The position numbers and the translations under genes are program-made. The notes beneath the pieces are model-generated. The model did not search any database and had not been told where the DNA came from. It saw only the letters and a program-made list of their open reading frames with translations. A DNA stretch of 57,812 bases, filler included, from Jimgerdemannia flammicorona (Eukaryota), in NCBI GenBank assembly GCA_003990765.1. It is 3 parts of 3 records of this genome, joined end to end, with 100 filler letters (N's around TTAATTAATTAA, not from the genome) between each part and the next. Parts side by side here need not be neighbours in the genome. Positions count along the whole stretch, not along the records: positions 1 to 19,211 come from RBNJ01001999.1; 2 more parts are not named here. One strand, given 5' to 3'. Positions 1 through 57,812 of the stretch are shown piece by piece. Position 1 is the first letter of the stretch, and every line of letters begins with the position of its first letter.

Positions 1-146
1 TTTTTTGCAAGGGGTATAAGAGAGGTGTTTGTGATTCCCAACAATTCATTGCATTATCTCAAAGGCGACGAGCCCCAAGACCACTCTTTAAGTGACAATA
101 TCTAATAAGCCCCCCTTCAACTCATAAAACTGACCTAACTGCTATC

Positions 147-1076
147 ATGAACTTCAGCAAATCCGAAGAGCGAAAACTCGAGACCCTCTTGCAGACGGAG
201 CTCCTCGAAGGCCCCCCCCCACCGTACGATCAACGAGTCCGTTCTTCGCCAGCCTCTAGCTCATCCAACAACTCCGCCTCATCGAGCGACGGACTTATCT
301 ACCCACCTGTTCCCCCGAGGGACACTATCATTGTCGTCAACGCGCCGACAGCCACTGGTCCGCGGCTGCAGTACCAGAACGCCACGCTCATTGTCGATCA
401 GGGTCAGCAGCCCAGGAAGCGTAGCTGGTTCGTGGACACAATCTCTGACGGGGAGGCGTGGCTGGCCGTTCTCTACTTCATGTTCGTCGGATTCCCGATG
501 GCCGTTTTCGGCTTTTGTTGGTGCATCCCTACCGTCATCGTAGGGTTGGTTTTTTGGATCTTCCCTCCTATCGGAGCCATCTTGTGGATAGGGTAAGCGC
601 TTGCAGCGTGCTGAAAATTCGTTGGAAGTCGCACACTTAGAACATTGACTCATCTCAAAATTTTCTGTGCCATCAGATTTGCCTACAGCTGGCGCTTGAC
701 CGCTCGCTTTGAGCTGATCACTCTCGAGATGTGCGGCAAACCATTCCGCCGCTACGACCCGCAGCGCCTGACCTACATCCGTCCCAGGTACTCCCCAGTC
801 TTACGCATTCGGAGCACAAACTCCCACGCCTGCGGCGTGCACGGCATGCTTTCGCGCATCTGGGATCTGAGCACGGATCCCCACACATTCGCCAGTGTGC
901 TGTACTTCATCGGGTTCAATTTCCTCTTCACCACTTTCGCCTTCTGCATCATCGTCCCGCTATTCTGCTGCTCGATGGCACTCATGATCTGCTGCATGCC
1001 ACTTTGCTGCATCGTCGCCAAGGAATTGGCCATGTATAAGATTAAGATAGCCCACAAGATGCTAATCCAGGAGTAA
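147..1076 (+). CDS. Two-exon membrane protein with an N-terminal PPxY motif and a 'putative sensor' (PF13796-like) transmembrane domain; exons 147-592 and 677-1076
   Basis: Intron 593-676 (GTAAG...CATCAG) joins the two ORFs in frame (..LWIG|FAYSW..). Contains PPPPY and two related hydrophobic blocks (GEAWLAVLYFMFVGFP; DPHTFASVLYFIGFNF). Domain call by eye. Confidence 0.7.
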
Positions 1077-2223
1077 GGACTTCATGGTTTAAAGTATATG
1101 TCCGACTCGCCTAAATTTATGTTGTAACTTGTACGAAATAAGGAATCACTCAACATATGTGTAAATTTTCTTTCGATATGGGTAACACTTTGAGTAAAAG
1201 TACTTTCGTGATGGGCGGGTATCCCATCCATGCACGCATGCGCCAAATTAGGTAAATAGCAAAGTTGCCAGGTTGTGATGAATGTTACCGATGAAATTGT
1301 TTGCTTAGGAATGCATATTGACCTATACTTAGAGATGCTTAGTCTATAATATAGTCAAAATTAGCTGCAAATATTTAAGTTCAAAAATCAATCTTATTGA
1401 ATGGAATTCTAAGCTCCAAATTCATCCAGCTGATTAGTTCACATTTTGAGCATTATATGATATCCAAATATAGAACTTATGTAACAGTTCATTATATAGC
1501 AACAAACTACTGGAAATTTCAATGGAATTTCCAACATAAATTCTAATGGAAATTCCAACAGAATTTCCAACATAGTAGTTACAGATACCACATATAGTAT
1601 AACTATATATATATAGATACATACATATATTCAGTATACCATATTTAGCCATAGCTTTAAATCTGTATAAATATCCTCTGTACTAACCTTAGCTCTACTT
1701 TTCTTAAATATAAAAATAAAACAGTATTCTTATCAAAAACCCTCAGATCTGACTTGTTAATGATTCCAAGTCTGATCAACTTGAGATATAAGTATGGTAC
1801 CTCTACTAGCATAAGAATCTGAAAGTAATATTTGGACTTTATCTCTACAATAGGCAGAAGGAACTTTACACTTCTTTATAAAACTTAGAACTTAGAGCTA
1901 ATAGTTATATCTTTAATTATCTATAATATATTAATTCTATTAATATATAGTTTTATTATAATTTAGTAGTAATAGAAAGTTACTTCTATTTATGAGTAAT
2001 TTTCTCTTAAAGAACTCACTATAAATATAGACAACTCTATAGAAAACTTAGCCAATACATATCAGAAGAGAGTATAGCTAATAAGAACAGACTGTAAATA
2101 GAACTAGAGTAGTATACTTCTTTGATATTATCTCTAGATAGTTATCAGAAAAGATCTAAAAATAAAAATGACTCTATAATTGTCTATATAAGTAATGATA
2201 CTTAGGATAAGCTATTATTAGAG

Positions 2224-4260
2224 TATAAGTACACAATCTCTAAGCCACTGAAATCACATGTTATCCTTAAAATAAATTTGGAAATCACATATAAGATCAT
2301 GAAGCTAAGTCAAACTAAAGTCATAGAATACAAAGCTAAGTCAACTTGAAGTTATAGAATATAAGATTTATATAAACAGAACCTTATCAATCAGAACTAA
2401 ATGCATATGTCAGATATATTAAAATAGAGAACTACAACAAACAAACAACTATAACTCTTGAATATATATATAACTATGACTACTGAGATCTACAACTATA
2501 TCTGTACTGACATTTGGAATGCTATTATTAACTGAGTCACACCTCCTCTGCTCCTTATAAATATCATAGTCTGACACCTCTTTACTTTATGGAAGTCTGA
2601 TGGAATGCTCTAAATATACTCAGCAAAGTCTACTAAATTGAATAAATCTCAAGCTACTACCAGATTAGCTATCTTCTAGAAGATATAGTTGAATACTACT
2701 ATAATATAGATATTATTCAGATATCTCAATACCAGAAGCTTATTACCTACAAACACTAAGAACTCTTTTATAAGTATAGTATTTTTATTCTCTATCTCTA
2801 AGTCACTACTACTAAAATAGTTGTCACTCTATCCTATGGCCAAATTGACAACATGGTACAAGAACTCAACCACAAGTATATTAAGTATGTTCAGACCATA
2901 GACAGAACCTTCCTGCACCCTAATGACTATATCCTGCAAATGTCTCAAGTTAGATATATCATGAAGGATATCTATGATATAATCTAGTTTAATAATGATA
3001 AAACAGAAGATAATAATCTCTCTGATACCAATATGACCTCCAGCTAAGGATCTCTACCAGCTCTGATCACTCTACCAACCTTGCTAATAAACTTACAATA
3101 GTTCATAACTACCTATAAGATTTATTGGAATAATGATCACTAGTATGAGTACTAACTTATATTTATACCTAATTACTTTAACTATGATGAAGAAACCAGA
3201 GAACATAATCTATATCTCCAGATAACCATTGAGATCAAACCAATAACCCTATCTCCTGAGTATAAACAAAACAAGCTACAGCTACCAGTATACTACAATC
3301 CTACAACTTATAGTACTATTACCTATAGAAGATATACAGACAGTGAATCTGAGGAAAGCAAAGACAATATACCTCTCCTTTGTCCACCAACTCTATATCC
3401 AGTATATGAGACAGATGATACTATTCTGTAAGATAGTAATATGGTCCCAATATATTATTATCTAAGCAAATAGAGAGAGGTAATCCAAGAACCACTCTTC
3501 CTAGATGACTATATCATTAGAGATAATATCATTAATAGTGATATCATTGAAGACTACCTAGATAGTATCTAAATCTATAGATAGCTTAGCAGTTATTAGT
3601 ATAATTAGAATAGTCTTATATGATATAATTGTATATTGACTTAGCAGTCAGATGATCTCTTGATATATTAGTTTATACTTATACTATATGACTATATTTT
3701 AACTCAATAAGATACTAAATATTATATTTATATTTAGTATAGTCCAGATAACCTCTTATTAGTATAAATATCCCCTCTCCTAGACCTCAGAAACTTAGAC
3801 AAAAATAGACTTAAATAGACAAAAATGACTCCTGAATACTTTTCCACAATATCCCTTTATACAACTACTCCTAGTATAGCAATATTATGAATAGTGAATA
3901 AATCTATTTAATAATTCACAAACTACTCTTAAGTAAATCTACATCTTATTAGATCTTACTTCTAACCATATTACAAAATTTTCTAATTAGATATTGTCTA
4001 TAGCAATATACCAATTCAACTAAGTTGGTCTTAGTTTCTTGAACTTCCTGAAATATAGAAAATCCTGAACATCTAGAATAAGTCTGAAAAAGGACTTTGG
4101 TTGAGATATCAATCTGATCTTAAAATCAATAAGTATAGAGGATGTACTTTATACAAAATTGATTTTAACCTAAAGAAAACAGTCTTCCAGAATATCCTGA
4201 ACTTCTAAAAAAAACCTTCCAGAACTATATAATGATACTTTTATAAGTAATCCTCTTATA
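2224..4260 (+). mobile_element. Solo-LTR-like element, heavily mutated copy 1 (2037 bp), containing a decayed ORF
   Basis: Termini TATAAG...CTTATA (mutated TGTAAG...CTTACA). Flanked by direct repeat TAGAG at 2219-2223 and 4261-4265. Colinear with 4953-7013. Confidence 0.85.
2476..3572 (+). pseudogene. Decayed copy of the LTR-internal ORF
   Basis: Begins ATGACTACTGAGATCTACAAC, like 5239. Aligns with 5239-6336 but has many C>T/G>A-derived stops. Confidence 0.75.
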
Positions 4261-5238
4261 TAGAGTATATACTATCTTAGTAGTCTAAAGATCAAGAGAC
4301 AGTAGAAATAATAATAAAGGAGATAAGTAATGTCAATTTAAGAAGAAGTAAAAATCTCAAGATAACTTTCAGAAATTATAAGATAGGTACAAGAAACTGT
4401 CTGATAAGGAATTTAAAGAACTCAAGAAAAAAAGAGTATGTTTTTACTATAAAAAGAATGGACATATATTCTATGAATACCCTAATAAGAAGACTAATAT
4501 AAATAAAGAATTATCCTTCTTTATATATTATCACTATAATAGAATATAATCTCAAAGAAATCCTCAAGAAGATCAAGGTCAAGAGATTCCACATCACTGT
4601 ATAAATTTTAAATAAAGTACATAAATCTGATACTAGCTATAATATCTAATTAAGTATAGAAATAACTATTGAATTAAGCAATTAAGTAACTATTAGCACA
4701 GATATCAGAATGCAAGTTCTCAAGAAAACCTATATTTGTCTTTATAGAAAAAAACAGTCTAGTTAAGAAGAAGAGACTCTATATAGCTAAAGGAGTTATA
4801 GACTAAGAATTCAAAGAAGAAATCAAGGTTCTACTATATAATACTGAACAGAAATCAGTTAAAAATTATATGTAAAAAACAAATTGCCTAAGCCATTATC
4901 AAAGTTATATATATATATATATAGTAATCTTGAAGTTAAAGAAATAAAAGAGTATAAGCGCACAACCTCCAAGCCACCGAAATTACACGTCACCCTCTGA
5001 ACAAGCCACTGAAATCACACACGACCTCCGAATAAATCTGGAAATCACCTGCTTGATCACAAAGCTGAGTCAAACCGAAGTCACAGCGCACAAAGCTGAG
5101 TCAATATGAAGTCACAGAACACAAGATCTACACAAACGGAACCTTACCAATCAGGACCAAATACATATATACTGAGCACCGAGACGCATCGAATCAGAGA
5201 ACCAAAACAAACAACAACCACAACTTCCAAACACACAA

Positions 5239-6336
5239 ATGACCACTGAGATCTACAACCGCATCTGCGCTGACATTTGGAATACCATTGTCAACCGAGC
5301 TACACCCCCTCTGCCCCTCATGAATATCCATAGCCTGGCCCCCCTCTACTTCATGGAAGCCTGATGGAATGCCCTGAACATGCTTAGCGAGGCCCACCAA
5401 ATCGGACAAATCTCAAGCTACTACCAGATCGGCCGCCTCTTGGAAGACATGGTCGAACACCACTACAATACAGACATGACCCAGATGTCTCAACACCAGA
5501 AGCTCATCGCCCGCAAACATCGAGAACTCTTCTATGAGTACAACACCTTTATTCCCCGCCTCCGAGTTACTACCAGCGAAATGGTTGCTACCCTGTCCTA
5601 TGGCCAAATCGACGATATGATATAAGAAATCAACCACAAATACCTCGAGTATGTCGAAACCACAGACAGAACCTTCCCACACTCTGATGACCACATCCTG
5701 CAAATGCCTCAAGTCAGATATGCCATGAAGGACGTCTACGATATAATCCACTTCGATGAAGATGAAGCAGAAGACAATGATCCCTCTGACGCCGACATGA
5801 CCTCTAGCCAAGGATCTCTGCCAACCCTGATCACTCCGCCAACCTTGCCGATGAACTTACAACAGTTCATAACCACATACGAGACTTATTGGGACAATGA
5901 CCACTGGCACGAATACCAACCCGTGTTCACCCCTGACTACTTCAACTACAATAAAGAGACCGGAGAACACAACCTGTACCTCCAAACAACCCTAGAGATC
6001 GAATCAACAACCCCACCACCTGAGTACGAGCGACTCGAACCACAGCCGCCAGCTTACTACAACCCCACTACTCATAGTGCTGTAACCTATAGAAGGTACG
6101 CAGATAGCGAATCCGATGAAAGCAAAGACAGTACACCCATCCTTCACCCACCAACACCTTATCCAGCATATGAAACAGATGATGCTATCCTGTAGGATGG
6201 AGATGAAGTCCCAATGTATTACTACCTCAGCTAACAAGGAGAAGTAATCCGCGAACCATTATTCCTAGATGACTACTTCATCAGAGATGATGCAATCGAT
6301 GGTGATATCATCGAGGACTACCCAGATAGTGCCTAA
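5239..6336 (+). pseudogene. ~365-codon ORF of unknown function inside the LTR-like element, broken by four in-frame stops
   Basis: Single frame from MTTEIYNRICADIW to IIEDYPDSA*. Stops at 5362 (TGA), 5623 (TAA), 6193 (TAG) and 6232 (TAA) are each one C>T from a sense codon. Copy 1 has CAA at the 5623-equivalent site. Confidence 0.8.
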
Positions 6337-6525
6337 ATCTATAAATAGTCTAGCAGTCATAGTATAGTTAGATTAGCCTTGTACGATGTGACTGTGAACT
6401 GACTCAGCAGTCAGACAATCTCTTGACATGTCAGATCACACTTGTACTACGTGACTACATTCCGACTCAGCAAGGCACTTAGTGCTACATCCATATCTAG
6501 CATAGTCCAGATAGCCCCTCACTAG

Positions 6526-6533
6526 TATAAATA
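6526..6533 (+). promoter_or_regulatory. TATA box of the LTR-like element
   Basis: TATAAATA followed by a C-rich tract, typical of retrotransposon U3. Conserved in copy 1 at ~3763. Confidence 0.55.
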
Positions 6534-7179
6534 CCCCCTCCCCCAGACCTCAGAATCTCAGACTAAAATACATAAGAACATTCCTGAATACTTCCCCACA
6601 ATATCCCTTCACACAACTACTCCTAGTATAGCAATATCATAAATAGCAAATAAACCTATTCCATAACCCACAAACTACTCTTAAGTAAATCTGCTCTCTG
6701 TTAGGTCCCACTCCTAACCCTGTCACGAAATTTCCTAATTGGGTATTGTCTGCAGCGATACGCCAATTCAACTAAGCTGGTCTTAGTTTTTTGAACTTTC
6801 TGAAATACGGAAAATCCTGAACATCCAGAACTAGTCCGGAAAAGGACTTTGGTTGAGACGTCAACCCAATCTTGAAATCAATAAGTGTAGAGGACGTACT
6901 CCATATGAAATTGATCTTGACCATAAGAAAATGGTCTTCCAGAACATCCAGAATATCCAGAAAACCCTTCCAGAACTACGTAACGATTACCTTAAAAAAG
7001 TAACCCTCTTACAAAGAGCTATTACTCTCTAATAAAGGAGAAAAGACTTTTGGATTAATAGAAAAGCACTCTGTTAAGATCAAGGAGAAGACTAAGGTAC
7101 AAAAGATTATTTATATTAAAGAACCTTAAGACTAAGATCAGGAATAATATCAGTATATTACTGATAGATATATTTTAGC

Positions 7180-8347
7180 TATAGCTTCTTTCTCTGCTAT
7201 CTTACTAGTTATAAGATTTGGTAGATAACCTTCTGAGTCTTCTTTCTTCTATTATTACCCCCTTTACCTTGAGTTGGTTTGCTATATCTATAAGGGTATG
7301 GTGGGAGAGAGACAATAGTAATGAGTTAGTATCAGATTGATATCTTTTTTACTTTTTTGTAATTTCTGATACCTTTGACTATATCTGGAGTATACTTATT
7401 TTGGTACAGTACTTTCTTCCTTTTGCTATTATTAATAAGGTATCATCTGATATATTATAGGCTATATGTATCAGTATAGGTTATTTGTAGATTCTCAGTA
7501 TCTATAATAGAGCCCTCTGAGCTTTAGTAAGCTTCTTGGTAAGTATAGTTCTGATATAGATAACTGCTTTTTGGGTAGAGTTAGGATGAGAGAAGAGATG
7601 GTCATTACAGATAGGCAGAAGAGTAATAACAATAGACTAGTAGAGTGCTAGGCTGGGGGTAGTCATCAGAGTTATAGTAGGTATTATCTTGATAAAGCCT
7701 TTTGATTGGCTGGTAGAGAGTGGGATAGTATAGGGACTGGTATTCTAGCTATATCCAACTAGAACTAAGAGCTGATGCAGCAATACAATTGAGGCCTACA
7801 GGTTTAGGGAATAGGTCCTCTCTTATTTGGCAATACCCAACTGGAACTAAGAGCTAATATAGTAATGTGATTGAGGTCTGTAGACTTAGGAAGTAAGAGT
7901 GGGACTTTTTTAAGCCTTAGCTCATATACATATTAGTCCTTTTGAGAGAGTCTTATATATAAGTCCTTTACTCACCTACTCTAAATATATTCTGTCTTCT
8001 ATTGACTAGTTAGGGGGTTTTTCTTTATTTTGGGCCTTTATTTGAAGTTCAGGAGGCTATTTCTTATTCAGTTCTAGTATTGCTAGATCTGATATATAAG
8101 TATACTCTCATGTGTAGTTATGATGATCTAGTCCTAGTAAATAGATAAGTCTAGTCTATATAATAGAAGTTGGTATATCTGATATATATAGTAGAAATAA
8201 TAGAACTGTAGGACAATTCAGTAGTTTAAATTAATGAGAGGATAATGTCTGGTAGATGGTAGGGGAGAGTTTTGGCTTATAGTCTAGGTTCTCTTCCAAT
8301 AAAATCTGCAGAACTCTGAGTCTATAAAAAAAAAAAAAAAAAAAAAA
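7180..8347 (+). mobile_element. ~1.17-kb poly(A)-tailed non-autonomous retroelement, copy A
   Basis: AATAAA then poly(A) at ~8298-8347. 14-bp TSD AGATATATT(T/C)TAGC at 7166-7179 and 8348-8361. Homologous end to end with 55868-57054. Confidence 0.85.
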
Positions 8348-9254
8348 AGATATATTCTAGCCAGATAATATTCTCATAGAATTAAGATATATATACTATT
8401 TCAAGTATATAGATGAATACATTATATATATCTTAGAATTCAAGAAGTATAAGCCAACTATTTCTAAATAATGAGATAAAAAAATCAAGAACATTAATGA
8501 CAAAGATATATAGAGAAGTATATATAAGATTGAGAATAAAAAGCTACTCTAGAAATAATTGCTATCTGGTAAGACAATTTTGAATATATCCACCTATAAG
8601 AAAAAATTAAAGAAAACTCTATTAAGGTCCTTATTGATAGTAGAGCAAGCAAGTACTATTTTAATAAGAAATAGTTATATAACAAATTCAACCTTAAAAT
8701 ACAAAGAAATCCAGAAGGCAATATTATTATATTTGGTAATAGAACAATTCAGAAACTCTCCAAAATTTGCAAGAACACACTTCTACAACTAGAAGACTAT
8801 ATCATGAAGTTGATCTTCTACACTATATATCTTCCAGGACATACATAACCTTATCCTCAGAAAATTCTGGCTCACATAAGAGATTCCTCATATTAACTGG
8901 TAAATCAATATAATCTCTCTAGGGTATATTAAGCTATAGCTAGAACAGACCAAGAAGAAAGTAAAACTCAAGTATAACATTATCTTTGTTATCCAAATGA
9001 AGAAGCTAATCCAGAAATCAGAACAATATATCTACATATATACTATCAAGAAACTATCAGTAGAAGAAGATAATGATAATCTTTCTGAACTATTGAAGGA
9101 TGAAGATAAAGAAGAAGAAAGCCTTCAAGAACTACTTAAAGAATACAAAGATGTTTTTCAAGAACTCTAAGGACTACCACCATCCAGGTAGTAGAACACC
9201 ATTCTAGGAGCATACCCTCTCTATTATGAAATCTACCAACTAGCTTATCAACAA

Positions 9255-10320
9255 GTATCTGATCACGAATCCAATAACACCCCTCCAGCTCAGGAAATAA
9301 TCTAACTGCCATCATGAAATTCGGAGAGACCTTCCTGTGGACAGAGCTCCTCCAAACCAACCACCGTACCATCAACAAGTATCTGATAACGAATCCAATA
9401 ACGCCTCTCCAGCTCATGAAATAATTTACCTGCCATCATGTAGTCCGGAGAGCCCCTCTTGCAAAGAGAGCTCCTCCAAACCCCATCCATCAACAAGTCA
9501 GCCTCTAGCGCATCCAACAACTCCGCCTCATCGATCCGCTTTTTTGCAGAAAGAGCTCCTCGAAACCACCTCACCAACGTACGATCAACGGGTCAGTTTC
9601 TAGCCCATCCAACAACTCCGCCTTATCGAGCGACGTCTCATCGAACACACTGGCATTGACATCAATGCGCCGACAGCCAATGAGTTTAGCTATTTCGTGG
9701 AGTCAATATCTGACAGGGATGCGTGGCTGGTCATTCTCTACTTCATGTCCATCGGGTTCCCGATGGCCGTCTTCGGTTTTTGTTGGATCAGCACTACCTA
9801 CGTCGTAGGACGGGTGCTTTGATTTTACCCTCCGATCGAATACCCCATGCGGATAATGTAAGCAGTTGCAGTATGCTGAAAATTCGTTGGAAGTCGTGCA
9901 CATTAGAACGTGAACGCATCTCTTGTCTACAGTTGACGCATGGTCGCCCGCCTTGAGCTGATCACTCTCGAGATGTGCGGCAAACCATTCTGCCGCTATG
10001 ACTCGCAGCGCCTAACCTACTCTTTCTGGACATAGACTCTTGTACCTGCAACTTGTGCGAAATGGGTTCGTTCAGTTCGTTCAGCTCAGACGTGAACAGG
10101 ACATTACACCACTTACTCCTTCTGCACCATTGTCCCACTGTTCGCCTGCTTGCATGTCACTTTGCTGCATCGTCGCCAAGAAATCCGCCATATGTAAGAT
10201 TCAGTTAGCTAATGTACGAAATAAGGGATTGTCATGGCCGCATCAAGTATCGCTCGATATGGGTATGATTCGCGTGCGCCACGTCAGGAAGCTATTTCGT
10301 AGATAGCGAAGCTGTCAGGG
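9255..10320 (+). pseudogene. Rearranged duplicate of the 147-1076 gene, with its 5' segment tandemly reiterated
   Basis: Matches the 5'UTR, exon 1, the intron (GTAAGCAGTTGCAG), exon 2 (GAGCTGATCACTCTCGAGATGTGCGGCAAACC) and the 3' flank of the first gene, with deletions and frameshifts. Confidence 0.85.
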
Positions 10321-10973
10321 AATTTTCCCTTGTGAAAAAAACTAGTTACCATTCAAGGATCTCTGATTAACGATGGTTAATGATCCCTATTGCCTATTGA
10401 TGGCCAATGCGCACATCCATGTGGTCATTTTCTTTCTCCACTGCTTTTGTTTATTTGGCGTCGTGCAATCTCACTTGGCCCTTTTTGTCTTGAGTATAAT
10501 ACTCTGGAAAGCGTCATAGTTGCCAGTTTCCATATTTGTAAAAATACATACATATACGTATGTACCACTCTGCTATCCGCGAAACGCGACATTTGTGCTT
10601 GCGCTCACGAGACTATACTCCGAACGGTCTGAGGGCGGACTCCAAATGCGCAGTAACTTTAATTCGAGGATGTATGAAACGCAATCGGAATTATCAAAGT
10701 TACTGCGGTCTGTCCAACATGAATATCTTGATCCCTGATCGGTGTCATAACTACTCATATGGTTGATGATCAGCTTCAGCTGATGCATTTTACATTCACC
10801 TTGTCGAGCGAGGTGGCCCGTGAGTCACATCTTTCAGGACCAGTCGCCATGGAATTATTCGGGTATATACACAGGCAATTCTATTTTAGCTTCGATCATT
10901 GTATACACCAACAATATAAAATCCCCCACACAAACTTTTCACCATTAACAATTCAACAATCCGCGACCAAAAC

Positions 10974-12274
10974 ATGAGGGCCATCTCAGACTTCAGCATC
11001 ACGGTGGACAACGAGTACATTGACTTCTTCGGCCCGCCAAATCCAAGCGTGTCGGCCACACTCCGCGGCAAGATCCAGCTCGTTCTGACCAAACCGCTGA
11101 CGATCAAGAACCTCTCGTTGAAACTCACAGGGAAGTCGGCAGTGGCCAGCGTCTACTACTACTTCAAGGTGGTGAAGCGTGAGGACGCCGTCTTGGCCGA
11201 GAACCGCGAGCTACCCGAGGGAACGACTGAGTTGGCCTGGCAGTTCAAGTTGCCAGGGGATCTGCCGCCGAGCTTCAAGATCAACGTAGGTTCCTGCGAC
11301 TATCAGCTATCAGCATTGCTGATCTGCGACAAGACCCTCTTCGGCAGCAACAAGACGAGAAGGTACAAAGACATACACATTAGTCGCAGTCTGATATCCA
11401 GTCTGGATCTTGCGCAATCCTTGCCTCCGATGGTGTACAAGGGCAAGAGGGAGGGAATCATCGAGTACAAGTTCTTCGTCCCAAAAGTGATTTGCACGGA
11501 CGAGACCGAGACCCACTTATCGCTGCAAATCAAGACATTACAAGATGTTGGACGGGTGAAAAAGGTGGTCGTCACCCTTGAACAGAACGAGCGCTTCCTG
11601 TGAGTAAAGCTTCGCATCAGATCACTAGATTGTTCAGCTTCCTGTTCTGAGCACTCTCCTAATCATTACGAACATACACATTGCGAATAGTAATCCCTGG
11701 GGCGCTGCAGCCAGAGCACCAGAACAAAAACAAGCAGCATCGGATTCGTCTTCAAACTCCGATGCCAGCGGCACCGGGATCGAACCCGGCGGCTCCAACC
11801 GTCACAACCAATCCTTCATGAATACAGAAACAACACCAGGAGGTTAGTCAGTCAGTCACCCCACAAATATTGCCCAATGGTTAAACGTTATACCTTCCTG
11901 CAACCTCCATCTAACCGTTATCCTCACATCTAGAAACGGAAGCATACGCCAACTACTCCGACCCAGCGAACCTGGATGCGACCGTCTCGATCACGCTTCC
12001 GCTCAACAAGGTCAAATTGCACCCACGAATCAAGACGACAAGCCTGGAAGTGACGCATCATATCATGGCGCGCGTCGTCTTCGTTCACGAGCAAGAACAG
12101 AAGGACCTCTGGGTTCACTTCCCGATCCCTGTATCGATGCTGCCGTTTGCGCCGCCTGGGATCGGCGATATCCCATCGGTGTCCACGATAGAATATGATT
12201 TACCGACATACGATACCACGATGGAAGGAACTGAATTACCATCGTATACTGGGGCAGAACCGCCAGGAGGATAG
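10974..12274 (+). CDS. Alpha-arrestin (arrestin-related trafficking adaptor); exons 10974-11599, 11691-11842, 11934-12274
   Basis: Arrestin_N-like LRGKIQLVLTKPLTIKNLSLKLTG and FKLPGDLPPSF..GSCDYQLSA. Arrestin_C-like LEVTHHIMARV. C-terminal LPTY and LPSY motifs. Both GT-AG introns keep the frame. Confidence 0.85.
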
Positions 12275-12673
12275 TCAGAATGGGAAGGTCTGAAAAGTCG
12301 AAGCTTGTTCCTCGTTCCTATTTATTGGCCGTTGTGTATTTTACATCCTTCTCTGCAATGCATAAGATATCACAAATCAGAATAGAAGTAGCACTTTTTA
12401 ATTGGAAAGTCGAAAATTAGAATTGCAACGTTAACGAATGGCGGAGATACCTTCAAAACCGGCAATATCGACAACTTCCAGACTAGTTTCAAACATTACT
12501 TTGGAGATATATTACACATACGGACGTTCTTAAATCCGCAATAGATAGACTATGTACAAGAGACGTAGCAAACATATCTGACAACACGGCTAATTATTAC
12601 TCGTTAAAATACGCTTCCCATCACACCTTCCATCTTGTAATCCCAAAGTCCAGAGCACCGCCCCATCGACCCT

Positions 12674-15600
12674 TCACTCTCCCCTTGCCTTCCTCTTCCC
12701 ACTCCTCCTTCTCTTTTCTGGCTTCCCTTCCGGCGCTTCCCTCCTTCCCATCGGCACGCCCTCGCTCATAGCCGTGGCCGCCAACGCGCTATCCCTCGCG
12801 AGAGCGTCGGACCGCGCTCTCCCACGCTCCATGTCCATCTCAATTCTCTCGTCGCCTGAACCCGGGATGGGGGAATGGGGGCTGGAGTCGGTATCCGTGT
12901 CACTGTCGCTGGGGTCATCTGCCGGGCTGAGCTTCTTGCGAGCAGTGTAGGACTCACGTTCGATGGCGACCTTTACGAAGGTCGGCATGTCGGGGATCAA
13001 GTAGGCCAGAAGGAATTTGAGGAGGAGGACGGCGTGCTGGAGGTTGAGGGGAAGGTCGGAATATTGGTGGGTGAGCGGAGAAGGGCGAATTATTGAAATT
13101 AGTCGCAAGCGTAAAGATATCGGAGACATAAGCAGGCGTGTCGGCTACACCTTCATCTCAAAAGTATCTCGGGCCGTACCCAAACTTACGCCACTCAACC
13201 AAATTTACGTGCATCCCCGATCGAACAATCCCATCCCAACACACCTCAAACACGATCAAAAAGCCCAACCGGCTGGCCAGCAGGTTCTCCTGGCCAAACC
13301 TGTTAATTAGTACACGCTCCATATAGGCGGACTGGAAGGCAATAATTGCGCCGTTGGTGAGGACCGAGATGATCGACAGGATATTCAGGATCTTTTCCCA
13401 CATGCCTTGGAATATATGTATATATATATATTCAGTGGTTAGATTATATTAAGTTGGAGGATCAGAAAGAGAAGGGCGCTGACAAGAAGTGCATACCAAT
13501 ATCTTGAGCTTGGTATGCGACAGGACGCTGATATGCGGTTAGGAGCTAGAAACAAGTTGCAAACCAACGTTATACACTAACACAGAGAAATATTTTCACC
13601 CGCCCTATTTTTAACCTAACCTCACCTTATACGCGTCGCTCCTAACTTCGATCACGTTGTTGAGCAGTGCAAGCAGGGGCGCGAGCGGGAACGCGGCAAC
13701 AAAGAGCGAAACGAACCCGAACTGTACGACCATTTCGTTATACTCGGTAAAGATGGAGTCGTCATAAACAGGCAGGTGGCCGTCCTCAACCCATTGCGGG
13801 ACCATGGTCGGGTGCGGGGAGACCAGTGGGTTGCTTGCGGGGAGACCATGCTGCTGGGTGACGTCGTGGTGTGCATATTCACCCTGGTGGGGGGGGTGGC
13901 GCGCGAGGGAATCACGCTTCTTGTAATAGAGTTTGGTGATCCAGCTGTGGAAGCATTTTGGGAGAGGGGATGGAAAGCTTGGTGAGAAGAGAGGACACCG
14001 TAAGCAATGTCCCGTGCATCAAGCTTACCAGGAAAAAACTCTAAATAATGCCCCCACTCACGGTATAAACACCTCCTGCCCCTGCGCGATCGCCTGCCTG
14101 CCGACGAAGGTAATGGCGAGCTGGATGGTCAGCTCGGTCATGCACGAGCCGTACTGACACTGATCGTCCAACTCAGACTGGCCGAGCAAGTTCCGCCCAA
14201 ACTAGTTAAAGAAAAAACAAAGTTCAAGCATGTCAAAGACAAATCAGGATTATAAAAATAAGAATGGATATCGATACTCGATTTTAAGGCTACTGGGGTT
14301 GTGGTACGTACCTGCTGTTTAAAAATCAAGATGTAGAAGAGAGTGGAGTAGAAGTTGATGAAGCTGAAGAGGTAGTGTTTGACGATAAGCGAGCCTGAAA
14401 TTTTGGTAAGAAAAGTGCGTCCGGTTGAAAGAGGGAATTAGCTTGAATATATGGGTCATCCAACGACCAGCACCACATACAACAAATAAATTTAGATCGT
14501 AATAAATTAAAAAGAGAGAAAGAAAATCTAACGCACCCTCATACATCGTCTGCGTCCGATGATTCTCGAAATTGGTCAGGATCACCGCAAATCTCGCATA
14601 CACCTACCAAACCAGACTCTGACGTGTTAATAATACAACTTAAAATAGAGCATCTTACTATTTCCCAAATCGTATATCGTAATATTGCCCTTCACAGCGC
14701 CCAAAGGCCCTCCCAAATCCTTACCCTATTCAAAAGCATGATTGTGGCCAGATTGACCATGGCCGATACCACGGCGCTCCAGTACCCTGACAGCGCGTGT
14801 ACGGACCGAGTCCAGGCAGTGAAGACTATCAGCGTGCCGACCGTGCATAATACGATAAGTATCTGAGGCGAGTGACGAGACGCGGGTGGGGAAATGGATG
14901 GTAAGCAGAGACATCTCAGACATGTCAATGGACAAGGGGTGAACGCCGCTGGTTTCTCCTTCCATGAGCCGATAAGCTTGCCGTTAAGTGCCAACCCATG
15001 ACACCATAAAAATATCGACTCATATCGCCCAAACGTCTCAACTTCGTCTCGTCTAAATCACATACCGAAGCCCCCACGAGCATGCCCGATACTACAGCCT
15101 TGGTCAGCTTGAGGCTCGATGGATAGTAAAGTTCGTCACGCATCGTCACGGGCGAAATCCGAACCGTCGTTCCGTAGTATTCGGGGCGTGGTTGTTCCTG
15201 TTAAGCATACAGCAGGTGGTGTTAAGAAAATGGATTGAGAGAGCGTGAAATTGTAACAGAAAAAAGCGAAGATAAAGTAAATAATTGACGAACTGTAAGA
15301 TATGGTAAAACACCAATATTTCTTCCTCACCTCCTTCTCAAACTCCAAAACGTCCCATTCCCACTGCAAAATATAATTCCTCCTTTTCCAGAACTCGAGG
15401 AACAAGGTCGCTAATCAAACCCGACGTAAACAAATAAATAGCAGATAAGTCATTTATTCTCAATCAAAGGTAGTAAATTTCCAAAATCCACAACTTCCAA
15501 ATAAATCCCCTCCCCCCTCAATAAACTAAATAAAATAAAATCATAACTCACTCCACACGCTCATGAAGAACGCGAACGGCGCCGTTGTGGCATTATCGAA

Positions 15601-18209
15601 CACGCGCGAGATGATCTGGGTGGCAGGAATGGTCGTGGCGGCGGTGGAACCCGTTGCAACGGGGAGTTCGGGGTAACTTTTAGATAAGGTAGGTAAAAAG
15701 GGGAGGAGGAAGAGGAGGAGGATGAGAAAGCGAAGTAACTATGGAACAAAGGGGGATGTGAGATAATGAGTTATGAAAAGTACCTCGAGGTCATGACGAC
15801 GCCGTAAACGAAGACACCGAAGCCGACCGGGGCAGCGATCCAAAGCCAAGTCGTGTAAAAGCCTGGGGGGTTTGATGAGAGTGGACGGCGGGGCATGGAG
15901 AGGACAGCATAAATGAAGGCGCTTTGTCTGTCATTCCTGTTCGATAAAACCATCCTGAAATAATTCAAAGCCCGGGACCGGCATCTCATACACACCACCT
16001 TCCTTACAGAATTAACCAAATTGGACCTCTTATCCCCTCTCCTTTCCACCAGCCCCTTTACTCACCCAACCATGCGAAATAGATTGCGACCTTCTCGCCG
16101 AAATACATCCGCACCTCTTGTAATGGCTGTACCCTTGTCCACCTTAGTACCCAATTGTTATATAACCACTCGCGCATGCGCCTCGGCTTGGGCAGATCCG
16201 GTGCATTGAACTCCGCCTTCGCGTCCAATCCCGGCTTCGCGTTTAATCCCACCTCCGCCTTGGCCCTTTGTAGGTAGACGGATCCTTCAACGCGCGCGGC
16301 ATCCTCGGCGGAGTCGAGGTTAGGGTCAGTTGAGGGAGTAGATGGATAGAGGACGTAATGCGAGGGCGTGTCCTTGTAAGGCCCGTCGTGGAGGGTGTAG
16401 GCAGCGGTGTAGACCTTCTCGTGGAGGAGGTAGCGGAGGCCGGTACCGCGGAGCTGGGACAGAGTGTGGTGCTTCTTGATCTCGGCGTGGATGAGGATGT
16501 TGTGAACCTGGATGGCGAGTGATCCGGCACGGGTGCTTATGTGAGACGAGTGGAACCGGCAACCATCTACCACCCGAGCAATCTCGATACGTACCAGCAA
16601 ATTTCTCTTTCCCGAGTCCCAAAATCTGAGCGCGATGTCCGCCCAGGCCATTCCCTGTTCGGCGCCCTCGAACTTGTACAGATCCTCCGGCTTGAAGAAA
16701 GCGGATTCTTTGCGCACGTCGATGGCGTGGCCCAGCAGCGTCGGGAGTGGCGGTGGAAGGTGATTGATGGTGAAGGTGACAAGATCGGTCGGGTGGAGCG
16801 GTGGGAAGAGGGAGGACTGCATGGGCAGGGAGGGAGGGAGATGTTAGATGGCTAAATGCTAAGCCGAGGTCTGTAAATCCATGATTCGTTTTCCACTAAC
16901 ATTCGTCCTTCAAACCGATTCACCTCGCCCTAACATAGCTCTTTCTTCCCATCTCCACCCATCGTCAACCTACCTGCAACCTCCTCTTGAGCCTTATCTC
17001 ATGCGCGGTGCGACACAACGTATTGAACGGTGCGAGAATCTTGACGTACATGACGTCGTCCCTGTCGATACTGGGCTCATGTTCGACGACGAGCCCCTTG
17101 CGCAGTAGGGCGATCTCGAACTTTTGGCGCTGCTTCTGGTTCGCAGGGGTGGATCCCGCCTTGGCGGTGGAGAACTTGAGAACGTAGTCGTAATGGCATT
17201 CGGAACCGCGGTAGACTAGCTGGATCAGTGCGTCAGAGAGGTCCTGGGTTGGCGGTGGGAAGTGGAGGGGAGCTGAGTAGGGACAAAGATCTGATTAGAT
17301 GAGAAACGAGGGAGGAGTGTAGCGAGCAAAAGAAAAAGCAAAAAAAAAAAAAAAACTCAAAACTCGAGAGGTACCAAAGTGATTGATGCATTCGCGCATG
17401 GACTTGTACGGGTTCTGATCCCGCCATTCAGTGATACGGTCGAACCTATCGGCGTCATCCGGCTCGAGAAGGAAAATCTCGCGCTGGCCGATGCAACGGA
17501 CGTAGCCCGGGAAGTCCGGGGTCGGGGAGGACGGCTTGTTGGGCTTGCGGATGGAGAGGTGGCGCAGGATGCCGTCGACACTGCGGCGCGAGGAGAGCGG
17601 CGAGCCGTTGCTGGCTTCGGGCGGCAGCGCGGTCGCTGAGAGGGTTTTGTCTCGAAGCGGGGAAGGATGTGTGGGGTTTGGCAATTGCTGATGGGAAGAA
17701 GGGTTGACGACGTGGGGGCGAGTAGAGTTCGTGGAAGGGTAATCGGGTGCGGAGTGAATGTAGGGGAGCTAGGGGGGAGAGGGTCGTAAAAACGGGGTAC
17801 GTGGTGAGATTTCGGACTTTGGTGCGAGCGTGTCTCTCAGTTCCACCCATTTTCTCGCAAAAAAAGTACTCACCCCATTACTCCCCATCCTCGCCATCCT
17901 CCACTGTGCCACGGCGTTTTCCTGCGCCTCGATCGACATATCATTATCGTTGTCTGAGTCGTCCGTCAGCGGCCTCCTAGAGTACTCATCGCCCTCGCTA
18001 TATCTCCTCGGTCTCGGTCCAGGGGTAGCCGGCCTCGGCGGGGGCGACGGCGCCCTTCGGAACGGCACATGCTGCTCCCTGTTGGAACGCGTCCGTTGCT
18101 GCTGCTGTCTCGTACGGGTACGCTGTCTTCGCGGCGGGAGCGGGACCGGGTAGGCCTCCTCGGACGAGAGCGACAGTGTAGCGTCTGTATCGGTGGGTAG
18201 GCTGTACAT
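12674..18209 (-). CDS. Anoctamin/TMEM16-family Ca2+-activated chloride channel or scramblase, multi-exon
   Basis: Motifs [99 protein letters not shown]. First exons traced in frame: 18209-17874, 17768-17375, 17272-16974. Start codon tentative. Confidence 0.92.
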
Positions 18210-19211
18210 GACTAAGGTTTGGGTGTATTTGTTGGGGGGGGGGAGACATTCTTGTGGTCTCGTGGGGTGTTAAAGGGGGCTGGACACACACAGGAACAAA
18301 ACAGGACCCAGAGCACTGTAGCGTGACTGGCAGCATCGCGTTTTCGGGACACGCGTGACGAGTCAAAAGCTGTTTTTGGTATATAGTTTGCATCATTTGG
18401 AGGTCACTTTGCTACTTTACACACGCTGCGGAAAAATCTTATTTCCAATGAGATGCACTCTCAACATGTAACCTATTTTCATTGTCAACATTGAGGAATA
18501 TTGATGTGCCGATATTGCCCTTTATATTTTGACGGATTTTCGGGCTGAGTATTTTTTAGAGATTCCGATTCGGGTAGTAATTTTTTACTGAGCCTGTTGC
18601 CACTCCAGTCCCGGAATTGCTAATGTCGTCGACTCTTTCGTCAGAGTTTCGGATGGACTGAGCCATCGAAATTGTATAGTATTAACTGTATCCATTAAAA
18701 TGAAATCGCCAAATCTATAGTAAAAAATTGTATTTTATAATACAATAAACTATATATATTTAATAATAAACCTAGTTATTATATCATATATTATCTAAAT
18801 TATTATAAGTCAGCTATTGTTTATCTCAAAAAATATATTATTATTTTTGCCTATATTTATGTACAATATTAATTTAATATAAATTTTATAGATTAAGAAA
18901 ATATGGATATGAGGAGGGCGATGTACGTGCAGAGGAAGAGCGCAGTGACCCAGCTGATTGTGGCAGTGAGGCTGCCTTTGGAGGCGAACGGAAAGCCGAA
19001 GAATGTGTAAGGATGACAGATGTTTGAATGCTATAAAATGAGCGTGATTTGGAGAGAGTGGAGAAATATGATGTTTGGATAGTATCGATGAGCACGTGGT
19101 CATTCAAAATAGCCTGATTATAAGCCAGGAAGGAAGGTAGGGGCCGATTGTCTGTTCAAATTTTTGTCTTGAACAGTTTCATTATGTCAAAGCAAATCTC
19201 TTTTTTTTTTT

Positions 19212-19311
19212 NNNNNNNNNNNNNNNNNNNNNNNNNNNNNNNNNNNNNNNNNNNNTTAATTAATTAANNNNNNNNNNNNNNNNNNNNNNNNNNNNNNNNN
19301 NNNNNNNNNNN
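19212..19311. other. Assembly gap with an artificial TTAATTAATTAA linker
   Basis: N-run interrupted by a six-frame stop linker. Confidence 0.97.
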
Positions 19312-19372
19312 TATAATATAGATTGGTAATTAGATAATAAAGTGAAAGTCTAAGTAACTATAAAAAAAAAAA

Positions 19373-21240
19373 GAGAAGGATATATACTGACTATATTTCT
19401 GAACAAGGAGGGTTATAAGATTGATGAGACAAAGAAAGCTAAATTAGCAGTAGTGGCTGGGAAGTATACTGTCTTCTAGTAGAAGTAATGATATAGATTA
19501 TAGCTTTAGCAGAGGGTATATACTGAATACAAAAAGAAGATAGAGACTAAGGATGATAAGGTAATTACTGAGATACTGGCTAGATTAGAGGTAAGAAAGA
19601 GGAGGTTATCGCAGAATATAGTCCAAACTCGACCCAAGAGGAGATAAGTATGGAACTATGAGAAGACTAGAGATACTCTATAATATTACTTTCCTATAAA
19701 CAGTATAACTAATATTTTCTTATTGAATATGAATGGTTTGAGGGGCTCTATAAGATATAGAAATATTTTTACTTAGCTGTAGAGATTAGATATAAATCTT
19801 TTTCTATTATAGAATATGTATTATAAGAGAAACTTAGATGAATAGAAGTAGGTAAAGAAATGAGGCAGTATGGTAGTTTAGAGGGATAAGGTGGGAATCT
19901 TGGTGTAAAAAGACAGAGAAGATCTTTGTGCAGTCAGGAGTTGGAGTGAGCACTTAGTCTGAGAGGAGTGGTGGAGATCTGGATAGGAGTTAGTAGTTGT
20001 CAGCTCTTATTACTATCTTATAGTTAGAGAGGACAGTGTGGAGTAGACAAATGGTCTTTATGAGTATGATATACTTGCTGAGACTGATATAGATATACTT
20101 AGTAGGAATTTCAATATGATATAGAATATACTATTGAATAGAATTGATGGAGGAAGAAGTACTGGAGGCTAGAGTAGCAGTCTAGATAACTGAGAGGAGA
20201 TGGAGTATCTAAGTTCTTTAGTGGATACTAGTAGGATATTATGGAGAAACAGAAGGATTTATACTCACTGAGTAAATAGACTCAGAATGAGAATTGACTG
20301 GATACTGACTACTGACTACTGAGAGATAGATATCTGGATAGATCTGACAATTAAGTAGTACTTATGGTCAGATCATTGAGAACTAATAGAGTATAGTTGA
20401 TTTGGGGAGAGTGGGGATAGACCTGGATATTGATGTCTTAATTTCTCTTTATTAGTAGAGACAGAGTTATGGAAGGCTTAGATAGTAGATATTAGATCAA
20501 AGATTATTAGCTGAAATTATAAGAGGTCTCCTATAGGGGTCTGCTGAGTAAAACTAAAGAAGGCTACTAGGATATATTGAGATGAGACTGATAAGTTCAA
20601 AGGAGTATAGCAGTAATAGAGAGTGAGGTGGGCTTCTTACCAGTTGGAGATATTACAGCTAGAATGAGCTGGTATATTGGACTGAGAGATTATAGAAGAT
20701 TGATAGCTAAAATGAGCTCAGATAAAGGTAGAGAAGTTAAAGAGAGTGTTAAGAAAGGAGGAAAAGATATAAGTTCAGAGTATGGTAGCTTAATTATAGT
20801 AGTAGAGGCTTAAGAAAGGTAAGAGGTCTACTAGTTTCTGTCTAGACTTCTTTGGGCAAAGAAGGTATAGTAGTGGTAAGATAGAGTATTAGATAAAGAG
20901 GGTACTCTGGTGAATAAAATATAGTAGATCTTGGGTTCTTTGAAGAATTAGTAAAGAGATCTATAAAGTAAGGAGAAAGAGAGTATAGATGAGGAGGCTA
21001 TTGAGTACTCTCTAGGGGATTAGCATCTCTACTAGTTGATGATCTTGAGAATCTAATTCTACTAGTCTAGAAGAATGAGATTCTGAGTATCCTATTAGCT
21101 ATAAAATTAGATACTACTTCTAGTAAGAATGGCCTGTTCTGGGACTTTTGGAAGAAGATAGTAGGAGTTCTGGGAGTATTAGGAGAAATGAGAGCACTTT
21201 GCAATATTGTCCTCATGTCTAAAGAAGACAAAACCTCAGT
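19373..21240 (+). mobile_element. Old L1/Tx1-like LINE, 5' part (end of ORF1, endonuclease, start of RT); continues at 27141
   Basis: TNIFLLNMNGLRG at ~19708, RIDWIL, WSDH. The reading frame ..RQNLS|LVVLLYKNK.. resumes at 27141. Confidence 0.8.
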
Positions 21241-24200
21241 AAAGATACTGGCATCTCTCTCTAGTATCATTCAGATTATACAATCTTTGGAAAGCACTTA
21301 CAACATCATTCTTGGAGAAAAGAGACTAGCAACATAGTGACTAACAGACAACCTGAGATATATACTAAGCAGGGTGGCCTGAGTATATTCAACTGACAGT
21401 ATGTGGAGAGGGGCCCTGGTCTAGAGAGAAACATAAGAGGTCTGCTGGCAAGAGGATATAGAAGGGAAGGAAGTAGTGGTGGAGGATAGGGATCAGAGAG
21501 GGCAAGCTTTGTGGAGATGGTGAAGAAGAGTAAGCAGGCATCTGGGCTGGAGGGCTAGCTGAGGAAAGGTAAGAAGATGAAGAAGGTGATAGTACAGGGA
21601 GGAGTAGTTCTTAGTGGTGAGGGCAGTGGTACTGGGGGAGTAGTGGCTGGGGAGAATATAATGGCTGATGGCAATGGAACTGCCAATCTGAAAAAAAATC
21701 CAGATATAACTGCTGATAGCAGGGCTGAGAGGATGGGGCTTAGATGGCAGGGAGATTTGGCAGATAGTGTGATAGGCTTAGTGGTGGCCCCATTACTCAA
21801 AAAGTTGATCTCAGAGTTTATAGTTACTTTGTGCTTCTGGGGCCTAGTAGTGATAGCAAAAATGATGCTGAGGCTCATTGCTAAATAGGTGGCTAGGGCA
21901 GTGTCAGTGAAGTTTCTGAAGAGTTTAGAAGGAGTGGAGGTAGGCTTTGAAGAGGCTGGGCCTCTGGAGGAGGCACTGAAGGTGAGACTGACTGTTGGGA
22001 AGGTGTGTATTCTAATGGCCTGTTTCCTGAGATAGGACCTCAGGGTGGTACAACTGCTGGTGAAAGGAGTGCCCATGGTGATGGTGGCAGAGATGAGGAG
22101 GAGAGTCAAAGAGGTTATGGCTGAGTATGGAGAGGTGGTGGATGTTGGATTCCATGTCTGGAAAGGGACCTCATTCTGGACTGGGAATGTTGTTGTCAGG
22201 ATTCAGTTGGTAGAGAAGGAAGTTACTAGAAAGGCAAGGAACTGGCCTTCAGTGATGGTCTGGAGGACAATCTTGTGCAAGGTAATGAGTGAGGAGGAGG
22301 AAGAGGACTTATTGGAGGTGCTGGAAGAGCTGAGTAGTGCAGTAGAGTGGCAGGCAAGGGCTTAGAAGACTTTTATTGAGTCAATGCATTTGGAGGTAGT
22401 GGATGGGAAGTAGATTCAAGTAGACAAGGGATAGTGGGAGAGGGCTCAGGGATGCAAGAGACAGAAGGAGCTGCTGGCTAAACTGAAGAGTAGACTACAG
22501 AAGGATGTGGGTAGAATTGAGAAAGCAGGGGGTACCAAAGTGAGTATCTGGGCCAGTGAGGGTAGAGGAGTTGGGAAGAAGGAGACAGGAGAAGACAGAG
22601 AGGCAACTGGCAATAACCCATATGTGGATGGTATATTTGAGGTCTGGGAGGAGGACTGGGAGGCCTCACCTACTCCTACCCCTCTTATTAGGTGAGATTT
22701 GGCTTCTCGAAGTAGGGTGGCAGAGAATGTGCCCATGTGGGGAATCCAGTAAGTACAATTTAGAGTTCTGGAGGTGGCAAAAGAGGGACAAGTAGTGGTG
22801 GTTGGAGAGGAGGAACTGGTGGATATCCTGGAGGTGTGGGATGAGTCTGTAAGTATAGGAGCTGACATCACAATGCTGGATGGAGGGAGGCCAGTGACTC
22901 CAGGGGGGAAAGAGGTAGGGAATCTACTTTAGATGTACAGGATGATGAATAACTTAGCAGCTGAAGAGTTGGGAGAGATGGACCTTAGAGTAATAAGCAA
23001 TGAGCATTGGGTATGGATTCTATAAGGAGAGATAGTGTAGTGGTAGTATTGAAGGCAGAAATCCTTACAGTATACCTGGAGGAGGAAGGGTATGAGGTGG
23101 ATAAGGAGAGAGAGGCAGAGCTGGCAGATATTGCTGGTGAGAGGGCTGACTACTGCTGGACTAAGCATTATAGATTACAGCTCTAGCAGGAGGCCTGTCT
23201 GGAGTACTGAAAAGAGTTTGAGGAGAAGGTAGATGGGGAGATGAATGAGCTATTGGCTAGATTGAAGACTAAGAGGGCTGAAGAAGAGGAGGAGTCTGCA
23301 GAACACAATCTGGACTTGATACAGGAAGTGAGGAGTATGGAGCAGTAGAGGATGGACTTGATAACACACAGTATTTTCTTATGAATAGTATAACTAACAT
23401 TTTTTCTTTGAATGTGAATGGGTTACAGGGCTCTTCTCGATATAAGACCATTTTTTCTTGGCTGAAGGGATTGGAGGCTGATCTCTTTCTTTTGCAGGAC
23501 ATCAGGTATAAAGATGATTTGGATAGGCTAGAATGGATGAAGAAATGAAGAGGTGAGGCAGTTTAGAAGGGTAAGGTTGGGATTCTGGTCTAGAGAGGTA
23601 GAGGGGAGATACACAATGTGAGGAGCTGGGGAGATAGATTGATCTGGAGAGAGTGGATATGTACAGGTTGAGAGCCAGTTATAGTGGATTCTTGCTACTG
23701 TCCTGCTATATAGAGTGAGCATGTTGATTAAGTAAAGCATCTCTAAAAGAGTAGAGCCCTTGCAGAGACCAGGGTGGATATGCTTGTTGGGGACTTCAAT
23801 ATGGTTTGGGATATACTGTTGGATCAAACCAATAGAGGAAGGGGAGCTGAGGGCAGAAGTGGAGGGCTGGTGACATAAGAGGATGTGGAAAGATTAAGTG
23901 CTCTAGCAGATGCTGGCAGGAAGTTTTGGAGTAATAAGAGAGTATACATACATTGAGCAGAGGGCCTGGAGACAAGGATTGACTGGATTTTGATAGCAAG
24001 CTGCTGGGGTTTGGATGTTTGGAAGTGCTAGAGGTGAAGTGGTATCTATGGTCAGATCATTGGGGGCTACTAGGACAGAGATATTTTGGGGGGAGTGGGG
24101 ATGGGCCTGAACATTGATGCCTCAATTCCTCTTTATTAGATGATAGGGTACTGTGGGATAAGTGGGCAGAGACCATTCAATAGAGAGTAATGAGCTGGAG

Positions 24201-27127
24201 ACATGAAGGTGCCCCAGTTGGTGTCTGATAGATGAGGATGAAAGAAATGGCCAGAGTTTACTAGAGTGAGGCTGGCAAGGAGGCTGGGAAACAGAGGAGG
24301 TGAAGGGTGAGATGGACTTCTGCTAGACTGGCTAGGCTATTGAAAGATTGGGCAGAGTTAGTGACTTTGGAGGGAGGAGAGGATTGGAGATTAATATAGG
24401 TGAAATTGAAGGTTGGGGAACTACAACAGGTATTGCAGCAAGAGAAGAAGGTGAGGATGCAGAGTTTGGTGGCATGGCTTCATTGGCAAGATTTGGAGGA
24501 AGAGAAAAGGCTCTCAAAGTATCTCATGAGGGTTCTTTAGGTGAGGAGAGTGAAGCAGAGGTGGGAGGGAGTACTAGACTCTGATGGTATGCTGGTATAT
24601 AGTATACAAGATATTCTTGAATTGTTAAAAGAGTGATAGAGTGGTTTATAGAGTAAGGAGGAGAGTGGGGCTAGTGCTGCCACCATTGACTGGGTGTTGA
24701 AGGATTGACACCCCCCTTAGACAGAAGGGTTGGGTGGCTTGGTGTTATTAGTTCAAGAGGAGGAGATCTACTAGTTCTTGCTATAACAACACTGGACACA
24801 GCACCTGGAGAGGATGGTCTACCCTGGGACTTCTGGAAGAAGATGGTAGGAGTCCTGGGGGTACTGGGTGAGATAATGACATTGTATAATTTGATACTAT
24901 AGTCAGAGAGATGGGTGGGGGAGCAGGATCTAGAGCTGGTGACACTGCTTTATAAGAACAAGAGAAGAAGAGAGGACTGGAAGAACTGGTGGCCAATCAT
25001 ACTGCTAGATATAGACAGAAAGTTGGTAACTAAGGTAGTGGTTGCAAGACTGCAGAAGGTAGTCCAGCAAGTATTGAGTGTTGAACAGAGGGGCTTTGTA
25101 GGGGGCCAGCTTATTAGAGATAGTACAGCCTGGGTATATAGAGTTATTGAAGAGATATAAACTTATAGATTGGATGGGCAACTGGTCTTTCTAGATCAAG
25201 AGAAGGTATATGACTGAATGAGACAAGTCTGGTTGGTGAAAGTATTGGATAGGATCAGAGTCTCTCACCAGTTTCAGTCAGTAATAGTCAGTCTACTGGA
25301 AGGGAGTTGGGTGGCACTCATATATAATAGGTATAGAGGGGTGGCATTTCCCCTGGGTAGAGGTGTGCCTCAGAGAGACCCACTGTCCCCCATTCTGTAT
25401 GCTCTCTTTCTGAAACCTCTAATGAATAGGATCAGACAGAAGATAGTTGGGCTCTCAGTCTTTGGAATTGGGTGGAAAGTTAGTGTCTTTGCAGATGACG
25501 TAGTGGTCAGTCTGAGATCTATTGCTGATATAGAGGAGCTCAAGAAGATAGTGAAGTAGTATAAGGTGAACTCTGGGGCTAAACTTAATTGGCATAAGTG
25601 TAAAATGATAGTATTAGGCAATGGCCTGGTGGGAGAGGATGTCATTGGAATAATTGTCCCTGCTGAAGAGATAGTATGTTACTTGGGTATCTATTTGTCA
25701 GTATATGGGTCAGTCCTATCAAAACTTTAGTGAGAGCAGAGGGTAGCAATCTGGAAGAAGGTCTTGCAGAGTTGGGGTGATTACCATCTATCTTTGGTAG
25801 GGCATGTCTCAATTTTGAATATCTACTGGTTACTGAAGTTGTGGTACCTAGCCTATTATCTGGACTTCCCAGCCTGAGTAGTGAAGAGACTAATGAAACT
25901 GGCCAAGGGATAGATCTGGACTGGGAGAAGGAGTCAGATCAGTTGGAAGATTTTGTCCTTACTGGTGGTAAGAGAAGACCTTGGGCTGGTTGACTTTCTG
26001 AAGAGATTGTACTGCTTGAGAGCATAGTAGTTGAAGAGAGCAGTGGAGTTGAGAGGGGGTAGCTGGGTCCCCCTATTGCAGAAGGTCTGGGAGATGAGGT
26101 CCTTACTGAGAGGCTCTACAGGAGATTTATTATCATTGGTTGAGCTTTAGAACACTGGACATATAAGATATAAAGGCTTCTGGTGGGGGGTAGCAGAGAG
26201 AGTATACCATATTGGAATACACTGGCAAGGAAATGAAGAGAAGGTACCTTGGGGCCCAGTAATATAGAGATGGGACCAAATAGTATTGGGGGACACTCTT
26301 TTAGTTAAATTTGATATTAATAATGAGATTAAGTACTAGAGGGGGCCAGGCCAGGATCTGTGGCCTAGTGGATGATAGTTGGTTAGTATCAGAGAGGAGT
26401 GGGACTAGCATAGAGTCTGGGCCTAGAGTGCTGAGGTGAGGAGATGGTTGCTGCCAAAGTACTAAGTGGTCTGGTGACATATGTTATAAAGGAATATTAT
26501 GCTCAACTTCTGTGTGGGTCATCTTATTGAGGGGGGATGTTTTAACTGTGAGAAGTGCTATAATATAGAGCAGGAAGGGGGATATATGTAGATACCTAAA
26601 CATTGGCTAGGAGAGTGTGAGATACTTAGTGACTTTTGGAGAGTTATTGGGGATAGATTGGGTATAGTGTATAGGGGAGATAGGGCAAGGAGTCAGTGGG
26701 AGGATTTGAGAAATAGATTGGTGGGGGGGGGGTGGAGAAGGAGTGGCTTATCTTAGATTGGGTTTTGGTGATTTGGGTGGGGCTAGCAGGTCACTGGTTA
26801 TTTGTTTTTGAGGATAGAAGGTGACTGAGATTGGGGATATGGCTGGTGAGATGGCATGGACTTATGAAAGATACTATGACAGACTGGTGGCTTGGTTGGG
26901 GTTTGTAGAGTAGTCAGAGGTATCACTTAGTGGAGAAAATCTGTAAACAGAGTGGGGAGAGAGTTGGAGTAGTGGGTGAGAAAGTGGTCTTTATCTATGA
27001 AGAAATAGAGAAGAGGAGCTCCCCTATGGGGATTGGGTAGTGAGAGGTGATACTGTAACTATATTAATAGACTAGTAATAAATAACAAAGTCCAAGTGAC
27101 TATAAAAAAAAAAACAAAAAACAAAAA
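21241..27127 (+). mobile_element. Near full-length L1/Tx1-like LINE (ORF1; ORF2 with APE endonuclease and RT), inactivated by stops, nested in an older LINE
   Basis: ORF1 RRM-like VQLLVKGVP..EYGEVVDVGFHVWKGTSFWTGN. Endonuclease MNSITNIFSLNVNGL at ~23381, VGDFN, WSDH. RT APGEDGLP, LDQEK.YD, GVPQ.DPLSP, FADD. A-rich tail at ~27103-27127. TSD ACAAAA(C/T)CT(C/T)AGT at 21228-21240 and 27128-27140. Confidence 0.92.
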
Positions 27128-27140
27128 ACAAAATCTTAGT

Positions 27141-29212
27141 CTAGTAGTATTGTTATATAAGAATAAGGATAGGAAAGTAGATTGGAGAAATTGAAGACTG
27201 ATAATCTTTTGGATATAGACAGAAAGTTGATCACTAAGATAATTATTGTGAGGCTGCAGAAGATGGCTCAATAGATATTAGATACTGAGTAATAGAGCTT
27301 TATTAGAGATGAGATAGTATAGATATATAGTATGATTGAAGAGATAAGGACTAGTAGACTAGATGGGAGTTAGTTTTTCTAGATCAAGAGAAAGCCTATG
27401 ATTGAGTTTAGTGAGTTTGACTGAGGAAGATATTAGAGAGAATTAGTATCTCTTACTGATTCTGAGTTTTAATAATTAGTCTATTAGCAAATAGTAGGGC
27501 AGCAATTTTATATAATAATCATTATAGTATTATATTCTCATTAGAGAGAGGAGTTCCCCAGGGGGGTCCACTGTCTCCTATCCTATATACTTTGTTTTTA
27601 GAGCTATTTATAAATAGAATTTATTATAAGGTTTCAGAGCTTCTGGTCCTAAAAGTGATCTGAAAGATTGGAGTCTTTACAGATGATATAGTAGTTAGAC
27701 TTGGCTCTATTGCAGATATGGGTATACTAAGAGAAGTTGTAAATTAGTATGAAGAGCACTCTGGGGTAAAGCTTAATTAATATAAGTATGAGATAATGGT
27801 ACTGAAGAATAGTCTTACTCAGAGCTTAGTAGAAAAAGAAGATAGTAGAATAGAGAAATGTCTTTTGGAGTTAGGGGAGACACTACATTTCTCTTACTAA
27901 GTAAGTATCAATTTTGAATATCTACTGACTGCTAAAGTTCTGATATCTGGTATACTACTTGAATTTTCCTATATAGGTGGTAAGAAAGTTACTTAAAATA
28001 CCTAAGAACTGAATTTGGACTAAGAGAAGAAGTTAGATAAGTTAGGAGATCTTGACAACTCTAGTGAGCAGAAGAGGAGTTGGTCTGATAGACTTTCTAA
28101 AGAGATTGTACAGTCTTAAGACCTAGTAGTTAAAGAGAACTATCAAGCTATAAAGAGATAGATATATAAGTACTATTGATATAAAGGGTCTGGGAGGTGA
28201 GGTTCTCTTCTAGAGATTTCTCTAATGATCTGCTATTTATAATTAGATTAGAGAATAGTAGGTGCTTATAGTACTGGAGATTCTGGTGGAGAGTAAAGGA
28301 TACTTACTATATTAGTTTATACTAGTATGGTAGCAAGAGTGAGACTCAATGGAATTTTATAATATAGAGATAAGATAGACTTCTGTTAGATAGTATACTA
28401 TTGGTAGACTTTAACATTGATAAAAGTATTAAGTATCAGTAGAGGGTGAATTAGAATCTGTAACCTGTAGACTGATAGATAGCAGATATTAGTAAGGCTT
28501 GGAACTGAACTAGAGTCTGGTTTTAGAGTACTGAGATACAGTAATAGCTTTTTTCTAGGTTCTAGATAATATAGTGATATATTTTAAGAAGAAATATTAT
28601 ATTAAACTTTTAGTCAGGATATTTGATAGTGGGTGAAAGTTTTGAGTATAAGGACTGCTTTAATATAAGATAAGAGGAGAGAATTATACAAATATCTAAA
28701 CATTGGCTAAGGAAGTATAAGATACTTAGTAATTTCTAAAGAAAGATTAAAGACTATCTGAGAGTGAGACAGTATATTGGTAAGAGAGAGAGTAGATAGG
28801 AGGATTTGAAGAAGTAGTTGATAGAGTGAATTAGTAATAAGTAGTTTACTATTAGATAGATATTAATAATATAGATAGAGTTGACTGAATACCAGCTATA
28901 TATATTTGAAAATAAGAGAATAATAATATTAGAGAATAAGATAGTGAGGTAAAAGAGACTGATAGTAGACATTCTGTCTAGCTGATGGAGGGGGGGAGTC
29001 CTTAAGAGAGGTTACTATAGAAGTAATTTATGAGAAGTATTGTAGATAGATTACTATAGATAATAGTATAGTTATTTTTAAGAGTAAGAGTAGAGGAGAG
29101 AGAGTGTATTAAGGTAAGGTAGAGTAGAATAGATTAAATTGGGGCAGGTTGGATTGGGGTTATTAGTGTGATATGAGAGCTATAGACTAGTTAATAAAGT
29201 GAGTTTAAATAA

Positions 29213-29240
<28 letters not shown>
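27141..29240 (+). mobile_element. Old L1/Tx1-like LINE, 3' part (RT to tail)
   Basis: LDQEKAYD, GVPQGGPLSP, FTDD. 3' AATAAA...AACTA followed by a (TA)n tail. Confidence 0.85.
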
Positions 29241-29244
<4 letters not shown>

Positions 29245-29324
29245 GATATAAGTAATGGATACAAAGGTATAAAGATAGTGTGTCAAATGTGTTTGAATAT
29301 GTATAAAAAAAGGATGATGTTATC

Positions 29325-29466
29325 AAAGATTCAAATTCCAAAAATTTAAATTGATCTAGATTAATTTAGATTGGATTATAAGATAAATCAGAGTTAATTT
29401 AAATCTATTACATAATGAATCTGATTTGAATCTCATCTGAATAAATTAATCTGTTTGGAGAACTAC
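29325..29466. repeat. Fragment related to the terminus of the foldback/TIR element family
   Basis: GATTC/GAATC-rich, ending TTTGGAGAACTA; compare GGAGCACTA at 33326 and 42982. Confidence 0.4.
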
Positions 29467-29469
29467 TCA

Positions 29470-30017
29470 CAGAGTATATGATTGCAGATTCACTTACTAA
29501 AGCTCTCCTGGGATCTAAATTCAAACAATGTAAAAGAAATGAGTCTTATAGTAAACTATATACTAGTAATGAAACTATACACCAATGAATAATTACAGGA
29601 CATTTCATAATGAAAAGGAAGCAGAAAAACAATGCATTACATTTTTCTACATCTCTCTCTCTCAAGCATTACATTGCATTTTTCTTCTTTTTCTTCTTCT
29701 ATATTTGAGTTTTCCTACTATTAGAATATATCTATATTCTTCATTTTCACTACAGTTTTCTTATGCTTTAAGCATGAGTATATAGCATTATTTTAGTACA
29801 TTCGCAGTCATTTTGTGGTTATTGCTTGGTTACATGACATTCCTGCTTATATTGCATTCTTGCATATTATCTCGTTGAGCGGGAGTGTTGAAATTCTCTC
29901 GATAATGTGGCTTATACGTAACTACGTCATCTTTGAGTTACGTCACTCGACGCGAGCAATCAATAAAAACAACGCTGCTCTTCTCCTCCACTCCATATTC
30001 CCCACTAAGTTACAATA
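29470..30017 (+). mobile_element. Ty1/Copia 3' end: RNase H C-terminus, polypurine tract and a short LTR (~29886-30017)
   Basis: MIADSLTKAL at ~29478. PPT TTGAGCGGGAG directly before TGTTG at 29886. AATAAA inside the LTR. End CAATA is probably a mutated CAACA. Confidence 0.75.
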
Positions 30018-30304
30018 GAGAATGAAGTTAAAAGACATATTGTGGAATGCGATTGCATATTGGCTCGACCGCTAAAGAAAACGAGAGAGGTGTGTAAACA
30101 AACCAAAACATATATCATGGACTTACAAACACAGAGCTGTATATGCTTAAATATTTTTTCTTACACGCCCTGTTGATCGGAGATTTGAGCTCTCTTTTCT
30201 GTTAATAAAAACGCACAAAATGTATTGAGGATTAACACCAAGTCACGTGGTTTGATACCAATAGTCAACAATCCGATTTCGCCCTTTTTTTCTGTGACCA
30301 AAAA

Positions 30305-32071
30305 ATGACCAACCACTGCACGGAGAACCTCGTTGCCCTTATATGTGCCAGTAATAGCGGAGTCCCTTTTTCCGTGAGCAAGCTTCGTCAGATATACGCC
30401 ATATGGAAGATTCCGCCCAAGCGAACCCTGCCCGAATTCCTCTTTTCGCACCCCGAAATCTTTCATCTTTACCGAGGATACGTCACGCTGAACCCAACGC
30501 ACGGAGAATTTGTGTGCCTATCCAAGCTGGAACAGGTCCTCATCGAATTGACGACGAACGGCCCCGTAGATATATCACTCTTGGAAGCCCGGTACATGGA
30601 ACGCTTTGGGACCGGATACTGGAAACGGTCGCTGCCGACCTTCCTCGCCGAGCATCCTGACATGTTCTTCATCGATGGAGACAACGTGGAGATGGTGGCG
30701 ACGTATGCGGCGACTAAATGCGTGAGCAGGCTTGCGCAACTTTTGCACCCGCGGAGGAAGACGCCCTTGAAAGTGGATATATCGGCCTTGGAGGGCTGGT
30801 ACAACCTGAATTTTGGGCCTGGGTATTGGAAGCAGCTTCCCGGCGAGACCCTCAAGTCGCTCTTGGCTCGGCATTCCAATTTTTTTATCGTTGATGGGGA
30901 AGAAGTCACGCTGCGCATCACCGAAACCCTATGCGTCACCTACCTTCGCCAGCTTGTGGAGTTCGCGTCCGGGAGGAAAGTGGATTCATCCGATCTGGCC
31001 TCGTTATACAAAGAAAAATACAAGTACAATGATTGGAAGTGCTTCGGAAAAAAATTCGATGCCTTCCTGAAAGATCACCCCAACGATTTCCGGTTCGACA
31101 ATCACGGCCACATTACTCTTGTCGCTCGAAAGTCCACGGCATCTCACAATGACACTTATTCTAGTGAATTCAACGACCCCATCTCTAATTTAACGCACGA
31201 AGTCGATGGTGCGGACAGTAACGGTGATTCGTTATCTCTCGACGCCTCCTTCCGGACCTCGACAACTGAATCATCCTCGACCCAGAAAACATCATTCTGG
31301 GACGAGAGCGAAGAATCTACATGGACAACATATAGTGTCGCCGACGACCTGCCGATTACGTCACCGTCAACAATTCTCCCCGCCACCGCAGAGCCCTACC
31401 CTGCTCAAACCATGTTCAACCATCTCCATCCCCCGGCGCCCGAGCCATGGGAACGGCGCCCCGCAAGCCCGGCCGTCAGCGTCGTCAACTTTCGTATAGC
31501 TGATATTATTATACCAAACTCTGACAATCGCGCCGGTGCGTGGCGCACCACCGTCTCGAGCGAGACATTGGAGTGCGGCGACGCCGATGCCAACGATCTG
31601 ACGTCCTCTGATCTGGCATCCGAGTCGCCGTTTTTAGAGCACGCGTGGCCCCCCCTTGTGCCCTCGTCCAACTCCCATGATGCGTGCGGCGTGCGTGCTG
31701 CCGGTCCCTCCGAGGATTGTCAACACCTCACGCTCGACGCGTCGTGGGATTTAGACGCGGAACGTGGCGGCGCGGCGATTGGGATTGGGGATGGGATGGG
31801 GAGGAGGAGGAGCGGGTTGCATGAGAGGTTGAAGCTATCGGACCCGGCGAGTCACATCGGGATCCTTGAGGGGTTGTTGGAAATGGAGCGGCGGAGGAAC
31901 GAATTGGAACGGCGGAGGAATAGGGACGCGCGAGATAGGATTGGGGAGTTGGAGCGCTTGATCGTGGAGAGAGAGCAGGAGATTGAGGAGTTGAGGGATA
32001 AGATTAACAGGATGGAGGAGATCATGGTCTTGGAGGGAAGTATGCGTGGGCTAGAGTTGAATGCATACTAA
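30305..32071 (+). CDS. Intronless 588-aa protein: four tandem LOTUS/OST-HTH-like winged-helix repeats, Ser/Thr/Pro-rich linker, C-terminal coiled coil
   Basis: Long uninterrupted CpG-rich ORF. Repeated pattern C..L..L...VDIS.L...Y...FG..WK...L..FL..HP..F..DG..V.L. Heptad-rich tail RIGELERLIVEREQEIEELRDKINRME. Confidence 0.75.
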   Translation: MTNHCTENLVALICASNSGVPFSVSKLRQIYAIWKIPPKRTLPEFLFSHPEIFHLYRGYVTLNPTHGEFVCLSKLEQVLIELTTNGPVDISLLEARYMERFGTGYWKRSLPTFLAEHPDMFFIDGDNVEMVATYAATKCVSRLAQLLHPRRKTPLKVDISALEGWYNLNFGPGYWKQLPGETLKSLLARHSNFFIVDGEEVTLRITETLCVTYLRQLVEFASGRKVDSSDLASLYKEKYKYNDWKCFGKKFDAFLKDHPNDFRFDNHGHITLVARKSTASHNDTYSSEFNDPISNLTHEVDGADSNGDSLSLDASFRTSTTESSSTQKTSFWDESEESTWTTYSVADDLPITSPSTILPATAEPYPAQTMFNHLHPPAPEPWERRPASPAVSVVNFRIADIIIPNSDNRAGAWRTTVSSETLECGDADANDLTSSDLASESPFLEHAWPPLVPSSNSHDACGVRAAGPSEDCQHLTLDASWDLDAERGGAAIGIGDGMGRRRSGLHERLKLSDPASHIGILEGLLEMERRRNELERRRNRDARDRIGELERLIVEREQEIEELRDKINRMEEIMVLEGSMRGLELNAY

Positions 32072-33027
32072 TGTGGTTTTACGGATGTAGGATTTTGAAT
32101 GCAAACAGATGAAGGAGAATCTTTTAGTGATCGGCTAGTCCGCTTTTTTTGCTTACTCTTTACGGATCATGCCAAACAGCAATAGTTTCGATGCAAAGAA
32201 TTTGGTAATCATTGTACGAAGTAGTGCATTCGTGTTTTATTTGTCTATATTTGTGTCTTTATAGTTGAGATAATACCCTCACGTCATGGCCGGCGTGACG
32301 TAAGTGTAACCTTACCTCGTAGTGGGTCATCAACGAGTTGGGTAGTATTTTTTAGTAAGGCCACAAAAACCGAACATGACGTGTCGAAATTGTTGTTTGT
32401 TGTCAGTCTCAGTGTGAATCGATGATGCGCTCAGGCGGTTTGTGTTGCGCGGTATGCGGCGACGCAGAAGAGGAGGGTGGTGGGGAAGGTTGCTGTCACG
32501 AAAGTATATCCATGGTTTCGTTCCATCGTGTGAAGAATGCAATTGCAAGTAAAACAAAGCCAACCCAATTCGCGACGCGATGTGTCGTGACTCAATGAGA
32601 GTGCGTTTTACAGGCTGTTGGGGCTTGCTTGGCCAACCAATGGGGATTTTGTAATAAAAGTGATTCTGAAATAGAGCAACGAGGATGGTCGGAGTACCAT
32701 TTGTACTTGAGACGGAAGTGTAAATTTTTCATCTTGGCAAGGTTCTTCGGCACCAGGCAAGCGAGGATGATGGAGGTGGAGGGGGGGAAGAGCGGTGCAT
32801 CACGCCGTGCGTTGGGTGGTTAGTGAATCTCAGTGAAGAAACTAAGATATGGATAATATCGTGAAATCCAATCTCATTTTGTATTCTATCCTATTCTAAT
32901 TTTATATCTTATATCGTATTCCTTCCCAACTCGTATCTTACACTGCGCTTGTTAAATACTTTGTATAAATACTTCCATTATTTATTCAATAAATTACAGT
33001 TCAGCACCATACGGCCTTCAGACACTG

Positions 33028-33326
33028 GATTCGAATTAGAAATCAATAAGAACTCTCATTATCAAATGATATCAGATGTTCCATATTCTAAGAACACATT
33101 GCTTTAATATATTTAGAGTATCATTCTTATTGTATCATTCTTTAGATTTGCCTTATCTAAGAGAATCTAGCACAACAAAGATCATCAAATTTGGATGCAT
33201 TTTGGTTAAGTTATTGCATTTCAAAGTTTGACTCTTAATTTCAAATCAAATCAGACCTCAATTCCTCAATTCAACTCAATTCAATTCGATTTGATTCAAA
33301 TTGATTCAATTCATTTGGGAGCACTA
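33028..33326. mobile_element. Fragment of a non-autonomous TIR element related to 42085-42982
   Basis: Shares AAGATCATCAAATTTGGATG, (AATTC/GATTC)n subterminal repeats and the terminus GGAGCACTA. Confidence 0.6.
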
Positions 33327-33495
33327 ATTATAGTTGTTAATATAATCTTAATATAGTATATAGAGATACTATTCATGTTAAAAATAGGAGTTATGGTGGT
33401 TCAGAAGTGGTGGTTGCGGTGTATTTGGAAATTGAAGTATATAGAAGAGTTGAAGTCGCTGCGCCACAGTTCGACTTATCCTTAAATCGGAATCT

Positions 33496-35110
33496 AACAG
33501 TGGTCTTAACCTCAAGGACGACATTGCCTCCATATGGAAAGACACAGCCTACCACGACATAACCATCGCCTGCGCTGATGGAGTCGAGCTTAGCGCTTGC
33601 CGTGCCGTATTGGCCGCAAGGTATATTCGATCGTTTCATGATTGTGTTTCATGGGGTTATAGACCTATATCTCTTATTAATTCACGTCGCATGATCCCAA
33701 AGGAGCCCGGTCTTCAAGGCAATGCTGTACGGAAAAATGCAAGAGAGCGTCTCCCAGAGAGTTGTCCTCCACGACATCAACTCTGCAGCGCTCACCATCG
33801 TCCTCGGCTTTATCTACACTGAATCAATCGATGACACCACCATCACCACCGCAGTGGACATCTACCGCGCAGCGAGCTTCCTTCTCCTTCCAAGGCTCAT
33901 GGCAATGGTGCTGGAGGGCGCCCGAGACATTTCCGACTTTGGTGGTCCTCTTCCCTCCTCAACGAGGCTACCACCTCCATCCCATGGAGTGAGGTTAGCA
34001 AGGACCTCTACGCTGTGCTCCTCAGGCCCTTCTACGCTCACAAGCTCGCTGTAGACTTAATGTCGTGGACGATGACTCGCTGAGAGGCACTCTATTGCAT
34101 GTTTCCGTATAGCATTACCTTTAATACGGGACCATATGACATGAAAAAATGTGAGATAGATATATAACCCCACAAAACACAATCAAGACACACTGCGCAG
34201 CTAGTACAGCACGGCAAGCGCCAAGCTCTACGCCATCAGCGCAGACGATAAGCAATTGCTGTAAGATGCACATGATGACAAAATTGACATCAAGATTTTC
34301 TATGTGCCCAAGCATTTACTACATCTCTTTCTAGCGGATGCCAGAAAGGATAAAATACGCAAAATTCATGCAATACATATTTTTCGGCTAAAAGATGTAT
34401 GAGGATGGGTTGTATTCACAAGACAAAAATCAAAGACGACGCCATAGGAGATTTGGCAGACCTCTCCAAAGAGGTTATCGAGCTGCTCTTCACCGCACCC
34501 TGGGCGACTACGACCTCCTTCTGTATATCATTGACTGGGTCTGGGCGAATTCCGAAGAGCCGGAACCCGATGTTGTGGAGCGTCATGACGTTTTGCGTGA
34601 TGTTGCCAGTATGGTTCCGGGATGCGAAGGAAAATTCGGCTAGAAAATGACTCGTTGCTAAACATGATGGGGCACGTGGATCTCACCCTTGTGTGCCCGC
34701 ATCGCCTGAAGATCCTCACGGAGGCGGTCAATGGGCTTGCCGAGACATCTCCGCACTACATAGCCTTTTGGTATCACGTAACCTCCGCTCCCGGAATGAC
34801 AACTCAGGATGGGCTGTGCGAATGGAATGTAGTTGTCGAGTCCATTGGATATAACGCATCTGGGGAACCGTTTAGCAGGATCGGGTTGGTGGGCGAGCAG
34901 TTTACTGACTTCGATTCCCAAATACCGCAAGACCGATTATCGGAAAGTAATGGGACCGAGAGAGACCCGCTACTATGGCGTCATTCTTCGGAGTGGCGAT
35001 GTAGTGACTTTTCATTTGGATGAAGGCAACCATACTTGCGCCCTTTCCGTCAATGGGATTAACCACGGAATTGCAGAGACTTTGGGCTTTCAATCCAAGT
35101 ATCGGATAAA
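33496..35110 (+). pseudogene. Rearranged BTB-SPRY paralog with deletions, frameshifts and an internal inverted exon-1 fragment
   Basis: LAAR|SPVFKAMLYG BTB motif across an intron. Colinear with 35490-37002. Reverse-strand IVCADGVELGACRAVLAA at ~34190-34250. Confidence 0.85.
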
Positions 35111-35489
35111 AAATCCATGCATATATATATAGTGTTATCTTCGATTTTTATCTCCACTTTTCGGCAGATTGACATTTTATTGTATGGATTTGGTGTATCC
35201 TTCTTCCATTCTTTCAGCACAAATATATTCTAGTTACTGCTTTCACTCGCTGATAATACCTAAAATGACTGTAGTTGTTCTGTCGCACAACAATTCTTCG
35301 GCATTTCCCACGTGCCCCCAAAATCTTGGTTAGGTGAAATCACAGAACGGTAAATGTATATCGCACTGATATTATTCTATGTTTTTCCTTTGACATTTGG
35401 CACTCTTCAGGATACGCATGAGGTAATTTACTGTGACGACGGCTGGGTATGAATTACAACAGGTCATAATTACTGCGCCACCGCTCAAC

Positions 35490-37002
35490 ATGTCTTTGAA
35501 TAATAAAAAACGAAACATGGTTGTGGAAACCAGCAGTGGTCTTAGCCTCAAGGATGACATCGCCTCCATGTGGAAAGACACCTCCTACCACGATGTAACC
35601 ATCGTCTGCGCTGATGGCGTCGAGCTTGGCGCTTGTCGTGCCGTGCTGTGTTTAATCGTTTCTTGATTGTGTTCATGAGTTTTATAGATATATCTTATCT
35701 TTAATTTATGTCACATGGTCCGAAAGGTGTCCCATCTTCAAGGCAATGCTGTACGGAAAAATGCAAGAGAGCATCTCCCAGCGAGTCATCCTCCATGACA
35801 TCAACTCTGCAGCGCTCACCATCGTCTTCGGCTTCATCTACACCGAATCGATCGATGACACAATTATCACCATCGCGGTGGACGTCTACCGCGCAGCGAG
35901 CTTCTTTATCCTCCCAAAGCTTATGGCAATGGTGCTGGAGCGCGCCCGAGACATTTCCGACTTTGGCGTCTCCTCGTCTCTACTCAACGTGGCTGCCGCC
36001 TCCATCCCTTGGAGTGAGGACAGCAAGAACTTCTACGCCGTGCTACTCAAGCCCTTCTACACTCGCAAAATCGCCATAGGAGATTTGACAGACCTCTCCG
36101 AAGAGGCTATCGAGCTGCTCTTCACTGCACCCTGGGCGACTACTTTCGTCACTCCCGAATACGACCTGCTTCTGTGTGTCATCGACTGGGTCTGGGCGCA
36201 TTCCGAAGAATCGGGACCCGACATTGCGGAGCGTCATAATGTCTTGCGCGATGTTGCCAGTATGGTTCCGGGATGCGAGGGCAAAATTCAGCTTGATAAT
36301 GACTCGTTGCTGAACATGATGAGGCATATGGACCTCATCCTTGTGTGCCCCCATCGCTGGAAGATCCTCACGGAGGCGATCGATGGGTTTGCCGAGACGT
36401 CTCCGCACTACATGGTCCTTTGTCACCACGCATGCAAGAATACTGTGTGCCCAACGGGGCACCCGTCTGGGTACAGAGGAAGTAAAGAGCTTCAGTGGGA
36501 TCGATCGAAGGTCGGCTCGCGCGTTGTTGTCTCAAGCGATGGCAAGGGTGTGGAACTTTCTGTCGGAACCCCGGCGTCCATGATACAGACGGCGCGGATC
36601 TCCGTCTCCGGAATGACAGTTCAGGATGGGCTGTGGGAATGCGATGTAGTGGTCGAGTCCATTGGATATAACCAGAATAGAAAACCATTTTGCCGAATCG
36701 GATTGGTGGGCGAGAAGTTCACTGGTTTCGATTCCCAAATGAATCCCAAATCATCGGTGTGGGTATTCCGGTCTGGCGACGATTATCGGAAAGTAATGGG
36801 GCCGAGAGAGATCCGTGAATACGGTGTGACTCTTCGGAATGGTGATGTAGTGACTTGGCATCTAGATAAAGGCAACCACACTTGCGCCCTTTCTATCAAT
36901 GGAATTAGCCAAGGGATTGCGTGGACCCACCTCCCGGAAATAGTGTACCCTGCTGTGACTTTGGGAGTTCAATCCAAGTACCGGATAAAAGATCGTCTTT
37001 AA
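35490..37002 (+). CDS. BTB/POZ plus SPRY(B30.2)-like domain protein; exons 35490-35647 and 35727-37002
   Basis: BTB YHDVTIVCADGVELGACRAVL|CPIFKAMLYGKMQES..FIYT. SPRY-like YGVTLRNGDVVTWHLDKGNHTCALSINGISQGIAWTHLPEIVYPAVTL. The donor site GTGTTT is weak. Confidence 0.8.
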
Positions 37003-37503
37003 TTTTATCTCTTCATTATTTTTAGCTGATCGACATATATTACACATTGCATGTATGTGTACATATTTTATCTTTTCAAGTATCCGTTAGTAAGCTCCTA
37101 TTTTTTTTTTATTTTTTTTTTTTTTTTTTTTTTATTTTTTTGTTAGTAAGCTCCTTTTTTTTTTTTATTTTTTTTTTTATTTTTTTTTTACTTATATTTC
37201 TGTTTGAACTCTCTAGCCAGTTCACGTATATGCCAGAATACATAAAATATCAGTTGATCAAAATTAGGGAGAGCACAGCCCTTTGAGTGTGTGTTCGACT
37301 GTGCATATGTGTAATTAATTTGTAATGCGCTTCGACCGCTGAGCAACGCGGGCTGAACTGCCGAGCGACGATTGACTGCTGAGCGACGATGAGTTGATAT
37401 GTGGGGAAAGGTGAAGATTGTTCAAAGCGCTCGGGCAATGGAAAAGCCAAGTTGTGCAGTTCGACATTTTTGTGGAGTATGAAAATTCGAATGTATATAG
37501 GAG

Positions 37504-37535
<32 letters not shown>

Positions 37536-38512
37536 CGGTCCACAATCTTTTTGTTCATGAAAGGCAGGCATAGTGTAACGAGCAAGCCTAAACCGGAGCG
37601 AATGATTGTGAGGATTGATTACATATCAGAGCCATTAATTATCAGCATCGGTTATCCATTTCGTAAAAATTTATACTTTACATCACTTGAAATTACACAT
37701 GTTTTGTTCGTGGTTACAATGAATTGCAAGGTCCTTCTATATACGGAACATATGACACTTGCACTAATCCGGTTTGGCAGAGAATAAGAGAAAAGTAAAA
37801 AAAAAAACGACATGACGGCAATCGCAGGTCAGGTCTGGTCACGACCGAATTACTGTGGACGTGATAACGCTAGCGTCGAAGCAAAACTCAATTTGGTTCT
37901 GATATGGGAGCTGTCTAACTTGCATTGGCACGTTGGCCGTAATAGAAGTGAGTCCTGTCCCTCGGCGTCTCGTAATGGGAAAGAGTGGTCGTATTGGCAA
38001 GCCGGCACAATAAATTGTATGTAGAAGCCGACACAACCCCACTGCCTCGTGATGGCTTCTGGGGCTATACCGAGAGGGTTGCATACTTTTTTTTTTTTTT
38101 TGTTCGAGATTGGACATAGCTTAGATATAAAAGCACATTCACAGACCACATATGAAATCGTCCAACATTACAGATCGTCATCCCGTTCCTAACCGAAAAT
38201 TCACCGCCTATCAGAAGAAATCTCTTCCAACCTCGGCGCACACAAACCCAATTCCTCAAAGCGCCTCGAAACCATCGTTTTACCTCACCAACCTCGCGCC
38301 AAGTCCTTCAACTCGCATGCCGGATCAACCCTATTCTGTCACGATGCCAACACGAAAGGCTCCCTTTCTGCATCCTCAGATCGTATGAAACCTAACACAT
38401 GCTGAAACCGTCAAATTTTCCTGGCGCCGTAGTGACACCCTCCGTGGCTGCCTCTCTAAACACAGCAAAATCGAATCGTGGAGAGACATGTTGGAGTTTT
38501 TTTTTTTTTTTT

Positions 38513-38612
38513 NNNNNNNNNNNNNNNNNNNNNNNNNNNNNNNNNNNNNNNNNNNNTTAATTAATTAANNNNNNNNNNNNNNNNNNNNNNNNNNNNNNNN
38601 NNNNNNNNNNNN
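38513..38612. other. Assembly gap with an artificial TTAATTAATTAA linker
   Basis: N-run with a six-frame stop linker. Confidence 0.97.
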
Positions 38613-38935
38613 AAAAAAAGAGAATTAGTTAGAGTTGGCTTTTATTATAAGATTCTTGATTTTTGCAATCTGCTCACTCTGATCAGTAGGGCAATCCCTT
38701 AGATAGTAATGTAGCCAAATTTGGCTGCAGAAATATTTGAGCCATAGTGGCTTCTGATTGGCTAAATATTTTAGCAAAAAAAATTTACATGAATCATTTT
38801 CAATATATGAGAGATAATCTATATAATTTACATATTCCAATTGATGTATATCATAGAACTACACCACCAACTTGAAAGAATGTCACCAAATCAGTAATAT
38901 CATCAAATTAGTGACATTGTATCCATATCTTCTAT

Positions 38936-39122
38936 CCCACCCCTGACACTCACTCCTGATGCTCACTATACCCTACCCCCAATACTCACTATACCTCACC
39001 CCCAATGCTCACTACACTCCACCCCTGATGCTCACTGCACCCCACCCCCAATACTTACTATACCCTACCCTCAATACTCACTATACCCTACCCCCAATAC
39101 TCACTACACCCCCCATGCTCAC
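38936..39122 (+). repeat. Minisatellite of ~22-bp C-rich units upstream of the piggyBac-like ORF
   Basis: About 8 copies of CCCC(T)GATGCTCACTGCACCC(C)A variants, differing mostly by C>T/G>A. Confidence 0.8.
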
Positions 39123-39143
39123 CTGTTAACTGGTGGACCTTAT

Positions 39144-40540
39144 AGATGTCAGAAGAAGAAAACTTTGATGGGTTTGGGACTATAGTCCATGTTCAGTTAA
39201 ACAAACCACTCAGAGAAGCTGACTCTGAAGAGGAGGATGATGTAGAGGATAGTGTGGAGGATGATGTGGAGGACAATGATGATGACAGTGATGATGGTGA
39301 TTATGTGTCACCCAATTATATATAAACAACCAGACAATCTCAATTATGAAGATTAAGATAGGCAATATAGCCATTGGTTATGGTAAAAGTATGAATGAGA
39401 AGGTGTGTTTCTCTCCACTATCAAATATGCTGAATATGTTACCTTTGATCAATAGCAACAAGTAACTAACTAACTATTTTCAAGTTGTATAGCCTCAAAA
39501 GTCATTATTCAACTGCATGAAGATTCTTATTAAAGCTAAACAATTACCAGCACCCAAAAGGCTCCATGCCAGTGCCAGTACTAGTGTCAGTGCTAGCATT
39601 AGGGCCAGTTCTAGTGCCAGCAGTGCCATCACTAGTACTAGGGCCAGTTCTAGTACCAGCAGTACCATCACCATTGCCAGGGCCAGTTCTAGTGCCAGCA
39701 GTGTCAGCACTAGTACTGGGTTATCAGCAATACCAAATCTACCACTAGTGCTGAAGTTGAAGCTACCACCAGTACTGGTCTTTGTACTGTATAAACATAA
39801 AAAACCACTTTTATCTACCTGGGTTAAGTTGCCTGATTATATTACATCTGGAGCTATTATTGATATCTTTTGTTTATTCTTTCTGGACTTGATTCTCAGA
39901 ATGATTGTTGCTAATACCAAATAATATACTAAGTTAAAGAAAGCTGGCAAGACTGATCAGGACTAGAAAGATCTCTCTATTCCAGAGCTTTTGATCTTCA
40001 TTGGTATCTGCATTTATTTTGACCTCTTTTCAAAATCAACTAGCAGCTTTAGTTGGCTTTGGAACAATAGAGATCTGTATAAACCACTCTACTATATTAC
40101 TGAATATATGTCATTTATTCAATTTCAACAGATCAAGAGATATCTGTATATTTCTTCACATAGGCAACATAAGGGCCAATACTACAATAAGGTTGAGCTC
40201 TTACTCTCACACATCTGCCAGGTTTGAAAGGATATTTACCAACCTAGCTTGAATGTTTCAGTGGATGAGATGATGATCCATTTCACTGGTCAAAGTCATG
40301 ATACTATATGAAATTAAAAACAAGCTGACTTCTGAGAACTTCAAGTTCTTTACTCTATGTAACTATAGATACACTTGGTCATTTCTTCTAATATTGCATT
40401 TCTCTAAGAATGTAGAATTTCTGAATATTTGAGGTTTCAGCATAACTATATAGTCAGTTGTTCATCTCATTTTACAGTTACCTTTTTCTCAATAAGGATT
40501 TATATGATAAAATTACTCTAGCAATCTAATCTATCCTAGC
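39144..40540 (+). mobile_element. piggyBac-like (DDE_Tnp_1_7/PGBD4-like) transposase remnant, truncated at the 3' end
   Basis: MSFIQFQQIKRYLYIS, YYNKVELLL, YQPSLNVSVDEMMIHFTGQS, KNK.TSE.FKFFTL..YRYTWSF. Acidic N-terminus. Confidence 0.8.
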
Positions 40541-40559
40541 TGCTCTGACTCTTGATCAG

Positions 40560-43500
40560 AAAGTGGTCTTTATACAGAGATATTAGACTGCTAGACACTT
40601 TACTGAATACTCAATAGAAAGGATAACTAGTATCAAGATAGAGCTATTAAAGCCAACCAGTATTATACTCACCATAGCTCTTAACAGACAACTATCTCTA
40701 TCTATCCACAAGATGGCCAAAGCTAATCCAGTGGAGGAACTTACCCAGTAGTTTGCTAAGATATCTGCACACCTTGGTGATGTTTTCAGAGAAGTATTAA
40801 GTACCAACAGGAGACTAGTATAGAGGTTTGCAGCTACTACAGAAAAATATATCATCATATACTTTAAATATAGAGAAAAAGGTCACTATATAAAGAATTG
40901 CATAACTAAAATAAGGCATAAAGTTCAATCAAGTAATACTACTAGAATTAGAGAACAAACCAATATAGTAGTTATTAAGGAGATTGATAATACTGATGAT
41001 AAAGAATACTATAAAGAGTCTGAATTCTACTCTGTTACTAAAAGTACCAGAATCTGATCCAAGCTCTATAATAAGAAGAGTGATAGTAAGCTAGTTAGAA
41101 GACCAAAAAAGACTCTAACTATCACTATTTAAAGTAAGACCCAATCTGAGAAGATTGATCAAGATATAGAGTTAGATAAAGCTGCCTACTAAATTATTAA
41201 AGACACTACTCCAGTCTTAGCAGAAAGTGAAAGCAAGAAAGAACAGAAGCTATACAAGACCAAGGTCTATCAGTATAATATCTATAAGGATATTAAGAAA
41301 TAGAAGCTCAATGTTACTTTTGGACAACTAGTAAAAGTCCCTACCTTCTAATAGCAGTTAAGAGCAGAACTTATAACTACTGTTAAGAACTAAGAGTATA
41401 AGATCATAAAAGCTCACAATATATAAGAAAAGGATCTGAAGATCAGTATAAGACCTCAGCCTATATCCAATATCAGATTGAAGATTGTGTCTTTGATACT
41501 ATTATTAATACTAGTGCTGGAGAATATCTCATGAGTAAGAAGACAATTGACCACCTAGACTGAAATATTGAAGAATCTACTAGAATGGTCTATATTATAA
41601 TAGATAGTATATAAGCTATCCTCCTAGGTAAGATCTGAGAAATCTCTATCAAGATCAGGAGAGCTACTATCTTAGTAGATATGATTATTACAAGTACTAC
41701 TAACTATGACATTCATTAGTAACTAATAGCTTTACAAGGTCAAGGCTATTATTGACCTCAATATCCAGAAGCTATAGATTAACTATAGAGGAAAAAAGAT
41801 ATAAGTCTCTATCAATATCTATAAAGAAATACTTACTACAGACTTCAGAGATATCTATAACCAAGAACCTAAGTACTATCATGAAGATGAAGTTGATACT
41901 AGTGATACTAAGTTCATCTACCAGAAAACCAGACCCATACTACCTATCTACAGAGAATAGCTGTAAGCAGAACTCATAGAAATAGAAGAAGCTAGTATCA
42001 TCAAGCAAGCTATCAGTCTCTAGGCTTTACCTATTATACTTGCTCCAAAGAAAGTAAGTAAGCCTGGAGAGTTTGCCCCAAGACTAGTACTCTAAATGAG
42101 TCAATCCGGATGGGATTCAGATGGGATTCAAATCAACCATTGTTTTAATTTCTAAATTAGACAATTAAATATTTATATCAATAACTTGATGAATAATCAT
42201 CTAAATTTGATAATCTTGGTGTCATTTGAAAGCCCTTAATAAGGCCTTTCTAATGATATCAAGAACATTAAAATTGGATTATGCATTACCAAGATATTAA
42301 GGAAAACATTCTATTTGATGAAATTTCCAAAATCAGCAAATTGAAGAATTTTCAAAATCAGTGATTCAGATGGTTTCCTTCATAATTCAGCAATGCATGA
42401 TCCAATTTCAATGTTCTTGATATCATTAGATAGGCCTTATTAAGGGCTTTCAAATGACACCAAGATCATCAAATATGGATGATTATTTATTGAGTTATTG
42501 ATATAAATATTTAATTAGACAATTAAATGTTTACATCAATAACTCGATGAATAATCATCCAAATTTGATGATCTTAGTGTTATTTGAAAGCTCTTAATAA
42601 GGCCTTTCTAATGATATCAAGAACATTAAAATAGGATTACGCATTGCCGAGATATTAAGGAAAACGTTCTATTTGATGAAATTTCCAAAATTGGCAAATT
42701 GAAGAATTTCCAAAATCAGCAATTCAGATGGTTTCCTTCATAACTCAGCAATGCATGATCTGATTTCAATGTTCTTGGTATCATTAGATAGGCCTTATTA
42801 AGGGCTTTCAAATAATATCAAGATTATCAAATTTAGATGATTATTCATTGAGCTATTGATATAAATATTTAATTGTCTAATTTGGAAATCAAAACAATGG
42901 TTGATTTGAATCCATCCAGATGAGATTCAATCTGAATCAATCTGAATCCAATCTGGATTAAATTGACTCATTAGGAGCACTACAGCTAGCCCTTAAGAAG
43001 CTCAAGGAGTATAGTCTCTATATTGAGCTCAAGAAGTATAAGTTTATAGCTTAAGACATTACCTACTTAGGATATATTATCAATCAGACTGGAATTCATA
43101 TGGACCCTATGAAGATTGAGGCTATTGTAGCCTAAGTCTATGTCTTCCTCAAACTGGCCTTCTACTATAGAAGATTCACCAAAGGATACTCCAACATTAT
43201 AGTATCTATCTATGAGCTACTGAAGAAGTTAATTAAGTTCAAATGAACTAAGAAATATTAAGAAATCTTCAATGATCTCCAAACTAAGTTGACCCAAGCC
43301 CCTATTCTCAGAAGACCAAATTGGAACTTAGAGTTTATCCTGTAAATAGATATAAGTGTTATAGAACTTGGAACAGTACTAGCTCAGAAGAAAGATAGAT
43401 ATAAATATATCATCTCTTATACAAGCTGAGGTATCTGTAGAGCAGAAAAGAACTATGAATTATATAAGCTTAAATACTTAGCAATAGTCTGAATAGTATA

Positions 43501-45560
43501 CAAGTTCCACTACTACCTAGTTAGGAAATACTTCATCATTCAAATAGACCATTCTACTCTTACTTAGCTATTCTACACTCTGAACCCCAAAGGAATATAT
43601 ACTAGATAGATCTACAGACTGTAAGAGTATAACTATACTATCAAATACTACTTAGGAAGAACTAATGTTAATACTGATATATTCTTGAAAATACTCTAAA
43701 ACACCTCCATTAAGACTATTTAATATAAATAAGAAGCTATATTATGAATTAATTAGCTATCTTGAATAGCAGATGCTCAATAATTTCAAACTCTAGACTA
43801 TTACTATTATCAACTAGACTTAGAAACAATTTAAACTAAATAACACTATGCTTAGAAAAGGAGGAAAGCTTATCATACTTGAATATAAGAAGTATTAAGT
43901 AATGAAAGAAGTATATAAATAAAGATACCTAAGAGGAACTAATATTATGACAAGGTAAGAAGAACTATATAGTGGCCTAAGATAGAAGAAGATCTATACC
44001 AATTTGTCAAAGAGTATAATAAGTATCAAAAATAGAAATAATATTAGTAAGACCAGATACTCAGATTATTAAAAATCAAACCTATTCTTTTCTATCATAT
44101 TACAATAGATATTATTAGACCACTATTAGTAACTCTATCAGAAAACTACTATATTATAGTTATTATAGATCTCTTTACCAAATAGATAGAAGCAGGAGTA
44201 TTATAAGAAGTCAATACTCTCTCTACTACTAACTTCCTGTACTGAGAAATCATCTGCTACTATATACAAGACACTAAGGTAAATTACTACAGATTATGGC
44301 ATAGAATTTGTTAACAGATTCCATGAGATAATATATTAGAAATATAAAATTCAGTATATTAAGACTACTATGTATCACTCTCAAGAAAATAGATAAATAA
44401 AAAGAACAAATAAGACCCTTAAGAACATTCTAGTCAAGATCTCAGACATATATGAGAATTGGAATAACTACTTCCCAACTGTCCTCTCTATCCTATAAGA
44501 TATATAGTTATAGAATATACACTTTACTCCAAGAGAACTGCTCTTCAGAGAAGAAGATTCTGATGGAATCTTAACTATAAATCTAGATCTAACTTAGTAA
44601 CAGATTGACTCAGAAATCTGGAGACTATATCAAATTAGAAAGAAGGCAGATAATTACATCATCAAGTCACAAGTACTAATAAGGAAGAATATAGAAAAGA
44701 ATTATAAGATTCTAGAATCTATTTAAATTGGAAAAAAGATTCTACTATATTGAAATATAATAGAAGTCTCATAGTTATAAAAACTAGAGCCCAAATGGAA
44801 AGAACTCTTCTATATATAAGATATATATATATTAAGAGAACTACCTTCTAACTTAAAAAACTCTCAGAGATCATACTGCCTATCATAGTATATAGAAACA
44901 GACTCAAGAAGACCATGAACCTATATAAGAGAAGTAAAATATAATAACTACTTATGAGGCTCTAGTCTATAAATAGTAACAGTATGTCCCATAACTAGCA
45001 GATAATCTGTCTAGACTATTCTCTAAGAAATATGGTACTAGTGACTACTTATCTATAAGACTTTTGAAGTCAGAGAAGTTTGAACTATCAACTGATTAGT
45101 CAAGATCAGAATTAGGCCCTTACTCTATATAAAGAGAGCTATCCTTCACCATCATACCAAAATATATAAAGAAGACACTAGCTTATAAATACCACTTTTT
45201 GACCCTCTGCCAGAGATTATGAGATCAGAAAATTTTTCAGACTGAACTAATAAATAAGGACATTTAAGAGAAAATTCTTATTAGAAAAAAGATATAATAA
45301 TAATCTCATCACAGGAGACAGTCTTTTCTTATAAGCTACCAGATCAGAGTACATATCTTGATCAATCCCCAACTTAGAATATATCAAAGTCTCAGACTTT
45401 AAGAAATTATCAGTCTGCTATATAGATATACTGGAGACTATAGTGGCCACAGAAGCTCAATCTATCATTACTTTCAAAAGTAATAAGATAGAAAAGTTCT
45501 GAAATTTCATCCTTCAGGATAATCCAGATCAATTCCTGTAAGAATTAATCTCAGTATTCT
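40560..45560 (+). mobile_element. Degenerate Ty3/Gypsy gag-pol (PR-RT-RH-IN order) with a possible extra ORF 3' of the integrase
   Basis: Zinc knuckle [C]FK[C]REKGHYIKNC at ~40860. Protease II[D]T[G]AG at ~41500. RNase H FIL..D.S...LG.VLAQ at ~43335 and DHS.L. Integrase IDII.PL at ~44105, TDYGIEF, YHSQEN..ERTNKTLK. Confidence 0.85.
42085..42982. mobile_element. Foldback-type non-autonomous DNA transposon built from two tandem ~360-bp palindromic units inside terminal inverted repeats
   Basis: Ends TAGTACTCTAAATGAGTCAAT...ATTGACTCATTAGGAGCACTA. Units ~42157-42514 and ~42514-42880 are each self-complementary (e.g. TTGAAAGCCCTTAATAAGGCCT / AGGCCTTATTAAGGGCTTTCAA). Confidence 0.88.
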
Positions 45561-45789
45561 AAGGTCTCAGTGCTCCTGGTATGAGAAGAACGCTTCACTT
45601 ATATTTTTGCCATCTATTGACCATTGCTATTATAAAAATATAATTATTTTCGGTTTAGTCACCAATAATGCAGGGAAAAAAAAGAAACCGAATGCGGTAA
45701 TACATACACACTCCACGACAACAGGATTTGAGTACGTGACCAAGCACCATTTGAGGTATGTCTTTGTTTTGGTCAACGTTTTATTCTGA

Positions 45790-47228
45790 TGGTGGATATT
45801 AGATTGGTCAGTTTTTGATCGGTTGGCGTAAACCTGCGGTGGCTCAGCAGCTTTCGGTTGTTTATCGTCTTCTTCGATATACTACATAAATATTCTAGGA
45901 TTAAAATAAAGTAGGAAAGTGAAAAATAAAGATCGAACTACAAACGCCGAATACCTCACCATCAGAATTATCAGAAAGGATGGATCGTTTTTCATCGTCG
46001 TTATTGATGTCGAGGATTTCATCCGCATCTTTCTCGATATCATGTGAATAATCCGAAAATGGGCGTTGTTCTACTCCGTCTTCAAGAGAAGAATCACCAC
46101 CGGAAGCAAGCTTCTCAAATGCTGCTCTCTTGTTCTCTCTTTCCGACGTAGCCTATGTCAAATTGAACATTAAGCAATCAATATAGAAATATAAAATTTT
46201 TGTTATATGGAAGGCACTTACATCGATTTCAGCATGGAATCTTTTTGGTCGGATATGAACGTCCTAAAATGAAATGTTTCTCATTCAGTGTATTGCAAAT
46301 TGACGATGGTACAAGCAACTAAATATCACAGAATGTTTATAAACGAGTTTGAAAGAGTGAGCTTTTTCCCGAATTTCTTATCCAAATCATAGACAATAAT
46401 AGTAGAGTGGGACATGTACATCAATCATTGTCCCAAATTTCTTGCAGAGGGTAGTTTTCAAAATATTGGAATTTTACCAGAAAAGGGCATTGACATTATA
46501 ACATAAACAAACCTTGGCAATTGAACTCTCTAACTCAGCGGTCTGATGTGCGTAATCAGCAAGAACTGTCCGGGATTGGACCTTGCTCGCCGCGTCCAAC
46601 AGTGTAAGACTTTCCGTATCGAGAGTGTTCTTAAATCCAGTCTATTATGATGATTAGATATTCCTTTCAAAAAATGTATTAATCAACTAAGTATCGCTAA
46701 AATACTGTTAATGACATACCCGTTTTCTATCTGTTATCACCTTACAAAAAAAAGAATGCACGTTGGGGTTGGCACGCTCCGAATTCAGCTAGACGAAGTG
46801 GAGTAAACAATTAGAGAAATATGTTTATTGCAACAAATCAACAGATAAACTAAACAAATAAAGAAAGGCAAATCGCGAAAGGTGAGAACCAGGAAGAGTC
46901 CCGATGCTCTTGTGGAATGTAGAGACACGCCCAAGAGTGTTCCCACCATCACTCGGGACAGAGAGAGCGCTGAAAACCTCCAGATACAAGTAGAGACTCA
47001 TTAGGAGGCCCCTTCCGCCAACTATGTTGAAATGAAATTACCTTTTCTTTTATAACATCCACTGACGGGGGGTTTATTTCTTGGACCTCTTGTAAGAAAC
47101 GTCTGGTCCATGCACTATCTATGTCATTCCATCTATCACTAAAAGGCAATAATAGCGCGATTTGCACTCAGAAAGTCAAAGTATGACCAAAGTCCGGGAT
47201 CGCGTCCTTTCAAATAGGCCACCAGCGC
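45790..47228 (-). pseudogene. Multi-exon hypothetical gene, frameshifted near its 5' end
   Basis: AYLKGRDPGLWSYFDFLSANR then a frameshift to PFSDRWNDIDSAWTRRFLQEV. Further GT-AG-bounded exons, e.g. ATSERENKRAAFEKLASGGDSS. No recognised domain. Confidence 0.5.
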
Positions 47229-47568
47229 TGTCAAAAGGAATATAATTAGTATTTGGAGAAGATAAAAAAACATTTCTCAATGACTTTCGAATTTGCTTAT
47301 AAAACTTGCCTACGCGGCCGGAATACATCTTGTAGTGAAGTGGAGAAGTGTTGTTTTTTTTTTTTTTTGCGTGTCACACGTGATACATGGTGCGCCAATT
47401 TCTTCTGTGACATCATAGGTGGTTGTTGCATATTATATGGGGCGTGCTGCAACAAAACCAGACAAAGTGAATTATTCTTCCCCACACTCTCTCTACTTTA
47501 ATTTCTTTAATTATTGAAGCTTTTTTTGCTGTAACATGTTACATTTCCTTTGGCCCAGCAGTACTCAC

Positions 47569-47960
47569 CCACGGCGATAGCAGCATCCTTCAAATACGTC
47601 AATTAAACATTGGAACAAACGGCCGATTTAGGAAGCCAATATCGTAAATTAAACCAGTAGTTACCGCAGCATTACCACCTTTCTTCAAGATTTCTAATCC
47701 AGCCTGGTTCGCTAAAGGCTGGCTAAATTTTAGACCCAGGTACGGAATAAAACGTGAGTTGACATGCCTTCTCTTCCTATCTATAACCCTTCCGATTTCA
47801 AAGATACCTGCTGGCAATCATAGCATGTGTTCCGAAGACAGGAGAGCGGCGGGAGATCCAGTGAGACATTCTGTATATATAGAAGCGTGTTCACTAATAA
47901 GTCAGACCTATATCAAATCGACGACGTCACCATTATGAATATATTATGGGGAGTGCTGCA
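47569..47960 (-). pseudogene. Gamma-glutamyltranspeptidase 5' fragment
   Basis: Exonic pieces MVTSS | QPLANQAGLEILKKGGNAA (47722-47665) | DAAIAV (47587-47569) match the GGT N-terminal signature. The rest of the gene is absent. Confidence 0.75.
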
Positions 47961-48289
47961 ACAAAGTGATCAGCCTCAAAGATTTATTTTCGCTGTTGCT
48001 TTGTTTTAATGGTTCAATAATCCACTACGTAAGATAATTGGAGTAAACAAGCCAAAAATATAACCTACTACCGTTTGCTTTCATACTTCTCTACTTTCTC
48101 TCTCCTTTATAAAGTCTTCACCAGTGAGGCCACAAACACTAGTTTTGAGATATATATTAATTTTGCTTGTGCTTATATAATTTTGGGGAAATACTTATTG
48201 AGAGAGGGATACTCCTTTAACATATTTTGATTCTTACAAATGATCTGGTCCGATTTTGCCTTCTTTAGTAGGAGATGAAGACTCCTTAC

Positions 48290-50460
48290 ACTCATGCCAA
48301 CCTTATTCCGGGTCGGGGGGAGACGACGCGAGATTGATAGAGGCGTCTAGTCGAGTGTAGGTTGAGCCATATATCCAGCTAGAATCCTCCTCCTCCTCCT
48401 CCTCCTTTCCATCCCCCTCATCCTCGAATATCTTGACGGGGCTGGTGCGACTCAGAGTTATCGTATCCAACATTAATTGCTAAAGAAGATAATACCCGTT
48501 AGTCGACAACGGTTTAAACATCCTTTTTACAACGAGATAAATGTCAACACATACGCGCACTTGGAGAAGAAGGGTCAGGGCCTGGATTTGTGGCCTCATG
48601 TCCTGAATTGAGGTAGGTAGTTGATATATAGGGTATTCGTGGAACAGAGACACATATGACCGGCCTCCTGCTGGTCGCAGCTCGAATGTTTGGAATCCGC
48701 AGCCTATGGCACAATATTATTATAATGAGTGTTAGTCGCAGGAAAAAAAAAAAAAAAAAACTTGTAATTGTACTTACTGCCCGTATAGATGCCAAAAAAT
48801 CGGCCTTTGTCCCAAAGCTCTTCATTTCTAGTATCTTGTAGTCTGTGCATCATAATGGTGTGTGTCTCACGGAACAAATCAACGCCTGTCTCCTTGAGGA
48901 ACTTATTGGAATATTCGTCCCAGTCCTTCATACGCTCCACAATCATGTAATCTTTTTTTTCGACAACATCACGAACAACAAGATCAAGCTTCCGCCCAAC
49001 TTGCTTTCTCGGTGTTTGAGTATCAGGGTGATATCGCCGATTAGAGTTACGTCACTTTCCACTCTCAATGCCTGACTTTTCCCCGTCAATCATAAACAGA
49101 TCGTCCATGTCGTCCAGGAACTCGGTCAGCAATGGCCAAGATTTGCGAGGCCAAAAAGCCCTGACAGATCATTCACACTAAACAGTGACGGGGTCTTGCT
49201 GTAGAGCCTCTGCCTATAACAGACAGACCAGGAGAGTTGTGGTTAGTAATCTGTATCCATACTACATATGCTGCAAACATGTCATGACCATCGTACCAGA
49301 TCTTGCAGGAATCCTGGACCAAAGTGCAGGCAAACTCGTCAATGTCTGGCAGTGGTACTTGACATGCAGGATTCCCTTTGACCAATGCCTTCTTCATCCT
49401 CAACAGAAAACTGGTGGTTGAAGGCGGCAACTCTGGTAACTCAAAGACATTCTTTTCCATCATCTCCTCCCACTCATCCTCACTGAACAGATTCTTGGTT
49501 GCTGCGCAAGAGAAATCGATAGTGAAGGACCGTATCTTGATCATCGCGCCTTTCTGAAGGCAAGCTTTTTGAAGGATCTCTTCCACCGAACGCCCAGAGC
49601 GTAGAACCCAGAACTGACTCTGGTCCATTCCTGCACAGCGCTATCAAGGCAGATGCAAAGAGGTATTGGTACTCTATGCTATAATACATCAGGTGTCATG
49701 TTAGATATGTGCTCATTCATCTACCTGTTCTCGCCGAGACTTTTTGCTAGCAGAAATCTCTGCTGATGCTTCTTGTGTTCCGGGTTTTTCATATCGGTCT
49801 CTACGTTTTGCTCTAGTGGTGGACGATCCAGACTTTTGCGCTTTCTAGAGTGTATGAATAGAAAGTTAAAGACAGATCAATTTTTTTAAAAAAAAAGCTT
49901 CGGCATAATTTCGCTCACCTTCATTTCATTGTTCACTATTTCCTCGCGAATCCCAAGTACATCCTAGATAAGAAAACAAAAAACAAAACAAACGTCAGCA
50001 GTGGAGAATTAACCGAATCGCAAGAAATCGAAGCACGAGAGCAAAAACCGTGTTCCACCTGCGCGAGAGCAATCTCTTTGTCATTGCTGCTATCCTGCTC
50101 CTCATCGTCGAGAGCGCTCGATTCACGTTTGGGATTACGTGAATGCTCTTTGGTAAATTCTTCTATGGCCGCGTTTGCGGTGATCTTGTCATTAATCGTT
50201 TCCTAGATGTCGATAAAAATTTAAGAAAGAAGAATAAATATTAACATTCACATAAGATCCAAGTGGAAGAGACAACACTTGCTGAGCTCCCAATTAACTT
50301 CTCCAGGTCCTACAAGATTTGGCTCATCTTCTTGTCCAAGAACAATGGGCGTGACATCTTTGCTCTCGTCCGAGTCTTCTGTAGTGTCTTCAATCTTATC
50401 CGAGCCGTCTAGATCTTCTGTAATGTCATCCCGGTTGCTCATCTACAAGACATATGACAT
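48290..50460 (-). pseudogene. Multi-exon gene with a probable PD-(D/E)xK-like C-terminal domain; disrupted
   Basis: WVLRSGRSVEEIL..; GEKSGIESGK*RNSNRR..RKQVGRKLDLVVRD..DYMIVERMK. TGA at 49054-49052 and a 1-nt frameshift at ~49160. The 5' end abuts a LINE fragment. Confidence 0.6.
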
Positions 50461-50565
50461 AACCAGTATAAAACCATAAAGAAAAATTAATAAATGTAAA
50501 AAGTGTTACAATATGGGTAATACAGATATGAATGTTTACAAACATGAACCAGAGATTGTCTTGCC

Positions 50566-51960
50566 ATGAGTGTGGTGGGAGGGCAAGGTGAACAGTTGGG
50601 GGGAGGCCCTTCGAGGATGGGGAGGCTACCATATCTCTCTAGCAGGGTGGGTGTCGATCCTGAATGTATATTGGTTCCCAAAGCTGTGGTATGTGGCATA
50701 TCACCTAGACTTCCCAGCGTGGGTGGTGAAGAAGCTAATGAAGGTGGCTAGGGATTGGATTTGGGCGGGGAGGAGGTCCCAGGTCAGTTGGGATACTCTT
50801 GCGAGACCGGTAGGCAGGGGAGGTCTTGGCCTGGTGGATTTCCCTAAGAGGCTGCACTGCTTGAGAGCCTGGTGGTTGAAGAGAGCTGTGGAATTACAGG
50901 GCAGAGGTTGGGTGTCTCTGCTGCAGAAGGTATGGGAGATGAGAATGTCCCCTCGAGGGTCCTTCGGGGATCTGCTCTCTTTGGTGGGGCTGAATGGAGT
51001 TCGGAGGCTGTGGTTCAAGGGGTTTTGGTGGGGAGTGGCTGCAGGAGCACACCATATTGGCCTGCGCTGGCAAGGTAATGAGGGAGAAGTGGTGTGGGGG
51101 CCTAGTATGTGGCATTGGGATAGACTGCTCCTGGGGGATACTCCTCTGGTTGCGTTCAATATTGGGGAGGGAGTGGAGTGTCAGCAGGGGCTTGGCCGGG
51201 ACCTTTGGCCAGGTGGCTGGCAGGCAGTTGGGATCGGAGAGAAGTGGGACTGGGCAGGCATCTGGTCTTGGAGTGCTGAGGTATGGAGATGGCTCCCTCC
51301 CAAGTACTGGGTGATATGGTGGAGAATGTTGTAGAGGAATGTCATGCTGAATTTCCACTCAGGGCATTTAGTGGAGGGTGAACAATTTGACTACAAGGAG
51401 TGTTATGGTATTGGGTAAGCTGGGAGTTATATACAGATATCAGAATATTGGCTGGGAGAGTGTGAGGTCTTGGGGGAGTTTTGGGCTGAGATAGGGGATA
51501 GACTGAGTGTTGGGCATTGGCTGGTGGGGGAGGGGGGTTGCTGGGAGAACTTAAAATCTTGGCTTGTGGGTGGGGTGGAGGATAGTTGGCTCACTATAGG
51601 TTGGGTGTTAGCAGTATGAGTGGGACTGGTGAGACATTGGCTTTTCATATTTGAGGAGGGGCAGCAGTTGGGACTATGTGAGAAGGTGTTGTAGTGGAAA
51701 AAGCTGGTGGGGGATCTGCTGACTGGATGGTGAGTGGGTTGGGGACCTCAGGGGGGACAACATCGAGATTTAGTGATGAAGATCTGTGAGCAGAGTAGTG
51801 AGAGGGTGGGGATAGTGTTTGATAATGTGGTCTTTTACAGGGAAGGGGTAGGGGGGGGGGGCCCCCCTAGGGGGATTGGATAGGGGGTGGGATCATTGTA
51901 ATTATATGGGATAGATGGGTATTAATAAAGGAAGGGAGTCCAAGCAACTATAAAATAAAA
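50566..51960 (+). mobile_element. 5'-truncated, least-mutated copy of the L1/Tx1-like LINE (post-RT region and tail)
   Basis: 254-aa open frame homologous to 25730-26490. 3' AATAAAG...GTCCAAGCAACTATAAAA. Retains some CpG. Confidence 0.9.
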
Positions 51961-52129
51961 ATATATTTGGGAATTGGATTCAGATACTATAATTAAATAT
52001 CTATTCCTCTAATTCATATTCCTAATTTGGATCAACTGTTATAATATAAAAGATAGATGATAATGAGTCACCCCTACATATTTTTTCTTTACTATAATTT
52101 ATATTATATAAGCTTTTATAATATCTTTT

Positions 52130-55100
52130 GCATAGTTTTTGGAGAAAATAGACTAGTAATATATTATTGCAGAAGAGTTCTGATAGGTGTACTGGGTCAG
52201 ATAGATCTGGGGCCTTTGGGTAGCAGTATATTGAGTGAGGGTATGGTCTAGAGATGAGTTACTTTGGTAGTGAGAGTGGGTAGGTAGAGTCTAGAGAGCA
52301 TTTGATATATATCTGATATAAGTAGAAGAGGAGAGAGACCTATGAGCTTTGTAGATAAAATGAAGACAAAGTTAGCCTAGGAGTACTCTAAATAGTAAGA
52401 CTAGAGTAAGGGGCCAGACAAATGCTAGAAGAGCTGGTAGATCATTGACTGGTAGAGTAGACATAGGGGCTAGTGGGGCTGCTATTGGGATAGATGTAGG
52501 ACTACTGATGGCAGTATGACTGAGAATCTGAAAAAAAAATCCAAATATAATAGCTGATAAAAAAACTGAGCTAATATACTGAGAAAGAAAAGAAGATCTG
52601 ATTGATAGTGTGATAGGCCTAATAGTAGCTCCATTACTTAAGAAGTTGATCTCAGAATTTACTCTCACATTATACTTCTGGAAGCTAGTAGTGATAATAA
52701 AGATAGTACTAGAGCTGATCTCAAAGCAGATAACTGGAGTGACTTTAAAGAAGTTCTTGTAGGGGCTAGAGAGATTTAATATGCATTTTGAGAAGACTGG
52801 ACCATTAGAGGAGGCTTTAAAGACTTAGTTGATGTTTGGAGAGATAGTAGTACTAATGGCAAAGTACTTGAGATAGGATCTCAGAGTAGTTCAGCTTCTG
52901 GTAAAAGATATTTCTATAGTGATAGTAGTTGAGACTAGATGGAGGGTGAAGGAGATAATAGTAGAGTATGATAAAGTAGTAGATATTGGATTCTAGATCT
53001 AGAAGAGAATGGCATTCAGGACTAGAGATATAGATATCTGACTTCAGCTTACTAGAAGGGAAGCTACTGGGAAGGCTTGAGACTGATCTTTAGTAATAAT
53101 GTATAGAGTGTTTATATATAAGATAATGAGAGTAAAGAAGAGTATAAAGGAGGAGAAGAATCTGCTGGAGGCTCTGAAGGAGCTCAGTGGATAGTAGAGT
53201 ATAGGGTAATTGTATGGAGAGCTTATAAGATGTCAATATACTTAAAAGTAGTGAATGAAAAGAGATAGCAGATAAATAAGATATTATGAGAAGACTCAGA
53301 GGAGGAAGTAGCAGAAAAAGCTGTTGGTGAGTTTGAAGGATGGACCTGCTGATAGGGCTAGTGAAGGGTTGACAGTGAGTACCTGAACTAAGGATAGAGT
53401 TGGGGAGATACCAGAGAGTGGGGCTGAGAGTAGAGAGGCTAGAGACAAGCAACTTTATGATGAAGGTGTGCTTGAAGTCTGAGAGGAGGAGGAGAGACTG
53501 GAGGTGAGAACTAGTGCTCAGAACAAAGAGAGTGAGATGGATGTAGAGATAAGGAGTATATAGAGAGTTTAGTTTAGAGTATCTAATATTATGAAGAGAG
53601 GATAAGTGATTAGAGTTGTAGAGGATAAGCTGCAGAATGTTTTAGAGGAGGAGTAGAATGAGTTAATAAGTACAGATACTAATGTCACAATATAGAAGAG
53701 GGGGAGAGACTATCAACCTCTAGTGGAAAGAGTATTAAAGACTTGATATAGATGGTCAAGGTGATGAATGGCTTGACTGCTGAGGAGCTAGAGGAGGTAG
53801 ACCTGTGGGTGGTCAGTGAGAAACAATGAGAGTAGATATTAAGAGAGATAATAGACTTGTGAAGAAACTGAAGATAGAAGTACTGGCTGTCTTACTAGAA
53901 GATGAAGATTATGAGGTTGATGAGATGAGAGAGACTAAATTGGCAGTAATTGTAGGAGAGAGGGCTGCTTTCTGGTTTAAGTAATAATATGGCCTACAAT
54001 ACTAGCAGAAAGCTTATAAGAAATATAAAGAAGATATAGAGGAGAGAGATGATGAGACAATTGTTGAGATTCTGGTTGGGCTAGAGATAAGAGAGGCTGA
54101 GATAGTAGAGACTATGGCAGAGTGTAGTCTGGACTTGGCTCAGGAGGAGATGAGTGTAAAGCTATGAGAGATTGAGCCTTCTCTATAATATTAATCCTTA
54201 TAAATAGTATATATAACTAATATTTTCTCACTGAATATAAATAGCTTAAGAGGCTCTAGAAGGCATAAAAACATTTTTGCCTAGCTGAAGAGACTAGAAA
54301 CTGATCTTTTTTCTTTACAGGAGGTGTACTGGAAGAAGGACTTAAATAGATAAGAGTGAACTAAAAAATAGAGAGATAGAGCAGTTTGGAGAAATAAGAT
54401 TAAAATTCTTATATAATATATATAGCAAAGGTAATTTTTGTAAAGTTGAGAGCTAGGGTGGCTAATTGGTTTGGAAGAAGTAGTATAGGTCAGAGTGAGT
54501 ATCTATTATTATTAGCTTATATTATTATCTGATAGTACAGAGTGATCATATTCAGTAGTTAGATGGGCTTCTTAATTGTAGTATACTGACTAAAGCAGAG
54601 ATTAATATACTTGGAGAAGACTTCAATATAGTCAGAGATATAGTACTAGACAGAACTGATTAAGAGAGAAGTGCTGAAGGCTACAGTAGAGATCTGGCCA
54701 TTTGAAAGGACTTGGAGAGACTTGACTTCTTGGTAGATATAGACAGGATGATATGGGGTAACCATTGGGTCTATATATATTGAGTGGATGGACTTGGAAT
54801 ATAGATTGACTGAATGTTAATAGCCAAATAGATATTTGAAAAAAAATTAGAGACTGAGTAGTACTCATGGTCAGATTATTGAAGTTTGTTGGAGTATGGT
54901 CAGTTTGGAGAGTGTGAGGATGGGTCTGGACATTAGTGACTCCATTTCTCCTTACTAGCTGAGAAGAAGTTGTGGGACACTTAGGTAGGAGATATTAGAT
55001 TAAAGATTGCTTATTGGAATTGTGAGAGACTTCTAGTAGAGATGTACTAGAGGAGATTGAAAAAGACTACTAGAGTATATGAGAAGTATTCTGAGATAAA

Positions 55101-57812
55101 GCTCAACTAGTATAAGTATGAGACAATAGTGTTGAAGAATGGACTAGTGGGTGAAGATATCATTGGAATAATTATCTCTATAGAGAAAGTAGTGAGATAT
55201 CTGGACATCTTCTTATCTGTATATAGATCTGTCTTATTTAAGATTTAGTGGAAGAGAAAAATAGCTGATTGGGGGATGTTTCTTTAGAGCTGAAGAAGGG
55301 GGCATTATATCTCTTTGGCTGGATAGGTATTGATACTGAATGTCTACTAATTGCTAAAGCTGTAGTATCTGGTATATCACTTGGACTTTCTGATCTGGGT
55401 GGTAAAGAGATTATTGAAGTTGGCTAAGGAATAGATTTGAGCTAAATGATAGTATCAGATTGGTTGAGAGATTTTGGTGATACTGGTAAACTGAAAAGGT
55501 CTTGGTCTGATAGACTTCTCTAAAAAGCTATATTGTCTGAGGGCTTAGTGGTTGAAGTAGACAGTTGAACTATAGAATAACAGATAAGTGTCTGATATAA
55601 TGGGTCTGAGAGATGAGGTTTTTCCCCAGAGGTTTTTTGGATGATCTACTATCATTAGTCAGACTGAATAGCAGTAGGCACTTATAGTATAGGGGCTTCT
55701 AATAGGGGGTGGCAGAGGGTGCACACAAAATTGGACTATACTGATATAGTACTAAGAGAGAGAGATATTGGAATATGGTAATATAATAATTAAACAGATT
55801 ACTATTAGATAGTTTGCTATTAGTAGACTTTAATATCAATATTAGAGTAGAGTGCCAAAGAGAGATATACTGCTCCTTTCTCTACTACCTTACCAGTCAC
55901 AAGGTTTGATAGGTGACCTTCCAAGTCCCCTTTCCCCTATTATTACCCCCTCTACCTCAGGTTGGTTTGCTGTGCCTGTAGGGTCATGGTGGGAGGAGGG
56001 CAATGGTGATGAGTTGCCCCTTTATTGGTGTTGAATCAGTGCTTCCTCTACTTTTTTGCAGATTCTGGTATCTTCAGCTGTATCTGGGGTATACCCGTTT
56101 TGGTGCAGCACCTTCTTCCTTTTGCCGTCACCAACAAGGAGTTGTCTTGGTGTGTCTCAGGCTACATAGGGAGTCAGCTGACCTTGGGCATCAAGTGCTC
56201 AGTGTAGGTTATCTGCAGGTCTTTGGTGCTTGTGGTGGGGCCCTCTGGCTTTGGCAAGCTTCCCAGCAAGTACAGTTCTGGCATAGGTGACTGCTTTTCA
56301 GGTGTTGTCGGGATGGGAGGAGAGATGGCCATCACAGATAGGAGGAAGGGTGATAACGGTAAACCAGTAGGATGCCAGGCTGGGGGCGGTCATTGGGGCT
56401 GGGGCAGGTGCTGCTTTGGTGGGGCCTTTTGATTGGTGCAGTATGGTTAGGTGGTAGGTGTCACTCTCAGCTTCTTTTGGTGGTCAGTGGGATTGGGCCC
56501 CAGTCGTCAGGGGGGGTCGGGGGGCCCGAGGCTACCCATTTCAGACATCTTGGCTGCACTCAACTAAAACTGAGAGCTGATATAGCAATGTGATCGAGGC
56601 CTACAGGCTTAAGTAGTGGGGTATTGGAGGCTTCCTCTCACCTCATGTATAAGTCCTTTACTCACCTCGACTAGGAGAACCAGGCCCTACCCACCATGTT
56701 GTACTTTGATGAGGGTTTTTCTTTGCCTGTCATTCTCTTTAAAGTGGCAGGGGCTATTCTATTCGGCTCGGGTATGGCCTTGTACATACATTGGGTTCTC
56801 AGGTGTGCGCTTTCAGTTGTTGGTATATGGTTGGGTTTCCCCTGGTAGTAGGGAGAGCATAGTGTACAGAATGAGATGTAGGCCAACATAGGCCCTGCTG
56901 TGTCTGGTATGGTCGAGCTGCTAGACAATAGCTAGCCTAGGTTAATGGGGGGGCAGTGCTTGGTGGGTGGTGGGGGAGGGTTTTGGCCTATATAGTCTAG
57001 GTTCCCTTCCAATAAAATTCCACAGGACATGAGTCTGTTAAAAAAAAAAACCCCCCAAAGAGAGATAGGACAGAATTTGTAGCCAGTGGACTAGTAGATA
57101 GTAGGAATTAGTAAGAAGTGGGACTGGATGACTATCTGGTCCTAGAGACTGAGGTTTAGTAATAGCTTTCTCTAAAGTTCTGAGTGATATAGTGATACTT
57201 ATTGTAGAGAAATATTATATTGAACTTTTAGTCAGATCATCTGGTAGATAGCAAGTACTTTAACTGTAAGGAGTATTATAGTATAGAGTAAGAGAGGGGC
57301 TTCATATAGATATTGGAATATTAGCTAGATGAGTGTGAGGTTTTTAGGGACTTCTGGATAGCAGTTGGGTCTCATCTAAGAGTAGTGAGAAGGGATATTG
57401 GTGAGAGAGATCAGTAGGATGATTTGAGAGAGCAATTAGTAGGTTGTGTTGATAATGAGTAGCTTATAGTTAGGTAGATCTTAGTAGTATGGATAAGACT
57501 GACTGAATACTAATTGTATGTGTTTGAGAAGAGAAGGCAGGAGTACTTAGTAAGATAGGAAGAGTTTTTGAAAGAGATAATATCTGGCTAGTAAGTAGAG
57601 TAGAGCCCTAAAGGGGGTTATTGCTACTACCTTATAGAGGATATTTGTAAGCAAAGTAGAAAGAGAGTAGTAATAGTTAATAATCAGATAGCCTTTTATT
57701 ATAAAGAGTTGGGGAGTGGTCTCCAGAGAGGGGTTGATTGAGGGTGGGATTATTGTATTTTATTAGAGATAGATGGGTTTGGTAATAAAAAAGTCTGAGA
57801 GACTATATAAAA
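52130..57812 (+). mobile_element. Internally deleted L1/Tx1-like LINE (ORF1, endonuclease, no RT core, 3' end), interrupted by the 1.2-kb element
   Basis: ORF1 homology to 21400-23360. TNIFSLNINSL at ~54215. Sequence jumps from the EN-RT linker to post-FADD sequence at ~55078. Tail AATAAA..GACTATATAAAA at the window end. Confidence 0.85.
55868..57054 (+). mobile_element. ~1.19-kb poly(A)-tailed non-autonomous retroelement, copy B (better preserved)
   Basis: 13-bp TSD CCAAAGAGAGATA at 55855-55867 and 57055-57067. AATAAA plus poly(A). Removing it restores the host LINE frame VECQREIGQNL. Confidence 0.9.

Follow-up and report, generated by a model that had tools for sequence, protein, structure and literature searches.

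Was a protein-coding gene once carried inside the long terminal repeats (LTRs) at this locus? LTRs are normally regarded as non-coding control regions and are masked ahead of gene finding, and an LTR-borne gene is therefore invisible to routine annotation. The window, i.e. the whole stretch of Jimgerdemannia flammicorona DNA analysed here (57,812 nucleotides), contains two units of 2.04-2.06 kb, which had been predicted by inspection to be solo-LTR-like elements, each with a frame of about 365 codons. Their features are collected in Table 1.

Table 1. Features of units 1 and 2 and of the DNA around them, with positions counted along the window
Feature	Position	Strand	Remarks
Left target-site duplication (TSD) of unit 1, TAGAG	2219..2223	+	read directly
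Unit 1, heavily hypermutated solo LTR, GC 29%	2224..4260	+	76% identity to unit 2; ends TATAAG..CTTATA
Gene wreck, unit 1	2476..3573	+	13 in-frame stops, 1-base frameshift near 2565
Right TSD of unit 1, TAGAG	4261..4265	+	read directly
Remains of a gag zinc knuckle (..VCFYYKKNGHIFYEYPNKK..) from an older retroelement that was hypermutated, in the host DNA separating units 1 and 2	4436..4492	+	frame-2 translation, by eye
Left TSD of unit 2, AAGAG	4948..4952	+	read directly
Unit 2, lightly hypermutated solo LTR, GC 45%	4953..7013	+	5' TA is TG in other copies
5' part of U3: 31-nt spaced boxes GAAATYACA x3, then 31-nt tandem repeat	4979..5124	+	putative role
Gene wreck, unit 2	5239..6336	+	365 codons + stop, 4 in-frame stops; relatives P0002, P0003; selection test
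TATAAATA, TATA-like, candidate LTR promoter, end of U3	6526..6533	+	kept in unit 1 at 3763; putative role
AATAAA, candidate poly(A) signal (R)	6649..6654	+	kept in unit 1 at 3897; putative role
Right TSD of unit 2, AAGAG	7014..7018	+	read directly

Ends and junctions of the two units

Both units are colinear with an identity of 76.2% across 2031 columns, and no further copy was found within the window. The termini of unit 1 read TATAAGTA...CTCTTATA and those of unit 2 TATAAGCG...CTCTTACA, the latter starting with TATAAG and ending with CTTACA. Each unit is flanked by its own pair of perfect 5-mers; at the local base composition, the chance of a match at all five positions is 0.0023 per pair and 5e-6 for both. 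Transitions account for 403 of the 464 differences between the units, and 352 of them point in one direction: C/G>T/A changes number 352 in unit 1 and 51 in unit 2, to which 61 transversions and 9 indels are added. Colinear units with inverted ends, each with a separate TSD and hence separate insertions, were correctly recognized in the original prediction; the very unequal mutation counts support the separate insertions as well.

The hypermutation affected 74% of CpG, 53% of CpA, 30% of CpC and 16% of CpT sites, and the TpA/ApT ratio of unit 1 is 1.13 versus 0.52-0.76 in genic DNA. The decay is of the RIP kind, with a pattern that differs from that of Neurospora in that CpG ranks above CpA. 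For the zinc knuckle remnant between the units, the Pfam search gave no match.

Contigs of other public runs (X1, X2, X3 and X17) allowed us to look at the junctions of the unit, whose flanks are known there for at most 30 letters each. Unit 2 is covered by contigs of four runs, which continue into other sequence at both ends. In five contigs of X1 and three of X3, the 3' end of the unit (..CCCTCTTACA) is followed by ACT and then by TGGTAGCAGCAG, a motif like a primer binding site (PBS) which we take to resemble initiator tRNA-Met. A search of the window for tRNA genes found none. At the other end, the polypurine tract AAAGCTAAGAAGGGGAGAGT stands directly before the TG start of the unit in three contigs of X3, and the flanks in X2 and X17 contigs differ from this tract. 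Because the unit starts with TG in contigs of X2, X3 and X17 (loose ends at 4955), the A in the 5' TA of the window is a G>A change. The same LTR end with the ACT and TGGTAGCAGCAG junction was detected in the metagenome contig L002, where it leads into gag with the domains Ty3_capsid (5.9e-16), Retrotrans_gag and zf-CCHC. This contig represents another family with the same LTR end and PBS, and it is the sole hint towards Ty3/gypsy.

TG..CA inverted ends, a TSD of 5 bp (4-6 bp being usual for LTR elements), a PBS and a polypurine tract were all found, and on the strength of these junctions the 2-kb unit is to be regarded as a true LTR of an LTR retrotransposon. The retroviral-type LTR originally proposed is borne out by the PBS-like motif after and the polypurine tract before the unit in other runs, and the TATA box and AATAAA expected downstream of the frame are present in both units. 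The left flank of unit 2 in the window is more like a polypurine tract than 99.6% of the background positions (score 23). A solo-LTR reading leaves this flank to chance or target preference.

The decayed frame and its relatives

The frame lies wholly inside U3 and precedes both the TATA box and AATAAA; its ATG is 286 nt from the LTR start and its stop 190 nt before the TATA box. The predicted open reading frame of about 365 codons is not open. Unit 2 contains TGA at codon 42, TAA at 129, TAG at 319 and TAA at 332, leaving 189 codons as the longest open stretch, and unit 1 combines its 13 stops with the frameshift past codon 30 or so. Of the four stops in unit 2, three (R42, Q129, W319) can be reached by a single C>T or G>A change from the residue found in the relatives. 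No intact 365-codon copy was seen, either among the window copies or among the public relatives. With their frames broken, both gene copies in the window are dead, and neither solo LTR could still provide the protein.

The differences between the copies nevertheless carry the marks of a protein. Within the frame, 19 of the 30 transversions are located at codon position 3 (p=7e-4) and 14/30 are synonymous, compared with 14.6% expected (p=2.8e-5), which makes the earlier observation of synonymous differences other than C>T real and significant. Indels between the units amount to one per 1096 sites of the frame and eight per 956 sites outside of it (p=0.015). The public metagenome protein P0002 comprises 247 residues without a stop at 64% identity, with its C-end at the same place; in a simulation of neutral drift to this identity, 87 of 5000 frames remained open. 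A second metagenome protein, P0003, shows 90% identity over residues 1-128 and the same start. Its end, be it a stop or the contig end, coincides exactly with the TAA at codon 129 of unit 2, and for this reason the codon-129 stop may be widespread in the subfamily. In a contig of X17, the unlike part ends in frame at the last sense codon with NLINKYSDSI (by eye); P0002 ends with DLIAEYPDSI.

These two proteins are the true relatives among 1.84 billion representatives. A cellular homologue was not found in the protein searches, and the protein, used as query against metagenome, viral and prokaryote contigs, gave no matches. The transversion pattern, together with the openness of P0002 against the simulation, has shown the frame to be a former gene under purifying selection, in line with the past selection suggested at the outset. 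The family with this gene is likewise shown to be present in other organisms.

With a pI of 4.3 the protein is acidic; its N-part is helical, and its C-part, likewise acidic, is rich in Asp/Glu, Tyr and Pro. A Pfam search of the frame returned 0 families at E<=1, and the absence of a gag/pol motif stated in the original prediction holds for Gag, Pol and Env models as well as for any other. Neither a confident fold nor a basic region was found in the protein. Two PPxY motifs are present in the window copy and P0002 is without them. For the acidic product, a role in trans as adaptor or activator on behalf of the element might be imagined; no other step of our reading is weaker, and we consider it doubtful. 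A role as anti-silencing factor, suggested earlier, is not supported, both copies being hypermutated themselves.

Expression of the frame and rival explanations

In the upstream part of U3, the tandem repeat (5058-5124) contains TGAGTCA at 5066 and 5097, a motif without enrichment in the window (12 matches vs 9.05 expected). We infer that 4979-5124 may serve the LTR-borne gene as an upstream activating region. A TATA-like ATATATA is located about 70 nt upstream of the ATG, the leader is CA-rich and free of ATG, no ATG occurring in the 129 nt directly before the start codon, and the AATAAA of the LTR follows about 310 nt downstream of the gene stop. Taken together, these elements suggest that the gene formed its own transcription unit ending at this AATAAA. 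For its spread by solo LTRs, as originally envisaged, and its expression from them, the motifs upstream of the ATG would be the one line of evidence.

Our preferred explanation, with a probability of roughly 0.7, is that of two dead solo LTRs, separate insertions of one family with a U3-borne gene; this gene may in addition have had its own transcription unit and, much less surely, a trans-acting product. Against this explanation counts that a complete element, with gag-pol between two such LTRs, was found neither in the window nor in the contig junctions of up to 30 letters. The target of both separate insertions would have been a retroelement of greater age that had already decayed, and recombination between LTRs would then have reduced each insertion to a solo LTR; unit 1 would be old and hypermutated along with its surroundings, and unit 2 a later, lightly mutated arrival. 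The LTR of this family would be as long as 2 kb because U3 holds an entire protein-coding gene. Since both DNA ends receive their U3 by reverse transcription of the RNA's 3' terminus, the gene would in effect be a 3'-terminal accessory gene behind the polypurine tract, doubled in each new copy and remaining in every solo LTR. With two copies per insertion and survival as solo LTRs, a U3-borne gene represents a different route for spreading and dosing a protein.

It is a tentative further thought, and one we would not favour, that every LTR including the solo ones was a self-contained gene, made up of enhancer-like repeats, a TATA-like box, a clean leader, the 365-codon frame and the poly(A) signal of the LTR, with an acidic product acting in trans, for example as an activator of LTR transcription or as a decoy for a silencing or hypermutation factor of the host. 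If true, gene dose would grow with each insertion and persist after loss of the element, fungal LTR retrotransposons would have a first example of an accessory gene encoded in U3, and a retrovirus-like 'complex' genome plan would have arisen outside retroviruses. Selection on an orphan protein carried by an LTR gives a concrete example in which accessory functions of fungal retrotransposons can be tested, among them perhaps an interplay with RIP and other genome defences.

The same LTR and gene may also be imagined without an own promoter. Expression would then come only from the 3' end of the element RNA, by splicing or a subgenomic message as for retroviral 3' accessory genes, and the gene would be silent in solo LTRs and 5' LTRs. 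This is a possible explanation, though clearly the less likely one: the gene sits directly behind the polypurine tract, in the position of retroviral 3' genes, and the motifs before the ATG are weak consensus matches with TGAGTCA unenriched, but the repeat-rich 286 nt from LTR start to ATG are conserved between the units, and the ATG-free final 129 nt also speak against it. That U3 had picked up the frame as a passenger of host or foreign origin, of no use to the element, would fit its lack of relation to retroelement proteins and the rarity of its relatives. However, no cellular homologue was found, and a useless passenger is unlikely because the distribution of changes over codon positions, together with the relative that is open at 64% identity, shows that the protein was kept while the copies diverged.

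Even less probable is the assumption that the two units belong to a single element as its 5' and 3' LTRs, with the interior cut to 692 nt and the match of the inner 5-mers to the outer ones being a matter of chance. The outer 5-mers TAGAG and AAGAG indeed agree at 4/5 positions, and the score of the left flank of unit 2 is reached by 0.4% of background positions. However, the inner and outer 5-mers form two perfect pairs, the letters after unit 1 are unlike a PBS (score 10-14; 11-49% of the background as high), and precisely at 4953 the GC content rises abruptly from 24% to 45%. The two LTRs of a single element are identical at the outset and go through the same history, whereas here the transversions and indels counted above and a seven-fold difference in hypermutation separate the units. 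A free-standing non-autonomous element moved by integrase, without any LTR, would agree with the lone copies in the window, but this mini-element of the original prediction is unnecessary, and very improbable, given the PBS-like motif 3 nt past the unit end and the polypurine tract before its start in other runs; terminal direct repeats joining both ends of one unit, as required of a TRIM or LARD, were not found. Equally improbable is a frame that never coded and was conserved as cis-acting LTR sequence: every DNA-level copy here is broken, but transversions cluster at third positions with synonymous ones three times above expectation, indels avoid the frame and a relative of 247 codons is open.

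Likeness to known systems

A gene borne by U3 is a layout known from retroviruses. The sag gene of MMTV is likewise a frame inside U3, which places it in either LTR as well as at the 3' terminus of the genomic RNA, and it is unrelated to gag, pol and env. It shows no sequence relation to the frame described here, which does not match the Pfam superantigen model, and is an analogue by position alone. The host of MMTV is a mammal, whereas our element resides in a hypermutating, fungus-like genome, and Sag is a membrane glycoprotein, whereas the product here is acidic and, by eye, without a signal or membrane segment. HIV/SIV nef and foamy virus tas/bet are 3' accessory genes of complex retroviruses reaching into U3, which are likewise located downstream of pol with sequence common to the 3' LTR; no similarity to them was found. 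They start upstream of the polypurine tract and merely overlap U3, whereas here the whole gene and 286 nt of upstream sequence are inside the LTR. The Tas protein of foamy viruses, an activator whose C-end is acidic, is expressed from an internal promoter, and by analogy we lean towards it as a working model for the product of the LTR-borne gene.

Outside retroviruses, the plant TRIM Cassandra carries a 5S RNA gene of cellular origin with its own promoter inside the LTR. Cassandra likewise multiplies a gene within LTRs, an RNA gene there and an orphan protein gene here. In the literature searched, no fungal retrotransposon with a U3-borne gene was found. Zhao et al. 2011 reportedly describe brtn, going by the title, as an antisense extra gene of Boty-like retrotransposons in Botrytis cinerea, likewise an extra gene of a fungal LTR retrotransposon. 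In LTR retrotransposons of plants, described additional ORFs (aORFs) occupy the stretch from LTR to gag or that from pol to the 3' LTR. They are extra, mostly orphan frames without an assigned function, likewise kept by lineages of elements, and the abstract of a review places them beside gag and pol (PMC7264820); wording for aORFs within, in or inside the LTR is absent from this review. Among fungi, crapaud of Podospora is an LTR family rich in solo LTRs, with RIP and with variation mostly in U3 (PMC10787394). Its LTRs are non-coding with 339-443 bp (PMC10787394), whereas those described here are gene-bearing with 2.04-2.06 kb. The case described here also shows that retroviruses are not alone in having accessory genes placed within or next to the 3' LTR.

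The two units and their surroundings

Units 1 and 2 are the only copies of the 2-kb unit in the 57.8-kb window. They are colinear with 76.2% identity over 2031 alignment columns, and a re-reading of the sequence agrees with the original prediction that each copy carries its own perfect 5-bp target-site duplication (TSD). Given the AT-rich local composition, a perfect 5-mer flank match is expected by chance with a probability of 0.0023 per pair and of 5e-6 for both pairs. The TATA box and the AATAAA that had been claimed are present, in unit 1 as well. Coordinates and GC contents are collected in the table below.

Features of the two LTR-like units, of the frame in unit 2 and of the flanking DNA (window positions)
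Feature	Unit 1	Unit 2	Details
Unit	2224-4260	4953-7013	GC 29% (unit 1), 45% (unit 2)
Ends	TATAAG..CTTATA	TATAAG..CTTACA	
TSD	2219-2223 and 4261-4265	4948-4952 and 7014-7018	TAGAG (unit 1), AAGAG (unit 2)
31-nt tandem repeat		5058-5124	TGAGTCA at 5066 and 5097 (unit 1: TAAGTCA)
GAAATYACA boxes			three, 31 nt apart, upstream of ATG
CA-rich ATG-free stretch		5110-5238	
ATATATA		about 5167	upstream of ATG
In-frame stops		frame 5239-6336	TGA 42, TAA 129, TAG 319, TAA 332
TATA box	3763	6526	TATAAATA
AATAAA	3897	6649	
Left flank			GC 28.5%
692 nt separating the units			GC 24%
Right flank			GC 31%

Global alignment of the two units yielded 464 differences at 2017 shared sites. In 352 of them, unit 2 has C or G where unit 1 has T or A, compared with 51 in the opposite direction and 61 transversions. 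The proportion of changed cytosines was 74% in CpG, 53% in CpA, 30% in CpC and 16% in CpT, and the TpA/ApT ratio is 1.13 in unit 1 and 0.52-0.76 where the window is genic. Judged by these signatures, the decay of the units is a RIP-like process, which makes a filamentous fungus the very probable source of the genome. The GC content steps up and down again around unit 2, and this copy therefore appears to have been inserted into DNA that was already mutated, while unit 1 is best read as mutated along with its surroundings.

The DNA surrounding both units is, by its sequence remnants, an old retroelement. The remnant of a zinc knuckle (VCFYYKKNGHIFYEYPNKK) was read by eye at about 4436-4492, and 7184-8337 matches 55872-57050 within the window. 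A Pfam search in six frames of 1-12000 found an arrestin gene as the sole match; the host retroelement gave none because it is too decayed. A transition-blind (purine/pyrimidine) BLAST for the empty site of this element returned noise; BLAST statistics fail on two letters.

We argue for two insertions, each of which would have collapsed to a solo LTR, because there are two perfect TSD pairs, because the 61 transversions and nine indels separate the units, and because the hypermutation load differs seven-fold. That they are the two LTRs of one element is very unlikely: the sequence following unit 1 is unlike a tRNA primer-binding site (PBS) and the abrupt rise in GC at 4953 fits poorly with one shared history, although the outer 5-mers TAGAG and AAGAG are alike at four of five places and the left flank of unit 2 (4928-4952) resembles the polypurine tract of the family. 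With a transition-tolerant score (two 1-base gaps and the changes G>A/C>T allowed), the 21 nt preceding unit 2 reach 23 against this tract, a value matched by 0.4% of 9827 background positions. The right-hand flank reads NAGAG in all three cases available (TAGAG and AAGAG in the window, GAGAG on a contig of the soil metagenome X2). A preference for purine tracts as insertion targets may underlie the NAGAG flanks and the left flank of unit 2.

Several other repeats were observed in the window. The regions 18500-29800 and 50300-57812 have 11-12% C and 29-30% G on the plus strand, with a GC skew of up to +0.55, and share several pieces that are about 65% alike. At 24903-25556 the plus strand retains the remnant of a reverse transcriptase (RVT_1, 4.6e-10), and none of 39 tested minus-strand frames had a Pfam match. 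They are decayed retroelement copies of strikingly one-sided base composition. The 8-kb AT-rich island that holds both LTRs is flanked on both sides by a GC-rich, gene-like direct repeat (189-1051 and 9544-10209, about 76% alike) with membrane-protein-like frames; its copies differ by 37 transitions and 25 transversions at 333 sites, so that plain hypermutation does not account for them. Furthermore, a segment of a gene encoding BTB and SPRY domains is tandemly duplicated (33489-35115 and 35525-36994, 74-84% alike) and includes a small inverted piece at 34047-34249. In AT-rich DNA, the 790 nt at 42124-42913 are their own reverse complement at 83% and are composed of two 378-nt direct copies (90%).

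The 2-kb unit in public sequencing runs

Parts of unit 2 are present in 20 listed runs from 13 studies, with the best shares in the soil metagenomes X1 (0.29) and X2 (0.23) and in X3, a run of organism A (0.21). Among the runs listed, no RNA run with unit 2 was found. Contigs of X1, X2, X3 and X17, a presumed RNA run of organism B, were aligned to 4400-7600 at 85% likeness, which gave 3717, 60, 440 and 307 contig pieces, respectively. The whole of unit 2 is covered by contigs of X1, X2 and X3, and next to no cover was seen on 4400-4934 and 7075-7181 in any of the four runs. At both unit ends contigs continue into other sequence, which is known for up to 30 letters per junction; no full-length element of this family was encountered.

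In five X1 and three X3 contigs the 3′ junction consists of GCAACCCTCTTACA followed by ACTTGGTAGCAGCAG, with an agreement of 0.97-0.99. The LTR end is followed here by three bases (ACT) and then by a 12-mer starting with TGG (TGGTAGCAGCAG), which has the form of a tRNA PBS. At the 5′ junction of three X3 contigs, AAAGCTAAGAAGGGGAGAGT, a polypurine tract, directly adjoins the TG start. The flanks differ in other contigs (X2, X17); solo LTRs or outer ends would give this pattern. With a PBS-like motif after the unit and a polypurine tract before it in contigs of other runs, the suggested alternative of an integrase-mobilised mini-element is very unlikely, and the 2-kb unit is, by the layout of its junctions, a true LTR.

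A search of JGI metagenome contigs for the combined end and PBS motif detected two AT-rich contigs belonging to other families. In one of them (L002), a gag frame begins 130 nt past the motif (Ty3_capsid 5.9e-16, Retrotrans_gag 5.2e-15, zf-CCHC), which supports the PBS reading of the motif and hints at a Ty3/gypsy affinity. The other, L001, carries on its minus strand as fetched (1-306) the motif and a CA-rich tract and then abruptly becomes rich in GC and bacterial in appearance; this contig may be an assembly chimera. Viral contigs were also scanned for DNA motifs and gave no match.

Two further observations were made on the aligned contigs. Right of unit 2, a piece of the host retroelement (7182-7288) has deep contig cover in X1, X3 and X17. 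The contigs depart from it at 7283 with identical letters in X2 and X3, and from this shared exit the piece belongs to another repeat family common to those organisms. One X3 contig links LTR position 6637 to the LTR start (4962) via 14 extra letters, a pattern that an LTR copy inserted in another copy would give.

The frame as a former gene

The frame had been described as open, but it is interrupted by four in-frame stops in unit 2, where the longest open run is 189 codons, and by 13 stops and a 1-base frameshift in unit 1. Both frames are thus dead; apart from this and from the unit being a true LTR and not a mini-element, the original prediction holds in its main points. This includes past selection on the protein. 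Since hypermutation yields transitions only, we analysed the transversions between the units. Codon position 3 holds 19 of the 30 transversions in the frame (p=7e-4), and 14 of the 30 are synonymous, compared with 14.6% expected (p=2.8e-5), so the reported synonymous differences other than C>T are real. Amino-acid changes show a roughly five-fold deficit, and the replacements are mostly conservative (I/L, E/D, S/T). One indel was found in 1096 frame sites versus eight in 956 sites outside (p=0.015).

Just two true relatives of the frame protein were found in searches of 5.8 billion proteins and 1.84 billion representatives, both of them from metagenomes. P0002, with 247 residues encoded on a 998-nt ENA contig, contains no stop, is identical to frame residues 115-364 at 160 of 250 positions and has the same C-end. 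In a drift simulation to 65% identity, with substitutions only, 87 of 5000 frames were still open. P0003, whose 128 residues are encoded on a 1180-nt JGI contig, has the same start and is 90% identical over residues 1-128. It ends exactly at residue 128, which is either the contig end or due to a TAA at 129 common to its subfamily. At the stops of unit 2 the relatives have Arg (42), Gln (129, as in unit 1) and Trp (319), so that a single C>T or G>A step explains three of the four stops. A third match (P0004), a repeat protein with an E value of 7e-4 and 30% identity over 40 residues, was taken as chance. Pattern matches from protein-based scans were confirmed in none of 339 cases in metagenome contigs, 12 in viral contigs and 19 in prokaryote genomes, and searches for longer and shorter proteins gave neither a fused form nor a further piece beyond P0003.

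In X17, at 85% likeness, 5256-6325 of the frame is almost uncovered and 6540-6967 is covered deeply. At the cover gap (6334) one contig continues with a C-end of this frame that has diverged; its unlike part stops at the last sense codon and, read by eye, closes with NLINKYSDSI, where P0002 ends with DLIAEYPDSI. From this contig, the LTRs of organism B seem to contain the frame in a diverged form.

The frame protein has a pI of 4.3. Helices are predicted for residues 1-114, a nearly neutral stretch, and residues 171-365 comprise 43 Asp/Glu, 7 Lys/Arg, 26 aromatic residues and 22 Pro. Blocks kept in P0002 include LQQFITTYETYW, TGEHNLYLQTT, HPPTPYPAY and EPLF.D.YFIRDD. Profile searches of Pfam, NCBIfam and PDB gave no match, the empty Pfam result being in line with the claim that the frame has no gag/pol motif. 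AlphaFold2 reached a mean pLDDT of 34 for the whole protein and of 51 for residues 1-128, which were modelled with low confidence as helices only. The ESM Atlas gave no usable match with P0002, its own model having a pLDDT of 0.39. PPxY motifs were considered as a late-domain hint and dropped, as P0002 does not have them. In its acidic and aromatic composition, the C-part resembles an activation or adaptor region; that the protein is a trans-acting accessory factor of the element is a tentative and rather doubtful proposal. The results lend no support to the anti-silencing role that had been suggested.

A gene within U3 and known systems

The gene begins 286 nt into the LTR and stops 190 nt short of the TATA box, which places it wholly within U3. 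In a full-length element, one copy of it would be present in the genomic RNA, at the 3′ end and past the polypurine tract, and reverse transcription would put it in both LTRs. The LTR has its AATAAA about 310 nt past the gene stop. From this signal and from the motifs upstream of the ATG, we think that the gene may be its own transcription unit in every LTR; of these motifs, TGAGTCA shows no enrichment across the window (12 versus 9.05 expected).

The extra ORFs known from plant LTR retrotransposons sit outside the LTRs. In fungi, brtn of Boty is reportedly an extra gene of such an element. No fungal retrotransposon with a protein gene inside its LTR emerged from full-text literature searches; the term 'LTR ORF' in a Talaromyces paper was rejected as a precedent, as it means ORFs of LTR elements and not ORFs in LTRs. 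The phrases 'within/in/inside the LTR' do not occur in a review on plant elements (PMC7264820), and a study on Podospora gives 339-443 bp for the LTRs of crapaud (PMC10787394). Closest to the frame by position are sag of MMTV, a gene in U3, and the retroviral 3′ genes that overlap U3; by Pfam, neither has a sequence relation to it.
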